A DNA stretch of 64,000 nucleotides, taken from the sequence record OR525701.1; one strand, 5' to 3'. Source of the DNA: Escherichia phage vB-Eco-KMB38. Under the pieces are notes generated by a model. The model was not told the DNA's origin. It was given only the letters and a program-made list of their open reading frames with translations, and searched no databases. How positions within the stretch are numbered: position 1 is the stretch's first letter; every line of letters begins with the position of its first letter. Below are positions 1 to 64,000 of this stretch, in pieces. Position numbers and translations under genes: made by a program.

Positions 1-2214
1 TTATTTGGCCGCTTCCACGGCCTTCATGAATTTAACGATTTGAGCGACCTGTTCTTTGGAAAGAGTACCACGTCGTCCCATGTAGTCTGACACAATATGA
101 TAATTGGTTTCGAATTCAATAACCATTTTATCATCATTATCGTAAGCATTATCTTTAAGCTTATCGAAAATTTTAGCACACAATTCTAACTTCTTATTCA
201 GGTCTGTATTAGTAGCACCTGCGAATCGATTCCATCCCCAACGATTATTTACTGTTGAGAGTTTTGCAAAGTCTTTACTGATTTCTTTGTTCTTAGAGCT
301 AAAATACTTACTAAGGAAGTTAAGCTCTTCATTACGAGTAATATGATTCAAATAAGGCTGTGCTCTACGACTTGGTGATACATACTCATCATAATCCACT
401 TTATCGATTAGCGTAATATAGTCATTAATTGATTTTTCGAACAAGCATTCTACTTCACCAAGTTTACGAACTTTCTTAGCAATCTGTGGACGAACTACAG
501 TGAACTCTTTAATACCTGACAAATCAGCAATACGAGTCAAGAAATTGGAGTCATAGTTCAACCAACCTTTATCTGCGTCAAGACATTCAGCATTAGAACG
601 ATTACGAACTATAGCATAACCTTGGATCTCATCAGCTTTACTGGCCGGAATAAAAAGGTCTTCTGATACCCAAACATCTTTTTCGTTCTTAAAGAACCGA
701 TGAGCACTTGGGGATTTAGGACGAGGCTGCGATGAACGTTCTTTAACTTCAATCCACGGTTTAACTAATGCAAGAATTTCAGAGGTCTTATAAAATTTAA
801 GGCTATCACCAGCGAAAATAACCTTTAATCGTTCCAGAAGTTTCATTGCAACTTCATCTTCCGGGTTAATGAATAATACGCTACTACCATATCCGGAAGG
901 AACCTTATCAACGAGTGTTGATGCATCTGTGGAAGTCAAAGCATCGTTCAGAGCACGCATCATTGGTACGCGGCCTTTCACATCGTCAATAACAATATCA
1001 ATATGCTTACGACTAATACCTAGCAGGCTATTAATTGAAATAGTTGCAGACGAGCTTCCGCTTTCACGAATACGACGAAGTCGTGGGTCTGAAACGTTAT
1101 CATATACAACACCAAGGTTGCACCATTCGGGTCCCATTTTAAAACGTTTGTACAACTCAGAATAAGTTAGCTGTTCTTTAGAATATTTCAGTGATTCAAT
1201 ATTAGAACCAGCTTTTTCCATGTATTTACGAGCAGAGTAACCAAGAGAATCGATTTCACGGAATACATGACGTGGATATTCACAATCAATCCATTTCTTA
1301 GAATCTTCAGCAAATAATTTTGCATCAATTTCTGCAACGCGTTTATGGATATTTGCTACTGTACGTTTATCAAATGACAATGCTTCACGAGACGGGGCTA
1401 CATCTAGTTCACCCATAGGGAATTTAATATAAGCTGTAGTGCATCGCGTCATCATCCATGTTTGTTCTTTAATAACACTTCCGATTGGATATACAATACC
1501 ACCATAAACAGCCATGATATTACCACGTTCACCCCATGGAGCTTCCTTAGCCAAATATACATCGTCAAATTCAGGAAAGTATTTAATATCTTTAACACCG
1601 CGAACTTCTGCAATATCACCTAGAGGACGCATAACATATGCAATTTCAGATGCGAACTTTTCAAAATCTTCTGGGTTAACCGGCACAACTACTTCTACAC
1701 CCGTACGGTCATCAGGGCCCATCTTATCTACAAAGGTCGGCTTAATCTGTGGACCACTGTCATCTTGGTAGATTACGTAACCACGAACTTCACCGTTGTG
1801 ATAAGACGTAAGGTTAAACGTATCGGTATATGCTAGTGGAGCTTTAGAGCCGAGTCCGAATCCGCCAATGAAATCGTTACTCGATGTTTTAGTTGAAGCA
1901 AAATATGAGTTATAGATTCCTGGCTCTTCGTCATTACCTCTAATGGTGAAATCGCTCATGCCAGGACCAAAGTCTCGAACTACAAAACGTGGGTCTAAAC
2001 GACCTGGAGCCTGAACAATAAACTTATCAGTGCAACCATTAAGAATTTGTCCATCGATACAGTTTGTGATTAATTCACGTACACAAGCCAATTCTTTGTT
2101 TGTATAAAGGTCATTAGACAAAATCTTATAAACTTTGCTATTGCCTTGAATAGTGAATGCTGTGCTCTTACCGCCTGAACCAATAATCGTTTCTTTAGCT
2201 GTTTCAATAATCAT
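1..2214 (-). CDS. rIIA: rIIA protein (GHKL/Bergerat-fold ATPase-like N-terminal region)
   Basis: 737 aa ORF with DFGPGM motif; size and position next to the topoisomerase gene match T4 rIIA (725 aa). Confidence 0.8.
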   Translation of the reverse strand: MIIETAKETIIGSGGKSTAFTIQGNSKVYKILSNDLYTNKELACVRELITNCIDGQILNGCTDKFIVQAPGRLDPRFVVRDFGPGMSDFTIRGNDEEPGIYNSYFASTKTSSNDFIGGFGLGSKAPLAYTDTFNLTSYHNGEVRGYVIYQDDSGPQIKPTFVDKMGPDDRTGVEVVVPVNPEDFEKFASEIAYVMRPLGDIAEVRGVKDIKYFPEFDDVYLAKEAPWGERGNIMAVYGGIVYPIGSVIKEQTWMMTRCTTAYIKFPMGELDVAPSREALSFDKRTVANIHKRVAEIDAKLFAEDSKKWIDCEYPRHVFREIDSLGYSARKYMEKAGSNIESLKYSKEQLTYSELYKRFKMGPEWCNLGVVYDNVSDPRLRRIRESGSSSATISINSLLGISRKHIDIVIDDVKGRVPMMRALNDALTSTDASTLVDKVPSGYGSSVLFINPEDEVAMKLLERLKVIFAGDSLKFYKTSEILALVKPWIEVKERSSQPRPKSPSAHRFFKNEKDVWVSEDLFIPASKADEIQGYAIVRNRSNAECLDADKGWLNYDSNFLTRIADLSGIKEFTVVRPQIAKKVRKLGEVECLFEKSINDYITLIDKVDYDEYVSPSRRAQPYLNHITRNEELNFLSKYFSSKNKEISKDFAKLSTVNNRWGWNRFAGATNTDLNKKLELCAKIFDKLKDNAYDNDDKMVIEFETNYHIVSDYMGRRGTLSKEQVAQIVKFMKAVEAAK

Positions 2215-2226
2215 ATTTTTCTCTCA

Positions 2227-2427
2227 TCACAAGTTACGTTTAAAAATTTCTGCTACTTCAAGAAGTTCTTCTTTAGTAGCTGTATCGGTTTGTATTTTAT
2301 ATCGAATTTCTTTAAAGCGTTCTTTAAATGACTCTGCTGACTCGATATCAAAAAATCTTTGGATAAGCCGGAATTCCCGGAGCACCGCTTTATCAAAAAG
2401 TTCCAAGTCCACGTTATATGTTCTCAT
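2227..2427 (-). CDS. small hypothetical protein (rIIA.1 position)
   Basis: 66 aa ORF immediately downstream of rIIA on same strand. Confidence 0.5.
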   Translation of the reverse strand: MRTYNVDLELFDKAVLREFRLIQRFFDIESAESFKERFKEIRYKIQTDTATKEELLEVAEIFKRNL

Positions 2428-2519
2428 AATATTCTCTTCAGTAGATTCCTAGGGCACTATTACTAAAGACCATATAATTTATCATCTTATGTGTAATAGT
2501 GCCTCAGGCTATTCAGGAT

Positions 2520-3620
2520 TTACGCTGTGAAGATTTTATCCCACATCGCAACAACTGCATCTCGATTATACTTCTTCCATACTGCTTCAGCACGTTTAAC
2601 TCGAGCTTCGTATGTGTCAGTGAATTCTAATACAGCTTTTGTGTAAAGCGCAACTACTTCTTTCTTAGGAGTAGAGGAATCAATTTCTACACGCACAGTA
2701 TCTGGGTCGTATTCGAATGTCGCATGAGGATAATCCTTAAAAACTAACTGGATTACAGGGACACCTTTAGAGATGGCTTCAATAGAACTATTCTCTACCG
2801 TACCTGTGTCAGGACATGTATTAATAAGTGCTTTAGCTGTTTTAAGACGTTCCATGATTTCACTGTGTGGAGCATCAATAATAACAGGATATTTAGCTGG
2901 TGGTGCCCATTTGCTTGGACAATAACCAATACCATTTTCGCCTAGTGCTTTAATTGCTTCAAGAGCAACATCAGTGCGACGCATCTTAGTGTCATAACGT
3001 TGAGCACTAATAATCAAATCAGTTGCCGGAAGAACTTCAGGTTTTTCATTCAAACAAATAACCGGGTAGTCATCAGGTTCAAATAATGGATTTTCACGCC
3101 AGTAGTCATAATCAATTTTGTCAGTAAGAGCTGAAGTCATATGACAATATTTACGTTCAAATTCACGGAAGGCTTTAGTAGGAGCATAGCTCTTCCCACC
3201 GTTCTTGTGAATCTGGATAGTCTGATCCCAAATTTGAACAATACCACGAGACACCGGTTCAAATGGCGTAGCCATAAAATTCTTATGAACTTTAGAGAGA
3301 CCTGCGTCTTTAATTGCTTGGACGGTTAGTTTAGTCGGTTCCATAGTAACAACAAAATCGTATTCATGGATGCCGGCTAGTTCAACAATCTTACGAGCCA
3401 TAGTATAACTCATACCTAGACTGAATTTAGTCAGATGACCAACAGGATGGTGTGTAACTTTCCAGTCACCAAACGTGTCATTATCAAAGCCGATATAATC
3501 AATATCAGCACCGATGGACACAAGATATTTCAACACATTTAAATGTACTGCTTCAAGTCCACCTTGTACACGGTCAGGATTAAATGGGACTGCACGAGAT
3601 GGGATAAACATAACTTTCAT
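2520..3620 (-). CDS. hypothetical protein, lineage-specific insertion between rIIA.1 and gene 39; candidate DNA sugar-transferase
   Basis: 366 aa ORF with no T4 counterpart at this position; followed by UUCG hairpin terminator; function inferred only from context. Confidence 0.6.
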   Translation of the reverse strand: MKVMFIPSRAVPFNPDRVQGGLEAVHLNVLKYLVSIGADIDYIGFDNDTFGDWKVTHHPVGHLTKFSLGMSYTMARKIVELAGIHEYDFVVTMEPTKLTVQAIKDAGLSKVHKNFMATPFEPVSRGIVQIWDQTIQIHKNGGKSYAPTKAFREFERKYCHMTSALTDKIDYDYWRENPLFEPDDYPVICLNEKPEVLPATDLIISAQRYDTKMRRTDVALEAIKALGENGIGYCPSKWAPPAKYPVIIDAPHSEIMERLKTAKALINTCPDTGTVENSSIEAISKGVPVIQLVFKDYPHATFEYDPDTVRVEIDSSTPKKEVVALYTKAVLEFTDTYEARVKRAEAVWKKYNRDAVVAMWDKIFTA

Positions 3621-3630
3621 AATTAAGCCT

Positions 3631-3664
3631 TATTAAAATTAAAATGAAGCTCCCGAAGGAGCTT
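3631..3664 (-). terminator. hairpin (AAGCUCC-UUCG-GGAGCUU) followed by U-rich tract, overlapping gp39 stop codon
   Basis: inverted repeat with UUCG tetraloop read on minus strand. Confidence 0.55.
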
Positions 3665-5480
3665 AGGACATCCATTCTTTACGAAGTTCTGAATCATCAC
3701 CCATGAGCATTTCAAATAGTTCTTTCCAATTTTCAGGAAGTTTAACTACGTCGTACACTGGGTTCTGAATCATTTCACGATATTCTGACTTTTCAAGGGA
3801 GCCCAATCCCTTGATGTATCGAATACTATGCTTAGGCAGTGTATCTTTAACTTCTTCATACTCAGCTACAGTATAAAACCATTTTTGAGTTTTGCCAATT
3901 TGTGCAATAATTACAGGCGTTTTAACAAAGCGAATACGTCCTTGTTCAAACAATTCAGGCCAATTACTAAAGAAAGCAAGCAAAGCCGGATAAATACTTC
4001 CAAGACCGTCATGATCGGCATCAGTCATAATTGCAATATTACGATAGTTCGTATTCTCTGCCTTTTCACCAAGAATAAGACCTGTGATAGCACAGATATC
4101 AAAGAGCTCTTTGTTCTTCATCATATCAGCATATGACATACCCCAGCTATTCATCACCTTACCACGTAATGGGAATCCACCGTGTAGTTCACGGTCACGA
4201 ACATCAATGAGATAACCAATTGCCGAATCACCTTCTGTTAAGAACAATGTCGTATCTGCATCTTTACCACATTGGTTAGCTTTAATATGCTTATGAACTT
4301 TAGCTTTAGTTGCCTTTTTAGCTGCTTTAGTTTCTGCAGCCTTTTCTGCCGCCAATTTACGAGCTAATGCTGCTTCAACAATAGGCATAATCAAGGCTTC
4401 GTTTTTAAGAAGTGCCTGAGCAATTTTCTTAGCATCTAATTGGATATGATTACGAATATCACCATACGTCGACGTTAAACGTTCTTTAGTCTGAGAATCA
4501 AAACGCATGTTGCTCATGTCTCTAATAAACATCAACATTGTGAGGCATTCTTTAACACGAGCTTTAGTGACTTCAATACCTTTATATTTCTTTTTAATAC
4601 CCGGCAAAAGATGTTCGCAGATATCATCCATTACACATTCAACATGATGTCCGCCATTTTTAGTATGGATGTTATTCACATAAGTTAAATGACGGAAGCC
4701 ATCTGGTGATGTTGTGAATGCTATAGAGACTTTATCATTTTCTTGAATGATGTTATCTTCACCAAATTGTTTAGCAAATCGTTTAAAATTACCATCAACC
4801 TTTTTACCATTAAATGTGAACTTGATATCAGGATAAACGACTGCTAATGTTTGAAGTCGGTCTAAAGTAATATCTAAATAAATTTGAGATAAATTATGCT
4901 CTTCAAATGAAGTGAAATCAGGAGTGAAGATTACTTTAGTGCCTTTACCTTTAGATTTCTTAGAAGACCATGATTTGTTTTCCATTCCGTTTGAACAGTT
5001 AACAGTGATTTCATTTTCGCCATCTGACGTGATGCCTGTAAACAACGTAGAGAAGATATTAGTTAAACTACTCCCGACGCCGTTCATACCACCAGTCTTG
5101 CGTTCAGAATCATCACCAAAGTTACCACCGGCCTTTGGAATAGTCCAGGCTGCTACAGGCCCAGGAATTTGTTCACCTGTTTGGTCAGTAACTAAACCTT
5201 GAGGAATACCACGGCCGTTATCTTCCACCGAAACTTGATTATTTTTAATTTGCACATCAATTTTATTTGCAAACTTAAATGATGTACGAATAGCTTCATC
5301 AACCGAGTTGTCAATAATCTCATCGATTAATTTAACCAGACCAGGAACATATTCAACTTGTTGATATTTACCAAACAAAAAACGCTCGTGGGCTTCTTTA
5401 GCAGAAGAACCAATATACATGCCACTACGTTTCTTAATATGTTCTACATCTGACAGTACCTTAATTTCATTTTTAATCAT
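3663..5480 (-). CDS. 39: DNA topoisomerase II large subunit (GyrB-like), single polypeptide (39+60 fused type)
   Basis: 605 aa; GHKL ATPase motif IDNSVDE, GGMNGVGSS loop, toprim region; position after rIIA. Confidence 0.9.
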   Translation of the reverse strand: MIKNEIKVLSDVEHIKKRSGMYIGSSAKEAHERFLFGKYQQVEYVPGLVKLIDEIIDNSVDEAIRTSFKFANKIDVQIKNNQVSVEDNGRGIPQGLVTDQTGEQIPGPVAAWTIPKAGGNFGDDSERKTGGMNGVGSSLTNIFSTLFTGITSDGENEITVNCSNGMENKSWSSKKSKGKGTKVIFTPDFTSFEEHNLSQIYLDITLDRLQTLAVVYPDIKFTFNGKKVDGNFKRFAKQFGEDNIIQENDKVSIAFTTSPDGFRHLTYVNNIHTKNGGHHVECVMDDICEHLLPGIKKKYKGIEVTKARVKECLTMLMFIRDMSNMRFDSQTKERLTSTYGDIRNHIQLDAKKIAQALLKNEALIMPIVEAALARKLAAEKAAETKAAKKATKAKVHKHIKANQCGKDADTTLFLTEGDSAIGYLIDVRDRELHGGFPLRGKVMNSWGMSYADMMKNKELFDICAITGLILGEKAENTNYRNIAIMTDADHDGLGSIYPALLAFFSNWPELFEQGRIRFVKTPVIIAQIGKTQKWFYTVAEYEEVKDTLPKHSIRYIKGLGSLEKSEYREMIQNPVYDVVKLPENWKELFEMLMGDDSELRKEWMS

Positions 5481-5523
5481 GTTGTCTCCTCGTTATGAAG
5501 GTATTCTATCATCCTAAATCTAA

Positions 5524-5545
5524 AGCAAAAAGGGCCGAAGCCCTT
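5524..5545 (-). terminator. hairpin AAGGGC-UUCG-GCCCUU plus U tract overlapping goF stop
   Basis: inverted repeat followed by T-run on minus strand. Confidence 0.55.
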
Positions 5546-5969
5546 ATTTAAATTTAATTTTCTGAAGTGCATCAATTGCAGCCAGGCGCCCTTGTTCACT
5601 TTTAACTGTAATGACCACATCGCCTGATACGATCACCGAACCATCAACAAATTCTATAGAGCCTTTTTTGAAATCAACAGATGTATCTGGTTCCGGAACT
5701 TCTTCAAAGAATTTAAATTCTGCACCATAAAGCAGAATATCACCTTGCATACTATGAATAGTTCGGCCATAATCGCCTACGGCTTCTACAGCAATCACTG
5801 AAACACCATAACCAATCATCTCTTCCACAATAAAATCTTTAGACAATAAAGTAGTATGCAGATTAGTATTAAGACGTTTACCAGTCGTATTAAGAATTCT
5901 CAAGAAATTATCTTCCTGTCCTTTGATAATACGATATTTCTTACCAACTTCAAAACCTTTAAAAGCCAT
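5544..5969 (-). CDS. goF: goF-like protein (141 aa)
   Basis: 141 aa ORF at T4 goF position downstream of gene 39; same length as T4 goF as I recall it. Confidence 0.5.
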   Translation of the reverse strand: MAFKGFEVGKKYRIIKGQEDNFLRILNTTGKRLNTNLHTTLLSKDFIVEEMIGYGVSVIAVEAVGDYGRTIHSMQGDILLYGAEFKFFEEVPEPDTSVDFKKGSIEFVDGSVIVSGDVVITVKSEQGRLAAIDALQKIKFK

Positions 5970-5971
5970 AA

Positions 5972-6151
5972 TTAACCCTTCTTAAGTAAGTCGTAAAAAC
6001 CACCGTTCACATGTTTAGGAGCAGAAACCCGACGAGTAGACAGACGATGACATTCAGGGCAAACATCGTTTTCTCGTTCAGAAATTCTTTTAATTTTTTC
6101 ATATTCATGACCACAATCTTCGGATTGACATTTATAGTCGTATAACGGCAT
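5972..6151 (-). CDS. small zinc-ribbon protein (59 aa, below ORF-track cutoff)
   Basis: ATG start overlapping upstream stop (TAATG); CxxC...CxxC pairs (CQSEDC...CPEC); translated by hand from sequence. Confidence 0.5.
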   Translation of the reverse strand: MPLYDYKCQSEDCGHEYEKIKRISERENDVCPECHRLSTRRVSAPKHVNGGFYDLLKKG

Positions 6152-6564
6152 TATTGTTCCTTAAAGTGAGCTTTCAACATTTGATACAAAGACCATGCCT
6201 GGTCGTTATTTTCGATAGTAATTGTCATCACTGGAAATTCAGACAATTCGTCAAGTTCATCAGAATCTTGCTCTTCGGACGCTTGATATGGATTTCCAAC
6301 TTCGTCAAAGAACTCTGCTTCATTCGTGGAGAGCCAGATAAAGTTTTCATCAAGGATATCACCACCCGTGTCGTATCCAACCGTGCCAGTAGATGTCACA
6401 ATTTTAGTAGGACGACCAAGATGGTCAACATCTAATACTTTAAATGGTTCCATGCCAAGACGTCGTGCATAAATCCCATTATCAGTGTGGTTTTTAATAA
6501 ACTCTTCTTGGGCACGTTTATCTTTAAATTGGTACCATGAGTTAACGCGGAATTTATTAGCCAT
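6151..6564 (-). CDS. hypothetical protein (acidic C-terminal region)
   Basis: ORF-track 6151..6582; start re-set to ATG (MANKF) preceded by GGAAGGAAAC RBS and overlapping upstream stop. Confidence 0.6.
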
Positions 6565-6791
6565 TAGTAAGTTTCCTTCCAATAAGTTGTACCGTTTTCA
6601 GTGATTTCACGGAAGATACCGTAGATAGGCATTTCATCACCGAGTTTTTCGTAAACGTAAACCACTTCGGTGTAGCATAAAAATCCGGTCCAGTTTTTCT
6701 GTACAACAACTAAATCAGGATTAAACAGAACATCTTCAAACTCATCGATGTTTGAATCAGTAGTTACGTTTTTAATGATTTGACGTTTCAT
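6564..6791 (-). CDS. hypothetical protein
   Basis: ORF-track 6564..6836; likely start at internal ATG (MKRQII) with AAGAGGAGAA RBS, downstream of promoter at 6820-6848. Confidence 0.5.
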
Positions 6792-6819
6792 AATATTCTC
6801 CTCTTGTTTTGATAGGTCT

Positions 6820-6848
6820 ATAGTATCATAGACCATAGTTGTTGTACA
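6820..6848 (-). promoter_or_regulatory. T4-type early promoter (-35 TGTACA, -10 TACTAT)
   Basis: sigma70-like hexamers with 17 bp spacer on minus strand; -10 embedded in dyad GGTCTAT..ATAGACC. Confidence 0.45.
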
Positions 6849-7373
6849 TCATTTTAGCAAAATAAAATCAACTTGTTCTGCCAATGAACGTCTAAACATT
6901 AATTGACAACTTCCGAGGATGAAATCAGGTGCTTCATAGACCGCGATGTAGTATCCTTTAGCTTTCAAGAGTTCAACATCCACCTGGTCATCAAACCATG
7001 CATAAACCGCGTCAACGCTTTCAAATCCAAAATAGAACCCTTGAGCCCAATCTTCACTCAATTCAAATGTGTGCTCAATTCTATAGTATCTTAAGATATT
7101 TTGTTCAAGGAGTTTGTCTTCATTTACTGTAGGACGATTAGGGACATTATAGTTGTCGCCGTGATGGTAGAAGTTACCTGAGAGTATTCCATGCTTATCA
7201 AGGAACTCCCATGTTTCTTCAGAGTTGTCGGTGCCCGACCAACCGTATGGCGAGCGAGGTTCTTTATTCCAAGAGGTTTCCCAAATTCTGACGGCTTTAC
7301 CGTCTTCGATAGCAATTCCTGGTAATGATTCACGTTGAGTGCAAAAACTACGTTCTACGCGGTAAACTAACAT
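6849..7373 (-). CDS. hypothetical protein
   Basis: 174 aa ORF, ATG start with GAGGAG RBS. Confidence 0.65.
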   Translation of the reverse strand: MLVYRVERSFCTQRESLPGIAIEDGKAVRIWETSWNKEPRSPYGWSGTDNSEETWEFLDKHGILSGNFYHHGDNYNVPNRPTVNEDKLLEQNILRYYRIEHTFELSEDWAQGFYFGFESVDAVYAWFDDQVDVELLKAKGYYIAVYEAPDFILGSCQLMFRRSLAEQVDFILLK

Positions 7374-7398
7374 ATTATTCTCCTCTGGTTGATATGGT

Positions 7399-7427
7399 TA
7401 TAATATCAAAACCAGAGGAGAAGTAAA
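7399..7427 (-). promoter_or_regulatory. T4-type early promoter (-35 GTTTAC, 17 bp, -10 TATTAT)
   Basis: match to T4 early promoter consensus on minus strand upstream of 6849..7373. Confidence 0.55.
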
Positions 7428-7432
7428 CAACT

Positions 7433-7852
7433 TTATGCGAAAGCAGCTGGGCTATATTTTTTAATTTGGAATTCAGGAACTACCATGAACTGACCAGCGA
7501 AAACGATGTTATAAAGCTTAACACCATCTTCTACCCAACGGTCGCTAATAAATCCGGCGATTTGCTTAGTTTTCTATGGCGTTCCATCAGTTGCCGCAGC
7601 AATAGTGAATTCATGGTCTTTTTCAACAGAAACTGATCTGCATAGTCCCCATTTGAACGCTTTTTCTTCTGGCTCAATGAACTGGCTTGAGACGTAGCCA
7701 ATATTACCATTAGCATCACGAACTTTAACTTGGTTACGACCAAAAACCGGATCACTCACAGAAAGAACTTCAACCAACTTCCCGGCAACTTTAGAGCGAG
7801 AAGCAACAGATACATATACGTAATCACCTGTAGAGAGATTTACAATATTCAT
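7433..7852 (-). pseudogene. third member of a paralog family interrupted by an in-frame TAG at 7574-7576 (N-terminal 92 aa ORF 7577..7852, C-terminal 45 codons continue in frame to TAA at 7433)
   Basis: hand translation: ...AAATDGTP*KTKQIAGFISDRWVEDGVKLYNIVFAGQFMVV...; both halves align to paralogs 7862..8347 and 8409..8903. Confidence 0.55.
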
Positions 7853-7861
7853 AATAATTCC

Positions 7862-8347
7862 TTAAGCTTTACGAGGAGACACATAGCGAGTGATTTCGGA
7901 TTCTTTAACAACTCGGAAGTCACCTAAGAATACGATATTGTATAACTTTTCACCATCTTCTACCCATTGGTCACTAATGAAGCCACACATGGTATCAGTT
8001 GTGCTTGGATAACCATATTCATCGATGAAGTCAAATTCTTTATCAGTCTGGAATTCAACACCTTTACACAAGGCCCATTTGAACTGTACATTAGGCTCTG
8101 TGGATTCAACTTTTTCTCTTGAAGCAAAAGCACTACTCGCAGGAGTTTCCAAGAACTTTGCACGAACATAAGCGAACTGAGTTTCCCTCGACCCAAGACT
8201 AGGAATAATACGAACTTTTACCTCAGAATCTTCATCTTTAACGCCTTCTTTAAGTTGAATACTTACAACTTCGACCAATTTTCCTGCTGCTTTAGAACGA
8301 GATTTGTTAGATACGCGAACGATTTCACCAATAATACCAAGATTCAT
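7862..8347 (-). CDS. hypothetical protein, paralog family member (shared C-terminal motif DQWVEDGxxLxNxVxxGDFxVV)
   Basis: 161 aa ORF; N-terminus similar to 7577..7852 (KxAGKLVEVxS), C-terminus similar to 8409..8903. Confidence 0.7.
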   Translation of the reverse strand: MNLGIIGEIVRVSNKSRSKAAGKLVEVVSIQLKEGVKDEDSEVKVRIIPSLGSRETQFAYVRAKFLETPASSAFASREKVESTEPNVQFKWALCKGVEFQTDKEFDFIDEYGYPSTTDTMCGFISDQWVEDGEKLYNIVFLGDFRVVKESEITRYVSPRKA

Positions 8348-8375
8348 AATTTTCTCTCTTTGTTTAAGTTGAATT

Positions 8376-8404
8376 CATTATACTCCATCCGTCCTTGGAT
8401 GTAC
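8376..8404 (-). promoter_or_regulatory. T4-type early promoter (-35 TGTACA, -10 TATAAT)
   Basis: hexamers with 17 bp spacer containing CCAAGGACGG. Confidence 0.5.
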
Positions 8405-8408
8405 AACA

Positions 8409-8903
8409 TTAATTAAGGATATTAACCACAGCACTACGTGGAACTACACTAAAATCACCTGCATGAACAACGTTCAGAAGTTCAACACCGTCTTCAATCC
8501 ATTGGTCAGTTACCCATCCATTTACTGGACCAGCGAATGGGCGTCGAATTGAAACATATTTACACAACAAATCAGTAGGCTCAATAGGCTTAATCAGAGT
8601 ACCGTACATACAAGCGATATCCATATCAATACAGATATCTTTAACGGGTTCTACTTCTTCAATCAACAGTTCAAAGTCGGTGCTTGGAAGGGCGGTGGTA
8701 GAAATTGTACCATATGAATTTTTAATTTCTAAGAATAACCAAGGGCCTTCAACTTGTTTGATGAAGTTAACAATAGTGAAACTATTACCTTGAGTGGCAC
8801 CTAAAATTTCACAAAACTTTTCATAAGCTCGCACTGAAGCACCGTACCAGTTGATTTGTTTTTCATCTTTCAGGATGTAAGTAGCCGTAGTATTGATATT
8901 CAT
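8409..8903 (-). CDS. hypothetical protein, paralog family member
   Basis: 164 aa ORF; C-terminal WVTDQWIEDGVELLNVVHAGDFSVV matches paralogs. Confidence 0.7.
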   Translation of the reverse strand: MNINTTATYILKDEKQINWYGASVRAYEKFCEILGATQGNSFTIVNFIKQVEGPWLFLEIKNSYGTISTTALPSTDFELLIEEVEPVKDICIDMDIACMYGTLIKPIEPTDLLCKYVSIRRPFAGPVNGWVTDQWIEDGVELLNVVHAGDFSVVPRSAVVNILN

Positions 8904-8933
8904 AATGTTTTCCTGTTTGGTTAAGATAGAAAG

Positions 8934-8963
8934 ATTATACTCAAACCATCCTTGGTTGTAAAC
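8934..8963 (-). promoter_or_regulatory. T4-type early promoter (-35 GTTTAC, -10 TATAAT)
   Basis: hexamers with 18 bp spacer AACCAAGGATGGTTTGAG. Confidence 0.5.
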
Positions 8964-8968
8964 TGGTT

Positions 8969-9646
8969 TTATCGCTGTTTTACACTTAACGGGTCAGGAT
9001 TCTCAGGGACATCTTCAAGGCCAAGCGCATAACGCTGAGCATATTTTAACATCAAAATATCTTTAGCACAATCGTGAATACTATCATGGGCAACGAATCC
9101 TTTTAGCGTACCCATCGGTAATGGACACATACTTAATCCTCGTGTCAACGAGTAAGCTTCGATTGCCGTACGAATATCACGTTGAGCCCAGAATTTAACA
9201 GGTTCTAATTTATCAGTATCAATATCTGGTTCAAGAACACCTTCATCACGATAGAGGTCACGAATCAAATCGACCAATATCGGGAAGTCAAAGCTCATAC
9301 CACGGCACCACATCTGTGATTTCCATTGGTCAACTTTATTAGCTCGACAATAATCTAAAAAGATTTTAATGCCTTCAAGCGTAGTGACATCGTCTTCAGA
9401 CGGAGCCAAGTTTTTACGCGCTTCAGCCGATTGTTCTTTCCACCATTTCATAGTGGATTTAGCGAAAACTCGCTTCCCTTTCTGAGAAGCTAAATTAAAT
9501 TTAATTCGCTTACCTCGTTGAACAAGTTCTTCAAATGATTCAACAACTTCAGGGTCGGAATTATATGCAATAACCGCAAGGTCAATAACAGCCGCTTTTG
9601 ATGTATTGCCGAATGTTTCAAAATCTATAATAACATCAGTGCTCAT
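8969..9646 (-). CDS. dexA: exonuclease A (DEDD 3'-5' exonuclease)
   Basis: 225 aa; DFETFG exo motif; position upstream of dda as in T4. Confidence 0.8.
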   Translation of the reverse strand: MSTDVIIDFETFGNTSKAAVIDLAVIAYNSDPEVVESFEELVQRGKRIKFNLASQKGKRVFAKSTMKWWKEQSAEARKNLAPSEDDVTTLEGIKIFLDYCRANKVDQWKSQMWCRGMSFDFPILVDLIRDLYRDEGVLEPDIDTDKLEPVKFWAQRDIRTAIEAYSLTRGLSMCPLPMGTLKGFVAHDSIHDCAKDILMLKYAQRYALGLEDVPENPDPLSVKQR

Positions 9647-9655
9647 AATTTTCTC

Positions 9656-10969
9656 TCAAATAAAATGGACGTCAAAACGACCACGAGTTGTGCCGACATA
9701 CAATAACTGTTTAGCTAATTCTGAATCGGCATAATGGATACACGGTGTATAAACAAAGGCTGTGTCAACAGACATACCCTGGGCCTTATGGAAGGTTGAT
9801 ACTGGTAGTGCCTTCACCTTAGTGAACATACGTTTAGCATCCCAGAATTCGCTCCATGGAGCTTTACCACCTTTATTCCAGAATTTGTATGTTTCTGCGG
9901 TCTTAGCCAAAAACAAATTGAATTTATAAAGCTCTTCTTCAGAAGAAATAACCTTTATATCTTCGCGGATGTATTCTTCATCATCACCATATGTTTCTAC
10001 TGTAAGATTCCAGTATCGTATCATATATTCGCCTGAAACACCACGTGCTTTAACGAATGTAGACGTTTCTACAGCATCTCGAATACGAACGAATTGCCCG
10101 TTATTGAAAAGCATTTCGGTCATATTTTTACCATCTAGCTTATATGTCTTAGTAAATGGCTCTTGTAGAACAATGACTTCGTCTTTAATAAATGGTTTTT
10201 CTGTTTCAAGAAGTTTTCGGCGAATAATTGAATTTAACTTGTCCACCGACTTATTTGTGAATGCCATCATTCGATTTTCGAAAAGGTCTTCAGGAGTTTT
10301 AACGACGTTAAAATAGTTCATCATATACGATTTAAGGTCTGTATATCCATGAACACCGTGTCCATCAACTACTTTATCGTAAATCCATTTGCCATTACGA
10401 ATATCAGTCGCAACATCAATAATTGGTGCATTGCTACGTTTAACTTCTGTAAGGTTGCATTGCACGAAGTCTTTGTGAGTGAAGAAAGGACTTAGATACG
10501 CAGTTGATTCGCCTGGGTCTACCGGTCGAATCTGGCATCGGTCACCAATTCCAATTACTGTGCACCATTTAGGGATACTAGCTAACATTATTTTAAACAG
10601 AGGACGGTCGCACATTGACGCTTCATCAAATAACAGTACACGACACAAGGCTAAGTCGGGAACCTTTTTCTGTTCAAACAATACGTTTTCTTCGTATGTA
10701 GTTGGGTTGATTTTAAGAATGCTATGAATAGTCGATGCTTCTTGACCCGCAAGTTTGCTTAGAACCTTTTTAGCAGCATGTGTAGGGGCTGCTAAAATAA
10801 TACCTGATTCTCCAGAAGAAATAAGGGCTTCAACGATGAATCTAGTAAGGGTTGTTTTACCTGTACCAGCGGGTCCATTAATAGTTACATGATGTTTCTT
10901 TTCTTTAATAGCTTCCATAACAACGTTGAAGGCGTTTTTCTGGCCTTCAGTCAAATCATCAAATGTCAT
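9656..10969 (-). CDS. dda: Dda DNA helicase (SF1B)
   Basis: 437 aa; Walker A GPAGTGKTT; T4 dda is 439 aa at same position. Confidence 0.9.
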   Translation of the reverse strand: MTFDDLTEGQKNAFNVVMEAIKEKKHHVTINGPAGTGKTTLTRFIVEALISSGESGIILAAPTHAAKKVLSKLAGQEASTIHSILKINPTTYEENVLFEQKKVPDLALCRVLLFDEASMCDRPLFKIMLASIPKWCTVIGIGDRCQIRPVDPGESTAYLSPFFTHKDFVQCNLTEVKRSNAPIIDVATDIRNGKWIYDKVVDGHGVHGYTDLKSYMMNYFNVVKTPEDLFENRMMAFTNKSVDKLNSIIRRKLLETEKPFIKDEVIVLQEPFTKTYKLDGKNMTEMLFNNGQFVRIRDAVETSTFVKARGVSGEYMIRYWNLTVETYGDDEEYIREDIKVISSEEELYKFNLFLAKTAETYKFWNKGGKAPWSEFWDAKRMFTKVKALPVSTFHKAQGMSVDTAFVYTPCIHYADSELAKQLLYVGTTRGRFDVHFI

Positions 10970-11277
10970 CGTAAAGTCCCTGCAATTGGAATACTAACAA
11001 TACGGCCTGTGTCCAGGATTCGTTGATACAATCTTTGCGTCTCCGCATCTAGTTTAACGTGTTTCATTTCAAGCTTATTAAACCAGAACTTACGCGGAGT
11101 TTCGACCATTCTTAGAACTCCCATTTTTAAATCTGTTTTATACTGTGTTTTCAAAGTATCGAAAACTTTATCTGCAATATCCTTTCTAAAAAATACTGCA
11201 GGACGATGCTCATCAAGTGGGACCGGGACAGTAAATCCTTCCATATCTCGATAAACTATTGCATATACATAAACCAT
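10966..11277 (-). CDS. hypothetical protein (dda.1 position)
   Basis: 103 aa ORF with ATGA overlap to dda. Confidence 0.55.
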   Translation of the reverse strand: MVYVYAIVYRDMEGFTVPVPLDEHRPAVFFRKDIADKVFDTLKTQYKTDLKMGVLRMVETPRKFWFNKLEMKHVKLDAETQRLYQRILDTGRIVSIPIAGTLR

Positions 11278-11279
11278 AA

Positions 11280-12026
11280 TTAACCTTTAATCAGTTGGAA
11301 TAATGATACGTTAAGTGGTAAGCCACGTTTCAATTTTAATTTACCAATGAAACCAATCTTTTCAAAACGTTGCAGACCTTGGATAACTTTATCATATGTA
11401 TCGAAAAGCGATTCAGCGTCAGTTAATTTAGTTTTAGTTTTCCAGTCAGAGCCTTTAAGAAGAACGTTGAGTTTAGTAAGTTCATGGCCTTCTGCTTGAT
11501 GTGAGCCATTAATGCGTGCTTTTAAAGCAACAATTCTAAGTTTAGATTCGTTAGATAAAGGTTGATTTTTCATCATGTTCGCCATATGCTTAACACGATT
11601 TTCACGTTTTGCTCGGATTTTTAAAATAGTACCGTAAACCTTTTTAATTTGGGCCCATTTCTTCTCGTCGAGATTAAGTTTCTCTACTTTACGGGCAGAA
11701 GGATTAGCGATACGTCTTGCAATGGCATCACGTTTCTCAATAAGTTCTTCTAATGTTAAATCAGAACGAGCCGTGTTATATTTTTTCTTAACCGGGATAA
11801 CATTACCTTTAATGTAGCCTATATCATTATTAAAACGTTCTAAGGATAATTTCTCACCTTCAACAGAGTTATTAAAAGATTCACCTGAGTAAGCGCAGAC
11901 CTTTTGATCAAGAATGTTTTTAAGGTAATTAAAGTCCAAGTTAAAATCCTTAGAGCGTCTCTTCGCAGAAGCTCTGGTGTGGTCAAGACGACGATTGATT
12001 TTGTTAATTTTATTATTTGATAACAT
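11280..12026 (-). CDS. srd: Srd-like protein (putative anti-sigma/sigma-related factor)
   Basis: 248 aa basic protein at the T4 srd position between dda and modA; name by synteny only. Confidence 0.5.
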   Translation of the reverse strand: MLSNNKINKINRRLDHTRASAKRRSKDFNLDFNYLKNILDQKVCAYSGESFNNSVEGEKLSLERFNNDIGYIKGNVIPVKKKYNTARSDLTLEELIEKRDAIARRIANPSARKVEKLNLDEKKWAQIKKVYGTILKIRAKRENRVKHMANMMKNQPLSNESKLRIVALKARINGSHQAEGHELTKLNVLLKGSDWKTKTKLTDAESLFDTYDKVIQGLQRFEKIGFIGKLKLKRGLPLNVSLFQLIKG

Positions 12027-12178
12027 AATATTTTCCTCTGTCTTACGGACGTTAGGTCATTTAGCTGATAAGCTTATAATATCATGCCCTCAGGTAGTGT
12101 ACACTCTTTTTTCATAAAATGCTTTAATTTTTTATGTGTTATAATGGTTCTGAGTTCCATCCGGTTATTCTAATTCAG

Positions 12179-12787
12179 TCAGTAACTGACAATAGACAGA
12201 TTCCAGATTGTATAACTTCCATCTTGAATAATAGAATCTACACGCAGTGTAGTCCCTATAGGGAGCATAAATTCACATTCGTCGGATATAAGTCTAGCAT
12301 TAGACCGTCTTGTCGCTTCAGGGAAAGCTCCATTGAACTCACAAGATGGCGCAGCCAGAATCATGTTAAGCATATGTTCACGGAAGTTGAAAGCAAATGG
12401 TGCATCTTTGATGCAGAACATATTAAATGTTCCGTAAAAATTATACGAAGCAAAGTTACGTGCTACACTGAACACCGGGCTGAAGCTCATTACTCTATCA
12501 AATTTAATAATACTACCAATGCCTTTATCATCAAGTGTGACCATAGTTTTCTTAGAGATTCCACGATACATTGTCTCAGGAACAGAAGACGACCAATTTC
12601 TACGAACGATTGAACTTAACTCCTGTTGAATACAGTCTGGCTTGTTTTCCATACACTGCCACAGGATGCTTTGTTCATTATCGTTGAATTGACTATCAAT
12701 TTCGTACTGCAATACATCTTGATATTCGGGGTTTTGAGCACGACGAACCATTTCTTCAATTTCACACTCGTTATACGGCATAAACAT
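12179..12787 (-). CDS. modA: ADP-ribosyltransferase ModA
   Basis: 202 aa; paralogous to adjacent ModB-like ORF; conserved YRG(I/V) Arg motif; T4 synteny. Confidence 0.7.
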   Translation of the reverse strand: MFMPYNECEIEEMVRRAQNPEYQDVLQYEIDSQFNDNEQSILWQCMENKPDCIQQELSSIVRRNWSSSVPETMYRGISKKTMVTLDDKGIGSIIKFDRVMSFSPVFSVARNFASYNFYGTFNMFCIKDAPFAFNFREHMLNMILAAPSCEFNGAFPEATRRSNARLISDECEFMLPIGTTLRVDSIIQDGSYTIWNLSIVSY

Positions 12788-12844
12788 TTTGGTTTCTCCT
12801 GTGGTTGATAAAGGTATAGTATCATCATCGGAAGAGTTTGTACA

Positions 12845-13426
12845 CTAAAAATTCAACATTTTCAAATGAATGATTTTGTATAATCGAGATAAAGGGTCAT
12901 ATTCTAAGTCTTCAATTTCCACAATCTCAAATCTAGAGATACCTGAGACCATGTACTCTTGTTCAGATTCAATCATATCTAGGACGTCAACACGCGTTTC
13001 TTCCATAACATGCTTAGGGTTCTTTCCGGCGAGTACAATGTTAATCATGTTTTGGTAGTAATCAAAAATGAATGGAGCATTCCTGAGACTAAGAATAGTG
13101 TACGTCTGATATTCCCATCTCCCAGAGAATTGACGAGCTGTACTGAAATCAGTTGTGAACGATGTTACTCGTCCAGGAGACCAATGGCATCCAACAGAAA
13201 GAAGTGAAAGACGTTCTACTTCTTCTGGAGTTACACCGCGGTAGAGTTCTACTGGTACTGTAGAAGTCATATGCTTACGAACAAGATGGTCTAATTCATA
13301 GTGGAAATCCGGGTCTTCCTTAGAATCGGTGCAAGCCCAGAGAATGTTTTGTTCTTGGCGGGTGAATTTGCTATCAATCAGATTTGTTAGGTATTCACGT
13401 TCTTGAAGTTCAGATTGACATGTCAT
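12845..13426 (-). CDS. modB: ADP-ribosyltransferase ModB
   Basis: 193 aa paralog of ModA (shared ILWxC...VPxxxYRG segments). Confidence 0.7.
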   Translation of the reverse strand: MTCQSELQEREYLTNLIDSKFTRQEQNILWACTDSKEDPDFHYELDHLVRKHMTSTVPVELYRGVTPEEVERLSLLSVGCHWSPGRVTSFTTDFSTARQFSGRWEYQTYTILSLRNAPFIFDYYQNMINIVLAGKNPKHVMEETRVDVLDMIESEQEYMVSGISRFEIVEIEDLEYDPLSRLYKIIHLKMLNF

Positions 13427-13453
13427 GATAGACCTCCATTTAAAGATAAGCCT

Positions 13454-13482
13454 ATCATAACACGAGAGGAGGGAATGTAAAC
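13454..13482 (-). promoter_or_regulatory. T4-type early promoter (-35 GTTTAC, 17 bp, -10 TATGAT)
   Basis: consensus hexamers on minus strand upstream of modB start. Confidence 0.5.
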
Positions 13483-13642
13483 TACTTTTTAAGCTTTCCT
13501 ACTAAAGGTCCATCAGGGCCAGGTTGTTCTAACATGAATAACGATGCTTTAAAAAGCAATGTCAACCCTTTCACCATTCGATACCATGTCTCAAAGTCTT
13601 TTTCCTTGATTTCTAGTAAGAATTTCTCTTTAAATTTCTCTT

Positions 13643-13831
13643 TCATTTCCAAGGACTCCATGGTGGAGGGTCGTCATAATAAGAGGCAAGGTCTTTCAGG
13701 GCTTCAACAGGTAAACTAAAGCCGTGTCGTTGTATAATACTATCTAGTTCATCAACAAGTTCACTACGATGCACTTTAGGAGCCTCAACTTCAGGCTCGT
13801 CAAACATACTCATAAGGTCCATATTATTCAC
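13643..13831 (-). CDS. small hypothetical protein
   Basis: 62 aa ORF in gene-dense minus-strand run. Confidence 0.4.
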   Translation of the reverse strand: MNNMDLMSMFDEPEVEAPKVHRSELVDELDSIIQRHGFSLPVEALKDLASYYDDPPPWSPWK

Positions 13832-14288
13832 CTAAATAAAAACTAGCAGGTTCAGAGAATGTTTCTAGTGCTACACCTTTTGTCTTAAAAAATTTCCAAA
13901 TAGCTCGTTGCAAATGGATTAAATCTGCTAATGATGTAATAAAGTATTTTTTGGCAAAATACTTGTGGTCTCGCTTTTCAAACAAGTCTAAACGCTTTTC
14001 AGGATTCACATAAACGGCATTTTCCGTAGATTCATAACCTAAGTCCTTTATGCCTTCTTCAAGACTAAACGGAGAATTTTTAGAACGAGTAATAGCTCCA
14101 ACTCGCTCTACACGAATTTTGTAACCTTTAGGAATCTGCAATTTGCAGAATTCTTCTACGATATATTGCGGATTATTTAGACTTTTGTTAATGAGAATAG
14201 CTATTTCTAGTGGAGTCTTATCTTCTACTGGTATATGTTTAAATGACTTGGCTTCAAGCAAATACATTTTAAATAACATAGCATCCAT
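13824..14288 (-). CDS. hypothetical protein
   Basis: 154 aa ORF; start overlaps upstream stop (TAATG). Confidence 0.55.
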   Translation of the reverse strand: MDAMLFKMYLLEAKSFKHIPVEDKTPLEIAILINKSLNNPQYIVEEFCKLQIPKGYKIRVERVGAITRSKNSPFSLEEGIKDLGYESTENAVYVNPEKRLDLFEKRDHKYFAKKYFITSLADLIHLQRAIWKFFKTKGVALETFSEPASFYLGE

Positions 14289-14467
14289 TATAATTTCCTC
14301 GATGGTTCACCCATATAAAGTTTTACAATACGTTCGCCTTCATCTTCGACGAGTTTTTCTTCGTGTTTCTGGAATTCTTTAGCCATATTCTCTTCAAGAA
14401 CATCTAACCAATCTTCTGGTCCGACTCCATCATTCCAGCTTTTAAACCATTTTACTATTTTGTTCAT
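14288..14467 (-). CDS. small hypothetical protein (59 aa, below ORF-track cutoff)
   Basis: ATGA overlap with upstream ORF and TAATG overlap with downstream ORF; hand translation MNKIVKWFKSW... Confidence 0.45.
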   Translation of the reverse strand: MNKIVKWFKSWNDGVGPEDWLDVLEENMAKEFQKHEEKLVEDEGERIVKLYMGEPSRKL

Positions 14468-14700
14468 TCGCAGCTCCCTGAGTCCGAACTACAATCAGAA
14501 TAACTTGAACCAGAATCTCCAGACCAGGATGATACGTAAGAATGATTATAACTTGAAGAGCTTGAAGCAGACTTAGGACGAATAACTTCTTCCATCATGC
14601 CGTCACCAATATATTCCCAACTTTTTTCATGTGTATCAGGAATAGGCATCATACCTTCGCCTGGTTTAACAACAAATAACTTCTTCAGCATCGTAAGCAT
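14464..14700 (-). CDS. hypothetical Ser-rich protein
   Basis: ORF-track 14464..14775; start probably at an internal ATG because of overlap with 14666..14893. Confidence 0.4.
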   Translation of the reverse strand: MLTMLKKLFVVKPGEGMMPIPDTHEKSWEYIGDGMMEEVIRPKSASSSSSYNHSYVSSWSGDSGSSYSDCSSDSGSCE

Positions 14701-14893
14701 TAATTGTTCCTCGAACAAAACGAACACCACCATCATCCCAACGGATTTCGGCATTAAATTTGACGTCTTCACCATCCATCATGAATGAATGTACGACTAC
14801 ATCATCGTAATATCCAAGACCGTATTTCAACGAAACTTCTTGAGCAATCAAAGCACCTAATGTGTTATTAGGTTTAATCCAACGATTTAACAT
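14666..14893 (-). CDS. small hypothetical protein
   Basis: 75 aa ORF. Confidence 0.45.
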   Translation of the reverse strand: MLNRWIKPNNTLGALIAQEVSLKYGLGYYDDVVVHSFMMDGEDVKFNAEIRWDDGGVRFVRGTINAYDAEEVICC

Positions 14894-14961
14894 AATGTTC
14901 TCCTCTTGAGTAAGTAAGAATATCTTAACATAGTTTTTAGTGGATGTAAACTCTAGAAACG

Positions 14962-14989
14962 AAAAAAAAAGGAATCCCGAAGGATTCCT
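14962..14989 (-). terminator. rho-independent terminator downstream of soc (AGGAAUCC-UUCG-GGAUUCCU + U9)
   Basis: 8 bp stem, UUCG tetraloop, 9-nt T-run on minus strand. Confidence 0.7.
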
Positions 14990-14997
14990 TAAATTAT

Positions 14998-15234
14998 TTA
15001 ACCACTTACTGGTGTAGGGGTAAACATTGCAGCGTTCTTAGTACGCCAATCTGCTGCGTCAGTCACCACAGTAGTGTAAGCAGCTTTTTCAGATGGGAAA
15101 GTCTGATAATGAGCATCAGCAATCCGATGTTCGTTTGAATAAATCTCAAACGGTACAGAAACTTCCATACCTTTAACTTCTTTACCTTCACCCGCAGGAT
15201 GCGTAAAGGTTTTGATGTTTACATAACCACCCAT
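14998..15234 (-). CDS. soc: small outer capsid protein Soc
   Basis: 78 aa; GYVNIKTF...AHYQTFPSEKAAY matches T4 Soc as I recall it; late promoter upstream. Confidence 0.8.
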   Translation of the reverse strand: MGGYVNIKTFTHPAGEGKEVKGMEVSVPFEIYSNEHRIADAHYQTFPSEKAAYTTVVTDAADWRTKNAAMFTPTPVSG

Positions 15235-15265
15235 AATTAACTCCTTTGTTGTTTAATTACAGGTG

Positions 15266-15273
15266 TATTTATA
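15266..15273 (-). promoter_or_regulatory. T4 late promoter TATAAATA upstream of soc
   Basis: exact TATAAATA on minus strand about 32 nt upstream of soc ATG. Confidence 0.6.
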
Positions 15274-15279
15274 ACTTAA

Positions 15280-15801
15280 TTAGTAACCATTATCCTGACG
15301 TTCAAAGTTGTGTTGGTTTTTCAGGTAATACAGTTTGAAGATTTCTTCAGCAGAAAGACCCAGACCTTGGAACATATTCAGAACAAAGTGGAGGATATCA
15401 ATCATCTCGAATTTAATTTCAAGCTGGTCTTCAGGGGACAGTTCATCGATACGACGATTTCGATATTCAGCATGCTGTGCTTTCCATGGCTTCCACACAG
15501 AGCTGGCAGCTTTTTCACCGTTGGACATACCACCGAGTGAAGTCAGCAGTTCACGGAATTCATCATCAATATAATCTTTCTGATTACGCAGCCAATCAAC
15601 AACATCACCGGCAGTAGCCAATTCATCAGGATGTTTGTTATGTTCAGGCTTGTCATTTGCCAGACGAACCTGTAAAGATTTCTGCATATCAAGCATTACC
15701 TGCAGTGGGTCTTTATCTTCGTGAATCAGAGCATTAAAATAAGCTTCTTCTGCTTTATCAACACCAGAAATAAGTTGTGAACATTCGTTAAAGTGCGCCA
15801 T
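15280..15801 (-). CDS. 56: dCTP pyrophosphatase (dCTPase/dUTPase, MazG-like)
   Basis: ORF-track 15280..15816; start re-set to MAHFNECSQ (matches T4 gp56 N-terminus) with AAAGGA RBS. Confidence 0.8.
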   Translation of the reverse strand: MAHFNECSQLISGVDKAEEAYFNALIHEDKDPLQVMLDMQKSLQVRLANDKPEHNKHPDELATAGDVVDWLRNQKDYIDDEFRELLTSLGGMSNGEKAASSVWKPWKAQHAEYRNRRIDELSPEDQLEIKFEMIDILHFVLNMFQGLGLSAEEIFKLYYLKNQHNFERQDNGY

Positions 15802-15889
15802 TATTTTTCCTTTCAATTCAGTATAAGAGAGTTAATTCTAACATTAATTTTATAAAGCGTAATAAATAATATGTAACTAAGGAGATATC

Positions 15890-16087
15890 ATGTTTAAACT
15901 TCCATCGTTAATCAACGCTATTAAAGGCAATAAAAAGAAAACTGCTATCGCCGCAATAGTTGTAGGTGGCATTATTTCATGGAACTTCGGGATTGCACCA
16001 TTGTTAGTTGCCCATGGTGTTATGGTTCCTTCTGTTCCATTGGATACTGTAGTTGATTTGGCCTTTGCTATTATAGGGCTTGTTTAA
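15890..16087 (+). CDS. small hydrophobic membrane protein (65 aa), rare plus-strand gene
   Basis: strong SD TAAGGAGAT 7 nt before ATG; two predicted TM segments; stop overlaps primase stop (convergent). Confidence 0.5.
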   Translation: MFKLPSLINAIKGNKKKTAIAAIVVGGIISWNFGIAPLLVAHGVMVPSVPLDTVVDLAFAIIGLV

Positions 16088-17106
16088 ATCTTTGAATAAC
16101 GAGATAATCTCATTTTAGCATGCAACCCACTTGAAATATTCTGTTTCATATATTCTAAAATTTCTTGTGGTGTTGCATTTTCTTTCATTACCATATCATT
16201 CACATCCTTTGATCTCCATGGAGCTCGGTCCCAGAACATGACACGTTCGCCTGCATCAACTAATCGCTTCATGCGAGCTATAGTATCTGGATGCCTAGGT
16301 TCATTATCCATTACCCATACCCGACGTTCTTTAAATGGTACCACATCTAAATCTATTGAGCCGCCTGTAATAGCGATTGCATTGGGTATGAATAAACTAT
16401 CAATAGGGCCTTCCATTACCCAGACGTCCCCTTCCTTAACGCGTTCAACACCATAAATTTTTGTTGCAGACTCAAACGCTTTAATAGTGATATATTTCTG
16501 AGGAGCATCTTTACGAAGTGCACGTCCTTGGAATGACTCGGCCTTCCCATCTTTATTAAAAATAGGAATCACTAAACGTGGTTCGGGAATCTCTTTCTTA
16601 TACGTACCAGGTTGAATCTTGTTGACCAATTTGGGCCATTCTAATGTGAACCATAATCTGTTCCATGATTCTTTAGGAATACACCGAGACTTAACATATT
16701 TCACAATAGGATGCTCTTCAGGCAGCTTGTCAAGACGAGAACAAGACGGCAAAGAATTTATAGTCTTTTTCTCTGGTTCTGGTTTATGTTCAGGAACCTT
16801 TTCAATCTTTGGTTCCATTCTAGCTTTTTCTTTACGAACTTCCATTAGATATTCGCGATAAAGCTCTTCATCATACTCTTTTAAGTATCCGGAAATTGTA
16901 TTGTGGTATTGACAATTATAGCAATGTACATTACCAGGAGTACCGCCATAATACCAACCGCGGGCTTTCATTGCATCTGTCTGAGAGTCGCCACAAACTG
17001 GACAACGAAACGTTAATTTAAATGTGCTTGAATTATTGATTTGTCTAAAACGAGGGAGGTGAGAAAACGCACGATAAGCAAATTCATTATCTATCCATTC
17101 AGCCAT
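16084..17106 (-). CDS. 61: DNA primase
   Basis: 340 aa; zinc ribbon CPVCGDS...CYNCQ; T4 gp61 is 342 aa at same position. Confidence 0.9.
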   Translation of the reverse strand: MAEWIDNEFAYRAFSHLPRFRQINNSSTFKLTFRCPVCGDSQTDAMKARGWYYGGTPGNVHCYNCQYHNTISGYLKEYDEELYREYLMEVRKEKARMEPKIEKVPEHKPEPEKKTINSLPSCSRLDKLPEEHPIVKYVKSRCIPKESWNRLWFTLEWPKLVNKIQPGTYKKEIPEPRLVIPIFNKDGKAESFQGRALRKDAPQKYITIKAFESATKIYGVERVKEGDVWVMEGPIDSLFIPNAIAITGGSIDLDVVPFKERRVWVMDNEPRHPDTIARMKRLVDAGERVMFWDRAPWRSKDVNDMVMKENATPQEILEYMKQNISSGLHAKMRLSRYSKI

Positions 17107-17145
17107 AGTATTCTCCAGAGGCCTTAAATTAATAAGGCCATCATA

Positions 17146-17640
17146 TCACAACTTATTAATATTTACTTTAATTCGCTTTCTTTTCTTGGAAGGAATTTGT
17201 TCTGGGCCTTTATTTACGACTGCACCTGTAGTAGTTCCTGATGCAATAGCTTGAGGACTGCCGCCTGAATCACCAGCAACCATATCCTCAAATAAAGGGA
17301 GTTCTTTAAATATTTCTTTCTGTTGTTCTTCAGTAATGTTATAGCGTGAAGCTACAGCACTCCAAGCAGACATCATTGAGGCCATTCCATTAAGACCTGG
17401 AACAGTGCTCATCATTCGCTTCATTGAACGAACTGAAGCATGAAAAGGTGTATAAGCCGCTTTCTCTTCAGGAGTAGAAGGACGTTTAAGAACACTTCCA
17501 CGTTCATCGATGATTTTGGCTTCGTATGCTTTCCATTCGGTAAAAGGTTTTTGCATTAGTCGAATAAACTTATATGCGTAAACAGAATCTATTGCAGTGT
17601 TAATAATACCCATAGGTACCTCCTGAGTATATTTAATCAA
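17146..17640 (-). CDS. hypothetical protein (61.1 position)
   Basis: 164 aa ORF. Confidence 0.55.
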   Translation of the reverse strand: MIKYTQEVPMGIINTAIDSVYAYKFIRLMQKPFTEWKAYEAKIIDERGSVLKRPSTPEEKAAYTPFHASVRSMKRMMSTVPGLNGMASMMSAWSAVASRYNITEEQQKEIFKELPLFEDMVAGDSGGSPQAIASGTTTGAVVNKGPEQIPSKKRKRIKVNINKL

Positions 17641-17830
17641 TTACAAAGATTGCTTTGTCACCATTTATATCTGTGACTTCATATGTAGTGCCTTCATACT
17701 GTGGAATATCCCAAATTACACCATCATTAGCTTTTACGCTAATATGGCATTGGTGTTTTGAAACAACTTCATAATCTTCAAAACTTGTAAAAACACTAAT
17801 TTTAGAACCAGTGCAAATTGCAGTAGTCAT
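17633..17830 (-). CDS. small hypothetical protein
   Basis: 65 aa ORF. Confidence 0.45.
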   Translation of the reverse strand: MTTAICTGSKISVFTSFEDYEVVSKHQCHISVKANDGVIWDIPQYEGTTYEVTDINGDKAIFVID

Positions 17831-17832
17831 TT

Positions 17833-18492
17833 TTAACCTCGATTCATAAATGCATTAAATATTTGGTCATCAACAGAAATTTCTAATTCGACTTCAATTG
17901 CTTCAGCCTTTTCTTCAGGTGGTAATTCGTATCCACACACTACAATTTTTTCATCGATATCAAAATACACAGAAGCAATATGATTAATGTTATTTTCGGT
18001 TAAGTCTAAATCAACATCAACATCTTTTTGACCTACACTTAAAGGATAACTAATACGGGTTATTTTATTATCTTTAACAAAGAGTCCACCGACATACTCT
18101 GTACTACGTTTGAAGTTTACACGTTTCCGAAATGAAAGATATGATGCATCTTTACCGTGAGCTCGGCTCATAGGACATAATGAATAGCTAGAATAAGAGA
18201 TGTCAAATCCTACACCTTCAATATGAGCCAACGCGTCATGATTAAACCAATTATAATCATATGCCAAATCCATTATATTGTAATATGTGAAAGGCACTGG
18301 ATTAACATCATACGTTGTACCTTTAAAATCTGCCCAGGCAACGATTTCGTTATCTTTAACAATTACAAAAATTACACCAATATGATATCCGTTATTATTT
18401 TCGTTCGGCGTTATATTATAACATTGTGCATTAGGAAATTTACCATATTTAAATGGTGCGTTTTTGTGCATGTAATAAATCATATTATTCAC
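17833..18492 (-). CDS. hypothetical protein
   Basis: 219 aa ORF. Confidence 0.6.
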   Translation of the reverse strand: MNNMIYYMHKNAPFKYGKFPNAQCYNITPNENNNGYHIGVIFVIVKDNEIVAWADFKGTTYDVNPVPFTYYNIMDLAYDYNWFNHDALAHIEGVGFDISYSSYSLCPMSRAHGKDASYLSFRKRVNFKRSTEYVGGLFVKDNKITRISYPLSVGQKDVDVDLDLTENNINHIASVYFDIDEKIVVCGYELPPEEKAEAIEVELEISVDDQIFNAFMNRG

Positions 18493-18778
18493 CTGTGATT
18501 TCGGTTACGATATCTTTGTTATCGAAATTAGGGTCGCAATACAAAACATAATTGTACTGCATGATACCGCCAGACTTAAGTTGGTCAACAACTTTATTAA
18601 CCATATTAGGACGGTCTCGTTTAGTGATGTTCATGATATCAGAGAAGATTTGTTGTTCAACATCTTCTTGATTTGCCGTCATTGACCACTCACAGAGGTC
18701 TTTATCATAACCTGCCGTAACTGGAGCCGGTGCACATGATACTGCAAGTAAGATTGCTGCCAATGATAACTTTTTCAT
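18485..18778 (-). CDS. sp: periplasmic protein with signal peptide, spackle-like (superinfection exclusion)
   Basis: 97 aa with N-terminal signal peptide MKKLSLAAILLAVSCAPA; T4 sp is 97 aa at this locus. Confidence 0.55.
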   Translation of the reverse strand: MKKLSLAAILLAVSCAPAPVTAGYDKDLCEWSMTANQEDVEQQIFSDIMNITKRDRPNMVNKVVDQLKSGGIMQYNYVLYCDPNFDNKDIVTEITGE

Positions 18779-18841
18779 TTTAACTCCTTAGTTGATTTGA
18801 TAGGACTACTATACTATAGTCCATCTATAATGTAAACAAGT

Positions 18842-19090
18842 TTATTCTTTTTCGCGAATAATAATTACTTGTTGAGGCTGCTGAGCAGATTTCTTTTCGG
18901 CAACGATAGACCAAATTAAAGTTCCAATCCAACCAACCATCGTCCAGTTAAAGAGTAAAGATACAAAGAAGATTGCTGTTGTGCTTTTTGTGCCACGAAT
19001 GAGTGCGATTACCCAAGGCAACATGTAAATGATGATTGAACCAATACCTGCGATTAAAACTGCTACTGAACTAGCTACGAATAATTCCAT
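18842..19090 (-). CDS. small membrane protein (2 TM helices)
   Basis: 82 aa hydrophobic ORF. Confidence 0.55.
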   Translation of the reverse strand: MELFVASSVAVLIAGIGSIIIYMLPWVIALIRGTKSTTAIFFVSLLFNWTMVGWIGTLIWSIVAEKKSAQQPQQVIIIREKE

Positions 19091-19151
19091 GTTAATTTCC
19101 TCTTGATTTGTTATGTTTATAGTATCTTGTTTTAACTTTTGCGTAAACCAA

Positions 19152-19520
19152 TTAATTAAATTTGTTTAAACGTTCAATACACTGGACGTAGTTATTCGCG
19201 ATTTGTTTCTGGGTAGGCTCTTTACCAGTTGTTTCAACATAGCGAATGAATGCGATTTCAGTAGCCTGTAAGCAATGTTCTTTAACGCGTTGTTCTTTTG
19301 ACAACGCTACGGTATCAGAATCACGATACCGTTGAGCATGGGCATCAGCTTGAATCATTCGATTACCTACAGTAACCGGGTCTTCCACTTCAACTTTAGG
19401 TTGGTTATACTGTTTAACATTCGGATTGTAAATCAGTTGGCCAACATTATTAGGGATAAAGCCATGGGCACCACATCCGGTTAATCCAAATACCATTGCT
19501 AAAGCGATTAATTTTTTCAT
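19152..19520 (-). CDS. putative lipoprotein
   Basis: 122 aa; signal peptide with lipobox LTGC. Confidence 0.6.
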   Translation of the reverse strand: MKKLIALAMVFGLTGCGAHGFIPNNVGQLIYNPNVKQYNQPKVEVEDPVTVGNRMIQADAHAQRYRDSDTVALSKEQRVKEHCLQATEIAFIRYVETTGKEPTQKQIANNYVQCIERLNKFN

Positions 19521-19580
19521 TTCAATTTCCTCTGTAGTTGATAGAAAGATAGTAACACAGTATGTGGTGCTTGTAAACAG

Positions 19581-19832
19581 CTATTTTAAACTTTTGCGAA
19601 ATTTGCGTTTTTCTTGACGAATCTGCCGTTTAGTCGGACGTACAGCAAATTTAACGAAGTCCACTTTGCCATGTGGAAACTTTTCAGATGCTTCGCAGTC
19701 CATCATTAGTTCCCATCCTTCCAGAATAAGAGCTTTCCATTGTGTAGTTGATGCAAATTCGTATGTTGATGGTTTAAACACAGTTGAATACATATTATCC
19801 TCTGAAATCAGCTTCAAAAACTTTCTCGTCAT
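19581..19832 (-). CDS. small protein with basic C-terminal tail (RPTKRQIR motif)
   Basis: 83 aa; tail similar to 48010..48207. Confidence 0.5.
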   Translation of the reverse strand: MTRKFLKLISEDNMYSTVFKPSTYEFASTTQWKALILEGWELMMDCEASEKFPHGKVDFVKFAVRPTKRQIRQEKRKFRKSLK

Positions 19833-19986
19833 TAATAAATGCTTTAACTAATGCATTGTTCACTTCAGCAAGTTGTACCGTAACCCACTCGATTTCTTCG
19901 CGATCACCTGATAACATGATATCTTTAGTGAACATCTCACCGCTTTTAAACCAACCGATAAAAGTAACTTTAGTTAATTTGCTCAT
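19795..19986 (-). CDS. dmd: Dmd-like protein (discriminator of mRNA degradation, anti-RnlA/LsoA)
   Basis: ORF-track 19795..20007; start re-set to MSKLTKV; FIGWFKSGEMFTKD...VKAFINDEKV resembles T4 Dmd as I recall it. Confidence 0.55.
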   Translation of the reverse strand: MSKLTKVTFIGWFKSGEMFTKDIMLSGDREEIEWVTVQLAEVNNALVKAFINDEKVFEADFRG

Positions 19987-20300
19987 ATTTCCTCGCAAAA
20001 CGCCCATTCAGCGTGATAAACTGTAGCGCCTTTAGTATCATTCATTTGAACTACATCTACCGGAGAAATTACTCGATAGAGACGTGGTTCACCTCCATAA
20101 GAGCGTGCTGCTCGTCCTGCATAAATCTTTGCTAAGCCGATATCTTCAGTAAAGAATACACGGTTCAAGTTTTTCTTACGTCCAGTTTCAGACAGAACTC
20201 CTGTTTCCTCAGGAGGACAAAGCATGTTTTCGATGTTAGCTGAACTACTTGAACCGTGATAAAAAATCTTAAATTCTGCTTTACAATCGATGGTTTTCAT
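19983..20300 (-). CDS. hypothetical protein
   Basis: 105 aa ORF. Confidence 0.55.
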   Translation of the reverse strand: MKTIDCKAEFKIFYHGSSSSANIENMLCPPEETGVLSETGRKKNLNRVFFTEDIGLAKIYAGRAARSYGGEPRLYRVISPVDVVQMNDTKGATVYHAEWAFCEEI

Positions 20301-20326
20301 TTTGTTCTCCAGTAGTTGATAGGTCT

Positions 20327-20355
20327 ATAATAACACAACTACTGGAGAAGTAAAC
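20327..20355 (-). promoter_or_regulatory. T4-type early promoter (-35 GTTTAC, 17 bp, -10 TATTAT, then AGACCTATC)
   Basis: consensus hexamers on minus strand upstream of 19983..20300. Confidence 0.55.
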
Positions 20356-20730
20356 TTAAAAACGTAATTTAGATATATCTGCGTTGATTTCGTTTTGGTT
20401 TGCGTCGTATGCAATTAAACGAACCGCTTTAGATGGGTCATTCAATGCATAGAAATGATGGAACATTGCTCGAACGATATCACCATTTACGAGTTCTACC
20501 TGGATAGGAGAACCTTTTTCGAGTTGGAAATGTTCATAAGCTTTGATGGTTCGTAGATAATCAAGTTTTTGATTTCCAGCTCCAACTATTTGTACGATAC
20601 GTTTGCCTGTGTTTTCCATACGAGATACAATAGTTTTAGGAGCAAGAATAACGTAGGTTGCCAGCGGAGAAACTACTTCAACAGTTGTGTTTTCGGTGAT
20701 TGCAGTAAAAATTGCTTGAGACATATTCAT
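20356..20730 (-). CDS. hypothetical protein
   Basis: 124 aa ORF. Confidence 0.6.
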   Translation of the reverse strand: MNMSQAIFTAITENTTVEVVSPLATYVILAPKTIVSRMENTGKRIVQIVGAGNQKLDYLRTIKAYEHFQLEKGSPIQVELVNGDIVRAMFHHFYALNDPSKAVRLIAYDANQNEINADISKLRF

Positions 20731-20795
20731 AATGTTTTCCTCTTGGTTGGTGTAAGTTCATCATACCATGCTTAGAGGAAGATGTAAACCCCGAA

Positions 20796-20811
20796 AGGAG
20801 ACCGAAGTCTC
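20796..20811 (-). terminator. GGAGAC-UUCG-GUCUCC hairpin just downstream of gene 41 stop
   Basis: perfect 6 bp stem with UUCG loop; T-run lies on plus-strand side so terminator polarity is uncertain. Confidence 0.4.
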
Positions 20812-20818
20812 CTTTTTA

Positions 20819-22261
20819 TTAAAATTTTAACTCATTGGCTAAGCTATCTAGGTCAGCACGTGTTGCTTTGGCTTTACCTACGCGTTCCGTACGATTCACC
20901 TCTGCCTGACGCATCTGAGCACCTGCGTTTTCATTTACTGTGTTAGGTGTGTTCATGCCTTCTTGCTCAATCTCAACCCATTTCTGATTGCCTTTACGTA
21001 CACCCATCAAGAACTTGTTCCACTTATTCTTATCACCGTATCGTGATTTGATTTGTTTGATAAGTTGTTGTTCAGCTTGTGCAAGTTCTTCAGTTTCAAT
21101 TACAGCCAACATGAAATCTGCCGTTGCTGGTAAACCTGCTGATTCTGCGATATCACTCATGTTCATGTCTGAAGCATCCCATGCTGCACGTCCTACTTGA
21201 GCTGCAGTCCATAGAACTGTTTCAGATTCTACTGCTAATGCACGAAGTTCTTCTGCGATAGCTTTAACTAATGTGTAACTATTTTCGGTGTAAACTCTGA
21301 TACGACAAGACCCACAAATACCTAAGTAATCAACTATGATTACAGACGGCACAAAGTTCTTCTTAAGTTTTAACTCATTAAGCAATGCACGGAATGTATT
21401 AGCATTAGCTCCACCAGTAGGATACTGTTTAACTACTAAACGTCCTAATGTGGATTTTGAACGCCATTTTTCCATCTTGGCTTTATATTCAGCATAAGAT
21501 ACGTTACCATCATCAATATCATCAAGTGATACGTCAAGCATGTTTGCATCTATACGCTTAGCACAAACTTCTTCGGCCATTTCCATGGAAATATAAAGAA
21601 CGTTATGACCTGTTTGAAGATAATCTGCAGCAAGTGAACAAAGGCCTAAAGATTTACCAACGTTAACACCGGCCATTAAAACGTTTAGTGTACCTGTTTC
21701 TGCACCGCCTTTAGTGATTTTATTCAAAATGTTTAATTTGAACGGGACCTTACGTGCTTTGTTCAGATAAGAAAGCCAGCGTGCTTCGTAGTCTTCCATC
21801 CAGTCATGTCCAACATAACTATCGAACGAAATTGAAAGTGCTTGACGCATAATATCAGGAATAGCTCCTACGTCAGGCATTTTCTTGTTACGTTGTTCTG
21901 GAGGTAGTTCAGCATTAGACTGAATCTCAATGATTTTGGATGTAGCATTATACATCGCTTTTTGCTGGACATATTTCTCAGTTTCTTTAACCAACCATTC
22001 GTGGTCTTCAGGAGTATCAGCTAATTTTTCAATTAGGTCTGAAGTTCCTTTATATTCGGCTTCAGTTAAAGAACTGTTATCTAAAGCCACCTTTAACGCA
22101 TTGATAGATGGCATTGCATTATATTCGTTAACGTGGCTCTTTATAATTTTAAAGACATTTTTTGCCGGTCCACGCTCAAAATACTCAGAATCCATATAAG
22201 GCCAGACCTTAGAAAAATAAGCCTGGTCGTATACTAGATGAGACAAAATAATTTCTACCAC
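20819..22261 (-). CDS. 41: replicative DNA helicase (DnaB-like)
   Basis: 480 aa; Walker A GVNVGKS; T4 gp41 is 475 aa at same position. Confidence 0.9.
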   Translation of the reverse strand: MVEIILSHLVYDQAYFSKVWPYMDSEYFERGPAKNVFKIIKSHVNEYNAMPSINALKVALDNSSLTEAEYKGTSDLIEKLADTPEDHEWLVKETEKYVQQKAMYNATSKIIEIQSNAELPPEQRNKKMPDVGAIPDIMRQALSISFDSYVGHDWMEDYEARWLSYLNKARKVPFKLNILNKITKGGAETGTLNVLMAGVNVGKSLGLCSLAADYLQTGHNVLYISMEMAEEVCAKRIDANMLDVSLDDIDDGNVSYAEYKAKMEKWRSKSTLGRLVVKQYPTGGANANTFRALLNELKLKKNFVPSVIIVDYLGICGSCRIRVYTENSYTLVKAIAEELRALAVESETVLWTAAQVGRAAWDASDMNMSDIAESAGLPATADFMLAVIETEELAQAEQQLIKQIKSRYGDKNKWNKFLMGVRKGNQKWVEIEQEGMNTPNTVNENAGAQMRQAEVNRTERVGKAKATRADLDSLANELKF

Positions 22262-22270
22262 GATAACTCC

Positions 22271-22633
22271 TTAAAAGAATTTAAATTTTTTCTTGGTTCG
22301 TTCATTAAAAGCTTGTTGTACTTGCATTGTAACACATTTTTCAACGTGCGGTGCAAGTTCTGCTTTTCTGTCCTGGTCAAGAACTGCAAAGTCCATTACG
22401 ATTTTACCATCAACCCAGTCTAGTTTTGTAATATAGACTATATGATGGGAACCGTCTTCAAGTGTAATCAGAATCTCTTGAATGACATTTTCCATTGCTG
22501 AACGGATAATTTTAAGAGATTCATTAAACACTCGTTCTTTGCGAATGTCTTCCCCTTCCGAAGAAGGGGATTCATCAACGATTTCTAGATTTAAATCATC
22601 GAGATTATTCATCGAAATCTTCCATTTCGTCAA
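22271..22633 (-). CDS. hypothetical protein (gene 40 position)
   Basis: 120 aa ORF between 41 and uvsX. Confidence 0.5.
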   Translation of the reverse strand: MTKWKISMNNLDDLNLEIVDESPSSEGEDIRKERVFNESLKIIRSAMENVIQEILITLEDGSHHIVYITKLDWVDGKIVMDFAVLDQDRKAELAPHVEKCVTMQVQQAFNERTKKKFKFF

Positions 22634-23777
22634 GGTCGTTTTCTATATCTGCTGCAGACGGAGCATCAGAAGTTTTAACCGGAACTTTAGTTGTTGCTTT
22701 GCAATTAATAAGGTCGTTAACCGCGTCATCAACTTCTTTAATAGAAGAGATAGCACCTAGTTTATATTTAGTTTCAATTGCATCTCGGAAAGGTTTGTGT
22801 TTAAACAACGGTCCCCAGAATTCTACACAATCAGTAGCTTTAGCACGCCATGATTTTTCTTCACGAATCATTTCACCTGTTTCTTCGTCAAGGAATTCAC
22901 GAGCATACCAACCAGCTTTAGGCTTAACCACAAAACCGATTTCAGTTGCCATTTCTAACAAGCCACTGAATGGGTCAATACCACCGTCGAAATTAACCGT
23001 GATCGGGAAAGTAGATTTCTCTTTAACTGTACGAGATTTTTCTGCTTTCAACGTGAAGTCATAACCAGTCAATTCTGTACCTTCTTTAACCTGACGTTTA
23101 GAGATAAAAAATACCGTGTTGGCGGAATAAAGAATACCTGTACCACCACCCATAATCTCTTTAGGATACAATCCGCCAATTTCCATTGCAGTATGGTTAA
23201 TTGCAACACATGGAATATCTTTAATAGTCAGATAAGGAGTCACAATGCGGAACAGAGATTTAAGTGCCTTAGCACGAGACATATCACCTACAACTTTCTC
23301 GTTCAATGCATCTTCAGTTTCTTTCTTAGATGCAGTATTACCGATTGAATCGATAAAGATAATAACTTTATCACCCCGTTCAATCGCGTCAAGCTGATTA
23401 GTCATATCAACTTTAAGTTGTTCGACAGATTGAATCGGAGTATGAACTACACGGTCTAAATCAACACCCATTGAACGAAAATAAGATTCTGAAGCACCGA
23501 ATTCTGAGTCATAAAACAAACAGATTGCATCTTTATATTTCTTCATATATGCTGCAACCATGGTCAGCCCAAACAATGTTTTAAAGTGTTTAGAAGGAGC
23601 AGCAAAAATAGTTAAGCCTGATTGCAACCCGGCATTCAGTGCACCACCTAGTGCAATATTCAACATCGGAATACGAGTAGGGACTTCATCACGATTATTA
23701 AACAGCTTAGACTTAGTCAAGTCTGCAGTCATTTTAGAAGTAGAAGCTTTAATCAGACGAGATTTTAAATCAGACAT
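22605..23777 (-). CDS. uvsX: UvsX recombinase (RecA-like)
   Basis: 390 aa; RecA-fold P-loop FAAPSKHFKT; T4 UvsX is 391 aa. Confidence 0.9.
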   Translation of the reverse strand: MSDLKSRLIKASTSKMTADLTKSKLFNNRDEVPTRIPMLNIALGGALNAGLQSGLTIFAAPSKHFKTLFGLTMVAAYMKKYKDAICLFYDSEFGASESYFRSMGVDLDRVVHTPIQSVEQLKVDMTNQLDAIERGDKVIIFIDSIGNTASKKETEDALNEKVVGDMSRAKALKSLFRIVTPYLTIKDIPCVAINHTAMEIGGLYPKEIMGGGTGILYSANTVFFISKRQVKEGTELTGYDFTLKAEKSRTVKEKSTFPITVNFDGGIDPFSGLLEMATEIGFVVKPKAGWYAREFLDEETGEMIREEKSWRAKATDCVEFWGPLFKHKPFRDAIETKYKLGAISSIKEVDDAVNDLINCKATTKVPVKTSDAPSAADIENDLDEMEDFDE

Positions 23778-23875
23778 TGTATTTTTCCATAGGCATCATT
23801 ATATTTTACTCATGTTTAAAAGATAAGATGATTATATACTAAGGGTTATACAGCATTTAAAACTTTAAATGGCTC

Positions 23876-24424
23876 TTAACGAGCCCATTTGATAATTTCT
23901 GTAATCAAATAATTACGTTCGCTTGCATTAAATCCTATAACTTTGTTAGCACCATCATGATTAAGTAATTGATACGTTTGGATTTTGTTATGAATTGCAA
24001 ACTCTTCAAAATGTGAAATGACTGTATTAAAACCGAATGAGGACAAAGTAATAAGGTCGTCTTCAAAACTTTCAGTCATTTCGTTACGTGTTAAAATAAT
24101 TGTGAACACATCATGGTTTTGGCAAAGACGAACATAATCCTGTTCATAAACGTCAAGAACCGAGTCCGCATCTTGTCGAATACGTCCATAAACCCAGTTA
24201 CTAATATATCCACGGTCTAACAGATAAATCTTAGTAGGGTCTAAATAATTCAACATCGTTTCGAAGCAGCCAACTTCATTTCGAGACTTAACATCGAAAC
24301 GCCCATCAACTGTTCGTTTAGGGAAATCAATCTTTACATATCTTTCACTAATTTCCATTATGTCATTAATGAAAGTTGTTTTACCAGCATTATCTGGGCC
24401 ATCTACTAAAATAATTTTAGCCAT
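23876..24424 (-). CDS. P-loop kinase-like protein (Walker A GPDNAGKTT), substrate unknown
   Basis: 182 aa; occupies the T4 beta-glucosyltransferase locus between uvsX and 42. Confidence 0.6.
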   Translation of the reverse strand: MAKIILVDGPDNAGKTTFINDIMEISERYVKIDFPKRTVDGRFDVKSRNEVGCFETMLNYLDPTKIYLLDRGYISNWVYGRIRQDADSVLDVYEQDYVRLCQNHDVFTIILTRNEMTESFEDDLITLSSFGFNTVISHFEEFAIHNKIQTYQLLNHDGANKVIGFNASERNYLITEIIKWAR

Positions 24425-24425
24425 T

Positions 24426-25325
24426 TTATTCCTCGATTACGACATCTTCATATTTAGGTATATTATACGGTGAAGAAATTAAAGCATTAAAGTAGATGAA
24501 CTCACCAAGACCTGGATGAAATACTTCTTCAGGATTTTCGAAATATTGAATCTTCGGACGTCCTTTAAGAATTTGATAGTACTCAGTTTTAGTTGGTTTA
24601 AAAATTCGAATCAGCGCTTCTTCAGGATACTTATTTCTGTCGAAGCTATTATTTGGATCGGTTATATAAAGCGGTTGACCTAATTGAATTGCACATTCAA
24701 CCACTTGTTCAAAACGATAGCATGGGTCACTAATTCGAAATGGATGAAAAATACCATCTAGATGAATAGGAGCCAAATCACCCACAAGACGCTGCATGAT
24801 GGAAGGACGTATAACTTTCTGAGTTACGATAATCTTATTACCATCTGCACCTGCGTTAACCAGCACTTCTTTTTGACGTTCATTCAACACAGTAGTTTGA
24901 AGTGAACGATTAACTGACAACATATCGGTTTTTAAGAATTCGTCAATATAAAAACGTGGTTTATTAGGGTCTGCCGTGATATTGAAATTGAATTCTACAT
25001 CAAAAGCGCCGTCATATCCAGTGATATCTGTTATTAGAAAATCACAATCATAATAAGCAATTAATGAATCAACCACAAATTCATTTTCAGACCAGAAATA
25101 TTTACGAGTGTTATACGCGTTATCTTTATACCATAATGGAACAAACTTAAATTCCGGGAAAAGACGTTCACATTCTTTAATATCAGATGCATTACGTGGA
25201 TATGTAATCACATCACCTGGATTAGCACGGTGCAAATGAAGTTGGAAGTTGCCATCCTTAAGGATAGCATACTGTCCAGTTTCATAAGACCGCATACTCA
25301 AGATAGGTACGCGGAAAATAGCCAT
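24426..25325 (-). CDS. hypothetical protein, candidate DNA sugar-transferase
   Basis: 299 aa ORF tightly packed between the P-loop gene and gene 42; no recognisable motif. Confidence 0.6.
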   Translation of the reverse strand: MAIFRVPILSMRSYETGQYAILKDGNFQLHLHRANPGDVITYPRNASDIKECERLFPEFKFVPLWYKDNAYNTRKYFWSENEFVVDSLIAYYDCDFLITDITGYDGAFDVEFNFNITADPNKPRFYIDEFLKTDMLSVNRSLQTTVLNERQKEVLVNAGADGNKIIVTQKVIRPSIMQRLVGDLAPIHLDGIFHPFRISDPCYRFEQVVECAIQLGQPLYITDPNNSFDRNKYPEEALIRIFKPTKTEYYQILKGRPKIQYFENPEEVFHPGLGEFIYFNALISSPYNIPKYEDVVIEE

Positions 25326-26041
25326 TAGTCAAGGAATCCTTTAACATAATCAAAATCACGTTCAAACACATGGGCACTTACCATGGTATGAGTATAATCA
25401 CCAACTTCTACACCGCATTCGTTAGCGATATAATGAAGTAATTTTCCTTGGAGATAAAAATCCAATTGCATAACAACAGCACAGTTCTGAGAACGCATAT
25501 GACAGTGGGTATAAAGCTTACCATCACGAATATAATAGGTCACTGAGTCAGTACATGGATATTCAAGCGTTTCGTCTGAATCAAGCAAAGCCTGATCAGA
25601 ACTTTCTAGAATTTGGAACACAACTCTTCGAGAGTTAGGTTTCTCTTTAAGTTCTTTTAGAAGAGCTGGTAATTGGGCCGCAATGCGAGGACCATAGAAA
25701 GTGTTGAAGTTCGCAGGCAAAGCATCTGATTTTGGTTTAGAAATGAATTTAGCGACATTAGGATATGCCTTAAACGCTTCTTCTGCATCAGTACCACCAG
25801 AAATCATAAACTTCCAGAAGTCTTCGGCATATTCATAAGAGATGCGGTTAATACGTGGGTCAGTCATTTTGAATGATGACGGAGTGTCAACAACTACTGT
25901 CATAGACCCAATTTCATTACAACGACCAATACGAGAATCAGTTACGAATTCCGGGTTTTCTAAAATTTCACGATTGACTGCTTTAAATGCGGTTTGAAAA
26001 TCTGCGGCTTTGATATATTTCATTGTGTTATGTTTTCCCAT
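25325..26041 (-). CDS. 42: dCMP hydroxymethylase (thymidylate synthase family)
   Basis: 238 aa; PNSRRVVFQI, YPCTDSVTYYIRDGK and HMRSQN segments parallel T4 gp42 as I recall it. Confidence 0.8.
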   Translation of the reverse strand: MGKHNTMKYIKAADFQTAFKAVNREILENPEFVTDSRIGRCNEIGSMTVVVDTPSSFKMTDPRINRISYEYAEDFWKFMISGGTDAEEAFKAYPNVAKFISKPKSDALPANFNTFYGPRIAAQLPALLKELKEKPNSRRVVFQILESSDQALLDSDETLEYPCTDSVTYYIRDGKLYTHCHMRSQNCAVVMQLDFYLQGKLLHYIANECGVEVGDYTHTMVSAHVFERDFDYVKGFLD

Positions 26042-26319
26042 GTTTACCTCAATACAATTTATTATATACTCAATTCATAAAGCTTATTTGAATTTCTTGG
26101 CAATGTTGATATAACGTAAAGCTTCACCATCAATACTTCCAAGAACACTATGAAGAAATGCATCAGCTTAGTATTCCAATTGAACAGGTTCTTTAATCAC
26201 TTTAGCCGCTTTGGTTTCAAACAGGCCCATCAGGGCCTTTTTAAGAATTTGTTCGTTAGTGTTCAGTTTTATAGTCAAAATCTTTTCATTAAGTTGGTGG
26301 TTAAAAGTTTTTCTAGAAA

Positions 26320-27480
26320 TCATTCCGGGTACCTCAAAGCGTCATCAGAGTTAGTTATATCAATAATAGATATAGAGTTTTCTGCTAACCCATTTTTAGA
26401 TAACTGACGTTTATAATATCTTTCACAATATGTACACGTCGTCCCGCAGATTTCATTAGCACAATCGAAATCTGGATGTCTGAACCACCTTTTTTCTAAA
26501 AAGCCATCTAACAAAGAGGTTTCAATATTTACTGTATGTGAAAACTCGGTCTCATTTTCAAGAGTGAAAATAGTCTCTAAAGGCTTCCACAGTTCTAACA
26601 AATTACCTTCAAACTTTTCAGAAGCGTATGCTTCAAGAACTTTCAAAATGTAGTCTGTGCTACCTGTACGTCCTGAAACTTTGAATTGAGTGATACCAAT
26701 ATCATTATAAAGTTTCAAATCTTGAGGACGAACAAAACGAGTTCTCAACCAGTTAAATGGGTCTGTATCACGAGCTTTAATACAGTGCTGCATAGGATAT
26801 CCGTTTAAGGATTTAGCATCATCAGCTGTAACATCAGTACTATGGAAAATATAGCAAGAGTCACGATAGCTACAATGTGTTGTATACCCTTTACCAGCAT
26901 TAGAACAGAACTCATTTACAAGAACTTCAAATATTATATTGTTCTTATTGCAAAACTCTGCTGCACGCTTCAGGAAAGAAACTGAACGGTTCTTATGAAT
27001 TCCACAGCAGACCTTTTTGATATTATACTGGTCATGCAAGTATTTGATTTGAGTTACAGCATCGACATGTAGAATTGTTGAAACTTCAATCTCAATGTCT
27101 TTATTGACTTCACGAACAATTTCCATAACAACAGGGTTAGCGATAGTAATACGCCATACGCCTATTGACCAAAGATACTGAACATAATCCTGAATAGCTT
27201 TCTTCTTCCACTCAACTAGTTCTCTTTTTGAACCAGGATTTATCGTGTTGAGTGTATAGTTAAAGCAAATACCTAATTCGTTACAACGTTTAACGTAATC
27301 TTCTAACATCTTTTTGTCAACGTCAGGAAGCCTAAAATCAGGTCTGGCTGCTACAAAAGCCATTTCTCTTGTAGAGCCGTATACTTCATTTATCAAGCTA
27401 TTAGGATAAGTTTTATTGAGCTCTACGATTTTATCAAGAAGAGCTAAATCAAAATTCGTTCCGATTTTAAAAGTATTCAT
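26320..27480 (-). CDS. Cys-rich enzyme of unknown function (tentative peptidase-U32-like/metal-binding)
   Basis: 386 aa; C-terminal CANEICGTTCTYC cluster and internal CSNAGKGYTTHCSYRDSC; part of island between 42 and 43. Confidence 0.6.
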   Translation of the reverse strand: MNTFKIGTNFDLALLDKIVELNKTYPNSLINEVYGSTREMAFVAARPDFRLPDVDKKMLEDYVKRCNELGICFNYTLNTINPGSKRELVEWKKKAIQDYVQYLWSIGVWRITIANPVVMEIVREVNKDIEIEVSTILHVDAVTQIKYLHDQYNIKKVCCGIHKNRSVSFLKRAAEFCNKNNIIFEVLVNEFCSNAGKGYTTHCSYRDSCYIFHSTDVTADDAKSLNGYPMQHCIKARDTDPFNWLRTRFVRPQDLKLYNDIGITQFKVSGRTGSTDYILKVLEAYASEKFEGNLLELWKPLETIFTLENETEFSHTVNIETSLLDGFLEKRWFRHPDFDCANEICGTTCTYCERYYKRQLSKNGLAENSISIIDITNSDDALRYPE

Positions 27481-27539
27481 TTTTTTGCATCTCGCGTTAA
27501 TTGATGCGATGGTTTTTTTTGCAGGTCTTACTTAAATTA

Positions 27540-27941
27540 TTATAGATTCGGTTTATACGATTTAAATGTTTCGAATTCGCCTTTATTCATAAGAGCTTTG
27601 AATTCGTCAGGACGCATAGCTTTGTCGTCGATAATCCAATCATATACTGGTTTATGTGTTAGCAAATTATGGTACTTCAAGCCAATGTTTGCCAAGTTCT
27701 GAATCAGACTTGGGAGAATGTCAATTGCTATACGACCAGGACCTACTGACTTCATACCGCGAGCAGTGTAAAGCGTTATGGTATGCCCTGCATCATACAG
27801 GGCATTAATGGCAGACACCATTTCGACGTCTGGTTTGAAGTTCACGTAATCACGATTGTTATTCCACTCTGTTATACAATCATCGACATCAAAACAAAGA
27901 TTAAGCATGTTTTCTACACGGCGCATTAGATTCGTTCCCAT
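27540..27941 (-). CDS. HAD-superfamily phosphatase-like protein
   Basis: 133 aa; N-terminal FDVDDCIT resembles HAD motif I; small cap-less HAD architecture. Confidence 0.6.
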   Translation of the reverse strand: MGTNLMRRVENMLNLCFDVDDCITEWNNNRDYVNFKPDVEMVSAINALYDAGHTITLYTARGMKSVGPGRIAIDILPSLIQNLANIGLKYHNLLTHKPVYDWIIDDKAMRPDEFKALMNKGEFETFKSYKPNL

Positions 27942-29611
27942 TGATGAGTGATATCGCCACCGATTGGACGATAGGAAACACCAGTTTCTTTATCAGTTAG
28001 TACCCATTTACCAGGATTTTTTGTAATCAGAGTAGCCGTTACAGGTTCTGCTACGTCATAACTAATAGAGCCGTCTTGAAGTACACGGCCCATATTACGT
28101 AATTGCTTAGTCAGAAGTTCCATACCTTTATAATATGCGGCTACCGCTTTAAGTGGATTATTCTTGAAATAACCACCTAATGCAATCCAGATAATTGCCA
28201 CTGCCAAATGATGATACTCGTTAAACGAACTCATCTTTCCATATTTGTAAACTAATGGATTGATGTTAATAGTCACATTACAAGTTGTTTCATCAATAGT
28301 AAACTGCCCCCAGGTCGGATTAGCGTTGAATTCATCATATCCTGAAACAGCGTAAAGCACTTTAGCTTCATCGTACAATTTTGGCCCGTAAATCTTGGTT
28401 TCACCAAAATATCCACGAGGGTCGATAAACTTGACTTCGCCGTTATCAGTAATCATAGTATTACTGAAGTTCGGGTCACCATGAATAACAGAGTACTGTC
28501 CCTGAGAACGGTTATGATAACGAATAAGGTGTTCTAAAGCTTGTTTCAGCATTGGCTTCAGACGTCCAATCTTAGTGTAGTTCACATGTGTGATTTTACC
28601 AAATGAATCAATCAATGGTTGAATGCTTTCACAACGATCAATAACTTTCGTATAGAATTCTTTAGTGAAATCACGACGAACAGTTTCAGGACTTACAAAA
28701 TAAGTGTCTGTGCTGAATTTCAGTGCATCTAAAATTGCATCAACAATTTGTGGACGAGCAAGACTTGATTTGGATTTAATATATTCAAATGCTGGCTTAC
28801 CTTTAATGCGTTCCATTTCAAAGTTATTTTCATTAACAGAAACTAACTGAGGAACTGAATCTGATTTCACTTTAAGATACCACGAAATCTCATCTTTCTG
28901 AAGAGCTCGTCCCTGTTCGGTTAATGCGAATTTAGTTACAGTTTCTTCACCAATTTCAACTGCATTAAAACTACGATTAAGTTCACGAACTTCATGAGCT
29001 TTTTCAAGTTTAGGCATATCACCTAAATCAATTAGATTCATAAGCTCTGATTTATTGAATGCGCTGCCGTAAAGGAATTCTACGAAATCACGTCCTTTGC
29101 AGTATTCATGAATTTCCTCATCAGTAGAACCCATATAGAATTCCCAGTCTTTGAACTGATAAATTCCTACAACATTACCACCTGTTGAACCTACGTTAGT
29201 GATATTTTCACCGTCGAAATTATATCGACATTCGTCACCCTTAACATAGATTGCGTTAACATTCCAAGACCATGAACCAAAATCAGGAATAATATCACAC
29301 CAGTTAACAATTACATTATGGCCGTCTAAATCTTTGTGTAATTTAGCAAGAGCATAAGCAGAACCATACGCTTCATCAACTGTACGAATAGTCACATTGA
29401 ACCCTTCTTGCTCACAATAAGCTCGAACGGTTTCAGCAAATTTTGAATGAACTACTACAATAATTTCATCTGCGCCAAGGTCAGAATAAATTGTATACAA
29501 ATTGCTCAGAATAGTGTCTTGTTTATAGTTAACAAGCACCTTAGGAATATGATGCGTTATTGGATACAAACGAGTTGCCAGTCCAGCACCAAGAATAACA
29601 GCTTTTTTCAT
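27926..29611 (-). CDS. bifunctional sugar-1-phosphate nucleotidyltransferase / sugar kinase (APH/choline-kinase-like)
   Basis: 561 aa; N-terminal AVILGAGLATRLYP nucleotidyltransferase motif; C-terminal IHGDPNFSN Brenner-type kinase motif. Confidence 0.7.
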   Translation of the reverse strand: MKKAVILGAGLATRLYPITHHIPKVLVNYKQDTILSNLYTIYSDLGADEIIVVVHSKFAETVRAYCEQEGFNVTIRTVDEAYGSAYALAKLHKDLDGHNVIVNWCDIIPDFGSWSWNVNAIYVKGDECRYNFDGENITNVGSTGGNVVGIYQFKDWEFYMGSTDEEIHEYCKGRDFVEFLYGSAFNKSELMNLIDLGDMPKLEKAHEVRELNRSFNAVEIGEETVTKFALTEQGRALQKDEISWYLKVKSDSVPQLVSVNENNFEMERIKGKPAFEYIKSKSSLARPQIVDAILDALKFSTDTYFVSPETVRRDFTKEFYTKVIDRCESIQPLIDSFGKITHVNYTKIGRLKPMLKQALEHLIRYHNRSQGQYSVIHGDPNFSNTMITDNGEVKFIDPRGYFGETKIYGPKLYDEAKVLYAVSGYDEFNANPTWGQFTIDETTCNVTININPLVYKYGKMSSFNEYHHLAVAIIWIALGGYFKNNPLKAVAAYYKGMELLTKQLRNMGRVLQDGSISYDVAEPVTATLITKNPGKWVLTDKETGVSYRPIGGDITHQWERI

Positions 29612-29644
29612 GTTGAAGTCCTCATTGGTAAGTAGGAGTATTGT

Positions 29645-29788
29645 ACACTATTCTAGTTAAAGCATTCATACTTTGCTTGTAGTCCAATCATAATCCATCC
29701 AATTACAAGTGTTGGAATCATTACCGGAGCCGTTAAGCTCCAGTAGATAGTCATGACAAGCATCAATAGTAAAAGTCCTATTGTTATT
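29645..29788 (-). CDS. small hydrophobic peptide (47 aa)
   Basis: hand-translated ORF MKAITIGLLLLMLVMTIYW... between SIS gene and kinase gene; below ORF-track cutoff. Confidence 0.3.
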
Positions 29789-29792
29789 GCTT

Positions 29793-30428
29793 TCATTGCT
29801 CGCCTCGTAACATGGCACCTAGTGCACCGCCAGGGTGGAACTTAAGGAAATCATTAGAGGTAAATCCACGTTCAGACGAAAGGTTGATAGCAAACGTATC
29901 GATAAGCGCTAACAACAATGTAGTGGACATAGTCGGAGCCAGAGAATTCTCATCAACCTCTACCGCGATGCCGGTGCAGAACGTATAATCAAAAAGAGCT
30001 TCGTATTCTTGTGGAATGTCAGGGTTACAATGTAACAGAATCTGTTTAACCTGAGGACGAATCATACGAAGATGTTTAGCAACACCTATCATTTCTTCAG
30101 TCTTACCAGAACGACTGATGTGGACTAATACATCATTAGGTGCAATAAATCCTGCGTCACCATGAGAATAATGCCCGGTATTCAAATACATGCTAGGAAT
30201 ACCTAGTGAAGCAAAAGTCTCGGAAGCTTTAGTTGCGATATTAGCATTCTTACCAACACCTGTAATAATTACCCGGCTTTCATAATTACTAAGTCCAGGG
30301 CGTCGAAGAGTTTCTAGAATAGCATTATAACGAGCAGGGTTTTGACTAATTACTTTAGCCATAGTGGCAAGAGATGAAGCTTGTTTTACGATTGCGTCAA
30401 TAGCGATAGTAATAGGAGTAGTTTTCAT
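29793..30428 (-). CDS. SIS-domain sugar-phosphate isomerase, arabinose-5-phosphate isomerase (KdsD/GutQ/KpsF)-like, no CBS domains
   Basis: 211 aa; VIITGVGKNANIATK..HGD..ISRSG and LAPTMSTT...FHPGGALG motifs parallel KdsD SIS domain. Confidence 0.75.
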   Translation of the reverse strand: MKTTPITIAIDAIVKQASSLATMAKVISQNPARYNAILETLRRPGLSNYESRVIITGVGKNANIATKASETFASLGIPSMYLNTGHYSHGDAGFIAPNDVLVHISRSGKTEEMIGVAKHLRMIRPQVKQILLHCNPDIPQEYEALFDYTFCTGIAVEVDENSLAPTMSTTLLLALIDTFAINLSSERGFTSNDFLKFHPGGALGAMLRGEQ

Positions 30429-30468
30429 ATTTCTCTCATTTAATTAGTTGGCCGTCCTTGGCATTATA

Positions 30469-33180
30469 TCAAAAATCAAACATATCGAACAGAGATGCTT
30501 TCTTCTCGTAATCGAGTTTCGCTGCTGATGTGAATCCTTCAAGTGGTTTAATAAATGTCTTCTCAAGGAGAACAGTGTAGTCCATCCAATGAAGTACATC
30601 GTCTTTAATTAAATCTGTGATTTCAGTACCAGAAGGCCATGCGATACATTTATCACCGAATGGGTTTCCTTCACGTAAAGGCAGAACATATACTTTTTCA
30701 CCTTCTACAACTTGTGGTGCATCAATATTACCTTTGATAGCTCGGTTATATGTCAGAATTCCACGAATATGGAACGGACATTTAGGACCAGGGAATCCAC
30801 CGACATCATATTTAGCAATGTTATTCGCAGAAGATACCGACGCGATGCTAATATAATTCAATTGACGGAATTCTTTTTCAAACTCTTTAAAATATTCTTG
30901 TAATGATTCTTCACCTTCTTGAAGCATACGACGAATACATTCTTTAAGAGCTTTCTGTACTGCTTTAGGGGTCGAAGATTTCTGAGTCTCTAGACCCATG
31001 ATTTTGAGTTTAGGCTCAGCGTAACGAGTGCCTTCCATATCCCACACGTTTAATGCATAACGTTTCTTACCAGTCCAGAATCCACCAATACCTTTAGAAC
31101 CGAGCGGAGGCCCAGCAATAGCTTCTCGGTCCATGAACATCAAATGTTGCTTATTATTCATGTATTCGCACATTTCACGGAAACCTCTATCAATAGCAGG
31201 TTCCATACGTTCACGAGCGAACTTATCTAAGAAGTCTACCCAATGGTTGGTATCACGGAATTTAGATTCACCAACCTTATCGATAATTTTATCAGCAGAT
31301 ACGTAAATAGAGTCTGTATCACCATAAAGAACGAAAGCTTCACCTTCTGTACCACAAACTTCATTCAGATATTCATTAACTTTACGTTCAATCCACTGTA
31401 AAGCCATTTGCCCGAATGTTGTGATTGCAGTAGCATTACGCAAATCATAATAACGGAACCAAACGTTTCCAAGTGCACCATAAAGTGAGTTGATAAGCAA
31501 TTTACGGTTAATTTGGGCAGTCATACCTGCAACTTCAGTACGTTGAGCTCTAAACAACATTTCATTAAGAGATTTAGCAGACAACTTTTTAATCTTTTCT
31601 TTAATCTCATCACTGAAGTCGAAACGATAATCAACATCTAATGGTTCGTCAACAGAAAGATTAGGATTATGCAATGCCTCTTTAATTATTTCACCATTAC
31701 GTTGAGCTGCAAGCATGTAACCTTTATGTTCTTTACGTTGATTAAAGACCTTAGTGATTTCAGTTGGAACTACACCATCACGGTCTTTATAATACATCAT
31801 GCCGTTAGGAGAGCAACTGTACACATCTGAAGGACGTTCAGCGATTGCGTTAATATAATCATGCAGTGGAGCTACTTTAAACGTTCCTGCTATTGTTTCC
31901 GGGCTAATATTCACTTGGCGAATAATACTTGGATACAGAGATGTAAGGTCGAAACTCATTACATATTTGTATCGATTTGGAATAGGTTCCTTAACAAAAG
32001 CGCCAGGATAAGGTTGAACCGGGTGAGAACGACCTTGTGGAATCACCTTGTTTTGTTCTTTAAGGCTATTAAAAATAATAGCATCCCAAGTTTTAATTGG
32101 ACTGAACACAGATTGAATCTGAATTTTAGCATAATAACCCATGTCCAAACTCAAGTTGATGAACTGACGCTTAGCATCAATTTGCAATACACGATATACG
32201 TCGATAATGTTATAAGAAATATATCGTTGGTGATTGCTTTCACGAAGTTTAGAAATAGGACCGTCGTATTTCAGTTTACCAACGTTCAATTCAAATTCTG
32301 AAATGTAATCCAGAGAATACGACGGTTGGTTCGTGAAAGAGAACTTTTTGTAAAGGTCAATGTAATCAAGAACAGAGATACCGAACAATGTAATGATTTC
32401 ACGAGAACCATACATGTTTTCGATAACTTTAACACGAGTTTTACGATGTGGTGATAAACGTTTCGCAGTAGATTCGCCAAAAATATTCTTGATTCGGTTA
32501 TACACATATGGAATATCAAATGACTCAACGTTCCATCCAGTCAAAATGACAGGAGTTTTCTGTTGCCAGAAGTTGAGATATTCCATCAACAATTCTTTTT
32601 CGTTATCGAACGGCATATAAATGATTTTATCGATAATTTCAGATGGAACTTCATCACCGCCTTGTTCTTGAAGCTTAGCAGCGATTTCAATAGACCATTC
32701 TTCTACATTACCATATGGAGAATTCAATAGATCAAATACGTAGAACCTGTCGTCAATTGAGTCATAATGGGTGATAGCATCAATCGGATGTTTTGCTTGT
32801 GACGGCTCAGGGAACCCATCCGGAGATGTTACTTCGATGTCGAAGTTAGCCACACGAATTTTTGTATGGTCGTATTTGATTTCATAGTTATAAGTGTCAG
32901 ACAAATACGCCAATTTGAAATCGTCCATGCCAAGTGCTTCAAGTCCGATATCTTCCATGCGTTTAATCCATTGGGAGGCATCACGCATATTAGCGAACAA
33001 CTTACGAGTACACGGCTTACCGTAGATATCGAAATATTTCGTAGCCTGACTTTCTGGACAATGAGCAAACAGTGATGGTTTATATTCTACTTCACGAGTA
33101 CGTTCACGGCCATTAGAATCGATGTAACGTTCAAAAATTGAATCACCAATCTGTTCAACCGTTAAGTAAAATTCTTTCAT
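30469..33180 (-). CDS. 43: DNA polymerase (family B, with 3'-5' exonuclease)
   Basis: 903 aa; exo motif FDIEVTS, pol motifs DLTSLYPSII and YGDTDS; sequence matches my recollection of RB69 gp43. Confidence 0.95.
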   Translation of the reverse strand: MKEFYLTVEQIGDSIFERYIDSNGRERTREVEYKPSLFAHCPESQATKYFDIYGKPCTRKLFANMRDASQWIKRMEDIGLEALGMDDFKLAYLSDTYNYEIKYDHTKIRVANFDIEVTSPDGFPEPSQAKHPIDAITHYDSIDDRFYVFDLLNSPYGNVEEWSIEIAAKLQEQGGDEVPSEIIDKIIYMPFDNEKELLMEYLNFWQQKTPVILTGWNVESFDIPYVYNRIKNIFGESTAKRLSPHRKTRVKVIENMYGSREIITLFGISVLDYIDLYKKFSFTNQPSYSLDYISEFELNVGKLKYDGPISKLRESNHQRYISYNIIDVYRVLQIDAKRQFINLSLDMGYYAKIQIQSVFSPIKTWDAIIFNSLKEQNKVIPQGRSHPVQPYPGAFVKEPIPNRYKYVMSFDLTSLYPSIIRQVNISPETIAGTFKVAPLHDYINAIAERPSDVYSCSPNGMMYYKDRDGVVPTEITKVFNQRKEHKGYMLAAQRNGEIIKEALHNPNLSVDEPLDVDYRFDFSDEIKEKIKKLSAKSLNEMLFRAQRTEVAGMTAQINRKLLINSLYGALGNVWFRYYDLRNATAITTFGQMALQWIERKVNEYLNEVCGTEGEAFVLYGDTDSIYVSADKIIDKVGESKFRDTNHWVDFLDKFARERMEPAIDRGFREMCEYMNNKQHLMFMDREAIAGPPLGSKGIGGFWTGKKRYALNVWDMEGTRYAEPKLKIMGLETQKSSTPKAVQKALKECIRRMLQEGEESLQEYFKEFEKEFRQLNYISIASVSSANNIAKYDVGGFPGPKCPFHIRGILTYNRAIKGNIDAPQVVEGEKVYVLPLREGNPFGDKCIAWPSGTEITDLIKDDVLHWMDYTVLLEKTFIKPLEGFTSAAKLDYEKKASLFDMFDF

Positions 33181-33238
33181 TTAATTTCCTTTAGACGAGT
33201 TATTGTCTTTTGTTTGTTGATGAACTTATTATACTCCA

Positions 33239-33258
33239 AATGGGACCGAAGTCCCATT
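33239..33258 (-). terminator. hairpin AAUGGGAC-UUCG-GUCCCAUU between regA and gene 43
   Basis: 8 bp stem with UUCG tetraloop; could also be part of the gene 43 mRNA leader. Confidence 0.5.
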
Positions 33259-33261
33259 GCT

Positions 33262-33630
33262 TTAATTACCAATTGTATATTTTGCTTTCAAAGTCCAGTC
33301 ATCTTTCTGTTTAAAAGAGATAACACGGAAGTTATTAGTCAGGCCAAACAGATCTTCACGAGCAGAGTCTTCAATAACAATCAATCCCCAGTCTTCAAGC
33401 AACTGGGCAATCGAATCACGTCGCTGATAGTCTTCACCATCAATATCAACCTGACGTCCATCCATACGCAACATTTCTTTAAAGTGGACGATGTAGTATT
33501 TACCTTGCTTTTGGAGGATATGACAGGACTGATAAAGAACTTTATCCTTGTTATTAGCGATGCCCATACGGGTCAAAGTCTCTTTGACTTTCAGAAAATC
33601 TTCAGGGTTCTTCAATTTAATTTCAATCAT
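33262..33630 (-). CDS. regA: translational repressor RegA
   Basis: ORF-track 33262..33639; start re-set to MIEIKLK; near-identical in pattern to T4 RegA (LKVKETLTRMGIANNKDKVLYQSCHILQK). Confidence 0.85.
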   Translation of the reverse strand: MIEIKLKNPEDFLKVKETLTRMGIANNKDKVLYQSCHILQKQGKYYIVHFKEMLRMDGRQVDIDGEDYQRRDSIAQLLEDWGLIVIEDSAREDLFGLTNNFRVISFKQKDDWTLKAKYTIGN

Positions 33631-33632
33631 TT

Positions 33633-34196
33633 TTACCATTCCAATGCTAATTTTTTAAATTGTTTTTGTTCTTTCACATTTTTTGTAACTTCTTTGAGAA
33701 ACTCATCAGTGACCATGGCCTTCAGTTCTTTAAGGACTATTGGCAACTTGTTATTTTTTTCAAGGAGCCGCTTATACTCGGTAGCATCATTCATGTTGAT
33801 TGTGTAATGTTTCATCAACAGTTTGATAACTAGTAACTCTGAAGTGTCTTCGACTAGTTTAGCCCATTTAGAGAATCGACGGCCATGTGGAATTGCCGCC
33901 ATCATATAGTTGAAGTGCGCTTCATCACTTAATTCAGAACCGACTAAGTTCATCATGTAAACAGCTGGCATACATTCTGGGAACTGGGATAATGAGTTCT
34001 CAACCATAAATTTTGAGTAGTCGACCTGAGCAATTGACATAGATTTCTTTTCATTAATAGCATTAATGATTTTAAAGAATTCATTCTCAGGTTTTTCTTT
34101 AAACATATCAGCACATTTTTGAATCGCATCAGCGTCATTAGACTTCCATGCAATTTGGTGCTCGTTAAGCCGGACGTCATCATCGAATAAGTTCAT
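33633..34196 (-). CDS. 62: clamp loader small subunit
   Basis: 187 aa, same length as T4 gp62, synteny regA-62-44-45. Confidence 0.8.
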
Positions 34197-34197
34197 A

Positions 34198-35160
34198 TTA
34201 TTTCCAAGTCAGTTCGCAGGTCAGTTGAAGAAGCATATACATAACATGTAATTCAATATTACTTGCTAATCCATGAAACTTATTATTTTCGCCTGCAATT
34301 TCATAAAGCGAAATAATACTTTTACCTGGTGCAACTTTGTCATAACACTCAGAAACTAATTTATCGATGAACCATGAATAATCAGCGGCATATTTTGGAG
34401 CTAATGCACGAAGCTGTTTGATATCTTTATTTTTCATTGCTTCTATGACATCATCTACCGTGCCACGATCATTGGTTACAATCGACAAAATACCTGCATC
34501 AAGAACACCTTTAGACGAGTACTGGTCTAATTGACCAATTGTACGACGAAAGTCTGGGAAGTTCTTTTTAACCAGAGCTGCAACAACTTTCATATCAGCG
34601 ATTTCGATATTTTCGTTCTTACAGATTTCAACCATACGATGAATCATTTTCTTCATCATCGATATTTTATCTTCTTCGGTTGGACGTCCGAATTCGATAA
34701 CTCGACAACGACTACGTAACGGTTCGATAATTCCATCGATGTTGTTGGCAGTAATAATAATAGAACAGTTACTAGAGAATTCTTCCATGAATGTACGAAG
34801 GTGACGTTGTGATTCAGCGAGGCCACTACGGTCAAATTCATCAATAACAATAACTTTAGGCTTGCCTTCCATTGAGACTGAACGAGCGAATGCAGTTAAT
34901 GGACCACGCACAAAATCAATCTTACAATCAGAACCGTTGACGAACATCATTTCGGCATTGATATCATTACATAATGCTTTTGCTACGGTTGTTTTACCGG
35001 TACCAGGAGATGGAGAGTGTAAAATAATATGAGGAAGTTTTCCTTTAGATACTAAAGACTTGAATGTTTCATGGTCATACGCAGGCAGAATACATTCGTC
35101 AATGGAAGAAGGACGATATTTCTGTTCTAGAATGTGTTCTTTGGAATTGATAGTAATCAT
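34198..35160 (-). CDS. 44: clamp loader large subunit (AAA+ ATPase)
   Basis: 320 aa; Walker [11 protein letters not shown]. Confidence 0.85.
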
Positions 35161-35235
35161 GTAATTTTCCTCATTATCATTAAACTGGAGGATTTCTCCT
35201 CCATAATCGTATCACAATAAACGTAAAGCTTTGAC

Positions 35236-35922
35236 TTAGAAGTCGTGAGTAGAATCGGCTTCCATCGCAATAACATAACTTACTTGAGAGCTTTCAAACT
35301 TAGCTGCAACTTTATCACCAGCTCCCCACAACATTACTTTATAATTACCTGGCTGGATTTTCATATTAGCCATATTGATTACGAAGTTAAAGTTATTAGA
35401 ACCGTCATAATCAGTAAGAGTCAAAGAATACTTAGGACGAGTTAGTCCGGAATCTTCAACTTTATTATAGCCATTGATAACAATTTTACCATCTTTATTT
35501 GTAATAGCAATTGTATCAATCTGAAGACCACGTGAAACTCGAAGCAATTGTTGAAGGTCTTCAGCTTTAATTTCAGTAATCACAGAAGCCACTGGGAATT
35601 GAATTGGCTTATTAGGAAAAACAATGGTGCTCTTGTCAGCGGCAGGCCAATAAACTGTGGAACGTGTATCTGCAATTTTAATATTGCCATCAGTATGCAT
35701 TGAAATTTCGGCATCATCAGACACTAGACTCAAAATGCTTAAGAAGCTATTCAAATCATAAAGTGCTACGTCAAAATCAATTTCATCAGAGATATTTGCT
35801 TCCGCATAAGTGGTGCCATTAACTGCACGAGTCATAATAAATTTACCTTGACTCAGCAGAATGCCAGAGTTAATAGAGGCAAAGTTTTTCAGAATAGCGA
35901 TAGTATCTTTAGACAGTTTCAT
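35236..35922 (-). CDS. 45: sliding clamp
   Basis: ORF-track start is TTG; re-set to ATG (MKLSKDTIAILKNF) with AAAGGAAAT RBS; 228 aa as T4 gp45. Confidence 0.85.
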   Translation of the reverse strand: MKLSKDTIAILKNFASINSGILLSQGKFIMTRAVNGTTYAEANISDEIDFDVALYDLNSFLSILSLVSDDAEISMHTDGNIKIADTRSTVYWPAADKSTIVFPNKPIQFPVASVITEIKAEDLQQLLRVSRGLQIDTIAITNKDGKIVINGYNKVEDSGLTRPKYSLTLTDYDGSNNFNFVINMANMKIQPGNYKVMLWGAGDKVAAKFESSQVSYVIAMEADSTHDF

Positions 35923-35964
35923 TTTATTTCCTTTCAAGACAATTCAAAGTTTATAACAAATTTA

Positions 35965-36381
35965 TTATGCAGCAACCATCTGCTTTTTAATAGCTTCAGG
36001 CAGTGATTCAATATATTCTGGAATTTTAGAAGCAACAATTTCGCCAGCTGCAATTAGTTGTTCGTCGGCATCAACACAGTAAAAATCTTCAAGGCGTTCA
36101 GAACCGTCTTTATCAAGAACGATTTTAGCACCTGCTTCGATAGAATCTTTATAGTGCTTACGCATCAAATGAATCCACATATCAGACACATCGTTATCAA
36201 TAAAGCCATAAATCATAAAACGAGTTTCTTGTGGCAAAGATTGGAGTTTTTTAGCACTTGCGTCATCACAATGCAGGACCCATGCTTTACGAACACGATT
36301 ATGGTTATGTGGGTTAGCGTCAGTACGGATAGAAGTAACTTTCAGATCAGCAGCAGTGAAACCTTTAGCAGTAGTAAACAT
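35965..36381 (-). CDS. rpbA: RNA polymerase-binding protein RpbA-like
   Basis: 138 aa ORF at the T4 rpbA position between 45 and 46; name by synteny only. Confidence 0.5.
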   Translation of the reverse strand: MFTTAKGFTAADLKVTSIRTDANPHNHNRVRKAWVLHCDDASAKKLQSLPQETRFMIYGFIDNDVSDMWIHLMRKHYKDSIEAGAKIVLDKDGSERLEDFYCVDADEQLIAAGEIVASKIPEYIESLPEAIKKQMVAA

Positions 36382-36393
36382 ATTATTTCTCTC

Positions 36394-36594
36394 TTATTCG
36401 TAGAAGTCGGTAACTGTCCATGCGGAATTGCGATTAGACATTATTTTATTATACTCATCTTTAAAAGCAGATTTGAGCATTTGTTCAGTAACAATATGTT
36501 CTTCACCTGAAAACGTATTGGTCAAAACATATTTTTTAATTTCAGGGACAACGAGAAGATGTTGGCCGGTTGAATACTCCATGTTGTTCTCCAT
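36394..36594 (-). CDS. small hypothetical protein
   Basis: 66 aa ORF. Confidence 0.5.
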   Translation of the reverse strand: MENNMEYSTGQHLLVVPEIKKYVLTNTFSGEEHIVTEQMLKSAFKDEYNKIMSNRNSAWTVTDFYE

Positions 36595-36636
36595 TTAATT
36601 TGATGTGGTCATTATAACCACATCATGTTAAAGCGT

Positions 36637-38325
36637 TTATGAAACAGTCATCACAGTAAATCGTCCAACTTTGCTCATTTGAAGATGTTGTCCATAAGCT
36701 TGTGGGTCATGGTCTCTGTGACTAATTATAAACACGTTTGCATCGGTTAGAGAGTTAAGAATTGTTGAAATAGCTTTAATACCTTCAGAATCAGTCGCGG
36801 AATCCATGACTTCGTCCATAATTAATGTATTGATTCTAACACCAGAGACCTTTTCAGCAATATCTCGCCATGTAAACAACAATGCGATATCGATACGTGC
36901 CTTTTCACCTTGACTAAATGAAGCATAACTGAACTCTTCACGGCCACGTGATTTTATAGATTCATTGAATTCTTCGTCAATAGAAAACACGTAATCAGCT
37001 TCCATGATTTTAAGATAATGGTTAATCTGCTTGTTGAACAGAGGCACATATTTTTTAATGATAGCACCTTTAATACCAGAATCTTTTAACATATCTGTGA
37101 TAATACCACGATGGTATTTTTCAAGAACGATATCCGATTTTGTTTTAATGATTTTATCAAGTTCTTTTTGAAGCAAAGCTATCTCATCGGCATGGTCGAT
37201 AAATTCCGCCGAGGCTTGTTCTATTGCAGCTTTAACTTTCTTAGCTTTATCAATAGTGGCAATCATTGCTTGTTTCTTGGTGCGAATATCAGATGCAAGG
37301 TCCTGCTTAGTCTTAACATTAGCTCTATATTCGTCCACTAGGACACTCAGATTATCTCTGTGGCAGGTAAGTTGCTCGAATGAGTGATTACATTCATGAA
37401 GCTTATCGGTAATCTTAGAGACAATAGGATCACCCTGGTGCAACTGTGATGCGCAAGTAGGACATGTACCGCCATCATGATACATCTTAATAACTTTGTT
37501 GTATGAGTCAATTTTAGATTTAATCAAGAATGCTTCTTGTCCTATCTTGTTGAATGCCTCAGTAGGGTCTTCATCAAGAACGATATTAAGTAGTCGCTCA
37601 TTAGCTTCTTCGATCTCTGCTTTTAATGAACGAGCTTCTTTGGCTAGGTCGTCATACATATTCTGTAGACGCGCTACATTATCACCAGATAATTTCTTTT
37701 GACGTTCGATATTTTCGTTATAAATCTTAATTTGTTGGATAATACCATCTTTCTTGGCATCGAGAACTTGTCCCTGGGAATTAAGTTCTCGAACTTGAGA
37801 CTTATTGATTTTATCCATTTCAGCGAGTGTGCCAACTTCTAAAAGGTCTTCGACAAGTTTTCTACGAGCAGGGGTGCTAAGAGCCATGAAAGGGGTATAC
37901 CCTGCCGTCCCAAGCACAACGATTTGTTTAAAAGACGCGTATGACATTCCGATGCTACGTTCAAATTCTTCTTGGAAGTCACGACTGCTGGCAGATTCAT
38001 CGAGACGAACACCGTCAACGGAGATTTCGAAAATATTGGGCTTTTGGCCGCGTCTAATGAAGTATTTTTTATCATCGAATTCCATCCAAAGCTCAACTAA
38101 GAGCTCTTTCTTGTTCGTGCTATTAATGATTTGTCCTTTCTTAACATCACGAAATGGTTTACCGAAAAGTCCGAAAGTAATGGCTTCTAACATCGTAGAT
38201 TTACCACCGCCATTTTTACCGGTGATTAAGGTCTTTTGGACTTTATCTAATTGGATATCGATAGGATTCCCACCTACCGACATGATGTTTTGATAACGAA
38301 CACGATTTAATTTAAATGATTTCAT
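36637..38325 (-). CDS. 46: recombination endonuclease subunit (Rad50/SbcC-like)
   Basis: 562 aa; Walker A GKNGGGKST, coiled-coil middle, C-terminal signature region. Confidence 0.85.
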   Translation of the reverse strand: MKSFKLNRVRYQNIMSVGGNPIDIQLDKVQKTLITGKNGGGKSTMLEAITFGLFGKPFRDVKKGQIINSTNKKELLVELWMEFDDKKYFIRRGQKPNIFEISVDGVRLDESASSRDFQEEFERSIGMSYASFKQIVVLGTAGYTPFMALSTPARRKLVEDLLEVGTLAEMDKINKSQVRELNSQGQVLDAKKDGIIQQIKIYNENIERQKKLSGDNVARLQNMYDDLAKEARSLKAEIEEANERLLNIVLDEDPTEAFNKIGQEAFLIKSKIDSYNKVIKMYHDGGTCPTCASQLHQGDPIVSKITDKLHECNHSFEQLTCHRDNLSVLVDEYRANVKTKQDLASDIRTKKQAMIATIDKAKKVKAAIEQASAEFIDHADEIALLQKELDKIIKTKSDIVLEKYHRGIITDMLKDSGIKGAIIKKYVPLFNKQINHYLKIMEADYVFSIDEEFNESIKSRGREEFSYASFSQGEKARIDIALLFTWRDIAEKVSGVRINTLIMDEVMDSATDSEGIKAISTILNSLTDANVFIISHRDHDPQAYGQHLQMSKVGRFTVMTVS

Positions 38326-38576
38326 ATGTATTCTCTTCGAATGAAGTCCTCTACATATTTTAACATGTCATCTCTATCAGCAAAATATTCATCTAGTTCT
38401 GCATACATAACAACACCTGGTGCATACTCACAGGTAACATACATTGTTCCAAAGAAACGAGGAGTTGATTCCTCGTAATTCTCAGTCCATTCAACGATAC
38501 CAATATAACCGTCACCAATACTAAATTCATGACGATGGATTTCACAATCAGTCTTCGTCATTATACGCATCCTCAA
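38322..38576 (-). CDS. small hypothetical protein
   Basis: 84 aa ORF. Confidence 0.5.
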   Translation of the reverse strand: MRMRIMTKTDCEIHRHEFSIGDGYIGIVEWTENYEESTPRFFGTMYVTCEYAPGVVMYAELDEYFADRDDMLKYVEDFIRREYI

Positions 38577-38805
38577 TACACGCTTCAGCCATTTTAAGAA
38601 TAGAGCCGGGAGTATCGTTGTCCATTATATTAAAGCTAAATTCAATAGCCCAGTCGGTGCAGACATGAACTGCTTTAACTTCATTGCCTTCAACGCGTAA
38701 TGGCTCAATCCAATACTTGATGGTGTTCTCGAATCCATCATCATCTTTAACGTCTATTTCAACTTCAAGCCCGAGCCCAGCATTGTTAAATTCATCTAAA
38801 GTCAT
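38548..38805 (-). CDS. small hypothetical acidic protein
   Basis: 85 aa ORF. Confidence 0.5.
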   Translation of the reverse strand: MTLDEFNNAGLGLEVEIDVKDDDGFENTIKYWIEPLRVEGNEVKAVHVCTDWAIEFSFNIMDNDTPGSILKMAEACIEDAYNDED

Positions 38806-39821
38806 TGTGTTGCCTCAATATAAAGTTCGTTGGAATATTTGACCAGCGCTTCTCTGTCTTCGTCTGAGATATCTGGAATCGCGTCAATATATTCTTTAAT
38901 GATATCTTGAAGTGATTTAATCTCGATTTCCTGGTCATCATCAGATTCAACACTGTTATCAACTTTAGAAACCATACGAAGAGAGTGAACTACTTTTTCA
39001 AGTTCAGATTCAAACTTAGTCAACTCTGAATCAATTTCTGATACTATAACACGTAAGGCTAGATTAGTATAATCAGAATAATTGATTTTGCCTTTAAACG
39101 GATAAGTGATTCGTCGATGCCATGTTGTTTCATTAGGAATAAATTCCATACGTTCAACATCAGTGTCAAATACCCAGAATCCGCGCGGGTCATTCTCATC
39201 ACCTGCAGTAAGTGTCCATGGTGTCCCAATATATTTGACGTTAGCAGCTTCAGAGATTGTGTGGAAGTGGCCGGACCAGACTTGTTTATAGGTCTTTAAG
39301 AAATCAGGTTCAAGCCCATGAGACTTCATTCCTTTATAGAAATAAAAGCCGTTTAATTCCCAGTGACCAACACAATACGCGGCAGAAGAAGTCTTGATGT
39401 GCTCTAAGATTTCACCTGTATTTTCTTCACACATCCATGGAACGATATCAATCAAACATCCGCCAAAATCTACAGTAGTCGGATGCTCGTAAATAGTAAA
39501 GTTTTCAAATTGAGTTAACAATTCAGAAACAGTGTTAGGTGTTATTGTATTCTTAAACGCCATGTCATGGTTTCCTATCGTGACATGAACGTGAATGCCT
39601 GCTTTAGAAATCATATCAACGATTTCACGATTGAATTCCATTGTACGATGTGTTATTGCTTTACGGACGTCAAACCAATCGCCGTACTGAATCCAAGTTT
39701 TAATCCCGTGTTTCTTAGAGTATTCAATTGCTTGACGAATACCATCACGTTGAATATCTTGAACCCATGGGTCGTCTTGTTTGACTCCGATATGGAAGTC
39801 GCCTAAGTGCAAAATTTTCAT
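38802..39821 (-). CDS. 47: recombination endonuclease subunit (Mre11/SbcD-like)
   Basis: 339 aa; phosphoesterase motif LHLGDFHIG and GNHD. Confidence 0.85.
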   Translation of the reverse strand: MKILHLGDFHIGVKQDDPWVQDIQRDGIRQAIEYSKKHGIKTWIQYGDWFDVRKAITHRTMEFNREIVDMISKAGIHVHVTIGNHDMAFKNTITPNTVSELLTQFENFTIYEHPTTVDFGGCLIDIVPWMCEENTGEILEHIKTSSAAYCVGHWELNGFYFYKGMKSHGLEPDFLKTYKQVWSGHFHTISEAANVKYIGTPWTLTAGDENDPRGFWVFDTDVERMEFIPNETTWHRRITYPFKGKINYSDYTNLALRVIVSEIDSELTKFESELEKVVHSLRMVSKVDNSVESDDDQEIEIKSLQDIIKEYIDAIPDISDEDREALVKYSNELYIEATQ

Positions 39822-39867
39822 ATTATTTCCTCATTAGTTAATTCATTTTATCATCCGTTTATAAAGC

Positions 39868-39896
39868 AAAAAAAAAAAGGAACTCCGAAGAGTTCC
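39868..39896 (-). terminator. rho-independent terminator (GGAACUC-UUCG-GAGUUCC + U11) overlapping upstream stop codon
   Basis: 7 bp stem, UUCG loop, 11-nt T-run on minus strand. Confidence 0.7.
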
Positions 39897-40069
39897 TATC
39901 CACATAGTACACCGTACAGAGGCTCATTTGAACTTTTAAATCGAATGGGCTTGTATGTAATAGTTCCTTCGGCTTTAGCTTTATCATAAGACTCTTTAAA
40001 ACGTCTCATTCTTTCTGCTTTGCCTTTACGGATTTTATCGAAATTTTCAGAAGTCGGGATGTTCGTCAT
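39896..40069 (-). CDS. small hypothetical protein (57 aa, below ORF-track cutoff)
   Basis: hand translation MTNIPTSENFDKIRKGKAERM...; stop codon inside terminator hairpin. Confidence 0.45.
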   Translation of the reverse strand: MTNIPTSENFDKIRKGKAERMRRFKESYDKAKAEGTITYKPIRFKSSNEPLYGVLCG

Positions 40070-40108
40070 GCATAAGCACCTCTCAGAAAATGCCTAAATC
40101 AATTTCTC

Positions 40109-40330
40109 TCATCGTTTCCACCATTTCTTAACTTGAAATGAATCGACCCACACGAGTTGTTTTGGGTCTGCCTTTACAATAGGCGGACAAATTTCTGTAA
40201 TAGAACCGTCGTGATATTCCTTTTCAGAAATTTTAACACAAAGAGGACCACCCAATTTAACGGTGAACCCTGCGTTCAGCTTCAGACGTTTAAACTTTGT
40301 TTGAACTAGCGCCATTAATGATGTCCTCAA
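40109..40330 (-). CDS. small hypothetical protein
   Basis: 73 aa ORF. Confidence 0.45.
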   Translation of the reverse strand: MRTSLMALVQTKFKRLKLNAGFTVKLGGPLCVKISEKEYHDGSITEICPPIVKADPKQLVWVDSFQVKKWWKR

Positions 40331-40613
40331 TAGCCTGACGAGTAGTAACCCACTGGATTTTAATTAACTTGTCATTATACGGTTGTCGTAGAATATCCCG
40401 AGATTTCTTAATAGCATATTCGTAAGCTTCGAAGTTGTTTTGAATTGCTGCTTCTTGAGCATGTGCATAAAGACGGTTTAGTTCAAAACGATTCTTTTTA
40501 AGAATCTTTTCGGATTTTTTACGTGCTTCAGCTTCATTTTTCTTTTGGATTTCTTGTAGCATTTTAGCTACTGCATCTTCTGCTTCTTTATTTTCAATAA
40601 TCTCGGTAGTCAT
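40290..40613 (-). CDS. hypothetical protein
   Basis: 107 aa ORF. Confidence 0.5.
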   Translation of the reverse strand: MTTEIIENKEAEDAVAKMLQEIQKKNEAEARKKSEKILKKNRFELNRLYAHAQEAAIQNNFEAYEYAIKKSRDILRQPYNDKLIKIQWVTTRQAIEDIINGASSNKV

Positions 40614-40614
40614 A

Positions 40615-40830
40615 TTATCTCATTAAATTAAAATAAAAACGTCCATCCTCTTCAATACAGAACTCATATTCAACTGGAGTCCCGTTTATCGAAAATGACA
40701 CGTCATGTGGGTTCAAAGGGTCGATGTCAAAATTAATTTTAAATTCACGACCCAACAGTTTTACCAAATAAGGGATTGCTTCGTCAAAAGGTTCTTCTAA
40801 GTAGTTAGAGATGTCAATTGTCATCCTCAT
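40615..40830 (-). CDS. small hypothetical protein
   Basis: ORF-track 40615..40908 overlaps gene 55; start probably at an internal ATG. Confidence 0.4.
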
Positions 40831-41371
40831 ATAAAAAATCCAAACTAGGCGAATCGCTAACAACTTCCTTCTTTTCAGCCCCAGGAGCTTTATAAGCGGA
40901 TTCTTCATAATGCGTCATTTTATCGTAGATGTCTTGAATAAACGTTTCATCTACCAACGCTACCATATCATCGTCATGACTGTCGTAGACATTATGAACG
41001 AAGTAACTATATTTCTTTGCAACTTCCTTACGTTCTTTTTTGATACGTTGGACAAAAGCATTAAAACAAGCTCGAGTTATGTATGCATGTGGGTTATTGT
41101 ACTTAGTTTCGTCGAAATTATGAAGTCCCTTAATAGAGGCTTCAATCCCATCTGCAATCATCTCCTGCTTCCAAGACTGGGTATATCCTGAAAAGTTGAA
41201 ACGTTTGGACAGGCCTTCGGCGATAAGCATAATTGCTAAACCGATGGTATCATTCTGACGAATAATTTTGTTTGGGTCTTTATTATTTAAGAGCTCCTTT
41301 TTCCACTCGATTATAGCGGCGAGAAGCTCTTTATTATTCACATAGTTATTTTTAGGTTTTTGTTCAGTCAT
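40814..41371 (-). CDS. 55: late-transcription sigma factor gp55
   Basis: ORF-track start is TTG; re-set to ATG ([17 protein letters not shown]) with AAGAGG RBS, 185 aa; closely parallels T4 gp55. Confidence 0.85.
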
Positions 41372-41443
41372 AAGTACCTCTTGGCTCAATTCATAGGTCT
41401 ATTATATCATAATATTTAGAGACCTATCTTAAAGCACGAGATA

Positions 41444-41713
41444 CTATCGGAGCAAACAATACGCCTGGAATACTTTTTCCATTAAACGTTTGAACTCATG
41501 GTTATCGATATAAAGCTCAGTAAGACCGGCATTATAAAGAAAATCTAAAAAGTTCTCATGTGTTTCGTTATAGTCGCCTTCGTTTAATTGAGATACATGA
41601 GTTTCCCAAAAACCAACACCTTTAACGAATGGAAAATACGTGACTTTCATGTATTCGTCAACATAAAATTCGCCCAGCTTTTCTTCAGTTATACTGATTC
41701 GAGTTAATTTCAT
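41444..41713 (-). CDS. hypothetical protein
   Basis: 89 aa ORF. Confidence 0.5.
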   Translation of the reverse strand: MKLTRISITEEKLGEFYVDEYMKVTYFPFVKGVGFWETHVSQLNEGDYNETHENFLDFLYNAGLTELYIDNHEFKRLMEKVFQAYCLLR

Positions 41714-41937
41714 TCTAGTTCCTTTGCTGCTTCAAGAGCAGCATCCAGCGAATCAAATTGGTCAACGAAATCAATATTCAACGCATCGTCAACCGTAGCA
41801 TATAACCACCATTGTTTGAATTCGTATTCTAGAATAAATCCAGGACCTTCAATCTGAGGAAGACCTAGACTATTTGTACCAACTTCGTAACCAGCTAGAC
41901 GCAGGTCATTAATCAAAGTTTCTGTTAATACGCTCAT
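41710..41937 (-). CDS. small acidic hypothetical protein
   Basis: 75 aa ORF. Confidence 0.5.
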   Translation of the reverse strand: MSVLTETLINDLRLAGYEVGTNSLGLPQIEGPGFILEYEFKQWWLYATVDDALNIDFVDQFDSLDAALEAAKELE

Positions 41938-42296
41938 TTTACCGCCTTAACAATTTTAAGGTCAACGAATTTTTTCTTACGTTGATTTTTCATACGACGG
42001 ATAGTCTTTTCAGAGATTTCATGTTTCTGATAAGCTTTAGATTCAACACCAAATGCAGCAACGTCAAATTCAGAAAGAATATATTGTACTAGAATTTCAC
42101 GAATAGAATTACGTCCAATTTTCTGGTCGTGTTTTTGCATGATTTCATAAAGACGGAATTCCCACGCATCAAGAACTTGAGGAGTAACAATATTGCCAGA
42201 TTCCAGAAGAGCAACAACTTTATCGAAAGCGAAAGAATTAACTACGTTTTTGATTTTAGTAGACATATTATTTTCCTCGGTTATTTTATTATCCAA
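41934..42296 (-). CDS. hypothetical protein
   Basis: 120 aa ORF. Confidence 0.5.
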   Translation of the reverse strand: MDNKITEENNMSTKIKNVVNSFAFDKVVALLESGNIVTPQVLDAWEFRLYEIMQKHDQKIGRNSIREILVQYILSEFDVAAFGVESKAYQKHEISEKTIRRMKNQRKKKFVDLKIVKAVK

Positions 42297-42332
42297 CGAG
42301 AGAATTATACTCTGCTCTCAAGAGTTTGTATA

Positions 42333-42572
42333 CTATTTTTTAAGCATGAAAAGCAAGTAATTTGTATCGCGTGGAGTAATATCAACACCCATATCAAAGA
42401 TGCCTTTATAGATTGGGTATTTGTTTTCGGTTGTATCGAAGCTGAAACTATTTCCATCACATCTAACAGTAATAGCATCTGTTAAAATGTCATACTCAAT
42501 CCTAACAATTGAATCCCCGATTTTAACGTCGAGGTGTTTTTTGAATTTGATAAAATCTAATTCTTGAGCCAT
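42333..42572 (-). CDS. hypothetical protein
   Basis: 79 aa ORF. Confidence 0.5.
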   Translation of the reverse strand: MAQELDFIKFKKHLDVKIGDSIVRIEYDILTDAITVRCDGNSFSFDTTENKYPIYKGIFDMGVDITPRDTNYLLFMLKK

Positions 42573-42635
42573 GATATTTTCCTCATTTTAAGACGATAGG
42601 AAGACATGTTATTATCTTCCTATCGTTGTACATTA

Positions 42636-42848
42636 TTAACCGAACTTTTTAGCGCCTTTCCAGCCTTCGTACATAACTGCGCAAGTCAATAGCACGGCAT
42701 GTTGGCATTCTTTGTATTTGTAAATCCAGAACCAGCGTAAAAAGTCTTCATCCTCAACACCGTTGAGTTTCATATTGGCAAAGAATTCGGCACGTTCTTC
42801 ACGAAGTTGCCATGACACAATATTTTCAGGATTCATTTTGTGTTCCAC
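42636..42848 (-). CDS. hypothetical protein
   Basis: 70 aa ORF. Confidence 0.5.
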   Translation of the reverse strand: MEHKMNPENIVSWQLREERAEFFANMKLNGVEDEDFLRWFWIYKYKECQHAVLLTCAVMYEGWKGAKKFG

Positions 42849-42974
42849 GCCCCATTTTCATCGATGAACTTAATCCAGTCATTTACAGACCATTTAGTTG
42901 TATCGCCCTTTGGATTAACATTTAAAGTATATAATCCCTGCTTAAAAAGCATTCGTTTGATATTCATAATTTCC

Positions 42975-43295
42975 TCAACTGTAACGATAACATTCGTTAG
43001 CTTTACGTTTGGCTTCAGTATGAGAAGTATTATAATCATAATCTTCTTTACTGTAAACATCTTTTTTCAACTTACGAACTTCTTTGCGGAGTTGTCGATT
43101 CATTTCGTTCTTGACTTCAGAATCAACGCCTTTCATACGTTTCCATTTATCTGAGCGGAAGATGTTTTCAACCATGTCTTTGTGGCTAACACCGTCAGGA
43201 GCTTTACGCTTACCAAAATAGTCATAATCACGAACTTTCAAATCTTTACGACGATATGTTTTACCCATAAGTACCTCAGAGGTTGATCGATACAA
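42975..43295 (-). CDS. hypothetical basic protein
   Basis: 106 aa ORF. Confidence 0.45.
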   Translation of the reverse strand: MYRSTSEVLMGKTYRRKDLKVRDYDYFGKRKAPDGVSHKDMVENIFRSDKWKRMKGVDSEVKNEMNRQLRKEVRKLKKDVYSKEDYDYNTSHTEAKRKANECYRYS

Positions 43296-43524
43296 CGCGT
43301 TTGATAAAATTCACTTCACTTACTGAAAGGTCTTTAAGACCGATTGATTCTAAACGCTGAGTAAGCGTCAACATCGGGATATAATCCCAATGAGTTTTAT
43401 TTGCTTGATAAGTACGAACGCCATTAGCAATTTCAACATGCAAATCGGAAATGGTAATGAATACCGGATGCTCGTCATTAACTTTAAGGGTTAGAACAAC
43501 CTTCTTTGAATCTAAACTAATCAT
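43276..43524 (-). CDS. hypothetical protein
   Basis: 82 aa ORF. Confidence 0.5.
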   Translation of the reverse strand: MISLDSKKVVLTLKVNDEHPVFITISDLHVEIANGVRTYQANKTHWDYIPMLTLTQRLESIGLKDLSVSEVNFIKRVVSINL

Positions 43525-43865
43525 GGTTTAATTTCCTTCGCAATTGAACAGAAGATACCACGGTCACAAAGCATTTCACCAATTTCTGGATATTTGATTG
43601 AACGGTACCAAACATCCAGGCTTGAAACTCTGGTTATCTGTATGGCATTACCATTGACAGAATAGTACTGGTCAACCTTAATTTCTTTATCTTCAATTGT
43701 CATTTTATTTTCCTCTATAGTAGATGGTTTAATCTTAACACATTTATTGAGGATGTAAACTGTTTTATGAAAATATTTTTTGATTTGAGAGGGGCACAAG
43801 GAGATAGTGAAGTGAAGATTCCAATGGATTATATTAGAAATGAGATAAAGAAGACCAGGCGGCAC
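43521..43865 (-). CDS. hypothetical protein (start uncertain)
   Basis: 114 aa ORF; may start at an internal ATG. Confidence 0.4.
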   Translation of the reverse strand: MPPGLLYLISNIIHWNLHFTISLCPSQIKKYFHKTVYILNKCVKIKPSTIEENKMTIEDKEIKVDQYYSVNGNAIQITRVSSLDVWYRSIKYPEIGEMLCDRGIFCSIAKEIKP

Positions 43866-43869
43866 CTGG

Positions 43870-44193
43870 TCAATCTTCTATGATATCAGAGTCATATCCT
43901 AATGAAATCAAGGACTTTTTAAACTCTGCAATATTCTTTTGTTTCTTATCATTTAAAAATATGACAGGATAACGAATATTAAGTGAAGTGAATCCTGCAC
44001 GTTTAGCAAGAGATACGATTAAAGGACGGTCATATTCAATCTTACCATTATTAGTGAGGACTTTATAAAATGTATAAGGAGCATTGAGCTCCTTTAAAAG
44101 TTTTGTAACAGTATAACATCCTGGACAACGTCCAACTTCTTCAGGGATGCCATAAATTTCAATCTTGTTCTTTAAGTTCGAGTTTTGTTCCAC
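43870..44193 (-). CDS. nrdH: thioredoxin-fold redoxin (NrdH/glutaredoxin-like, CPGC active site)
   Basis: KIEIYGIPEEVGRCPGCY redox motif; probable GTG start with AAGGAA RBS (ORF-track 43870..44322). Confidence 0.5.
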   Translation of the reverse strand: MEQNSNLKNKIEIYGIPEEVGRCPGCYTVTKLLKELNAPYTFYKVLTNNGKIEYDRPLIVSLAKRAGFTSLNIRYPVIFLNDKKQKNIAEFKKSLISLGYDSDIIED

Positions 44194-44476
44194 GAGAAAT
44201 AATTCCTTGGTAAGCCCAATAAGGAGGATTAACAGAATCCTCACCCGAGTTTTCTTCAGGAAAATAAACCTGGATAACGAAGCCGGATTCATCAAATGTA
44301 AAATAAACTGTAGGCAGTTCACCTAACAATTCGACACGAGCATTAATTTCTTCGAGATCTCGTTCACGTCCAGCCCAAAAACTAGGATTTAGATTACATT
44401 CGTAAAAATAATAGTCATTACCGAACATATCAAACCCCTTCCAACTCTCTACCACGTACCGCTCAAAACTAATCAT
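44159..44476 (-). CDS. hypothetical protein
   Basis: 105 aa ORF. Confidence 0.5.
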   Translation of the reverse strand: MISFERYVVESWKGFDMFGNDYYFYECNLNPSFWAGRERDLEEINARVELLGELPTVYFTFDESGFVIQVYFPEENSGEDSVNPPYWAYQGIISRGTKLELKEQD

Positions 44477-44478
44477 AA

Positions 44479-44694
44479 TTAAGCCTTTTTATCAAGAACA
44501 GAATTCAGTTTGTTAGTAATTTTGTCCAGACGCTCATTGAACTCACTAGAAGATAAACCCTTTTCTGGAGAAATTAAACTAATCACGAAAAATACACCAG
44601 TAAAAGGAATAAGAAAAATAGCTCCAACTGCCATAAACAAAAAGAACGTTACAGTTGTAAGAAAATCAGCTAAACCTTTACGAAATTTGTACAT
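44479..44694 (-). CDS. small membrane protein
   Basis: 71 aa hydrophobic ORF. Confidence 0.5.
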   Translation of the reverse strand: MYKFRKGLADFLTTVTFFLFMAVGAIFLIPFTGVFFVISLISPEKGLSSSEFNERLDKITNKLNSVLDKKA

Positions 44695-44804
44695 ATTTAC
44701 CCTTAATTAACTAAGCATTGATAATCATTAAACTATATTGCGAATAAAATTCTGGACCAAAACGAAAAATCATATCATTTATAGTATCCATAATGTAATT
44801 CAAT

Positions 44805-45275
44805 TTAATCATGTTTCCACACCCCATCGGTATTTGACCAAAGACGCTGATTATCTGATCCTCGCCACAGCTTTTTAGTCGGAAGATTTTTCTCATACTT
44901 CCCATCAATAATAACATCAACATATTTAAGCATTTCTAGTTGTTTAATATCTTCAAACTTATATCCTGTCCACAACCAAATGCTTTTATTGGGATAAAGA
45001 TTTTTTACTGTTTGAGCAATGCGATGAATAACATCTCGGTTATCAGGATAGAGAGGGTCTCCTCCGGTTATAGTTAATCCTTCTATATAATCATTATTCA
45101 AACATTCAATCAATTGTTCTAGTGTTTCACCAGTGAATGGAATACCATTTCTAGCATTCCATGTTGATTTATTATAACACCCTTCGCATTTATGCAAACA
45201 ACCCGTAACGAAAAGAACGACCCTGCAACCAGGGCCATTCACAAAATCGCAAGGATAAAATCTATCATAATTCAT
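44805..45275 (-). CDS. nrdG: anaerobic ribonucleotide reductase activating protein (radical SAM)
   Basis: 156 aa; CLHKCEGC (Cx3Cx2C); same length as T4 NrdG. Confidence 0.85.
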   Translation of the reverse strand: MNYDRFYPCDFVNGPGCRVVLFVTGCLHKCEGCYNKSTWNARNGIPFTGETLEQLIECLNNDYIEGLTITGGDPLYPDNRDVIHRIAQTVKNLYPNKSIWLWTGYKFEDIKQLEMLKYVDVIIDGKYEKNLPTKKLWRGSDNQRLWSNTDGVWKHD

Positions 45276-47089
45276 TGGTGTTTAACCCTATGCATGATTT
45301 CTTTATTTTTGCCGAGATTAAATCCGCGTTCGTTCGGATTTCCCAAATAACCACAAGTTCTTCTTATTGTGTTCATCTTTTTAGGGTCAGTTTCTCCGCA
45401 AACTGAACAAACAAATCCGTTTTCAGTAGGAGTCATTTCATGGGTACTTCCACATGTAAAACATTTATCTACTGGCATATTAACACCAAAATAATCTAAA
45501 TGTTGTGCGGCATAATCCCATACAGCCTCAAGACCTTTTAAGTTATTTTTCATATCAGGAAGTTCAACATAAGAAATGTGACCACCGGTCGCAATGAAAT
45601 GATATGGCGCTTCACGAGAAATCTTTTCAAACGGAGTAATATTTTCTTCTACTGAAACATGGAAACTATTAGTGTACCAGCCTTTATCAGTAACATCTTT
45701 TACACTTCCATATTTTTCTGTATCAAGTTTACAGAAACGATAACACAAGTTTTCAGCAGGAGTAGAATACAAGCTAAAAGCAAAACCGGTTCTTTCAGTC
45801 CACTGTTTAAGATGAGCATTCATTTTAGTTAAAATTTCTTGTCCAATATCACGACCGACAAGAATATTCAATTCGTGAATACCAATGTATCCTAGGGACA
45901 CTGAACTTCTACCGTTTTTAAATAACTCAATTATATCGTCATCAGGTTTAAGACGAACCCCGAATGCACCTTCTTGGTAAAGAATAGGAGCAACAGTCGC
46001 TTTAACTCCTTTTAAGGAACTAATTCTACACATCAAAGCTTCAAAACACAAATCCATTCGTTCATTGAACAATTCGGCAAATTTCTGTTCATTGAATTGT
46101 GTTCCAATATAAGAATCTAACGCAATGCGAGGAAGATTCAGTGTTACAACACCAAGATTATTGCGTCCATCAAGAATTTCATTACCAGTCGAATCTTTCC
46201 ATACACTCAAGAAACTACGGCAACCCATTGGAGAAACTGGAACTGAAGAACCAGTAATAGCTTTATTATTCTTAACCGAAATAATGTCAGGATACATTCT
46301 TTTGCTTGCACATTCTAACGCAAGTTGTTTAATATCATAGTTCGGATCATCTTTATAAAGATTAACACCTTCTTCAACGAACATAACAAGCTTAGGGAAA
46401 ATAGGAGTTATTCCATCACGACCAAGGCCTTTAATGCGGTTTTTAAGAATTGCTTTCTGAATCATTCGTTCAGTCCAGTCGGTTCCTGTACCAAATGTAA
46501 TTGTTACAAAAGGAGTCTGTCCGTTTGAACTAAAGAGAGTATTTACTTCATATTCATAAGCTTGGAATGCATCGTATACGTCTTTTTCTGTTTTAGATTG
46601 AGCATAATTCAACGCATCAGCGATTTGCCATTTTTCTGCATCTTCAACATGTTTAGCGTATGTGCGTTTAACATAAGGAGAAAGAACTTTATCGACATTC
46701 GCAAATGTAGTTCCGCCATATTGGTGTGAAGCAACTTGTGCGGTAATTTGTGCCATAATTGCAGTAGCAACGCCAATAGATTTAGGCGTTTCAATTTGAG
46801 CATTGCCTAATTTAAATCCATTCTCAAGCATCCCCTTTAAATCGACTAAACAGCAATTAGTAAATGGAAGAGCAGGAGAATAATCAATATCATGCATGTG
46901 AATGATTCCGCTTTCATGCGCATTCATAATAAAAGACGGGACCATATTTTTGGCAATGTGCTTAGACACAATACCAGCCATAAGGTCCCGTTGAGTTGGA
47001 AAAACACGAGAATCTTTATTAGCATTCTCGTTTAAAAGGTCTTTATTAGTTTTATGAATTAATCCTTCAATTTCTTTTTCAATTTTCAT
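45272..47089 (-). CDS. nrdD: anaerobic ribonucleoside-triphosphate reductase
   Basis: 605 aa; C-terminal Zn site CFTCG...CSVCG and glycyl-radical motif RTCGYLG; uninterrupted. Confidence 0.9.
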   Translation of the reverse strand: MKIEKEIEGLIHKTNKDLLNENANKDSRVFPTQRDLMAGIVSKHIAKNMVPSFIMNAHESGIIHMHDIDYSPALPFTNCCLVDLKGMLENGFKLGNAQIETPKSIGVATAIMAQITAQVASHQYGGTTFANVDKVLSPYVKRTYAKHVEDAEKWQIADALNYAQSKTEKDVYDAFQAYEYEVNTLFSSNGQTPFVTITFGTGTDWTERMIQKAILKNRIKGLGRDGITPIFPKLVMFVEEGVNLYKDDPNYDIKQLALECASKRMYPDIISVKNNKAITGSSVPVSPMGCRSFLSVWKDSTGNEILDGRNNLGVVTLNLPRIALDSYIGTQFNEQKFAELFNERMDLCFEALMCRISSLKGVKATVAPILYQEGAFGVRLKPDDDIIELFKNGRSSVSLGYIGIHELNILVGRDIGQEILTKMNAHLKQWTERTGFAFSLYSTPAENLCYRFCKLDTEKYGSVKDVTDKGWYTNSFHVSVEENITPFEKISREAPYHFIATGGHISYVELPDMKNNLKGLEAVWDYAAQHLDYFGVNMPVDKCFTCGSTHEMTPTENGFVCSVCGETDPKKMNTIRRTCGYLGNPNERGFNLGKNKEIMHRVKHQ

Positions 47090-47559
47090 TTTAAACTCTT
47101 TCTAAGCTGCTTTTTGAATGAAGCTATTAATTGTGTTTTAGTATCTGATTCATTATATTCAAATCCTCTTTGAAGCATCTCGGTCATCATTTCCTCTTTA
47201 CCTAGTCTTGAGAACTCTTTAGTTTTGTCTGGAACAAAATTAGGATGGATATTATTATCAGAATAATCTTGTTTCAAATAAGCGAGAAGAGCTTCAAGCC
47301 ATTCTAGGTAGTCGACATCACGGCCTTTAAGACCAGAACGGTTGAACTTATGCTTCATTTGACCTTCTGCTGCGTTGCACAGATTACAGAGTAATCCACG
47401 AACTCTACCGGCTTTTGGCCCGTTTAATTCATGGTCGTGGTCAAGATGGTTACCTTGAACATCAGGGTCTAATTCACGGTGGCAAATAGGACACTTACCG
47501 TTCTGTGCATCATAAAATTTTTGTTTTTCTTCTTTATATTTTGCGCCTGATAATAACAT
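47086..47559 (-). CDS. 49: endonuclease VII (Holliday junction resolvase)
   Basis: 157 aa; near-identical pattern to T4 endo VII (CPICHRELDPD...HLDHDHELNGPKAG). Confidence 0.9.
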   Translation of the reverse strand: MLLSGAKYKEEKQKFYDAQNGKCPICHRELDPDVQGNHLDHDHELNGPKAGRVRGLLCNLCNAAEGQMKHKFNRSGLKGRDVDYLEWLEALLAYLKQDYSDNNIHPNFVPDKTKEFSRLGKEEMMTEMLQRGFEYNESDTKTQLIASFKKQLRKSLK

Positions 47560-47594
47560 GATAAACCCTTACCTTAAATAGATAAGGGTATTTA

Positions 47595-48008
47595 TTAACT
47601 TAAACGTCTTTCTAAATATTCAATGTATTCTGCGGCTGCTTGCATCAGGTTACCTTCATAGCCGTCGTTATTTTCTTGTCCGGCTAATTTAGCTAAAGCA
47701 TAAGAAATACGTTCACCTTCGAATTCGCCAAGTCCACCATCACAAACTACTTGGTCAATTTCTTCGAGTTCATCTATTGAATGGGATTCCCAGAAGCACC
47801 AAAGAGAAGTATCACGGTCATAGATGCAAAGTTTCTCACCTGTGTTCAACATCACTTCGATAATGCCATGGTCGCCATAACCATCTTCGGTAGTAGTACC
47901 AATTACCTTGATGATCATATCTTTCTTTAATTCAGGAAACTTGACTTGTAGTTCTTCATCTTCTTTAACAATCTTGAACCATTTACCGCGAGTTTCAGAA
48001 ATATTCAT
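47595..48008 (-). CDS. hypothetical protein
   Basis: ORF-track 47595..48146; start re-set to internal ATG (MNISETRGKW). Confidence 0.5.
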   Translation of the reverse strand: MNISETRGKWFKIVKEDEELQVKFPELKKDMIIKVIGTTTEDGYGDHGIIEVMLNTGEKLCIYDRDTSLWCFWESHSIDELEEIDQVVCDGGLGEFEGERISYALAKLAGQENNDGYEGNLMQAAAEYIEYLERRLS

Positions 48009-48009
48009 A

Positions 48010-48207
48010 TCAATATTCTCTATAAAAGTTACGATGAGAACGTTTAGCTTTGCGAAGCTGACGTTTAGTAGGACGAACTGTAAATGGTTGTCCAGAGAAA
48101 AAATTCGGATCGGTTTTAATAAGCAAATACCAATCATGTTTGCCATTTTTTAATAAACGGTACAATAATTTAACTTGCATAATAATCTCTTCCCATTTCC
48201 ATATCAA
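48010..48207 (-). CDS. small protein with basic C-terminal tail (RPTKRQLR motif)
   Basis: 65 aa; tail paralogous to 19581..19832. Confidence 0.5.
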   Translation of the reverse strand: MIWKWEEIIMQVKLLYRLLKNGKHDWYLLIKTDPNFFSGQPFTVRPTKRQLRKAKRSHRNFYREY

Positions 48208-48308
48208 TTAATTCATTTATTGAAGGTTCATCATAACACGTTTCTTCGTCGTTGTAAACTATTTCAACGTCTGGCTCGACAGTCTCCCAACGAGCAGAAT
48301 ACCACGGT

Positions 48309-48665
48309 TTAACCCCGGAGTTTATTGAGCTCTTCATAATCAATCCAGGATTCTAGCCCTGACGGCAGGTCACATTCAATGTTCCACAGAAGCTCTTCAA
48401 TAGCTTGCAGGCGATTATATTCTTCAACGGTAATGGTAACCATTGGTGCAACCGGTTCTGCCTTTTTAACCATCATATCGTTCATCAGGACGTAAAGGTC
48501 ATCACGAACGGCAGTGTCGCTCCATCCCCATGATTTGGCTTCGTAAGCTAATGATGAAGGGAGCACATTTAAAACTTCAATAATAGTTGGAGCATCAGGA
48601 CCAAGTTCATTGGCACAAACTTCGTATACATCTTGGAAATCTTTAAGATTTAATGAATATGACAT
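48309..48665 (-). CDS. hypothetical protein
   Basis: 118 aa ORF. Confidence 0.55.
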   Translation of the reverse strand: MSYSLNLKDFQDVYEVCANELGPDAPTIIEVLNVLPSSLAYEAKSWGWSDTAVRDDLYVLMNDMMVKKAEPVAPMVTITVEEYNRLQAIEELLWNIECDLPSGLESWIDYEELNKLRG

Positions 48666-48683
48666 TTAAAATATTCTCGCAGT

Positions 48684-48980
48684 TTATTGTTCTACACATG
48701 CACAGGAAACTTCGAAGTCAGGACCACCGTATTCCCAGTGGTATTCACCAACAGGAATCCAGTCACCATGCTCGTTTTCTTCATAGTCCTCAGGCTCAAG
48801 GCCAACGAATCGCCATTGGACACCGATGATTCTATTACCCATCATTACTCGAAATTCGCCCCATGGATTATCAATAGCATACTGAATATCGTTCTTAGCA
48901 CGAGAGCACATTTCTTGATATAACAAAGTTTCTAATTCGTCCTGGTCATAAGGGCCTGGGAAAGTTAAATCGATATTCAT
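48684..48980 (-). CDS. hypothetical protein
   Basis: 98 aa ORF. Confidence 0.55.
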   Translation of the reverse strand: MNIDLTFPGPYDQDELETLLYQEMCSRAKNDIQYAIDNPWGEFRVMMGNRIIGVQWRFVGLEPEDYEENEHGDWIPVGEYHWEYGGPDFEVSCACVEQ

Positions 48981-49240
48981 TTAAAATATTCTCGCAGTTG
49001 GTCAAATCCACCAATGTGACTTCCGTCAGGAGCAAACACTTGAGGCATCGTCAATCCAACATGTGTTTCACGTCCAAGCTTAGCCAGAAGCTCAGCAATT
49101 TTTTCTTCATCGAATACACCTTTTTCCGGCATAACATTAATGAATTCGAATGGCTGTTTCTTAACAGTCAGCAATCGTTTCGCGTTATCACAATAAATGC
49201 ATTTATGAATAGTAGAGTCATACCCGTACACTTTAAACAT
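48977..49240 (-). CDS. nrdC: thioredoxin/glutaredoxin NrdC
   Basis: start re-set to MFKVYGYDS; CIYC active site; closely parallels T4 NrdC (87 aa). Confidence 0.85.
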   Translation of the reverse strand: MFKVYGYDSTIHKCIYCDNAKRLLTVKKQPFEFINVMPEKGVFDEEKIAELLAKLGRETHVGLTMPQVFAPDGSHIGGFDQLREYFK

Positions 49241-49646
49241 TATTTTTCCTTTCATCGATTAAATATGCAATGCCAAATACAATACATGTAATAAAACCTG
49301 TGATACAGATAGAAACCAACAACACTGTACCAAAGAACCAAATCAAGTTATCTTTAGTAGTTTGTTTGATATCCATCTCACGAATTTCTATAGCTATCGT
49401 ATCACCTTTATTCAGAAGCGTATAAAACGACGGTGATACACGCCTGTCAAAAACTCGTCCTTGTTCATCTTTATAAACTGCAATAAATTCTAATTTAGAA
49501 TATTTTCCTGTAGATTGTCCTGAGATTAATTCCACTACCTCCACAGGAATTACTTTAGTTTCCATGTAAGTATTCTGGCTGTTCCAAATGAATGGAATAA
49601 TAGCAAAAACTAAAGCTGCGATAAAACAACGAAGGCTATATCTCAT
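49233..49646 (-). CDS. membrane protein
   Basis: 137 aa with N- and C-terminal TM segments. Confidence 0.55.
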   Translation of the reverse strand: MRYSLRCFIAALVFAIIPFIWNSQNTYMETKVIPVEVVELISGQSTGKYSKLEFIAVYKDEQGRVFDRRVSPSFYTLLNKGDTIAIEIREMDIKQTTKDNLIWFFGTVLLVSICITGFITCIVFGIAYLIDERKNNV

Positions 49647-49951
49647 TATAATGTTCTCTCAAATTTGTGGAAGCATTTACGGCATTTCAATTTCAAGTTA
49701 TCAGTGGTCCAGTTAACCAGTTGGACTTGGATAGTTCCACATTCCGGGCATGGATGTTTTGCTGCCGATTTGGCAGCATTTTCACGTCGTTCAACCATTT
49801 TCATTATTTCGTTCCATGCCGGAGGAACGAACTCTTCTTCACTATGAATTTTATCTCGTTGAACAAATTCAATCTTTGAACTATCGTCAATAAACTTAAC
49901 CAAGCCATGATTAGTGCTCATATCAATATCCTCTAAAAGACGTAGTTTCAT
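49646..49951 (-). CDS. zinc-ribbon protein
   Basis: 101 aa; CPECG...CRKC pairs. Confidence 0.55.
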   Translation of the reverse strand: MKLRLLEDIDMSTNHGLVKFIDDSSKIEFVQRDKIHSEEEFVPPAWNEIMKMVERRENAAKSAAKHPCPECGTIQVQLVNWTTDNLKLKCRKCFHKFERTL

Positions 49952-50895
49952 TATAAAACCTCAATGGCATTTCGTAAACCGTCCGCTTTCGCATTCAGAG
50001 CTTTTAACGATTTAGTTTGTTCTGCAATCTGGGCTTCGACTTCTTTCAGACGAGATTTGAGGTACTCACGTTCTTCAGCCATGATATCAACCTTTTCTGC
50101 TTTAGGTTCTTTAATAGGCTTAAACACATTAGGGTTCTTCAGTTTAATTTTAATTCGAGAACTGAATAACATTGAACCGTTATCTTCGGTTTCGTCGAAC
50201 ATTTCAACAACATCCATAGTCTGTAACATCATACGAAGTTTATAAGACAGCGAACGAACGGTTTTGTTGTGCTTATTAATTTCTTCGGCTTTCATTGTAC
50301 CGAGATTACGTGAGTAATAATAAGGAACCTGGATATCAATTGATAATGATGCGTTACCATTACCTGTTGGTTTGAATACTGCAGTAACCCAATCTTTAAC
50401 ATGAACTTTATTTGTACGTCCATCGCCACCTGTGAATAATTTACGAGAATGTTTAAAAAGCATATTCACTTGGTTATTGAATTCACAAGCAAATTTATCA
50501 GCAAATTTAGTTTCAGGAATGGTAGATAACCAATCAGCTAAATGAGTCTTTTTAACATCATTAACAATAGTGAATTCAACCAAATCGGTTTTAGATGTCA
50601 CAGATTTAATAAAGCTCGGCTTCATAAAGTTTTTAATGTTATCGCGAGCTACAGTAGAAGATAATAAACGAGAACGTTTGAACCATTGAAGCAGTGTCCC
50701 TAATGAATGAGAATACGCATTTTGAGTATCTTTACAGATATGATTTTCTTGGCCTGTGTATGTACCAAAATCGCGAAGAATACCACTTACTACATCTCGG
50801 TGTGGAACATCAAATCCTAATGAACCAGAAGCACGTTGGGCATGAACGTTAGCGATAAGACCTGCAAAGTATTCAATGTAATGTGAACGTGTCAT
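49951..50895 (-). CDS. hypothetical protein with C-terminal coiled coil
   Basis: 314 aa; heptad-rich C-terminus; own early promoter. Confidence 0.65.
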   Translation of the reverse strand: MTRSHYIEYFAGLIANVHAQRASGSLGFDVPHRDVVSGILRDFGTYTGQENHICKDTQNAYSHSLGTLLQWFKRSRLLSSTVARDNIKNFMKPSFIKSVTSKTDLVEFTIVNDVKKTHLADWLSTIPETKFADKFACEFNNQVNMLFKHSRKLFTGGDGRTNKVHVKDWVTAVFKPTGNGNASLSIDIQVPYYYSRNLGTMKAEEINKHNKTVRSLSYKLRMMLQTMDVVEMFDETEDNGSMLFSSRIKIKLKNPNVFKPIKEPKAEKVDIMAEEREYLKSRLKEVEAQIAEQTKSLKALNAKADGLRNAIEVL

Positions 50896-50923
50896 AATAT
50901 TTTCCTCTCGTTAAGATAGATTC

Positions 50924-50953
50924 ATTATACTCCAACCATCCTTGGTTGTAAAC
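50924..50953 (-). promoter_or_regulatory. T4-type early promoter (-35 GTTTAC, -10 TATAAT, spacer AACCAAGGATGGTTGGAG)
   Basis: consensus hexamers; spacer shared with promoters at 8376 and 8934. Confidence 0.5.
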
Positions 50954-50957
50954 TGAT

Positions 50958-51917
50958 TTATGATTTTAATGCATTCATTGCGTTAAAAAGTTTAGAGTAC
51001 TGCAACTGGAGATTCGTTACAACACTTTGAGCATCACGAAGCTTAGCTTGTGCTTTGTCAAGTTCAACAGACAGTTGGTCTATAGTGGCCTTGATTTGAT
51101 TGTAATGGTAATCTTCGGCCGGAAGAAGGTCATTAGAAACATTTAGTTTTACTGCAGACAGTTTGCACACATTTGGCAAACCTTTAAACATTGATTTACC
51201 CGAAGTAGAATAAGCACTTAGGACTTCGGCCTGTTCAATTGGGGTTCCAGTAAGCGATGCTTCAAACAATGCATTTTCCTTTTTAAGATTTTGATAGTAT
51301 TCAGAGTCTTTGTGCCACCATGGCGCAGGAACCTTTTTACCAATAGATACACGAGCCTGGATAGCGATATTGCCCTTATTCTTGATAGGGTCGATAATAT
51401 TAAGCTCACGAGAATAAATTGCTTTAATCTGGTGGATATTATCACCTAAAACTTCCAGTGCTTGGTGGAATACACGAGCAACATTATCATTCTTAGGTTT
51501 ATATGTAAGAGTGAACTCATTCTCACTGATAACCATGATTTCTAACTTATCGTAAGTATATTTCAAATGTTTCATGTTAATTGCTTGAGGACGAATACGA
51601 GAAGCAATGGCCATCAGATTGTTAAGGTTATTTCGGAACTGTTTAGCAAAATATTGTCCGCAGCCGCCGATACAAAAATTACGAAGTTTCTGTTTGGCTA
51701 ATAAACGGCTGAACTCACCATTTTTAATGAACTCTTTAACGGGTGTGTTAGTAACGCATTCAAATTGAGTAAACATACGAGAATTAATCCCATAATATGA
51801 ACAGATTTCCTCAATCTCTTCAGGAGTCTTTACAGGCATACGGATAGGATTAGGTCCTGGAGTATATGCGTTCGAGGTAAATTCTTTGATAAGTTCTCTA
51901 CGTGTAATAAAAGCCAT
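50958..51917 (-). CDS. hypothetical protein with C-terminal coiled coil
   Basis: 319 aa. Confidence 0.65.
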   Translation of the reverse strand: MAFITRRELIKEFTSNAYTPGPNPIRMPVKTPEEIEEICSYYGINSRMFTQFECVTNTPVKEFIKNGEFSRLLAKQKLRNFCIGGCGQYFAKQFRNNLNNLMAIASRIRPQAINMKHLKYTYDKLEIMVISENEFTLTYKPKNDNVARVFHQALEVLGDNIHQIKAIYSRELNIIDPIKNKGNIAIQARVSIGKKVPAPWWHKDSEYYQNLKKENALFEASLTGTPIEQAEVLSAYSTSGKSMFKGLPNVCKLSAVKLNVSNDLLPAEDYHYNQIKATIDQLSVELDKAQAKLRDAQSVVTNLQLQYSKLFNAMNALKS

Positions 51918-51943
51918 TTTATATTCCTCATGTTGAAAAATTT

Positions 51944-51972
51944 ATTATACTCCAACCGTCCTTGGTTGTACA
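51944..51972 (-). promoter_or_regulatory. T4-type early promoter (-35 TGTACA, 17 bp, -10 TATAAT)
   Basis: hexamers on minus strand, spacer CCAAGGACGG. Confidence 0.5.
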
Positions 51973-52968
51973 TCATTCCTTAAGAAGTTTTACTACTTGA
52001 ATAAGATTAGCTCGTTCTGTTTTATTTTTACCGTTTAAGCCCGCTAATCGTGAGATTTCATCATCAGTCTGTTGAATAGTTACATTAAGTTCGTTAATCA
52101 AAGCTTCAAAGTATTTGATTTGCTCAGCATGTTTTGATTCAAATTTCTGAACCGGAATAACGTCTTGGTTTAGTTCATCAATAAGGTCTTTAAGAGCATC
52201 TTCTTGGTTGATATCATATTCAACTTCTTTTATTTCTTCAACGAGCTCGTCTTTATATCTAACGTCTTTTAGTCCTGGTGCTGGTCCTGAAATCTCTTCT
52301 TTAAGAGTGCAAACATATCCAATACGATATCCAGTGCCGTCTCGCTTGATATCAACTTCGTCGATAAATCCACAATGTTTGAGACCAGAGCCGATTAGGT
52401 CAAAATATCCTTGACGACGTCCTTCAAACGTTACACGAACTACTAAGACAGTTTTGCCTGCAACCTTTTGAAGCTCACATTTATAAAAGTCAGTTGAACC
52501 TGAATAACGTGGATGAGTTTTAAAGTTCATCTGACGATATATGCCCATTTGTAAACGTGCTGTTACGGCCATAAAACGTGTTTGGTTCTCGTTAAGATGA
52601 GCAACAATCCATTTCAAAGGCATTTTACACTGTTCACGACCGAACAAATCAGTACGTCCTAGATTACGCAGGATGTTGTTAGAGTTAATCATCGACAGAA
52701 CGTTAAGTTTATTCAGCGCGCTGAAGATTCCATCAGCCATTGATTTTCCGTAGCCTTTACACGCTTTAATAAGCGCTCGCGGTAGATTAGTATAGATTTC
52801 AGACGGCATATGAAAATCAAATTTACTAACCAGTAATTGATGAACTTGGATAGCAATTCGTTCATAATTAAGTGCTCTGCGATCATTATGGTCTTTAAAC
52901 CACACTTTAATCTGTGAAGCACATAAACCGTTAATTTCATGTTTTACCGCATCAGATGTAATGCTCAT
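51973..52968 (-). CDS. hypothetical protein with C-terminal coiled coil
   Basis: 331 aa. Confidence 0.65.
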   Translation of the reverse strand: MSITSDAVKHEINGLCASQIKVWFKDHNDRRALNYERIAIQVHQLLVSKFDFHMPSEIYTNLPRALIKACKGYGKSMADGIFSALNKLNVLSMINSNNILRNLGRTDLFGREQCKMPLKWIVAHLNENQTRFMAVTARLQMGIYRQMNFKTHPRYSGSTDFYKCELQKVAGKTVLVVRVTFEGRRQGYFDLIGSGLKHCGFIDEVDIKRDGTGYRIGYVCTLKEEISGPAPGLKDVRYKDELVEEIKEVEYDINQEDALKDLIDELNQDVIPVQKFESKHAEQIKYFEALINELNVTIQQTDDEISRLAGLNGKNKTERANLIQVVKLLKE

Positions 52969-53003
52969 AACTATTTCCTCAGATTGAATTGGAACTCAAA
53001 ACC

Positions 53004-53032
53004 ATTATAACCCGTCCTTGGGTAAAGCGTTT
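53004..53032 (-). promoter_or_regulatory. possible MotA-dependent middle promoter (MotA-box-like CGCTTTA, about 13 bp, -10 TATAAT)
   Basis: near-consensus MotA box positioned about 13 bp upstream of TATAAT. Confidence 0.35.
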
Positions 53033-53558
53033 ATGCGTGAACCGACTTTAAACGTTCTTCAAATTTCCGAAGAGTACTAATACGTTCTGCTTTCTGTTTT
53101 GTATAGTTTGCAATACGTTCTGAAGTGAGAGCGTATCGTTCGTTTACTGTTTCTTTCATGAAGTCAGGGATTTCACGAGAAGCTTTAATTTCATCAAACT
53201 TATCGAGTACTGCCTGGTCTTCAGCGATTAAATTTTCGTACATCTCGATATCTTTCTTGATAAACTCGATATCTTCCTGGGTTACTTTGGATAAACGAGA
53301 TGCTTTATCCTTTTTGTACTGCTCGTTAGTTTCACGAGACCAGAATAATGTACGTTTTTTGTTAGTGTTTTTGTAGACTTCCACAATTCCAACCGAATCG
53401 ATGATAACAATCCAATTCCAGCGAGATTTGAAAATCTGACCTCCGTCCACGGTAATCTCGTTACCATAAGCAACGTCATTAAAGAACTTGCTTTGTGCTT
53501 CAGATTTAAATTTACCGTCGTTATAATTTACCAGGTTGAAAATATCTTTAGCGTTCAT
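53031..53558 (-). CDS. hypothetical protein
   Basis: 175 aa ORF. Confidence 0.6.
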   Translation of the reverse strand: MNAKDIFNLVNYNDGKFKSEAQSKFFNDVAYGNEITVDGGQIFKSRWNWIVIIDSVGIVEVYKNTNKKRTLFWSRETNEQYKKDKASRLSKVTQEDIEFIKKDIEMYENLIAEDQAVLDKFDEIKASREIPDFMKETVNERYALTSERIANYTKQKAERISTLRKFEERLKSVHA

Positions 53559-53585
53559 GTTTTACCTCCAGTAGTTGATAGGTCT

Positions 53586-53614
53586 ATAATAACATAATCA
53601 TAGACCTTGTAAAC
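53586..53614 (-). promoter_or_regulatory. T4-type early promoter (-35 GTTTAC, 17 bp, -10 TATTAT, then AGACCTATC)
   Basis: consensus hexamers; -10 bracketed by dyad GGTCTAT/ATAGACC. Confidence 0.55.
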
Positions 53615-53616
53615 AA

Positions 53617-53904
53617 CTAAAAGAAACTTTTTTCGGTATTTTTTCCACTGAACCAAACCGACTTCGGGATTTTTTGTAATTTTTCAGATTTAAGTTTCTC
53701 TTCCTGTTCTTTCTTATACACATCCTTATCGTACTGGAGCATCTCTATGGCATTCTTTTGCAAACGATCTAAGGTAATTAAGGCTTTAGTTTTTCCTTTC
53801 AAGGAAGAGTCCTGGCGAACCTCCTCGCTATATTGCATTGTAGAACTAACCATACGATGAGCATAGAGTTCGACTGCGGCTTTAATTTTTTGCATAAAAT
53901 CCAT
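53617..53904 (-). CDS. hypothetical protein
   Basis: 95 aa ORF. Confidence 0.5.
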   Translation of the reverse strand: MDFMQKIKAAVELYAHRMVSSTMQYSEEVRQDSSLKGKTKALITLDRLQKNAIEMLQYDKDVYKKEQEEKLKSEKLQKIPKSVWFSGKNTEKSFF

Positions 53905-54042
53905 AACATATCCTCTTTGATTTGTACATCATTATTTTTAAATATTTCTATGCCCTCAGTAGGTTCCTGGTGTCCTTCTTTGAGGTAAGCCATATGATTA
54001 TTCATCTTTATGGCTTTTGTTACCTCAGAACTTCCTATAAGC

Positions 54043-55044
54043 TTATTTCAGTAAAGTTACTTCAGAGATTTCCTCCCAACCATCTTTATCAGTTGAAATA
54101 AAATCTGCTACATAAAGAGCCGTACGTAATGACACATTGCGAAGACGAGATATGTTAGCCTTCATCCAGGACAATGCTTTATACGTTTCTGCATCCGTCA
54201 GACCACGTTTCTGCATCATGTCAGTAGATAATATTACATCTTCAACTCGAACCATAATCTCTTCATTAGAGTGTACTCCAAGGTCAAGATACACTGAACG
54301 AGATACTAAAGCTTGAAGGTGTGGAGCAAGTTTCGAACCACGTTCTAACTCTTTATCGATATCAACGTTTGTAATGAAAACGATAGTACCTTCAAACTCA
54401 AATTCTTTATCAATACCCTTATCATCAAGATAAGATGATGCAGTGCTCCAGCAAACTTTGCGTTTATCACCAGTATCTAATGCTGCTTTAAGAAGGTTCA
54501 AGATATCCATATCCGAGAATACGTCAACGTCGTCGATTAAGAGAACGCTGTCTGCATCACGGTTGAGCCAAAGTTGTTCGTAAAGGCCAATACCTGAGAT
54601 TTTACCATTAATGCTTTTGTATTTGATGAAACCGTTATCATTAGCATTATTAAGCGCTCTATCCAGAGAATACGTCTTACCAATACCGGCTGCACCTGAA
54701 ATAATGAGTGAACGAATTTTGCCATCGATAATGCCATTCGTCATCATGTTCATTACTTTAAAGCGTTTGTTGATACGAGTTTTCATATCTTCAGTGCTTT
54801 CAACAACTGCAACTGGTGATGTCTCAGCTCCTTCCATTACGATATCTGATTTGAAGACCCATACTCCACGTTCAGAACCATCAATCATAACGAAAATTTT
54901 ACCGTCACCTAAGTGGGAACATTCAGGATTAAGCTTTGCCGGGAACCAGGTCTTTGTGGCAACATAAGAACCGGAGATTTCGTTATTACGATAGATACCT
55001 TTTTTGATTTGAACGTTGAACATTTTATTCTCCAATTTACTCAT
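54043..55044 (-). CDS. P-loop ATPase (Walker A GAAGIGKT, Walker B VLLIDDVD)
   Basis: 333 aa; N-terminal non-ATPase domain of about 100 aa. Confidence 0.65.
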   Translation of the reverse strand: MSKLENKMFNVQIKKGIYRNNEISGSYVATKTWFPAKLNPECSHLGDGKIFVMIDGSERGVWVFKSDIVMEGAETSPVAVVESTEDMKTRINKRFKVMNMMTNGIIDGKIRSLIISGAAGIGKTYSLDRALNNANDNGFIKYKSINGKISGIGLYEQLWLNRDADSVLLIDDVDVFSDMDILNLLKAALDTGDKRKVCWSTASSYLDDKGIDKEFEFEGTIVFITNVDIDKELERGSKLAPHLQALVSRSVYLDLGVHSNEEIMVRVEDVILSTDMMQKRGLTDAETYKALSWMKANISRLRNVSLRTALYVADFISTDKDGWEEISEVTLLK

Positions 55045-55061
55045 TTCGTTTCGATAGGTCT

Positions 55062-55090
55062 ATAATAACATATCCTAAAAGCATGTACAC
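55062..55090 (-). promoter_or_regulatory. T4-type early promoter (-35 GTGTAC, 17 bp, -10 TATTAT, then AGACCTATC)
   Basis: hexamers on minus strand upstream of ATPase gene. Confidence 0.5.
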
Positions 55091-55118
55091 TACTTTTTAA
55101 AAATATTTTGACCCCCTA

Positions 55119-55136
55119 AAGGGCCCGAAGGCCCTT
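55119..55136 (-). terminator. hairpin AAGGGCC-UUCG-GGCCCUU immediately after stop of 55138..56127
   Basis: 7 bp GC-rich stem, UUCG loop; weak U tract. Confidence 0.45.
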
Positions 55137-55137
55137 A

Positions 55138-56127
55138 TCATTTATAGTATGAATTGTGGTTTTCTAAGTAGACTTGCTCAAGGAAGTCATCCCAGAAACT
55201 CATATCTACTTTTTGCTGCATACCGTTCTTAGCAGCTTGTTCTGCCGCATGTTCAACTTGGTCAACGATATCTTCTAGGAATTCTTGTACAGTTTTAAAT
55301 GTATGTTTACCAAGCTTAACATCGAGAATAAATGGAGCATCCTTAAGCGGGTAAACCAGGTCGCCGGTTTTGTAAATTTCTAAGAGCTGAAGTCCACCAC
55401 GGCATGCATGACTCAATGCTTTCCAATCAATACCTTCATTGGCTTCTGCCTTACGAGCACGTTCACCGTAGTTCTCTTCAAGTTTAACCAGGATGGCATT
55501 GAACTCTTTATTGGTTAACGTATCTTGGAATTTACGGTCCAACAGACTATAGAATGTTTGCTTACCTGTTTTCTCGTTTTCAGTTTCAACCCATGAAGCA
55601 AATTCACCTACAGGCAGAACATTCTTCATATGTGATAAACGAATTACTGCACCATTATCAAAGTATTGTCCCCATTCATTAGAACGTTTAAGGGCTTGGC
55701 GGAGAACAGCCAGACGAGAACCCTTGACACCGTATTTAGAAGCTTGCTTACGGACGTACCCTAAATAAGATTTCATGTTAGTGGTATAGAAACGAGACCT
55801 GTTATCTTGAATATACTTCCATACATCAGGCAAATCAGATTTAACTACTAGACTTGGTGGAGTGTGAAGCATATCTAATGCGACGGTTTCACCATCTGCA
55901 GCTAGTTTAAAGAAATATTTGAGACTATACAACTCGTGGTCAATATCATCTTTAGTGTTTTTAGATGATGTGTTATTCGTGTTCTTGCTCATGTGTTCTT
56001 TAACATTACCGGTCAAGATATCACGAGCGTGAGGGACATAAATTTCTTTAAAATCGACGTCAGATTCAGGAGTAGACGTTCCATAAAGGTGGCTACCAAA
56101 GTAGCCTTTCATAATTGTTTTCATCAT
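55138..56127 (-). CDS. Pol-beta-superfamily nucleotidyltransferase-like protein
   Basis: 329 aa; N-terminal GSHLYGTSTPESDVDF (GS..x9..DxD) motif. Confidence 0.65.
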   Translation of the reverse strand: MMKTIMKGYFGSHLYGTSTPESDVDFKEIYVPHARDILTGNVKEHMSKNTNNTSSKNTKDDIDHELYSLKYFFKLAADGETVALDMLHTPPSLVVKSDLPDVWKYIQDNRSRFYTTNMKSYLGYVRKQASKYGVKGSRLAVLRQALKRSNEWGQYFDNGAVIRLSHMKNVLPVGEFASWVETENEKTGKQTFYSLLDRKFQDTLTNKEFNAILVKLEENYGERARKAEANEGIDWKALSHACRGGLQLLEIYKTGDLVYPLKDAPFILDVKLGKHTFKTVQEFLEDIVDQVEHAAEQAAKNGMQQKVDMSFWDDFLEQVYLENHNSYYK

Positions 56128-56597
56128 TTAGCCTTATATTCAAGGGTAGGACAGACTTTTTCTTTACGAGCTTTAAGGTATTCACCTATTAATGATTTCT
56201 TACGTTCAATAGGCCCAAGTCCATTTTTAATTCGTTCTTGGTTTTGTGCAATGAGCTCAATTTCTTTATAATATTTTCTGTCGTTATATTTGTCTAACAA
56301 CCAAGATGGACCAATTACCGCCCCGACAGCAATAAGAACCATTACTGATATTGTTAAAATGCCTATACCAATTGAGGCTGGAACTAATGTCCATAGACTG
56401 CTAAAAACAAAGAATTTAGTTAAAATTTCCTGGCCAATGATTGTGGCTGCTGCTAAAATCGCAAATCCAATAATCGAAACAGCTAATACCGGAATAAACG
56501 TTTTCCAAAAATAAGCACATAATGTTTTCGGACGATTCCATGTACTATTGAATGCGGCATAAATTTTATAGTGCCAAGAGTTTTCATTGATAATCAT
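56124..56597 (-). CDS. membrane protein
   Basis: 157 aa with central TM helices. Confidence 0.6.
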   Translation of the reverse strand: MIINENSWHYKIYAAFNSTWNRPKTLCAYFWKTFIPVLAVSIIGFAILAAATIIGQEILTKFFVFSSLWTLVPASIGIGILTISVMVLIAVGAVIGPSWLLDKYNDRKYYKEIELIAQNQERIKNGLGPIERKKSLIGEYLKARKEKVCPTLEYKAK

Positions 56598-56606
56598 AAT
56601 AATTCC

Positions 56607-57149
56607 TTATTTCAAAGTTGGGATAATAGAATCAAGATAAGCTTTAAGAGCAACTGCTTCATCTTTGTCTAATGCAACGATATGTTGACGAAGGTCATCA
56701 ATTTGGCGAATAACTACAACATCACCATCTTCATAAGAAGGATTAACACTCAGGACTGTTGTATAGTCAGGGTTGTCCGGATTTGTAATAAAAGCATTAC
56801 GGCATTTAGCCCATTGAAGTTTGGCCTTTTTGGCTGTTTCAGATTCCATGAATTCTTTCACTTTAGTGACGAATGTTTTCCAATTATTAATAGAAAAACA
56901 TTCGTCTTCTGTTTCGATATTAACCCCACTATAAAGTCCATGATAAAAACGAACTTGAAGGTCTTCGTTAATGTTAATTACAGATGCATGGCCTGGTGGA
57001 TTGAGTTTCAAAATCTTGTCCAGTTCCATAGGAAGAATAGTAACCGCATCATCTTCTTGTGTCAGAACGTAAGCATACCCGCGTTTTTCAATACATAAAT
57101 CACCAAACAACTCAGTCGTTTCAATTACAGTTTTCATATTATTCACCAA
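56607..57149 (-). CDS. hypothetical protein
   Basis: 180 aa ORF; true start may be ATG (MKTVIE) about 12 nt downstream. Confidence 0.6.
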   Translation of the reverse strand: MVNNMKTVIETTELFGDLCIEKRGYAYVLTQEDDAVTILPMELDKILKLNPPGHASVININEDLQVRFYHGLYSGVNIETEDECFSINNWKTFVTKVKEFMESETAKKAKLQWAKCRNAFITNPDNPDYTTVLSVNPSYEDGDVVVIRQIDDLRQHIVALDKDEAVALKAYLDSIIPTLK

Positions 57150-57483
57150 TTAAAGTTTCAACAAAATTCACCAAATCATTCTGACAAGCATCAACCTGAT
57201 TTTCATAAAAGTCTACGTTATCATTTACCGCGTGATAAGCTACATCATTCAAATCTGAATCGGCTTCACGTAAGTCACGGATAAGGTCCATCAATTTATT
57301 AGCTTGTTCACGGGTCATTTTACCATACTCGCTTCAATAAGATTCACTATGCCGTTTACCATGTTATAAGTAAACATTGGATAATTGTATTGTACTACAA
57401 CATAAGCGATAAGCAAAAGTTTCATTTTGTTCTCCATTTGTTTTTGGTAGGACTACTATAACACAGTCCTACCAAGATGTAAA

Positions 57484-57717
57484 CTACCGATTGTGTTTTA
57501 AATGTTGATAAAGTTCTTCAACTTGTTTAGGGTCCAAAACAATTAAGTCATTTTCTTGACGAAGATAAATCCATCCCTTATCCCCAGGACCATTTTTACA
57601 AAACATCACCACCGTATCATCATCTTCAGCGCTTTCAGGTAAAAGTTCAAGTACACCGTCTTCAGATTTTCCAGTATAATCGTAAAGCATAATATCCTCA
57701 CATAATCTCGTTAACAT
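57484..57717 (-). CDS. hypothetical protein
   Basis: 77 aa ORF. Confidence 0.5.
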   Translation of the reverse strand: MLTRLCEDIMLYDYTGKSEDGVLELLPESAEDDDTVVMFCKNGPGDKGWIYLRQENDLIVLDPKQVEELYQHLKHNR

Positions 57718-57916
57718 ACATTTGCAATTCGGTGTGCGTATCAGCCATCTTTTTCATAGCTCTGTTAATGTCGATATCACCGTCTTCACACCCATGGGCA
57801 TTTTCCCAATCAGATACAGCGTTAGCATACTCTTCAATCAAAAACATTAACTTAGAAATTTTTTCTTTACGTGACATAACGTTCTCCTCTAGTAAGTAAG
57901 GTCTACTATAACACAA
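57698..57916 (-). CDS. hypothetical protein
   Basis: 72 aa ORF. Confidence 0.45.
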   Translation of the reverse strand: MCYSRPYLLEENVMSRKEKISKLMFLIEEYANAVSDWENAHGCEDGDIDINRAMKKMADTHTELQMYVNEIM

Positions 57917-57942
57917 CCTGAGGAGAAGTAAACTGTTAAATG

Positions 57943-57975
57943 CAAAAAAGCCCCAACCTTTCGGAAGGGGCTTTG
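57943..57975 (-). terminator. terminator hairpin (GCCCC..GAAA..GGGGC) + U6, copy 1 of a 36-bp direct repeat
   Basis: stem with GNRA-type loop and internal UU/UU, followed by T-run; contains stop codon of 57977..58534. Confidence 0.6.
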
Positions 57976-57976
57976 A

Positions 57977-58534
57977 TTAGTTTTTGTAATATCGTAAAGG
58001 GTTGATATGGAATGAAAGCATTGCGCGTGGAATAGGACGACTCAAAAGACTCTTAAGTTTCCAACCACAGTAAACACGCAGATAAAATGTAATACCACCA
58101 ACCTTAAGATAAGGTATAGCAGCGAATAATCCCCATGCAGACTCGTTCCAAACTAAAAGATATCCATGATGTGCCGGATCAGGAGATCCAGATTTAGTTT
58201 CAGCGTTGCCTTTATAGTGCCATTCTGATGAAGCTTCGCGACCTAAAACATGATACGAAAAATTATATGCTTTGTTGCGCCATAACCAAGCTACGCGTTG
58301 AGCATATTTACCTATAACAGGAATTTTACGTATTTTAGACCAACGTTCAACATGACCACGGTCACCATCGATAGGATTATCGTAAGTCATCATCCAGTCA
58401 AAGCCATAAGGTAGTTTACCTGTTTTTTCACTATGGAATGGAACTACAAATGGTGCTAGAATAATTGCTAAAATCGCTGCGATCCAATCTATAGGAACAA
58501 GAACAACCCAACTTATGTATTTTAAAAATTTCAT
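57977..58534 (-). CDS. membrane-anchored hypothetical protein
   Basis: 185 aa; N-terminal TM helix; flanked by identical terminator repeats. Confidence 0.6.
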   Translation of the reverse strand: MKFLKYISWVVLVPIDWIAAILAIILAPFVVPFHSEKTGKLPYGFDWMMTYDNPIDGDRGHVERWSKIRKIPVIGKYAQRVAWLWRNKAYNFSYHVLGREASSEWHYKGNAETKSGSPDPAHHGYLLVWNESAWGLFAAIPYLKVGGITFYLRVYCGWKLKSLLSRPIPRAMLSFHINPLRYYKN

Positions 58535-58566
58535 ATATCCTCTCTTAGTTTACAAGGATATTTATA

Positions 58567-58598
58567 CAAAAAGCCCCAACCTTTCGGAAGGGGCTTTG
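58567..58598 (-). terminator. terminator hairpin, copy 2 of 36-bp direct repeat, overlapping rI stop
   Basis: identical to 57944-57979 core (AAAAAGCCCCAACCTTTCGGAAGGGGCTTTGATTAG). Confidence 0.6.
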
Positions 58599-58599
58599 A

Positions 58600-58902
58600 T
58601 TAGATAGATGTAGGCTCTAATTTTATTTTCATGAACTCGGCAAATTGTCTGGCAGTTTTTATGCCTTGTTCCTGGCATTCAAATGCATCATCACAGGGGC
58701 TATTTTTGTAATGCTTTGCCATATACTTATAGAATTTTTCAGAATTCTCGACATTTTGAATTTCGAACAAAGTATATACGTTTTTAATCCCTGATTCCAT
58801 AAAGTTATCAAAGTACGGGTCAACATATGCAGTGCCAACAATAGGAGTCGTTGCTGCAAAAAACCCCAGCATCGCCACAATGGCTATCGCTCTTAAGGCC
58901 AT
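58600..58902 (-). CDS. rI: lysis inhibition regulator RI (periplasmic antiholin)
   Basis: 100 aa; signal-anchor N-terminus; VDPYFDNFMESGI...CDDAFEC parallels T4 RI as I recall it; adjacent to tk. Confidence 0.75.
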   Translation of the reverse strand: MALRAIAIVAMLGFFAATTPIVGTAYVDPYFDNFMESGIKNVYTLFEIQNVENSEKFYKYMAKHYKNSPCDDAFECQEQGIKTARQFAEFMKIKLEPTSI

Positions 58903-58914
58903 ATAGGCCTCCTG

Positions 58915-59127
58915 TTAATTTTGGCCAGTATTTATTTTTCGCCTTTGGACGGCCTTAACATCTGCGAGGTATTTTTCCAGCTTGCGCTTGCGTGTATAAT
59001 CAGCTTTAGAACCAGTTTGACGGATATCCTCGTTTAAATGAGAAATAGAATGTCCTAATTCTCTTCGGATTTCATCCAATTGGGTTACAGTAAGATTACG
59101 AAGTTGTCTTTCGTTTAATTGCTGCAT
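58915..59127 (-). CDS. small hypothetical protein (rI.1 position)
   Basis: 70 aa ORF. Confidence 0.5.
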
Positions 59128-59151
59128 ATATACCTCTTGGTTAGATATTAG

Positions 59152-59159
59152 TATTTATA
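59152..59159 (-). promoter_or_regulatory. T4 late promoter TATAAATA
   Basis: exact TATAAATA on minus strand about 25 nt upstream of 58915..59127 start. Confidence 0.5.
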
Positions 59160-59736
59160 ACAACCCTGTCAAATCATTCCAATGCTTCCGGCATAATGAC
59201 ACATATCTATCAGTATCACCAATTTCAATTTGACTGCCATCTGTAATTGGAAGTCCGTCTTCCGTGACTCTAGCTACCATTGTGGCCTTTTTACCGCAAT
59301 GACAGACACCTTTAAGTTCAACAAGCTTATCGGCGATAGCCATTAATGCTTGAGAACCTTCAAATAGATTACCTTTAAAATCTGTTCGTAGTCCATATGC
59401 CATTACCGGCACATTGTATACGTCAACAATACGACTAAGTTGATACACCTTTTCAGTAGTTAAGAACTGAGCTTCGTCAACAAATACACAGTGAATATCC
59501 TTTTGTGCTGCAGCCCATTTATAAAATTCAAAGATATCCATGTCTTTTGTAATTATATTGGCATCCTGACGAATACCAATGCGAGAGACTATTTCACCTT
59601 TTGAATCACGAGTATCAATAGCCGGTTTAAGAACTAATACACCCATGCCACGTTCTTTATAGTTATGTGCGGCAGTAAGTAATGAAGCAGACTTACCTGC
59701 GTTCATTGCTGCATATGTAAAAATTAAACTAGCCAT
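59155..59736 (-). CDS. tk: thymidine kinase
   Basis: 193 aa; P-loop MNAGKS, Zn site CHCGKKAT...CRKH; same length as T4 Tk. Confidence 0.9.
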   Translation of the reverse strand: MASLIFTYAAMNAGKSASLLTAAHNYKERGMGVLVLKPAIDTRDSKGEIVSRIGIRQDANIITKDMDIFEFYKWAAAQKDIHCVFVDEAQFLTTEKVYQLSRIVDVYNVPVMAYGLRTDFKGNLFEGSQALMAIADKLVELKGVCHCGKKATMVARVTEDGLPITDGSQIEIGDTDRYVSLCRKHWNDLTGLL

Positions 59737-59745
59737 AAGAGTCCC

Positions 59746-59928
59746 TTATAGTGAATTCACATAGTCAATGAGTTCTTGTTCTTTCCTGTCAAATGATTCC
59801 ATCAATGCTTGATATTCTTCGTCTGTCAAAGGAGCGTATTCATCATACGCACTGGTGGCTGCTTGTTCATCCAATAGGTCATGGATAAGTTCGAACAGTT
59901 TAGTTTTCTCTTCTTTAGTCAATTTCAT
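59746..59928 (-). CDS. small acidic hypothetical protein
   Basis: 60 aa ORF. Confidence 0.45.
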   Translation of the reverse strand: MKLTKEEKTKLFELIHDLLDEQAATSAYDEYAPLTDEEYQALMESFDRKEQELIDYVNSL

Positions 59929-60152
59929 TTAGGTTCACCTTCTTTAACGAAATCCGGGTAAGGGTAAAATCCTGAGTAAAACCCTTCACCTTTATGATTG
60001 CTACAACCTTTGTTCGAACAGTAACACCAATAATCAAAATCACAAGCCATTTCGTCATTGCATAAAGCAAAAACTACAGGCCATTCGCATTTTTCGCATT
60101 TAGCACCTGTAAGAATTTTTGTTTGACTCATAGCCATGTCACCTTTAAGCAA
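59925..60152 (-). CDS. small Cys-rich hypothetical protein
   Basis: 75 aa; 8 Cys. Confidence 0.5.
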   Translation of the reverse strand: MLKGDMAMSQTKILTGAKCEKCEWPVVFALCNDEMACDFDYWCYCSNKGCSNHKGEGFYSGFYPYPDFVKEGEPK

Positions 60153-60355
60153 TATTCTTCTACATGTTGTTTACGGCCTTTCTTATCAATAAAGGTATAT
60201 TCAACGAATGTTCCGATGTAGTCTTTATCTACATCATGTGGACTATTAATTGGACATTTAGTACGACAAATGCGTTCCCATTGACGAATAATTACTGTCT
60301 TATTCTTTGGGTCATATGGATGTGGATAGTGTATATTCATAACAATGGTTCCCAA
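60128..60355 (-). CDS. small hypothetical protein
   Basis: 75 aa ORF. Confidence 0.5.
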   Translation of the reverse strand: MGTIVMNIHYPHPYDPKNKTVIIRQWERICRTKCPINSPHDVDKDYIGTFVEYTFIDKKGRKQHVEEYCLKVTWL

Positions 60356-60834
60356 TCAACAATCACAATTTCTAGTTTAGTGGAATATGTATCTAAAATC
60401 TCTTCGATGACATCCCAGTTTCCACCACCGATACCTGCACCAATTCTTGGCATATAAATTACAGGCTTTGTTATCTTATTCTTTCCGAATTCATTTAATT
60501 CTATTATACAATTCATTAAAGCAGAGTACTCAAAATTAGGTCCCGGCTCAAACTGTGTATAAAGATTAAAGCAATAAGCTTTATGGGTCTTAAAATATTT
60601 TTCATAAACTGAATAAGTCCCGAGTTTAGACTCATCTCCATATACAGTTTGAAGTTTATCGGCTTCCAGAATTTTTGGATAAGCCTTTGCTAATTGTCCT
60701 GCTACACCGGCGCCCATTGTATGAAAACAATTACACCCATGAGCAATATTATTACCTTTAGAAAACAGGGCGACAATATCGCCCTTGATATAGTTTTTAA
60801 TCACTTGCTGCAAGTCCTCTAGTATAAGAGTCAA
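60337..60834 (-). CDS. macro-domain protein (ADP-ribose binding/processing)
   Basis: 165 aa; NIAHGCNCFHTMGAGVAGQLAK and GAGIGGG segments typical of macrodomains. Confidence 0.6.
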   Translation of the reverse strand: MTLILEDLQQVIKNYIKGDIVALFSKGNNIAHGCNCFHTMGAGVAGQLAKAYPKILEADKLQTVYGDESKLGTYSVYEKYFKTHKAYCFNLYTQFEPGPNFEYSALMNCIIELNEFGKNKITKPVIYMPRIGAGIGGGNWDVIEEILDTYSTKLEIVIVDWEPLL

Positions 60835-61144
60835 CTAGGCGGTCTACCATAGAATTGCATGCTGCCTTATCTTTAGGTTCCGCCACCGAGCATTCTAATA
60901 TTTGCCATTTTTTATGATATCGTTTAATTAAGGTAGACGCCTTGAACCTACTAGACGCCCCATCTTTTTCTCCGTCTTTATACGCATATAACAATTTTTG
61001 TGAAAAATCTACTTTACACTCTTGACTTTTACCACAATAATCAGACGCCGTTCTGTTTGTATACTCCGTTACATCAGTATATGTAGTATTAGCAAGAGCG
61101 TTAAATGAAACCAAGCCAACTATTAAAGCCAACATTTTGGTCAT
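60797..61144 (-). CDS. secreted/periplasmic hypothetical protein
   Basis: 115 aa; N-terminal signal peptide; Cys pairs. Confidence 0.55.
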   Translation of the reverse strand: MTKMLALIVGLVSFNALANTTYTDVTEYTNRTASDYCGKSQECKVDFSQKLLYAYKDGEKDGASSRFKASTLIKRYHKKWQILECSVAEPKDKAACNSMVDRLVDSYTRGLAASD

Positions 61145-61683
61145 TCTTTTATTTCCAGTAGTTTATTTGATTTAAGGTAATTAGCCTTTTCTAGGACTTC
61201 AGAAGCATATTTACTTCCAGCACTTGTCTTCCATCCCGCATTGTATGAGGATATAGCTTTTCTTATATCCCCGTTATGTATATTTAACCAATAAGAAAAT
61301 TCGATATAAGCCCATCTGGTTGAATTAGACCGCTTAGATAGCATTTTCTTAATTTGGGCATCAGTCATATTATAACCAAGCTGGTTAATTCTTGCCCTCA
61401 TTGTTGGTAGATAGTTTTGGAACATTCCATACGCATGGTGACCTTTCTTATCTTTAAGATTAATACCAGCAGATGATTCCTGCCATAGTATTGCGGCCAT
61501 TATGTATCCAAGTCCTTTCTTATGCATATTTTCATGCGTTTTAAATTTTCCATCCTTAGAAAACTGCTCCCCAAACTGATAAGCATAATTCAAGTTATCG
61601 AGTTGGACATTACTAAAAGTATGCTCGGAGCTATGTGCTGATAATGAAAGAGCAAATAGACCAGCGAGTAGTGCTTTTCTCAT
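61141..61683 (-). CDS. periplasmic lytic-transglycosylase-like (SLT domain) protein
   Basis: 180 aa; signal peptide; AILWQESS, YGMFQ, AYNAG motifs. Confidence 0.6.
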   Translation of the reverse strand: MRKALLAGLFALSLSAHSSEHTFSNVQLDNLNYAYQFGEQFSKDGKFKTHENMHKKGLGYIMAAILWQESSAGINLKDKKGHHAYGMFQNYLPTMRARINQLGYNMTDAQIKKMLSKRSNSTRWAYIEFSYWLNIHNGDIRKAISSYNAGWKTSAGSKYASEVLEKANYLKSNKLLEIKE

Positions 61684-61691
61684 GTTTACCT

Positions 61692-62150
61692 CTAGATTTT
61701 AATCACTGCTTTAGAAGCTTTTCCTGGTAGTCGTTTACTGTTAATAATAGCCATTCTGCATTGAAGAGTCTTCATTTTGAACGCTGGATTTTCGCGACAA
61801 ACTGTAAGTCCTAACCAAAGATTTCCATCAGTTATTTCTAAACGGCCCGGGCGATATTCGACACCTTCGACAAAATCTTCATCAACATCTGGACGTGCCG
61901 GCATTGATAAAAATTCTGCAACTTCTTTAACATGATTTTTTACTTTACGAAATAATTCAAAAACGTAATTCTCATCTATTTCTCTCTGGATGGCACGATC
62001 TAAGAGATGTTGAGAATACTTGATATGAAAGCCGGGTAGCCCAAGAGACTTTGCAGCATCTTTTATACCGGCATTTATTTTGCGGAACTCCGTTTCAAAG
62101 ATTCGACGGAGTTTATTACGGCGGATAAAAACGTCTGAATTGATAGTCAT
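61692..62150 (-). CDS. regB: RegB site-specific endoribonuclease
   Basis: ORF-track 61692..62174; start re-set to MTINSDVFIRRNKLRR; closely parallels T4 RegB. Confidence 0.8.
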   Translation of the reverse strand: MTINSDVFIRRNKLRRIFETEFRKINAGIKDAAKSLGLPGFHIKYSQHLLDRAIQREIDENYVFELFRKVKNHVKEVAEFLSMPARPDVDEDFVEGVEYRPGRLEITDGNLWLGLTVCRENPAFKMKTLQCRMAIINSKRLPGKASKAVIKI

Positions 62151-62178
62151 TTTGATTTCTCCTCTAGTTGACATGTCT

Positions 62179-62207
62179 ATAGTAACACAACTAGAGGAGA
62201 AGTAAAC
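62179..62207 (-). promoter_or_regulatory. T4-type early promoter (-35 GTTTAC, 17 bp, -10 TACTAT)
   Basis: hexamers upstream of regB. Confidence 0.5.
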
Positions 62208-62211
62208 TACT

Positions 62212-62427
62212 TTATTGATAAAATGGAGTTAAAGCCCAAGATTCTTTAGATACCATATTGGCGAAATGCCTCATCTCTTCGATTTGGCGACGACGTTGGT
62301 CAGCATAGTCTTCTTCGCCTTCTTCCTTACAATCTTCAAGGTCTTCTTCAAGATACTTTAAGTATTCACTACAAATTTTGTTGACTTTTTCTTGAAAGTC
62401 CAATAACCCGGTAATAGTAGAAGCCAT
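62212..62427 (-). CDS. small hypothetical protein
   Basis: 71 aa ORF. Confidence 0.5.
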   Translation of the reverse strand: MASTITGLLDFQEKVNKICSEYLKYLEEDLEDCKEEGEEDYADQRRRQIEEMRHFANMVSKESWALTPFYQ

Positions 62428-62861
62428 TAGTATTTTTCCTCAGGTCGAAATACTGCACGGCATGCCCACATACTAGCTTCTTTTAGATGTTGCTTAGCAT
62501 ACTTAAGAGCCTGCACTGCATCCATATCTTCTTTGGTTTGTTGCTCTGTTTCGTTTTCTTTCAAGATATATGCTTCTTCAATCAGAGCATCAAACATCAA
62601 TCCAAGACGGACTTCAGCATCTTTGATAGCGTTCACTTTATTGATTTTATCGTCGGTATGCGGCTTGTAGCCTTTGATGTCTTCAATCGACATAAGGAAT
62701 TTCCTCATCGGTGGCAAGGTCATATTCGACCAATTGGATAGGCTCGTTAATACCATATCCACGTACAGTGATATCAGTTGTCGGATAGTTTCCAGTAATA
62801 TCACCCATTCTAAATGCTTCAATGAATGATTGCTCGCCTGAGCAACTAAACCAGGCGGCAA
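62427..62861 (-). CDS. hypothetical protein
   Basis: 144 aa ORF (start uncertain). Confidence 0.45.
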   Translation of the reverse strand: MPPGLVAQASNHSLKHLEWVILLETIRQLISLYVDMVLTSLSNWSNMTLPPMRKFLMSIEDIKGYKPHTDDKINKVNAIKDAEVRLGLMFDALIEEAYILKENETEQQTKEDMDAVQALKYAKQHLKEASMWACRAVFRPEEKY

Positions 62862-62907
62862 AACATTTTAAAACATCTTCAGACCCTTCTATAATCAATT
62901 TAGCCAT
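62683..62907 (-). CDS. small hypothetical protein
   Basis: 74 aa ORF; overlaps previous in another frame, only one may be real over the shared part. Confidence 0.4.
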   Translation of the reverse strand: MAKLIIEGSEDVLKCFAAWFSCSGEQSFIEAFRMGDITGNYPTTDITVRGYGINEPIQLVEYDLATDEEIPYVD

Positions 62908-63269
62908 TATAGACTCTCGGTAAAGGTACGAGCGATAACGTCGCGCTGCTGTTCCGGAGTCAGAGAGTTAAAGCGAACTGCATAACCGGATACACGGATG
63001 GTCAGCTGCGGATATTTTTCTGGATGCTTAACTGCATCTTCCAGAGTTTCACGACGCAGAACGTTAACGTTCAGGTGTTGACCACCTTCAATTTTAACTT
63101 TAGGTTGATGTTCAATTTCAATTTCACGAGCATTCAAACCGTAGAAAATTTCCGGGTCTACAATAGCGTCTTCTTTAAAAGTCTTAGAGACAATAATCCG
63201 GGCTTGAGTACCGTCTTCAAAATAAATAGTGCCTTTATGTTCACCTTCAAGAATTTGATATGCTTTCAT
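62907..63269 (-). CDS. autonomous glycyl radical cofactor (GrcA/YfiD-like)
   Basis: 120 aa; C-terminal [60 protein letters not shown] matches E. coli GrcA C-terminus as I recall it. Confidence 0.8.
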
Positions 63270-63275
63270 ATAACC

Positions 63276-63584
63276 TCAATTAGAAAATAAATTTATCCAA
63301 GATTTTTCTTTAATCAAAAATGGGTCGGAATTAAACGCCATTAAACTTTGAGTGATTAATCCCTTAAATGGCCCATCAATAAATTCCATTTTGAAATGCG
63401 GAATACTAGTCATCAACCGTGCATTAGGAGCAGTACAAAGAACCTGCTGCCCTGCGAACGGACCTTTAGTCAAACGATATCGTTTAGGTTTAAAATGGTA
63501 AATCTCATAATTTTCTACAAGGGCCCTTTTATTGCATACTGGGCTATTATAACAATACTCAAAAACTTCAATAGTGGTCATCAT
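63276..63584 (-). CDS. hypothetical protein
   Basis: 102 aa ORF; ATGA overlap with upstream gene. Confidence 0.55.
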   Translation of the reverse strand: MMTTIEVFEYCYNSPVCNKRALVENYEIYHFKPKRYRLTKGPFAGQQVLCTAPNARLMTSIPHFKMEFIDGPFKGLITQSLMAFNSDPFLIKEKSWINLFSN

Positions 63585-64000
63585 TGCATTCCAATCACAA
63601 AAAATTGAGGACGAGCATTACCGCCGATGCAATATTTGCTTTTGCAACAGTGTTGGACTGTTTTAATATGGATGTCGTAAATCTTATCCATATCAGGAGC
63701 TTTAATAGGCTCGTCAATTATATACAGAATACGAGAAAGCGTTAATCCACGGAATTTATGTCCTTCATTACCAATAAAACTACGGACAGAATCAGTAAAT
63801 AAACGGAATCGAATATCGTCGCTAGAATAACGAGAAAATTCTTTTTTAATGTTGCCAACAGAAATTTTAGCATAAGCTGAAGTATTAGAAAGAACAATAA
63901 CTGTTCCACCATCATATAGCCAATTAACAGCAAAATTAGTTACTGCGGTCGATTTACCTGATTGTCTGCCGCCGTCTAAACGAAGTGTACAGTACTGCTT
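63581..64000 (-). CDS. P-loop NTPase, partial (N-terminus lies beyond window end)
   Basis: open frame from window edge; Walker A LDGGRQSGKST; stop overlaps next start. Confidence 0.5.
   Translation of the reverse strand, partial: KQYCTLRLDGGRQSGKSTAVTNFAVNWLYDGGTVIVLSNTSAYAKISVGNIKKEFSRYSSDDIRFRLFTDSVRSFIGNEGHKFRGLTLSRILYIIDEPIKAPDMDKIYDIHIKTVQHCCKSKYCIGGNARPQFFVIGMQ

Follow-up and report, generated by a model that had tools for sequence, protein, structure and literature searches.

A U32-family protein in the DNA-modification cluster of Escherichia phage vB-Eco-KMB38, proposed to be a prephenate-dependent pyrimidine hydroxylase

The U32 gene and its surroundings

We analysed a window of 64,000 nucleotides from Escherichia phage vB-Eco-KMB38, a Mosigvirus (sequence record OR525701.1). 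The gene under study runs from ATG to stop over exactly 26320..27480 on the minus strand and encodes a protein of 386 aa, as a preliminary description of this DNA had given it; the product is the ortholog of RB69 gp50 (RB69p050). It is not a chance open reading frame, as full-length homologs are present in 221 phage records and the dN/dS relative to phage Bas46 is ~0.03 (9 synonymous and 1 non-synonymous changes). The protein matches 1185 representatives of 50%-identity clusters at E≤1e-3, and 114 such clusters are related to it at E≤1e-30. Among T4-like genera it is the most conserved protein of its cluster, with 82–89% identity, compared with 73–83% for the synthase homolog, 51–72% for the glycosyltransferase and 38–73% for the kinase described below.

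The resemblance to the U32 family, which the preliminary description had offered as tentative, proved to be correct. Residues 94–286 match PF01136 (Peptidase_U32) with 42.2 bits (E 7.3e-11; the gathering cut-off is 22.4 bits), nearly all of the homologs carry the precomputed PF01136 annotation, and PHROG 5757 matches the protein along its full length. The best fold match is a U32 protein, Mk0906 of Methanopyrus kandleri (PDB 5D88; 14% identity, 247 residues), and the TIM barrel of the U32 domain was found; Mk0906 lacks the clade-specific, Cys-rich extension that makes up the C-terminal 100 residues of the phage protein. A single-sequence search against solved structures returned nothing for the protein, and the sole profile match among them, BIM1 (E 0.014), was spurious. 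PF01136 was the only match in the Pfam search, which found neither DUF3656 (present in RlhA) nor the extra domains of TrhP, which has a C-terminal extension of its own. The best NCBIfam match was UbiU, but the UbiU equivalog model (NF047963) scored 18.5 bits, below its cut-off of 440, and matched residues 57–158 only, and the phage protein is therefore not a UbiU ortholog. In the BASEL collection the gene is annotated as 'putative enzyme involved in UDP-arabinose biosynthesis'.

The placement of the gene within a sugar island also held, since the Pfam and PHROG matches of its neighbours describe a DNA-modification and sugar cluster. The U32 gene lies between the sugar-activation genes and the gene for 5-hydroxy-dCMP synthase, all on the minus strand. 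The latter (25325..26041; Pfam Thymidylat_synt) is a thymidylate-synthase homolog and the ortholog of RB69 gp48; the FMN- and O2-dependent function of the gp48-type synthase is established by experiment, including 18O2 labelling (PMC13326640). Next to it are a DNA glycosyltransferase, arabinosyltransferase 1 (24426..25325; RB69 gp46:47 ortholog, PHROG 3891), and a thymidylate-kinase-like nucleotide kinase (23876..24424; RB69 gp45 ortholog, PHROG 761) (PMC13326640, Table 1). On the other side are an AfhF-like HAD phosphatase of UDP-arabinofuranose synthesis (27540..27941; RB69 gp51, PHROG 1238), an AfhE-like bifunctional nucleotidyltransferase/kinase (27926..29611; RB69 gp52:53, Pfam NTP_transferase and kinase-type matches) and an arabinose-5-phosphate isomerase with a SIS domain (29793..30428; RB69 gp55, Pfam SIS, PHROG 5670) (PMC13326640). 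The modified DNA base of RB69 and its relatives is arabinosylated 5-hydroxycytosine (PMC13326640). Elsewhere in the window, the minus strand encodes the anaerobic ribonucleotide reductase NrdD (45272..47089; Pfam NRDD 571 bits, Gly_radical 90 bits), and the phage is therefore equipped to replicate without O2.

The U32 stop codon is overlapped by 4 nt by a truncated ortholog of RB69 ORF049c (26168..26323, minus strand; 51 aa). Comparison with Bas46 showed that a TAC to TAA nonsense change has cost it 28 codons at its end, and that these still follow in frame as far as ~26084; the gene is intact in locus L020. A promoter and terminator scan of positions 23700–30600 was uninformative: promoter-like sites numbered 21 where 26 were expected, and the minus strand had no convincing terminator.

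Two cysteine tetrads and the relation to known U32 enzymes

The protein contains 13 Cys, and both clusters named in the preliminary description are present. The internal one is C192-x10-C203-x5-C209-x23-C233 (codons 192–233; 26782..26907, minus strand), where the U32 domain is predicted to bind its [4Fe-4S] cluster, with a conserved Glu, E185, just upstream. The C-terminal Cx4Cx3Cx2C motif is C340-x4-C345-x3-C349-x2-C352 (sequence 'FDCANEICGTTCTYCERYY'; codons 340–352; 26425..26463, minus strand), where we predict a second metal site, either for Zn or for an additional [4Fe-4S] cluster with a role in electron transfer.

Conservation of the cysteines had been set beforehand as a test that could refute the metal-enzyme reading. 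All eight tetrad Cys turned out to be invariant in 121 homologs, with identity down to 46%, so the reading was not refuted; the same eight were found in 39 of 39 close-clade U32 sequences from metagenomic and IMG/VR loci, one of them at 40% identity. C158 and C177 are further Cys conserved in the closer clade. We also compiled a distant set of 122 representatives with 27–50% identity (counts out of 123 include the query row), in which C192, C203 and C233 are kept in 122–123 of 123, C209 is replaced by His in 46 and remains Cys in 76, and each Cys of the C-terminal tetrad recurs in 115–116 of 123. The C-terminal tetrad is kept even in a paralog of 22% identity in locus L004.

In a MAFFT alignment, E185, C192 and C209 correspond to TrhP E162/C170/C177 and RlhA E161/C169/C176, residues that are essential in these enzymes (PMC6599085); E185 is conserved in at least 90% of the homologs, and C192 and C209 are invariant there. 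C233, in 'GYPMQHC', aligns near C232 of UbiU ('GYPTLC232'), a proven [4Fe-4S] ligand (PMC6747719), and K267, G270 and R271 fit the motif 'K-x-E-G-R'. The spacing of the internal tetrad, however, differs from the canonical CX6CX15CX3/4C of U32 proteins, as well as from RlhA (CX6CX15CX3C) and UbiU (CX6CX16CX38C). C203 is carried by a clade-specific insertion of ~15 residues, and the alignment shows no phage counterpart of the CX3C pair that TrhP (C193/C197) and RlhA share. Judged from these sequence comparisons, the two invariant tetrads and the alignment of E185, C192 and C209 support the earlier suggestion of a metal- or Fe-S-dependent enzyme as a probable one.

A radical SAM enzyme was considered, because C345-x3-C349-x-Y-C352 fits CX3CXΦC. 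It was ruled out, as the motif is not part of the barrel but sits at the far C-terminal end, and a fourth invariant Cys, C340, belongs to it; a search with the Radical_SAM profile gave no match to the protein at E≤0.1.

A close counterpart in chemistry would be RlhA (YdcP), the synthase of 5-hydroxycytidine at C2501 of E. coli 23S rRNA, which carries out the prephenate- and Fe-S-dependent hydroxylation of cytosine C5 that we propose below for the phage protein. The two have in common the U32 domain, the Glu and the first two Cys, and RlhA has further essential C-terminal Cys, just as the phage protein has extra Cys at its C-terminus. Yet similarity is confined to a Pfam-level domain match: RlhA has 653 aa, contains DUF3656 and has an assembly intermediate of the ribosome as its substrate, whereas the phage protein is without DUF3656 and its substrate is presumed to be a deoxynucleotide. 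TrhP (YegQ), which together with TrhO hydroxylates tRNA uridine 34 by dual routes, shares the family and the pyrimidine-C5 chemistry proposed for the phage, but acts on tRNA and not on a presumed DNA precursor. UbiU and UbiV, U32 hydroxylases of ubiquinone that do not need O2, hold their [4Fe-4S] clusters on four Cys and have prephenate as the proven oxygen donor. They form a heterodimer whose substrate is a prenylated phenol, which works together with the lipid-binding partner UbiT and has two clusters per functional unit, while the phage protein has both tetrads on a single chain.

Distribution and linkage to chorismate mutase and DAHP synthase

The 221 U32-bearing records are all from phages of Enterobacterales or Shewanella, with none from Acinetobacter, although the synthase homolog occurs in 57 Acinetobacter and ~20 Rhizobium phage records. 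In phages of Acinetobacter, a strict aerobe, the cluster is present without U32 or chorismate mutase; in Acinetobacter phage Maestro, as in coliphage Bp7, the phosphatase is directly followed by the synthase homolog. Bp7 and other Dhakavirus coliphages, whose cluster has no U32, infect the same facultative anaerobe as the phage studied here, and the U32 gene is therefore not obligatory for phages of such hosts; the strict rule that these phages always have U32 is broken by Bp7.

An AroQ chorismate mutase of 79–124 aa adjoins U32 in 56 phage records, nearly all of them T4-like, and in 13 of 15 T4-like loci from IMG/VR. The mutase beside U32 scores 40.9 bits with Pfam CM_2 (cut-off 27), and the phage mutases retain the catalytic residues of their E. 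coli counterpart (R11, R28, K39, S84 and Q88). In Shewanella phage Thanatos-1 the U32–mutase pair is still adjacent, with a 4-nt overlap, in a cluster whose order is otherwise rearranged. The pair behaves as an insertion/deletion module. The Mosigvirus studied here has no chorismate mutase; in other genera, a mutase gene occupies the intergenic slot that corresponds to the position of ORF049c. ORF049c itself is not a degenerate mutase, because phages of the PM2, TG1 and L035 types carry both genes side by side; the intact Bas46 ortholog had no chorismate mutase match in Pfam (CM_2) or NCBIfam.

The phages with U32 relatives range from small through large to jumbo, and most of them seem, as far as habitat can be inferred, to live in anaerobic settings. 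In other phage contigs, U32 genes that are 50–56% identical adjoin homologs of the KMB38 glycosyltransferase (E 1e-8 to 1e-16) and of its kinase (E ~1e-5 in two loci, with poorer scores in another two), and many such loci also contain the SIS isomerase (2e-20) and AfhE (1e-48). The neighbours of U32 in unrelated phages include dCMP deaminase, a dUTPase/dCTP-deaminase-like gene, DNA polymerase, a thymidylate-kinase-like gene and a DNA glycosyltransferase, and in locus L043 a nucleotide kinase is fused to a glycosyltransferase. No more than two genes away from U32 we found a fusion of DAHP synthase with chorismate mutase, a stand-alone mutase or a lone DAHP synthase. A mutase is near U32 in 11 of 40 unrelated phage loci, and DAHP synthase and/or mutase in 13 of 40. 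Locus L050, for instance, matches DAHP_synth_1 with 84.8 bits and CM_2 with 86.1 bits, and similar matches were found in L046, L060, L057 and L008.

We considered KDO-8-phosphate synthase for the DAHP_synth_1 neighbour because of the SIS isomerase and KdsC-like phosphatase nearby. This assignment was rejected: NCBIfam DAHP-synthase models score 124–237 bits, compared with 30–63 for KDO8P synthase, and most DAHP_synth_1 copies bear a fused chorismate mutase domain. A mutase serving carboxymethylation of the Cx-SAM/CmoA type (PMC12783734) was also considered, but among the conserved neighbour families of the loci none was of methyltransferase size. A full-text search, which did not reach two relevant papers from 2025–2026, returned no paper linking phage U32, prephenate, chorismate mutase and 5-hydroxycytosine.

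Proposed function and its alternatives

We propose, with a probability of roughly 0.6, that the U32 protein serves the phage in DNA modification, as a pyrimidine-C5 hydroxylase that works anaerobically and depends on prephenate. This specific function is put forward because the modified base is arabinosylated 5-hydroxycytosine, because known U32 hydroxylases depend upon prephenate and not upon O2, and because a chorismate mutase travels with the gene. Support also comes from the catalytic signature, from the place of the gene next to the sugar-activation and 5-hydroxy-dCMP synthase genes, from the lack of both U32 and mutase in the clusters of Acinetobacter phages, from the strong conservation of U32 and from the presence of NrdD. 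In metagenomic phages, moreover, U32 accompanies the kinase, glycosyltransferase and sugar-activation genes, whereas a thymidylate-synthase homolog lies within 7–10 kb of it in only 1 of 40 loci, a pattern that suggests substitution. RlhA makes 5-hydroxycytidine and TrhP 5-hydroxyuridine, both in a prephenate-dependent manner; RlhA requires Fe-S cluster biogenesis, and TrhP-mediated hydroxylation is independent of O2 (PMC5727448, PMC6599085). UbiU and UbiV contain one [4Fe-4S] cluster each (PMC6747719), and the oxygen donor is prephenate; in vitro reconstitution has not yet been achieved for any U32 enzyme (PMC10990095).

In the proposed reaction, the TIM-barrel U32 domain would bind a [4Fe-4S] cluster via C192, C203, C209 and C233, while C340, C345, C349 and C352 would hold a second cluster or metal and relay electrons to some acceptor. 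The enzyme would hydroxylate C5 of a cytosine deoxynucleotide, most likely turning dCMP into 5-hydroxy-dCMP, and the oxygen atom would come from prephenate, not O2. The substrate could be dCMP, dCTP or DNA, a guess that draws on the kinase genes nearby. The 5-hydroxy-dCMP would join the route of the synthase homolog, to be phosphorylated, incorporated by the phage polymerase and arabinosylated on the DNA. Prephenate would be supplied by the phage's own chorismate mutase in sister genera; this Mosigvirus has lost the mutase and would obtain prephenate via host PheA and TyrA.

One phage would, thus, carry two interchangeable hydroxylases, the synthase homolog for oxic hosts and U32 for anoxic ones. 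Parallels would be the pairing of TrhO and TrhP for tRNA, of UbiI/H/F and UbiU/V for ubiquinone, and of the phage's aerobic and anaerobic ribonucleotide reductases. The logic is like that of TrhP and TrhO, redundant routes with one U32- and prephenate-dependent and without need of O2 and the other O2-dependent, except that the O2-dependent partner in the phage is a flavin-binding thymidylate-synthase homolog and no member of the rhodanese family. The 5-hydroxy-dCMP synthase (RB69 gp48, DLP3 gp80, the phage HY126 enzyme) is encoded in the same cluster and has the product that we propose for U32, and this product feeds the kinase, the polymerase and the arabinosyltransferase. Its thymidylate synthase fold is unrelated, it uses FMN and takes its oxygen from O2 (18O2), and its role is proven by experiment, whereas we infer that of U32.

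T4-like phages have tRNA genes, and the prephenate link would suit equally well an RNA hydroxylase like TrhP or RlhA. Such an enzyme would tune translation during infection by modifying rRNA, or else tRNA of the phage or the host (to 5-hydroxyuridine at position 34). The U32 pyrimidine hydroxylases characterised so far all have RNA substrates (PMC5727448, PMC6599085). We nevertheless consider this improbable. The profile results contain PF01136 alone, with no DUF3656 or TrhP marker domains; the conserved neighbours in unrelated phages are deoxynucleotide and DNA-glycosylation genes; and U32 comes and goes as a module inside the DNA-modification cluster.

An equally doubtful explanation is that U32 is a redox helper of the synthase-homolog hydroxylase, and no hydroxylase itself; it might, for example, be a flavin reductase of the Fe-S type and keep that enzyme supplied with reduced FMN. 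The neighbouring hydroxylase holds FMN loosely and requires a reductant, but it is active in E. coli without gp50 (PMC13326640). Two Cys tetrads would fit an electron-transfer protein; yet Acinetobacter phages have the synthase homolog and no U32, and the linkage to chorismate mutase would be left without a reason. Within 7–10 kb either side of U32, a thymidylate-synthase homolog was present in just 1 of the 40 unrelated phage loci, and with 39 of 40 non-T4 loci lacking it nearby, U32 therefore mostly occurs without its supposed partner.

A role in the sugar branch, as a 'sugar or heterocycle reductase' or at another step of NDP-arabinose synthesis, is quite unlikely: we know of no U32 protein with sugar reductase activity, it would be unexplained why chorismate mutase and DAHP synthase genes recur beside U32, and nine small-phage loci have kinase, glycosyltransferase and U32 with no sugar-activation genes in view. 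The RB69-type protein does bear that reductase label in Table 1 of PMC13326640, but Acinetobacter phages DLP3 and Maestro make arabinosylated 5-hydroxycytosine without a U32 gene, and the isomerase, AfhE and AfhF already cover the path from ribulose-5-P to UDP-arabinofuranose (PMC13326640). What does suit a sugar role is position, since U32 comes straight after the sugar-activation genes, with the HAD phosphatase on one side and the remaining cluster genes on the other, and many non-T4 loci place it by the SIS isomerase, AfhE and the KdsC-like phosphatase.

The database names 'peptidase' and 'collagenase-like protease' imply that the protein truly cleaves proteins, as a peptidase or collagenase. 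This is very improbable, as we know of no catalytic mechanism for proteolysis in the U32 family, the protein has no secretion or virion-association signal and its genomic context is nucleotide metabolism. Old reports of collagenolytic PrtC and HP0169 (cited in PMC5727448) are in line with the family name, but recent genetics gives U32 proteins hydroxylation roles throughout (PMC5727448, PMC6599085, PMC6747719, PMC10990095).

If the phage protein is a prephenate-dependent hydroxylase, it might be the first U32 enzyme to act on DNA precursors, and its relatives might point to a large class of DNA hypermodification not seen so far, in which phages of anaerobes carry glycosylated 5-hydroxypyrimidines; on this broader claim we would offer slightly less than even odds. 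The sole known source of 5-hydroxycytosine in phage DNA requires O2, yet the phages discussed here infect gut enterobacteria and carry an anaerobic ribonucleotide reductase, and an O2-independent hydroxylase would account for fully substituted DNA made in the gut. This bears on phage-therapy candidates, as many Mosigvirus, Klebsiella and Serratia phages have the U32 gene. The phage protein might also make the use of prephenate as oxygen donor by U32 enzymes directly testable, since it would be soluble, consist of a single chain and act on a small nucleotide, so that its product could be followed by mass spectrometry. U32 together with a glycosyltransferase and a kinase, often with chorismate mutase or DAHP synthase, may serve as a marker of hypermodified DNA in uncultured phages.

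A U32 pathway would also explain the presence of shikimate-pathway genes in phages. Phages of anaerobes would then rewire the shikimate pathway of the host and pay one prephenate per modified base. A genome of 168 kb with 37% G+C has ~6×10^4 cytosines, and we estimate from this that the prephenate cost of a burst of 100 would run to millions of molecules per cell.

A distinct phage U32 subfamily

The minus-strand open reading frame at 26320..27480 runs from ATG to stop and encodes 386 amino acids, 13 of them cysteines. The preliminary description had claimed a C-terminal cysteine cluster, a second internal group and a tentative resemblance to U32 enzymes, and all three claims were borne out: the groups are C340-x4-C345-x3-C349-x2-C352 and C192-x10-C203-x5-C209-x23-C233, and the protein matches Pfam PF01136 (Peptidase_U32; E 7.3e-11, 42.2 bits versus a cut-off of 22.4). 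PHROG 5757 ('peptidase') matches it end to end, and an AlphaFold2 model built with 109 homologs as input was confident (pLDDT 93.6, pTM 0.91); searched by sequence alone, the PDB gave no match. RB69, Shigella phage JK45 and ~150 other records encode proteins 99.5-100% identical to this one, which makes the gene the RB69 gp50 ortholog. The window comes from an RB69-like T4-type coliphage of the genus Mosigvirus, and a 6.7-kb region is 98.5% identical to JK45. The U32 gene is under strong purifying selection, with nine synonymous changes and one non-synonymous change relative to Bas46 (dN/dS ~0.03).

A screen of 1.84 billion cluster representatives found 114 resembling the protein at E<=1e-30 and 1185 at E<=1e-3. 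The earlier suggestion of a metal enzyme was to fall if orthologs did not share the cysteines, but positions 192, 203, 209, 233, 340, 345, 349 and 352 do not vary among 121 homologs with identities as low as 46%, nor among all 39 close-clade U32 proteins of metagenomic and IMG/VR loci, one of them at 40% identity. Among 122 further, distant representatives, C192, C203 and C233 are essentially invariant, position 209 is Cys or His, and the C-terminal tetrad is retained in 115-116/123 (query counted); conservation of C158 and C177 is limited to the closer clade.

In an alignment with UbiU, UbiV, TrhP and RlhA from the E. coli MG1655 genome, E185, C192 and C209 share columns with E162, C170 and C177 of TrhP and E161, C169 and C176 of RlhA, which are essential (PMC6599085). 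K267, G270 and R271 fit the U32-family K-x-E-G-R motif, and C233 ('GYPMQHC') is similar to UbiU C232 ('GYPTLC'), a proven [4Fe-4S] ligand (PMC6747719). The phage protein, however, lacks the CX3C pair of TrhP and RlhA as well as their accessory domains, and its cysteine spacing is non-canonical, a ~15-residue clade-specific insertion bearing C203. UbiU orthology was rejected (18.5 bits versus a cut-off of 440). By these differences the protein belongs to a distinct U32 subfamily.

U32 and its neighbours

Given from uvsX to DNA polymerase, the cluster, all on the minus strand, comprises a thymidylate-kinase-like kinase (23876-24424), a glycosyltransferase (24426-25325), a thymidylate-synthase homolog (25325-26041), a small ORF orthologous to RB69 ORF049c (26168-26323), U32 (26320-27480), a HAD phosphatase (27540-27941), an AfhE-like nucleotidyltransferase/kinase (27926-29611) and a SIS isomerase (29793-30428). 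The same strand encodes an anaerobic class III ribonucleotide reductase, NrdD (45272-47089; Pfam NRDD 571 bits plus a glycine-radical domain), which shows that the phage is equipped to replicate without O2.

Genes of the cluster lie close together and are probably coupled in translation, with overlaps of 16 nt between the AfhE-like and phosphatase genes (27926-27941), 4 nt between U32 and the ORF049c ortholog, and one base between the glycosyltransferase and the synthase homolog. The ORF049c ortholog, 79 aa in Bas46 and the IMG/VR locus L020, is shortened here to 51 aa by a TAC to TAA nonsense change (stop at 26168-26170, minus strand), past which 28 codons are still in frame (whole span 26084-26323). 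Its dN/dS against Bas46 is 0.24, far above that of neighbouring genes, which makes it look dispensable or in decay in this strain. An 85-aa ORF antisense to the U32/ORF049c junction (26150-26407, plus strand) is probably spurious, being low-complexity and hydrophobic, with no homolog support.

In Enterobacter phage Entb_45, an AroQ chorismate mutase, the enzyme that makes prephenate, is encoded by a 79-aa ORF that overlaps the U32 stop (CM_2, 40.9 bits versus a cut-off of 27). By tblastn against 50,697 phage records, its protein matches 56, nearly all of them T4-like phages that also bear U32, and the two genes adjoin in every record inspected. Hosts of these phages are Klebsiella, Serratia, Yersinia, Enterobacter, Edwardsiella, Erwinia, Proteus, Pectobacterium, Providencia, Morganella, Kosakonia, E. 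coli (phage EcS1) and Shewanella. Despite a different gene order of the cluster in Shewanella phage Thanatos-1, its U32 and mutase genes still lie side by side and overlap by 4 nt. The phage mutase keeps the catalytic residues R11, R28, K39, S84 and Q88 of the E. coli enzyme. A mutase domain lies within ~2 kb of U32 in 13/15 T4-like loci and 11/40 non-T4 loci; DAHP synthase and/or mutase occurs in 13/40 of the latter.

In EcS1- and Serratia CBH8-type phages (L029 and L031, ~11158-11502, among our U32 loci) the mutase has 114 aa and an N-terminus ('MRRINH.MNE') similar to that of ORF049c, which suggests a fusion or remnant of both small genes.

In Acinetobacter phage Maestro and coliphage Bp7 (Dhakavirus) the cluster is the same except that the synthase homolog comes directly after the phosphatase; the U32-mutase pair thus behaves as an insertion/deletion module. 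Of the phage records, 373 contain the synthase homolog, among them 57 of Acinetobacter and ~20 of Rhizobium phages. U32 occurs in 221, for which all listed hosts are Enterobacterales or Shewanella (facultative anaerobes); by the organism tallies, none of them can be an Acinetobacter phage. Of the cluster proteins, U32 is also the best conserved across T4-like genera, at 82-89% identity; the synthase homolog has 73-83%, the glycosyltransferase 51-72% and the kinase 38-73%.

Outside the T4-like phages, the closest relatives (46-58% identity) are likewise viral, on metagenome and IMG/VR contigs. Small phages carry kinase, glycosyltransferase, U32 and DNA polymerase III alpha; large phages, glycosyltransferase (sometimes kinase-fused), SIS isomerase, AfhE-like gene, in some a DAHP synthase/chorismate mutase fusion, KdsC-like phosphatase and U32; jumbo phages (219-294 kb), U32, chorismate mutase (or the DAHP synthase/mutase fusion), glycosyltransferase, AfhE-like gene and phosphatase; megaphage-type contigs, dCMP deaminase and U32. 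These neighbours are homologous to window genes (glycosyltransferase E 1e-8 to 1e-16, SIS 2e-20, AfhE 1e-48; kinase E ~1e-5 in two loci and 0.02-0.07 in two more). Pfam and NCBIfam uphold the DAHP synthase and mutase identities (84.8 and 86.1 bits in locus L050); reading the former as KDO-8-P synthases was rejected (NCBIfam 30-63 bits versus 124-237 for DAHP-synthase models). Within 7-10 kb either side of U32, a thymidylate-synthase homolog appeared in 1/40 non-T4 loci (L036).

A candidate O2-independent hydroxylase

RB69 DNA contains mono- and di-arabinosylated 5-hydroxycytosine (Lee et al., PMC13326640). The synthase homolog gp48 makes 5-hydroxy-dCMP, binds FMN and takes 18O from O2, and UDP-arabinofuranose synthesis is covered by an isomerase, an AfhE-like enzyme and an AfhF-like phosphatase (PMC13326640). 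There gp50 is a table entry only ('sugar or heterocycle reductase'), absent from the text, and the discussion raises RNA pyrimidine-hydroxylation pathways without a tie to it. Among U32 enzymes, RlhA forms 5-hydroxycytidine in 23S rRNA, requiring prephenate and Fe-S biogenesis (PMC5727448); TrhP forms tRNA 5-hydroxyuridine, prephenate-dependently and O2-independently, redundantly with O2-dependent TrhO (PMC6599085); UbiU and UbiV hold one [4Fe-4S] cluster each (PMC6747719), and prephenate is the oxygen donor of the steps that depend on them (PMC10990095). Recorded U32 chemistry thus includes O2-free cytosine C5 hydroxylation, the reaction needed here.

We propose, with a probability of about 0.6, that the phage protein is an O2-independent, prephenate-dependent pyrimidine-C5 hydroxylase giving the 5-hydroxy acceptor for DNA glycosylation. 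This is the simplest account of U32 membership, the conserved catalytic and metal-binding residues, the repeated independent linkage to genes for prephenate supply, the pattern of presence and absence, and the occurrence with DNA glycosylation genes in loci that lack the O2-dependent hydroxylase. The protein would bind an Fe-S cluster and use prephenate, and the scheme would include an electron acceptor; dCMP is the favoured substrate, given the nucleotide kinase that accompanies the gene, with dCTP or DNA possible. In the window phage U32 would serve as the anaerobic counterpart of gp48, and in many phages of anaerobes it would be the sole hydroxylase. Against the proposal count the non-canonical cysteine spacing, the Dhakavirus coliphages without U32, the 7-10 kb either side of U32 to which absence of the synthase homolog elsewhere refers, and loss of the mutase in this Mosigvirus, where prephenate would have to come from host PheA and TyrA.

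An RNA hydroxylase would be consistent with the family but not with the neighbourhood: the conserved neighbours are deoxynucleotide and DNA-modification genes, and RNA-enzyme accessory domains are lacking. A role in the sugar pathway is contradicted by Acinetobacter phages that have no U32 but still produce this sugar modification and by small phages with kinase, glycosyltransferase and U32 but no sugar genes in view, and would leave the prephenate link unexplained. As a redox helper of gp48 the protein fails, being mostly found without a gp48 homolog, and a protease reading has the family name alone in its favour.

The gene and its U32 annotation were already known, under the database labels 'peptidase', 'collagenase-like protease' and 'putative enzyme involved in UDP-arabinose biosynthesis'. 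In the literature searched we found no paper tying it to O2-independent hydroxylation, prephenate or the mutase neighbour, though recent work may address this; the protein would be a U32 hydroxylase with a new substrate class in a viral setting.

Variant U32 loci

In loci L008 (9145-9888) and L034, a DAHP synthase without a mutase domain lies directly downstream of U32. These are shikimate-pathway auxiliary genes in phages, for which the literature searched held no earlier explanation. A 605-aa fusion of a glycosyltransferase homolog with a C-terminal thymidylate-kinase-like P-loop domain (L043:2594-4408, plus strand; likewise L053 and L065) ties the two functions in 'Rosetta-stone' fashion.

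U32 adjoins NT5C, deoxynucleoside kinase and nucleoside 2-deoxyribosyltransferase genes in L004 (12160-14360) and L005 (7355-9555), a contig type probably from an anaerobic Firmicute, given a dockerin/GH43 neighbour. It carries a second U32 paralog (22% identity) that retains the C-terminal tetrad and is preceded by a radical-SAM/SPASM gene; L018 likewise has a radical-SAM gene ahead of its glycosyltransferase-U32 pair, and the product of this gene might be a maturase or partner.

L017 (8098-9000 and 12073-13179) has U32, then a TAGT-like (TET-associated) glycosyltransferase and a dUTPase/dCTP-deaminase-like gene, with a UDP-galactopyranose mutase (GLF) 4 kb downstream, a set reminiscent of the galactofuranose-type 5-hydroxycytosine decoration reported for Rhizobium phage RL38J1. 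In the megaphage-type (466 kb) loci L003 (7447-9086) and L006 (7504-9083), where DNA polymerase III alpha is split or fused and has a UDG domain, U32 comes straight after dCMP deaminase and is followed by a conserved protein of 248-254 aa that matches no family; the U32 substrate there might be a uracil nucleotide instead of a cytosine one.

Follow-up and report, generated by a model that had tools for sequence, protein, structure and literature searches.

Early promoters of the rIIA to tk region

The DNA analysed here (the window, 64 kb in full) represents a Mosigvirus genome, i.e. RB69-like and T4-type, from rIIA to the tk region, over which its gene order is collinear with that of T4. Two stretches tested against phage PTK showed 100% and 99.4% identity. 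All early promoters are located 50-70 nt 5' of minus-strand ORFs in the correct orientation, and many of these ORFs are homologues of T4 early genes (cef, motB.1/.2, srd, modA/B, mrh.2, sp, imm, 55.6, nrdC.x). Statistics were based on 22 T4-type early promoters in the window, or on a pooled set of 54 from the window and T4. Among the 22, the -35 element is GTTTAC in 16, GTGTAC in three and ATGTAC in three promoters, the spacer measures 16-18 nt, and T at -15 (18/22) and G at -14 (16/22) precede a -10 hexamer in which T-12, A-11 and T-7 are invariant. These features agree with those that define a T4-type early promoter (-35 GTTTAC, T preferred at -33, 17-18 nt spacer, TGn and -10 TAnnnT). A generic scan for TTGACA/TATAAT gave 45 matches as compared to 48.6 in shuffles and, being unenriched in this AT-rich DNA, is useless as a test. 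Rfam returned no match at the gathering score on either strand of the whole window, and the literature accessible to the analysis contained no map of transcript ends for T4 or RB69. Start sites were predicted from sigma-70 geometry and the published RB69 logo. The individual promoters are compiled in Table 1.

Table 1. Early promoters and associated stem-loops in the window; in the text, promoters are named by their higher coordinate. Energies in kcal/mol.
Feature	Position	Strand	Details
Early promoter, cef homologue downstream	6791..6849	-	-35 ATGTAC; GGTCTAT(G)/(T)ATAGACC, 6834-6828 with 6821-6815; -9.5; very short loop overlapping -10 TACTAT (6825-6820)
Early promoter, 13-bp dyad burying SD	7373..7428	-	TTCTCCTCTGGTT/AACCAGAGGAGAA; -10 7405-7400; -23.9, z -7.3
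Early promoter of CCAAGGATGG class	8903..8963	-	conserved CTATC start region
Two early promoters, modA-like and srd homologues	12026..12845	-	-35 at 12845 and 12104; TTATC at start; no strong dyad
Early promoter of modB-like gene	13426..13482	-	-10 hexamer region UAUGAUAGGCU with GGUCUAUCAUG (contains start codon); -13.1, z -2.4
Early promoter, spackle homologue downstream	18778..18837	-	GGACUA/UAGUCC hairpin around -10; -11.5, z -1.8
Two early promoters without dyad	19090..19578	-	-35 at 19578 and 19148; z +0.84, +0.33; internal negative examples
Early promoter, 14-bp dyad burying SD	20300..20355	-	TTCTCCAGTAGTTG/CAACTACTGGAGAA; -10 TATTAT 20332-20327; ATAGACCTATC in hairpin loop; -21.7, z -5.5
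Early promoter	20730..20789	-	spacer TTCCTCT pairs with AGAGGAA at SD, 7 bp; z -2.35; canonical terminator hairpin immediately upstream
Gene 55 upstream region	41371..41435	-	MotA-box-like GCTTTA; -10-like TATTAT/TATAAT; dyad ATAGGTCT/AGACCTAT; -13.3
Early promoter, 14-bp hairpin	42572..42633	-	-35 ATGTAC; ACGAUAGGAAGAUA/UGUCUUCCUAUCGU (42626-42613 with 42606-42593); brackets -10 tightly; SD outside; -22.0, z -6.4
Early promoter, spacer-internal stem-loop	50895..50953	-	AACC-AAGGAU-GGUU
Focal early promoter	53558..53614	-	-35 GTTTAC 53614-53609; -10 TATTAT 53591-53586; predicted start A 53579; ATG 53558
Focal promoter hairpin arms	53607-53597 and 53590-53580	-	AGGUCUAUGAU/AUUAUAGACCU; -14.1, z -2.65
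Early promoter	55023..55090	-	-35 GTGTAC; exact ATAGACCTATC; no significant dyad (z +1.08); terminator-like hairpin upstream
Early promoter, 11-12-bp hairpin around -10	57425..57484	-	UUGGUAGGACU/AGUCCUACCAA; -10 57460-57455; SD outside; -18.4, z -3.6
Early promoter	57877..57933	-	spacer TTCTCCTC with GAGGAGAA at SD, 8 bp plus inner helix; -14.0, z -0.85, alone not significant; terminator-like hairpin with T run directly upstream
Early promoter, spacer complementary to own SD	62150..62207	-	14-bp exact dyad TTCTCCTCTAGTTG (62201-62188) with CAACTAGAGGAGAA (62170-62157); predicted fold adds inner helix, to 62185 and from 62176, with -10 62184-62179 in loop; -23.8, z -6.1, 0/200 shuffles as stable

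A conserved start-site extension downstream of the -10 element

The earlier note had described ATAGACCTATC-like sequence immediately downstream of the -10 element at eight minus-strand promoters. The exact 11-mer is present at 6811-6821, 20318-20328, 53577-53587 and 55053-55063, on the minus strand and adjoining a -10 box in each case, i.e. four copies in the window compared to none in 100 shuffles. A copy with one mismatch was found at 41392-41402 and copies with two at 18799-18809, 13445-13455 and 62170-62180, while the resemblance is loose at the 57484 and 57933 promoters (three mismatches each). The eight sites are early-promoter-like and lie upstream of SD and ATG, with the exception of 41392-41427. 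As this site, upstream of gene 55, has no -35 element but a MotA-box-like TGCTTTA, its sequence suggests that it is probably a middle promoter.

The signal is position-specific, as enrichment is seen in position-anchored patterns only. Allowing up to two mismatches, ATAGACCTATC has 16 matches in the whole window with 15.9 expected, whereas TANNNTNNNYYTATC is matched 17 times as compared to 4.5 +/- 2.7 (0/100 shuffles reach 17), with 11 of the 17 at recognised early promoters. Across the 22 early promoters, positions -3 to +3 (C-Y-T-A-T-C) are almost as conserved as the -10 element itself: the information content amounts to 0.90 bit for C at -3, 1.18 for T at -1, 0.67 each for A at +1 and T at +2, and 1.36 for C at +3, relative to 1.48 for the invariant T at -12 and -7. 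The CYTATC core is found at a fixed distance from the -10 element, also in promoters devoid of any dyad, and lies within the loop of the long hairpins described below. Moreover, the CTATCAACTAC leader of window promoters is found in T4 as well. We are rather confident that the downstream extension belongs to the T4-type early promoter consensus, of which it would form the discriminator and start-site part. The extended consensus would be TAnnAT-aga-C-C/T-T-A(+1)-T-C-AAC, and host sigma-70 RNA polymerase would use such promoters immediately after infection. Longer identical blocks, of up to 29 nt in the case of the 53614 and 20355 promoters, probably derive from exchange or common descent of promoter cassettes.

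Inverted repeats across the -10 element

The inverted repeats GGTCTAT...ATAGACC that had been reported to bracket the -10 element at three promoters are present as described, and at 53614 the stem reaches 11 bp. Such dyads are commoner and more varied than listed in that account. Exact complementarity of at least 7 bp between the spacer and the sequence just 3' of the -10 element is observed in 7 of the 22 window promoters; the same geometry gives 4.6% at random genomic positions, and 1000 shuffles gave a mean of 0.88 promoters with a maximum of 4. For dyads of at least 10 bp, the figures are 5/22 and 0.2% at random. Five window promoters carry dyads of 11-14 bp, with folding energies of -18 to -24 kcal/mol and z-scores of -3.6 to -7.3. 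The dyads are promoter-specific, as complementarity of at least 10 bp arises in only 0.43% of combinations when spacer and leader are taken from different promoters. A minimum free energy of -18 kcal/mol or below was obtained for 16 of the 54 pooled promoters compared to 40 of 6000 random 55-mers (binomial p 2.5e-22, ~45-fold) and to 1.6% of SD plus ATG regions without early promoter. T4 shows the same pattern, with dyads of at least 7 bp in 12 of 35 early promoters, and its promoter at 13186 shares the arrangement of 13482, in which the -10 region pairs with the start-codon segment (-18.0 kcal/mol). Significant hairpins were identified at 5-8 of the 22 window promoters, with weaker ones at others; about half of the promoters show no significant structure, and the hairpin is hence not an obligatory part of the promoter.

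The sequence of the arms differs between promoters, and arm covaries with arm at variable spacing. Covariation was analysed for 17 promoters of the TTCTCC class, taken from the window, T4 and IMG/VR contigs. Here, 24 cells changed on both sides as compared to 10.5 +/- 2.5, and the covariation score was 0.257 as compared to 0.106, values reached in 0/500 shuffles each; as the sequences were picked for an SD and a TTCTCC start and are partly related by descent, this shuffle control is not to be taken as a probability. Controls with a slid register scored 0.02-0.13, and alignment pair 16-59 is represented by AU, GC, UA and GU. Among orthologous promoters, those of gene 55 and 53614 were informative: one gene 55 stem pair is G-C in the window, G.U in T4 and A-U in other T-evens. 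The 20355 promoter offered no informative series, the orthologues of its gene having replaced cassettes.

The earlier note had considered an operator for a phage or host regulator. The GGTCTAT...ATAGACC dyad or ATAGACCTATC would then be bound as duplex DNA by a repressor, for example in the shut-off of early promoters minutes after infection, a process for which the mechanism in T4 is unexplained (PMC2988021; PMC3014915). The four promoters with an exact 11-mer, against an expectation of none, and the dyad symmetry around the -10 element at three promoters are compatible with this idea. Still, the GGTCTAT/ATAGACC arms occur in only three of ~24 promoters, and the loops of the shared dyads measure ~6, 12 and 19 nt; their centre-to-centre distances of ~13, 19 and 27 bp do not fit a protein of fixed geometry. 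The remaining dyads are unrelated in sequence with mutually covarying arms, as predicted for a folded strand and not for a sequence-specific protein, and the G.U intermediate in the gene 55 stem speaks against an operator as well. The 11-mer is asymmetric, and the fixed position of CYTATC in promoters without dyad is that of a polymerase or start-site element. Because the arms differ, covary and vary in spacing, a folded strand is preferred over a protein operator; the latter is unsupported by the data and we consider it very improbable.

Alternatively, the shared sequences and dyads might be functionless, with cassette recombination or gene conversion, together with templated quasi-palindrome mutation, producing them as by-products in AT-rich DNA. 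Distant promoters indeed have identical stretches of 18-29 nt in common, in related phages the orthologues of the gene behind 20355 are preceded by quite different promoter cassettes, and one gene 55 hairpin (L191) looks recombinant and contains an A.C mismatch. Exchange mediated by PeSL elements (see below) has been documented (PMC2839356; Comeau et al. 2014, PMC4122927), and templated mutation can yield perfect inverted repeats without selection. Recombination accounts for shared sequence, but neither for the complementarity of the arms nor for the ~45-fold excess of stable folds. In addition, compensatory series occur, and three lineages feature three different hairpins at the site orthologous to 53614. 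As hairpins turn over yet persist, selection appears to act on structure, and a purely functionless origin is judged unlikely.

A second stem-loop in promoter spacers

Several promoters had also been reported to share a CCAAGGA(T/C)GG spacer. The exact motif is found six times, always on the minus strand. Four copies conform to that description, being located in the spacers of early promoters (8963, 8406, 50953 and 51973); of the other two, one belongs to a probable middle promoter (53029) and one is found just past a TATAAT (30461). In an alignment of 13 sequences, 92% of cells were paired as compared to 61% in shuffles (0/500 as high). CCAAGGAYGG forms a small stem-loop, in which the AAGGAY loop is invariant while the stem covaries. 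The hairpin is present in T4 as well as in this phage, in the regions of early and of middle promoters, and could conceivably be the binding site of a phage RNA- or single-stranded DNA-binding factor.

Position of the arms and proposed role in read-through RNA

In the dyads across the -10 element, the 5' arm is situated within the spacer or the -10 itself, upstream of the predicted +1 (7 nt after the -10), which places the start between the arms. As the 5' arm precedes the predicted start, the hairpin can form only in read-through RNA from upstream or in single-stranded DNA. The 5' RNA structural element suggested as another option in the earlier note is therefore retained with respect to the folded strand, but not with respect to the promoter's own transcript, from which the 5' arm would be absent.

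If the structures acted at the DNA level, promoter opening, replication or recombination would be modulated by hairpins or cruciforms that form while the promoter is single-stranded or supercoiled. Watson-Crick covariation is the same for DNA and RNA, and PeSL stem-loops, which stop sequencing polymerases when the template is single-stranded, have been suggested to be targets of recombination (PMC2839356). To tell RNA from DNA, the two strands were compared in folding: of 28 structured promoters, 22 have the more stable fold on the sense strand, compared to 62% of random windows (p 0.01). This lends moderate support to RNA, as the asymmetry is modest (p 0.03 and 0.17 at stricter thresholds) and confounded by background strand bias. 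Against a DNA-level role, G.U pairs are tolerated in sense orientation, in which the folds are more stable, and short AT-rich stems with large loops disfavour the extrusion of cruciforms. Furthermore, the SD or AUG is part of the 3' arm in 19 of 40 structured promoters, which has an obvious meaning only in RNA. We infer that RNA is the relevant molecule and consider a DNA-level function to be quite improbable.

Two classes of hairpin can be distinguished by the fate of the ribosome-binding site. All four bases of the SD are paired in the minimum free energy structure at 62207, 20355, 7428, 57933 and 20789, which form the TTCTCC...GGAGAA class, and the AUG is paired at 13482. Neither is the case at 53614, 57484, 42633, 6849 and 18837, where, as at 41427, the hairpin is located upstream of the SD. 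The two classes may differ in function, as stems that end upstream of the SD cannot directly block translation.

Overall, we favour a reading in which a T4-type early promoter consensus is combined with superimposed stem-loops, to which we assign a probability of about 0.6. The proposition that these hairpins act in read-through RNA is put at slightly better than even odds. Sequence conservation, the surplus of dyads, their covariation and the geometry of the arms are observed, while the start sites, RNA as the relevant molecule and all consequences for function are inferred. In T4, it is established that early transcripts read through into downstream genes (PMC2988021). The 5' arm would occupy the spacer, the part of a sigma-70 promoter that is largely free to vary, and the 3' arm the start-site region or the leader as far as the SD. 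Transcription from the promoter itself would start between the arms and leave the leader of its own mRNA open, whereas read-through RNA from an upstream early promoter would contain both arms and fold. In the TTCTCC...GGAGAA class, folding would bury the ribosome-binding site, and at 13482 the AUG, so that the gene would be translated mainly from transcripts of its own promoter. Read-through RNA that is not translated would also be exposed to Rho-dependent polarity and to degradation, giving the hairpin the appearance of an attenuator. The class with a free SD would more likely provide an attenuator, or an element of 3'-end stability or insulation, for the upstream transcripts.

The hairpins could also be ordinary intrinsic terminators of upstream units that overlap with the next promoter. 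The PeSL stem-loops of RB49 and phi1 have been described as terminators or attenuators, one of which lowered lacZ expression as much as rrnB T1 (PMC2839356), and canonical terminator hairpins with a T run are found just upstream of four window promoters (57933, 55090, 20789 and 14951). However, a U tract does not follow any of the hairpins spanning the -10 element; their 3' arms are succeeded by A-rich leaders. The stems are AT-rich with loops of 6-19 nt, and a terminator scan of 49-63 kb did not call any of the embedded hairpins. Strong hairpins and upstream terminators did not coincide (0/6 strong hairpins, 0/4 terminator promoters), numbers too small to mean anything. About half of the 22 promoters lack both a hairpin of their own and an upstream terminator. 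We regard a function as ordinary terminator as distinctly unlikely and retain the proposal of hairpins acting in read-through RNA.

As a broader and rather doubtful generalisation, early promoters of T-even and RB69-type phages might systematically represent 'promoter-in-hairpin' insulators, with the AAGGAY-loop hairpin separately serving as a factor binding site. If so, the spacer would be selected to complement the leader, SD or AUG of the promoter's own gene, and each early ORF would be translated essentially only from transcripts of its own promoter. RNA read through from upstream would stay untranslated there and would hence tend to undergo Rho polarity and decay. The synthesis of early proteins would thereby depend directly on the activity of early promoters, and the attenuator behaviour of stem-loops that are not terminators would be explained.

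The analysis shows in more detail how the strongest known natural sigma-70 promoters are organised: the region 3' of the -10 element is as constrained as the hexamers, and the spacer would double as an arm of an RNA hairpin. With these motifs, early promoters and the boundaries of cassettes can be annotated confidently in the many Mosigvirus genomes whose annotation is poor. Should silencing of read-through RNA hold true, a simple rule acting in cis would determine which of the transcripts of a dense early operon is translated, with relevance for the distinction of immediate-early and delayed-early expression, for Rho effects in T4 and for the design of synthetic phage cassettes.

Comparison with known systems

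The window promoters resemble the extended early consensus of RB69 and T4 in the GTTTAC -35, the TAnnAT -10 preceded by TG(T), the spacer of 17-18 nt between the two and the A-rich sequence upstream; as in RB69 and T4, they directly precede the SD and ATG of early genes. That conservation goes beyond the sigma-70 elements has been acknowledged for T4-type early promoters (PMC1524935; Hinton 2010, PMC2988021), and the AGA-CC-T-A of the window fits the preference for C at -3 to -1 reported for RB69 (Nolan et al. 2006, PMC1524935). In the parts of this literature considered here, the strength of T at -1, A at +1, T at +2 and C at +3 (1.36 bit) and the conservation of the AAC(U)AC leader are not spelled out for T4 or RB69.

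The dyads across the -10 element are a feature already described in T4-type phages and not a new regulator site; for T4, previous knowledge of hairpins spanning the -10 is taken here from secondary citations. In RB49 and phi1, PeSLs are stem-loops between or overlapping the -35 and -10 elements of early promoters, one of which cut the expression of downstream lacZ (Arbiol et al. 2010, PMC2839356), and PeSL-like elements occur at the internal-protein loci of T-even phages (Repoila et al. 1994, cited in PMC2839356). Common to PeSLs and the window are a strong early promoter with a stem-loop between the -35 and -10, overlapping either or just up- or downstream, a cassette that ends in the SD and ATG of a small gene, and many copies per genome. 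Stems in T-even phages are AT-rich and variable in size, and related phages differ by cassette exchange. The window combines early promoters with stable stem-loops, and orthologous genes have different promoter cassettes in related phages. Differences are seen in the stems of RB49 and phi1, which are typically G(n)...C(n) beside a TTGACA/TATAAT promoter, unlike in the window. Moreover, the published T4 and PST PeSL stems are drawn just upstream of the promoter, whereas the prominent window stems begin in the spacer, span the -10 and the start site and in many cases reach the SD. Mosigviruses are outside the analysis of the PeSL papers, whose passages on stem-loops considered here do not mention that a gene's own SD is paired.

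For the T4 genes e, soc, 49 and I-TevI, it is known that a hairpin in long transcripts conceals the ribosome-binding site and contains an internal promoter (McPheeters et al. 1986 and others, reviewed in PMC3014915). Here as there, the SD and/or AUG would be paired in transcripts initiated upstream, and the transcript of the internal promoter, lacking the 5' arm, would be translatable. By geometry, the predicted start lies between the arms in the window as well. In the gene e type, however, the internal promoter is late and the effect temporal, as the early RNA is not translated, whereas in the window the internal promoter is early and both transcripts would be present simultaneously. The effect here would be to tie translation to the proximal promoter.

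Conserved sequence at the predicted start site

Over the 4-kb stretch around the focal site, identity is 100% with Escherichia phage PTK (Mosigvirus, Straboviridae) and about 97% with many RB69-like phages, while the first 4 kb of the window shows 99.4% identity to both PTK and phage AlbertHofmann. The window as a whole aligns collinearly with the early region of T4 (rIIA to about tk), and nearly all of its genes lie on the minus strand. Thus, the "minus-strand promoters" of the earlier note are T4-type early promoters. By homology to the annotation of a close relative, MZ501047, hmC-arabinosyltransferase and UDP-arabinose biosynthesis genes are located at 2520-3620 and 26400-30800. RB69-like phages carry arabinosyl-hmC DNA modification, and the predicted gene functions fit this chemistry.

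A regular-expression scan followed by curation provided 22 clear early promoters and two or three atypical ones. The focal promoter (53614; promoters are named by the minus-strand position of their -35 start) reads GTTTAC-aaggtctatgattatgt-TATTAT-agacctatcaactactggaggtaaaacATG on the minus strand. Four exact copies of ATAGACCTATC are present in the window, all on the minus strand, where each overlaps a -10 hexamer at the hexamer's 3' end; 100 dinucleotide shuffles contained no copy. With at most two mismatches the same word is not enriched across the whole window (16 versus 15.9 expected), hence the signal is positional. Alignment on the -10 element (n = 22) revealed C at -3 (14/22), T at -1 (20/22), A at +1 (18/22), T at +2 (16/22) and C at +3 (18/22), the latter with an information content of 1.36 bit compared to 1.48 bit for the T at -12 and the T at -7, both invariant. 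The anchored pattern TANNNTNNNYYTATC gave 17 matches versus 4.5 ± 2.7 expected, a count reached by 0/100 shuffles. The conserved downstream extension is borne out by this positional conservation and the anchored pattern. It is not confined to the eight promoters listed in the earlier note, as nearly all early promoters in the window have it; the proposed comparison with shuffled controls favors the exact word and the anchored pattern, but not the mismatch-tolerant word. The predicted start is the conserved A, 7 nt past the -10, in a numbering consistent with the RB69 early-promoter logo, where C is preferred at -3 to -1 (PMC1524935). For T4 early promoters, a consensus beyond the standard elements is already acknowledged (PMC2988021). 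The asymmetric core keeps its fixed distance from the -10 even at promoters without dyads, which fits a polymerase or start-site element. Two more matches to TAnnnT-N3-YYTATC, at 23822-23836 and 58370-58384 (minus), are absent from the curated list and may represent additional promoters, middle or weak early.

Dyads across the early promoters

For each of the 22 promoters, the 20 nt upstream of the -10 were searched against the 45 nt downstream. Exact complementarity over at least 7 consecutive bp was present at 7/22 promoters; shuffled spacers averaged 0.88 such promoters and never exceeded 4 (1000 trials), and identical geometry at random genomic positions gave a frequency of 4.6%. Dyads of 11-14 bp were found at five promoters versus 0.2% of random positions. 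When the spacer of one promoter is combined with the leader of another, just 0.43% of combinations pair over 10 bp or more, so the long dyads are promoter-specific. In the strongest cases the Shine-Dalgarno (SD) region of the gene itself (...GGAGAA) pairs with a pyrimidine-rich spacer (TTCTCC...), and the loop holds the -10 plus the conserved AGACCTATC.

Folding of the RNA from -35 to ATG gave -18 to -24 kcal/mol (z-scores -3.6 to -7.3) for promoters 62207, 7428, 42633, 20355 and 57484. At the focal promoter the fold has an 11-bp stem, AGGUCUAUGAU/AUUAUAGACCU, and reaches -14.1 kcal/mol (z -2.65); several further promoters are marginal and about half of the window promoters lack any significant structure. 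The three GGTCTAT/ATAGACC dyads were correctly seen, but are among the weaker examples. T4 shows the same behavior: among 35 early promoters scanned, dyads reach 7 bp or more at 12 and 10 bp or more at five. Pooling T4 and the window, 16/54 promoters reach -18 kcal/mol or better, compared to 40/6000 random 55-mers (p 2.5e-22) and 1.6% of SD+ATG regions without early promoter. The observation of extension and dyads is confirmed and extends beyond the original list.

Coordinates of stem-loops and dyads in the window and in T4 (AF158101)
Feature	Position	Strand	Remarks
modB-like promoter	window 13426-13459	minus	-10 hexamer region UAUGAUAGGCU pairs with start-codon region GGUCUAUCAUG
Gene 55 upstream hairpin	window 41371-41435	minus	loci L190-L201; conserved across T-even and Mosigvirus lineages
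CCAAGGAYGG stem-loops	window 8940-8957, 8383-8400, 50930-50947, 51950-51967, 53010-53027, 30450-30465	minus	
CCAAGGAYGG stem-loops	T4 about 2445, 49880, 50960		loci L002/L003
Terminator-like hairpins directly upstream of four early promoters	window about 57935-57975, 55092-55135, 20791-20815, 14953-14985	minus	
T4 promoters with a dyad of at least 10 bp	57990 (one promoter)		others upstream of dmd, ipI, ipII, denV

Covariation and turnover of the stems

Scanning IMG/VR for GTTTACTTCTCC-N11-TAnnnT returned about 25 genuine T4-like promoters and many chance matches in unrelated contigs, the latter with neither SD/ATG nor complementarity. In the genuine set, the leader is complementary to the variable portion of the spacer, e.g. 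TCTAGTTG/CAACTAGA, TGTAGATG/CATCTACA, AGTAGTTG/CAACTACT, TCTGGTT/AACCAGA, TCATG/CATGA and TGTAG/CTACA. Aligning 17 TTCTCC-class promoters from the window, T4 and IMG/VR showed, for the named structure, 24 cells altered on both sides versus 10.5 ± 2.5 in shuffles and a covariation score of 0.257 versus 0.106 (0/500 shuffles reach either value; slid-register controls score 0.02-0.13), figures to be read as supportive and not as a probability because the sequences are partly kin and were selected for the SD.

One stem pair of the gene 55 hairpin differs between phages: the window has G-C, T4 has G.U, other T-evens have A-U and one apparent recombinant has A.C. The region upstream of this gene (late sigma factor) also contains a TGCTTTA resembling a MotA box, plus two -10-like hexamers that overlap. 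Upstream of the focal gene, each of three lineages has a hairpin of its own at one shared position: the window lineage has AGGTCTATGAT/ATTATAGACCT, T4-like phages have (CT)GTTCCTC.../...GAGGAAC(AG) and a third group has TCTCCAGTAG/CTACTGGAGG, with helix-extending and G.U-preserving changes within lineages. Judged by sequence comparison, such turnover while the hairpin persists is a signature of selection on structure.

An operator for a phage or host regulator, as suggested in the earlier note, was rejected: a duplex operator is at odds with variable arm sequences, arms that covary with each other, the G.U intermediate and variable spacing, the three shared GGTCTAT/ATAGACC dyads having centre-to-centre distances of about 13, 19 and 27 bp.

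RNA or DNA, and proposed role

The sense strand folds more stably than the antisense at 22/28 structured promoters versus 62% of random windows (p 0.01), a difference that weakens at stricter cut-offs and is set against a background strand bias. RNA is more likely the relevant molecule, albeit not proven. The 5' arm belongs to the spacer and precedes the predicted start, so the transcript of the promoter itself lacks it, and folding would be restricted to RNA reading through from upstream. Of the suggested 5' RNA element, the RNA structure is retained in modified form, placed in read-through RNA and not at the 5' end of RNA started by the promoter itself. In the early regions of T4, such read-through is the norm (PMC2988021). 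At the strong-hairpin promoters 62207, 20355 and 7428, a TAA triplet, which we take as the putative stop codon of the upstream ORF, lies 0-5 nt upstream of the -35, with no terminator-like hairpin between TAA and promoter. The embedded hairpins all lack a U tract, and none scores as an intrinsic terminator.

Among 40 structured promoters from the window and T4 together, 19 have at least three of their four SD bases paired. In the modB-like case, read-through RNA would mask the AUG of the ADP-ribosyltransferase gene; the same -10/start-codon pairing is found in T4 (AF158101 about 13130-13165, -18 kcal/mol). In T4 genes e, soc, 49 and I-TevI, a long transcript hides the ribosome-binding site and a hairpin-internal promoter yields open mRNA (PMC3014915). 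By analogy, this mechanism is the best-supported proposal for the SD/AUG-pairing class, with the difference that the internal promoter is an early promoter here. Hairpins that end before the SD, the focal one among them, more plausibly attenuate or insulate upstream RNA or stabilise its 3' end.

A separate CCAAGGAYGG stem-loop

The shared CCAAGGA(T/C)GG spacer described earlier is real and forms a small stem-loop, with two C and two G as closing pairs and an invariant AAGGAY hexaloop. Its flanks covary (CAT/ATG, CAA/TTG, CTT/AGG, AC/GT, TATA/TATA, AG/CT; CCAC/GTGG in T4). Over 13 sequences, 92% of stem cells are paired versus 61% in shuffles (0/500), and one pair exhibits all four Watson-Crick types; flanks of chance copies of the 10-mer in unrelated contigs do not pair. 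Since it occurs in early-promoter spacers, at probable MotA-type middle promoters and once right after a -10, the stem-loop behaves as a separate module, and could be a candidate protein-binding hairpin.

Comparison with known systems

Neither systematic spacer-to-SD/AUG pairing nor the AAGGAY hairpin was found described in the accessible literature, key older work lying outside the search. In RB49 and phi1, early promoters are fused to stem-loops (PeSLs), mostly between the boxes or overlapping the -10, that terminate in SD and ATG, with read-through attenuation and cassette shuffling as proposed roles (PMC2839356). Similar AT-rich elements had been reported in 1994 for the T-even internal-protein loci, as cited there. 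In T4/PST the stems are drawn just upstream of the promoter (PMC4122927). Both arrangements are present in the window: the four terminator-then-promoter sites, whose hairpins are canonical and GC-rich with T runs, match that drawn for T4/PST. Identical blocks of up to 29 nt are common to distant promoters in the window, and cassette replacement between relatives is also seen. Orthologues of the gene at 19983-20300 (L006-L026) have quite different promoter cassettes upstream in related phages, and in some loci the window's cassette gives way to a terminator hairpin together with another early promoter; read at the sequence level, these differences are direct evidence for cassette replacement at promoter boundaries. 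With both stem-loop arrangements, cassette replacement and identical blocks, the elements are of known kinds, now in Mosigvirus.

What the first reader, a model, noticed from the sequence alone, without database searches (positions are those of the whole stretch)
60337..60834. Macro-domain protein in the tk-regB region
The GAGVAGQ and GIGGG glycine-rich loops indicate an ADP-ribose-binding or hydrolysing macrodomain. In a phage that also encodes ModA/ModB ADP-ribosyltransferases, it could reverse ADP-ribosylation (phage- or host-defence-derived, e.g. DarT-like DNA ADP-ribosylation) or process O-acetyl-ADP-ribose.
Basis: inference. Interest (0 to 1): 0.5.

Follow-up and report, generated by a model that had tools for sequence, protein, structure and literature searches.

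The report
Phage macrodomain that counters DarT2 defence
This gene is the RB69-group copy of phage T4 gene tk.4 (adfM), a small ADP-ribose-removing macrodomain enzyme that a 2025 preprint showed T4 needs to grow on bacteria carrying the DNA-ADP-ribosylating DarTG2 defence, so the finding is real but already known.

Summary
The ORF and both glycine loops are real. The window is a Mosigvirus (RB69-like T-even phage), and the gene is the syntenic ortholog of T4 tk.4 (83-84% aa identity). The likely start is GTG 60804 (155 aa), not the TTG at 60834. The protein passes the Pfam Macro threshold, and its AlphaFold model (pLDDT 96) best matches TARG1, Poa1p, DarG, BT1257 and SCO6735. T4 tk.4 has long been annotated 'A1pp phosphatase'. 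A 2025 preprint (HIDEN-SEQ) renamed it adfM: it was the only transposon hit on a DarTG2 host, and a clean knockout sensitised T4. One detail I did not find in the papers I read: the Tk.4 family has an invariant Gln (Q84) where DarG2, TARG1 and PhiKZ 'AdfM' have the catalytic Lys. This is the SCO6735-type active site (H22/N25/Q84 = SCO6735 H24/N27/Q85), and SCO6735 is a proven thymidine-ADP-ribose DNA hydrolase. The 80 closest bacterial relatives are stand-alone ~150-aa proteins, and no DarT homolog was found within about 4 kb. Best explanation: a stand-alone DNA de-ADP-ribosylase that erases DarT2 marks. Interest is low.

The parts
60337..60804 (-). tk.4/adfM ortholog CDS. It has a GTG start, encodes 155 aa and ends in TGA. 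It is a stand-alone macrodomain.
   Evidence: start aligned to the T4 ATG and to the annotated Mosigvirus CDS; Pfam Macro; pLDDT 96
60805..60834 (-). In-frame upstream extension from the first TTG. It is probably not translated as part of this protein and lies inside the 3' end of vs.
60815..60820 (-). AGAGGA Shine-Dalgarno-like sequence 10 nt upstream of the GTG start. The GTG overlaps the vs stop codon (GTGATTAA), which suggests translational coupling.
   Evidence: read directly from the sequence
60727..60741 (-). H22-G-C-N25-C motif. H22 and N25 correspond to SCO6735 H24 and N27. N25 also corresponds to PhiKZ AdfM N23, whose mutation reduces activity.
   Evidence: PMC9411070; PMC13309987
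60694..60717 (-). Glycine loop 1, MGAGVAGQ (residues 30-37), the phosphate-binding loop of the ADP-ribose cleft. G33 is invariant.
60553..60567 (-). N80-L-Y-T-Q84 motif. Q84 occupies the position of the catalytic Lys of TARG1 (K84) and DarG (K80), and equals SCO6735 Q85. It is invariant in 94 phage/metagenome and 80 bacterial homologs.
   Evidence: PMC9411070
60415..60450 (-). Glycine loop 2, PRIGAGIGGGNW (residues 119-130). G126 sits where TARG1 has D125. G128 is as in SCO6735 and BT1257, whereas DarG, TARG1 and PhiKZ AdfM have Leu.
60767..60785 (-). Conserved GC-rich RNA hairpin (8-bp stem, 3-nt loop) with a U-rich tail, inside codons 7-13 of the ORF. It may be a terminator, attenuator or stability element.
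60337..60340 (-). ATGA overlap: the TGA stop of adfM shares bases with the ATG of the downstream tk.3 homolog (MNIHYPHPY...).

Best explanation
The gene encodes the Mosigvirus ortholog of T4 Tk.4/AdfM. This is a 155-aa stand-alone macrodomain ADP-ribosylglycohydrolase, made from the vs-tk operon. When the host DarT2 toxin ADP-ribosylates thymidines in single-stranded phage DNA (TNTC motifs), the enzyme most likely binds the ADP-ribose in its two-glycine-loop cleft and hydrolyses the N-glycosidic thymine-ribose bond. That restores replicable DNA and lets the phage escape DarTG2 abortive infection. Its active site is the SCO6735 type rather than the Lys-dependent DarG2/TARG1 type. In the SCO6735 type a Gln positions the distal ribose, His and Asn assist, and catalysis runs through an activated water. 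Shown: macrodomain identity, orthology and synteny with T4 tk.4, conservation of the H/N/Q signature, and (published, for T4) the genetic requirement on DarTG2 hosts. Inferred: the enzymatic activity of this protein on dT-ADPr DNA, the SCO6735-like chemistry, and that the Mosigvirus copy behaves like the T4 copy.
For: It is the ortholog of T4 tk.4: 83-84% identity over the full length and the same gene order. It has a macrodomain sequence and fold. The only PADLOC and NCBIfam hits are to the macrodomain part of DarG. In T4, tk.4 was the single significant hit of a transposon screen on a DarTG2 host, and a clean knockout was sensitised (10.1101/2025.11.20.689424). Q84, N25 and H22 align with SCO6735 Q85, N27 and H24. 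SCO6735 hydrolyses thymidine-linked ADP-ribose on DNA, and Q85A abolishes that activity (PMC9411070). Q84 and N25 are invariant in 94 phage/metagenome and 80 bacterial homologs. An unrelated phage macrodomain, PhiKZ gp104, removes DarT2 marks in vitro and rescues DarT2 toxicity (PMC13309987). This shows that stand-alone phage macrodomains can do the job.
Against: I found no biochemistry for Tk.4 from T4 or any T-even phage in the held literature. The T4 evidence is a preprint, and the phenotype was measured under special conditions (M9 glucose, 30 C). This Mosigvirus copy has not been tested. The catalytic Lys of DarG2 is absent, and so are SCO6735's DNA-binding K34 and K89 (A32 and G88 here). 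Activity on DNA therefore cannot simply be transferred from either enzyme. SCO6735 also inhibits DarT by direct interaction, so protection could be partly non-catalytic. The family occurs in about 5.5% of all phage records and in many bacteria with no DarT homolog found nearby. That breadth hints at a wider or different primary substrate.
Confidence: 0.75

Rival explanations
1. It is an ADP-ribose-1''-phosphate (Appr1p) phosphatase or O-acyl-ADP-ribose deacylase that acts on soluble ADP-ribose derivatives, for example by-products of RNA repair or sirtuin reactions. This is the historical 'A1pp phosphatase' annotation.
For: T4 tk.4 and PHROG 335 are annotated 'phosphatase'. Yeast Poa1p is among the best sequence and structure hits and shares the H-x-C-N-C motif. 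TARG1/OARD1 is named as an O-acetyl-ADP-ribose deacetylase.
Against: The annotation rests on homology only. At the Q84 position Poa1p has Ser or Thr, not Gln (alignment). The one phenotype known for the T4 ortholog is DarTG2-specific. A soluble-metabolite role would not explain that phenotype.
Confidence: 0.07
2. It reverses protein ADP-ribosylation. The marks could be the phage's own Alt/ModA/ModB marks, including RNAylation, or marks made by host defence ADP-ribosyltransferases on Glu/Asp.
For: The window encodes two Mod-like ADP-ribosyltransferases. SCO6735 and TARG1 also hydrolyse Glu-linked protein ADP-ribose.
Against: Alt, ModA and ModB modify arginine. By established knowledge, Arg-ADP-ribose is cleaved by ARH-type enzymes and not by macrodomains (background knowledge, not tested here). 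The gene is not linked to the mod genes, which lie 47 kb away. No phenotype points this way in the T4 screens described.
Confidence: 0.07
3. It protects mainly without catalysis, either by binding and blocking DarT2 or by binding ADP-ribosylated DNA or ADP-ribose as a reader or sponge.
For: Catalytically dead SCO6735 Q85A inhibits DarT in vitro more strongly than DarG or TARG1 mutants do. The phage factors AdfA and AdfB act by binding DarT.
Against: The hydrolase signature H22/N25/Q84 and both glycine loops are invariant across homologs of 35-95% identity. Homologs are widespread in bacteria with no DarT homolog found nearby. Both facts fit a conserved enzyme better than a toxin-specific binder.
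Confidence: 0.06
4. Its main substrate is ADP-ribosylated RNA, such as uracil or phosphate-end ADP-ribosylation, produced by DarT2-like or other RNA-targeting toxins.
For: TARG1-class enzymes act on some RNA ADP-ribose linkages (PMC11833690). A 2026 NAR paper on reversible uracil ADP-ribosylation mentions both DarG and SCO6735, but I saw it only in a search listing and did not read it.
Against: In the results of PMC11833690, SCO6735 was inactive on 5'-phosphate ADP-ribosylated RNA and DNA and on 2'-OH RNA ADP-ribosylation, although that paper's discussion words the phosphate-end result differently. There are no data for Tk.4.
Confidence: 0.05

Closest known systems
T4 Tk.4 = AdfM (anti-DarT factor Macrodomain; NP_049723; HIDEN-SEQ preprint 10.1101/2025.11.20.689424)
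   Same: 83-84% identical over all 155 aa. Same position between vs and tk.3. Same start context overlapping the vs stop. Same H-G-C-N-C, T-Q and glycine-loop motifs. Even the same 5' hairpin.
   Different: GTG rather than ATG start. GGG rather than GKG in loop 2. The host-range phenotype has not been tested for the Mosigvirus copy.
Streptomyces coelicolor SCO6735 (PDB 5E3B), a stand-alone thymidine-ADP-ribose DNA hydrolase
   Same: Stand-alone ~150-aa macrodomain of the ALC1/TARG1-like class, not encoded next to a DarT. It has Gln at the catalytic-Lys position, plus the conserved His and Asn and the AGG.W-type loop 2 (PMC9411070).
   Different: About 21% sequence identity in the Foldseek structural alignment. 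SCO6735 has 'GQ' where Tk.4 has 'TQ'. The DNA-binding K34 and K89 of SCO6735 are A32 and G88 here. It is a bacterial DNA-damage-induced gene rather than a phage gene.
DarG2 antitoxin macrodomain (T. aquaticus, M. tuberculosis; PDB 5M31, 5M3E, 5M3I)
   Same: Same fold and same macrodomain class. It is the only hit in PADLOC and NCBIfam. It removes the same DarT2 mark that the T4 ortholog counters genetically.
   Different: DarG2 has catalytic Lys80 ('PTK'), a C-terminal DarT-binding domain (about 340 aa in total) and an adjacent darT. Tk.4 has Gln, no C-terminal domain and no darT.
PhiKZ gp104 'AdfM' (chimallivirus DarG2-like macrodomain; PMC13309987)
   Same: A stand-alone phage macrodomain that counters DarTG2. 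The conserved Asn (N23 there, N25 here) is shared. hhalign probability is 96.4%.
   Different: It is Lys-type ('FPTK', 'GGLD') like DarG2. BLASTP similarity to the window protein is limited to 23 residues. It is imported into the phage nucleus. The two proteins share a name but belong to different macrodomain subfamilies.
Human TARG1/OARD1 and yeast Poa1p
   Same: They are the top Foldseek hits (E 4e-10 and 2e-9). The overall fold is shared, as are the H-x-C-N-C (Poa1p) and P-R-I-G-x-G motifs.
   Different: The TARG1 catalytic dyad K84/D125 is Q84/G126 here. Poa1p acts on the soluble substrate Appr1p.

Membership tests
Macro domain superfamily (Pfam PF01661) | Profile match above Pfam's gathering score | tested here: met
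   28.8 bits against a cut-off of 22, E=1.2e-6, covering profile positions 2-117 of 118
Macro domain superfamily (Pfam PF01661) | Three-layer alpha/beta/alpha macrodomain fold with two glycine-rich loops lining the ADP-ribose cleft | tested here: met
   AF2 model with pLDDT 96.2. All top Foldseek PDB hits are macrodomains at probability 1.00. Loops MGAGVAGQ and IGAGIGGG are present, and G33, G122 and G124 are invariant.
ALC1/TARG1-like macrodomain class | Closest structural and sequence relatives are TARG1, DarG, SCO6735 and Poa1p rather than MacroD or PARG types | tested here: met
   Profile against PDB: BT1257 9e-18, TARG1 2e-16, SCO6735 6e-15, Poa1p 1e-13, Mtb DarG 3e-13; coronavirus Mac1 only 1.6e-4. 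Foldseek gives the same order.
TARG1 (Lys/Asp dyad mechanism) | Catalytic Lys84 and Asp125 | tested here: not met
   The profile alignment puts Q84 opposite K84 and G126 opposite D125
DarG2 antitoxin (NCBIfam NF048014 equivalog) | Full-length match above the equivalog cut-off, including the C-terminal DarT-binding domain | tested here: not met
   31.5 bits against a cut-off of 250. Only profile positions 4-146 of 338 match, and the protein is 155 aa.
DarG2 antitoxin (NCBIfam NF048014 equivalog) | Catalytic Lys80 in the 'PTK' motif | tested here: not met
   Gln in the window protein and in all 174 homologs. Lys in Mtb DarG, two plasmid DarG2 proteins and PhiKZ gp104.
DarG2 antitoxin (NCBIfam NF048014 equivalog) | Encoded next to a darT (DUF4433) toxin gene | tested here: not met
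   tblastn with three DarT2 proteins found nothing in the window (best E=0.54) and nothing in the 80 bacterial homolog loci. Genuine DarTG2 operons show the pairing.
SCO6735-type (Gln) thymidine-ADPr hydrolases | Gln at the catalytic-Lys position, plus the conserved His and Asn of the active site | tested here: met
   H22, N25 and Q84 align with SCO6735 H24, N27 and Q85. Their roles in SCO6735 come from PMC9411070.
SCO6735-type (Gln) thymidine-ADPr hydrolases | Electropositive DNA-binding lysines K34 and K89 | tested here: not met
   The aligned residues are A32 and G88. The surface charge of the model was not computed.
SCO6735-type (Gln) thymidine-ADPr hydrolases | Hydrolysis of dT-ADP-ribose on ssDNA | not testable with these tools
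   Needs an enzyme assay
T4 Tk.4/AdfM orthologous group | High full-length identity and conserved synteny (regB, vs.1, vs, tk.4, tk.3, tk.2, tk.1, tk) | tested here: met
   83-84% identity with no internal gaps. Gene order. Several genera of Tevenvirinae show the same vs-to-macrodomain junction.
T4 Tk.4/AdfM orthologous group | Required for plaquing on DarTG2-expressing E. coli | not testable with these tools
   Shown only for T4
Poa1p-type Appr1p phosphatase | Phosphatase activity on ADP-ribose-1''-phosphate | not testable with these tools
   There is sequence similarity only (6LFU E=1.3e-8, mostly the N-terminal 95 residues)

The most novel reading that the evidence does not exclude
T-even 'AdfM' (Tk.4) may not be a captured DarG2 antitoxin. 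It may instead belong to a separate, very widespread Gln-type lineage of stand-alone macrodomains (BT1257/SCO6735-like) that phages and bacteria both use as general erasers of toxic nucleic-acid ADP-ribosylation. Under this reading, anti-DarT2 activity arose at least twice in phage macrodomains: a Gln-type in T-even and many other phages, and a Lys-type in chimalliviruses. The two would use different chemistry, and the Gln-type might have a broader substrate range (DNA thymine, RNA uracil, protein Glu/Asp).
Probability: 0.45. Interest if true: 0.4.

Novelty: already known. Interest (0 to 1): 0.2.

Why it matters
The gene shows how T-even phages carry enzymatic 'orphan antitoxin-like' erasers against both DarTG types: AdfN (a NADAR enzyme) for guanine marks and AdfM (a macrodomain) for thymine marks. 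This copy adds nothing fundamentally new. The useful residue of this work is fourfold. First, the function can be transferred to Mosigvirus with reasonable confidence. Second, the start codon is corrected, and a truncated GenBank annotation is flagged. Third, the T-even enzyme has the Gln-type (SCO6735-like) active site rather than the Lys-type DarG2 site. That predicts different mutational sensitivities (Q84A and N25A should be dead; there is no Lys to target). It also means inhibitors or mechanistic conclusions drawn from DarG2 or PhiKZ AdfM may not transfer. Fourth, the family is present in about 5.5% of sequenced phage genomes.

Tried and rejected
1. TTG 60834 and TTG 60813 as starts. Both rejected in favour of GTG 60804. 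The T4 ATG aligns there, a related Mosigvirus record annotates it, and TTG 60813 sits only 1 nt after the Shine-Dalgarno sequence.

2. The 126-aa CDS annotated in phage PTK, which starts at Met40 of the long ORF. Rejected as an annotation artefact: it removes the first beta-strands and the H-G-C-N-C motif.

3. Membership of DarG2 proper. Rejected: the score is below the equivalog cut-off, there is no C-terminal domain, no catalytic Lys and no darT neighbour.

4. The TARG1 Lys/Asp mechanism. Rejected.

5. A search for DarT next to the closest bacterial homologs. None was found in 80 loci, so the 'captured antitoxin' origin is not supported for this lineage. Flanks reached at most 4 kb and were shorter at contig ends, and the search used three DarT2 queries only.

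6. The sigma-70 promoter scan of 59000-62600 was uninformative: 10 sites against 13.3 expected by chance. T4 middle and late promoters were not modelled.

7. Literature searches for biochemical data on Tk.4 found none.

8. I could not obtain model coordinates to measure active-site geometry or surface charge.

9. The T. aquaticus DarG sequence itself was not available. Mtb DarG (from a PDB alignment) and two plasmid DarG2 proteins were used instead.

Full report
**The observation**

The minus strand carries an ORF at 60337-60834, 165 aa when counted from the first TTG. The window is 100% identical over this stretch to Escherichia phage PTK, a Mosigvirus (RB69-like T-even phage). It is 80-99% identical at nucleotide level to 377 phage records. 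The neighbours are tk (59155-59736), three small tk.1-3 homologs, vs (60797-61144), vs.1 (61141-61683) and regB (61692-62174). This order matches T4, so the 'tk-regB region' description is correct.

**The start codon**

The T4 ortholog tk.4 is 155 aa. Its ATG aligns exactly with a GTG at 60804-60802. A related Mosigvirus, O157 typing phage 3, annotates a 468-nt 'macro domain protein' CDS that begins at the same position. AGAGGA lies 10 nt upstream. The GTG overlaps the vs stop codon (GTGATTAA), and the TGA stop overlaps the ATG of the next gene (ATGA). These are typical translationally coupled T-even junctions. The gene is therefore 60337-60804. The extra 30 nt belong to vs. The PTK record annotates only a 126-aa fragment starting at an internal Met, which removes conserved N-terminal elements.

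**What it is**

- Pfam Macro: E=1.2e-6, above the gathering score.
- PHROG 335 'phosphatase': E=9e-67.
- The only PADLOC and NCBIfam hits are to the N-terminal macrodomain of DarG. The NCBIfam score is far below the DarG equivalog cut-off, 31.5 against 250 bits.
- The large protein database returned 368 homologs.
- An AlphaFold2 model built on 94 of them has pLDDT 96.2 and pTM 0.91.
- Its best Foldseek matches in the PDB are TARG1, Poa1p, T. aquaticus and M. tuberculosis DarG macrodomains, BT1257, Thermosipho DarTG and SCO6735. All have probability 1.00. MacroD and viral Mac1 types score clearly weaker.
- A profile search of PDB sequences gives the same picture.

The protein is a macrodomain of the ALC1/TARG1-like class.

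**What is already known**

T4 tk.4 is annotated 'phosphatase; contains A1pp phosphatase motif' in the reference genome. The HIDEN-SEQ preprint (10.1101/2025.11.20.689424) reports three things:
- tk.4 was the single significant transposon-insertion hit when a T4 library was grown on E. coli expressing DarTG2.
- A clean tk.4 knockout became sensitive to DarTG2.
- The authors renamed the gene adfM (anti-DarT factor Macrodomain) and proposed enzymatic removal of ADP-ribose from DNA. No biochemistry was shown.

Related work sets the context:
- AdfN (gp30.3, a NADAR enzyme) does the equivalent job against DarTG1 (PMC11825919).
- PhiKZ gp104 was independently also named AdfM. It removes DarT2 marks from TNTC oligonucleotides in vitro, N23A reduces its activity, and it rescues DarT2 toxicity (PMC13309987).

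**Active-site type**

I aligned the window protein and T4 Tk.4 with the following sequences:
- phage and bacterial homologs;
- BT1257 and SCO6735 (sequences recovered from PDB alignments);
- M. tuberculosis DarG;
- two genuine plasmid DarG2 proteins encoded next to DUF4433 DarT genes;
- PhiKZ gp104 (translated from the published construct);
- TARG1.

At the position of the catalytic lysine (TARG1 K84, DarG K80), the Tk.4 family has Gln84. It is invariant in 94 of 94 phage/metagenome homologs and 80 of 80 bacterial homologs. Q84 was not part of the search pattern used to find the bacterial set. SCO6735 (Q85) and BT1257 also have Gln. Mtb DarG, both plasmid DarG2 proteins, PhiKZ gp104 and TARG1 have Lys.

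| Position (155-aa numbering) | Tk.4 family | SCO6735 / BT1257 | DarG2 proteins | PhiKZ gp104 | TARG1 |
|---|---|---|---|---|---|
| 84 | Q | Q | K | K | K |
| 128 | G | G | L | L | L |
| 22 | H | H | N | I | H |
| 126 (TARG1 D125) | G or A | A | G | G | D |

For SCO6735, PMC9411070 shows hydrolysis of thymidine-linked ADP-ribose on DNA and complete loss of activity in Q85A and Q85E. It proposes a water-mediated mechanism distinct from the Lys-based one, and reports that catalytically dead SCO6735 inhibits DarT through interaction. Numbering the SCO6735 sequence recovered from the PDB alignment confirms H24, N27, K34, Q85 and K89. These align with Tk.4 H22, N25, A32, Q84 and G88. The T-even enzyme thus shares the catalytic signature of SCO6735 but not its two DNA-binding lysines.

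**Origin and distribution**

A scan of 185,579 species genomes found 382 relatives. The best 80 are 35-45% identical. About 70 of the 80 ORFs are 147-190 aa from the first start codon. One ORF has a long C-terminal extension (L030), and none resembles a DarG2-length protein of about 340 aa. tblastn with three DarT2 proteins found no DarT within the flanks of these 80 loci, and none in the window. The flanks reach at most 4 kb. tblastn against 50,697 phage records found the family in 2,796 of them. These cover Tevenvirinae generally, rV5-like, FelixO1-like and Vi1-like phages, Campylobacter, Pseudomonas, Vibrio and Aeromonas phages and some jumbo phages. This is a large stand-alone lineage, not an obvious recent capture of a DarG2 antitoxin. 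BLASTP similarity to PhiKZ AdfM is limited to 23 residues, although profile comparison recognises the homology at 96.4% probability.

**Mechanism**

The most likely mechanism (confidence about 0.75) is as follows. The protein is made from the vs-tk operon. It binds ADP-ribose attached to thymine N3 on single-stranded phage DNA through its two glycine loops. Q84, N25 and H22 position the distal ribose and a water molecule. The N-glycosidic bond is hydrolysed, the base is restored and replication proceeds despite DarT2.

Shown here:
- fold;
- orthology with T4 tk.4;
- conservation of the active-site signature.

Shown in the literature:
- the T4 genetic phenotype;
- SCO6735 chemistry;
- the activity of PhiKZ AdfM.

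Inferred:
- that this protein has the activity;
- that it uses SCO6735-like chemistry.

The rivals are each individually unlikely and are listed with their tests: a soluble Appr1p or OAADPr enzyme, reversal of protein ADP-ribosylation (including the phage's own Mod enzymes at 12179-12787 and 12845-13426), non-catalytic DarT2 binding, and RNA de-ADP-ribosylation.

**Side observations**

- A GC-rich hairpin (AGGGCGAU-AUU-GUCGCCCU, -13 kcal/mol, z = -3.3) with a U-rich tail lies at 60785-60767, inside codons 7-13. A 26-nt stretch that includes it is identical in T4, in a divergent Tequatrovirus and in a Dhakavirus, although their proteins are only 57-84% identical to this one. In Kagamiyamavirus EcS1 the stem is kept through compensatory changes, G-C to A-U and U.G to C-G. 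Merlin and a Jiaodavirus lack it but fold a different hairpin slightly downstream. It may be a terminator, attenuator or RNA-stability element.
- The window's AdfA (gp61.2) homolog at 17836-18483 is 98% identical to RB69 AdfA. It carries His at the position where RB69 has the inactive Arg164, which is the T4-like active allele.

**Verdict**

The feature is real and correctly interpreted. It is an ortholog of a gene whose family has been annotated for two decades and whose anti-DarTG2 role was reported in 2025. Novelty: already known. The only increment is the Gln-type (SCO6735-like) classification and the distinction from the Lys-type PhiKZ 'AdfM'. Interest: about 0.2.

Noticed in passing
window 60767-60785 (minus strand), inside codons 7-13 of the adfM ORF: A stable GC-rich hairpin (8-bp stem, 3-nt loop, -13 kcal/mol, z -3.3) followed by a U-rich tail. 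The sequence is identical in T4, KMB42 and Dhakavirus IME281 even though their proteins are only 57-84% identical to this one. EcS1 keeps the stem through compensatory G-C to A-U and U.G to C-G changes. Merlin and KEN39 lack it but have a different hairpin about 15 nt further downstream. It may be a terminator, attenuator or RNA-stability element.
   Followed up: partly
window 17836-18483 (minus strand): A homolog of AdfA (gp61.2), the anti-DarT1 factor. It is 98% identical to RB69 AdfA but has His where RB69 has the inactive Arg164, which is the T4-like 'active' allele described in PMC11825919. The listed ORF begins 4 codons upstream of the RB69 annotated start.
   Followed up: partly
window 12179-12787 and 12845-13426 (both minus strand): Two adjacent Mod-like ADP-ribosyltransferase ORFs (202 and 193 aa), 30-38% identical to T4 ModA and ModB. 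Both match ModB better than ModA, so a one-to-one ModA/ModB assignment is unclear.
   Followed up: partly
L001 4118-4498 (GenBank MW512264.1, protein QSL99204.1): The phage PTK record annotates this gene as a 126-aa 'hypothetical protein' that starts at an internal Met. That cuts off the N-terminal strands and the H-G-C-N-C motif, so it is probably a start-codon misannotation.
   Followed up: yes
literature: 10.1101/2025.11.20.689424 versus PMC13309987: The name AdfM was given independently to two different proteins. T4 Tk.4 is a Gln-type, SCO6735-like macrodomain. PhiKZ gp104 is a Lys-type, DarG2-like macrodomain. Their BLASTP similarity covers only 23 residues.
   Followed up: yes
L030 3926-5668 (Ruegeria sp. 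MAG, NZ_JBFOMD010000001.1): Among the 80 closest bacterial homologs, this is the only one with a long C-terminal extension: about 398 codons of continuous open frame after the matched macrodomain region. The extension was not identified.
   Followed up: no
phage collection: Tk.4-like macrodomains occur in 2,796 of 50,697 phage records (about 5.5%), far beyond T-even phages. They appear in rV5-like, FelixO1-like and Vi1-like phages, in Campylobacter, Pseudomonas and Vibrio phages and in some jumbo phages. Annotations are inconsistent: 'phosphatase', 'macro domain protein', 'Appr-1-p processing' or 'hypothetical'.
   Followed up: partly
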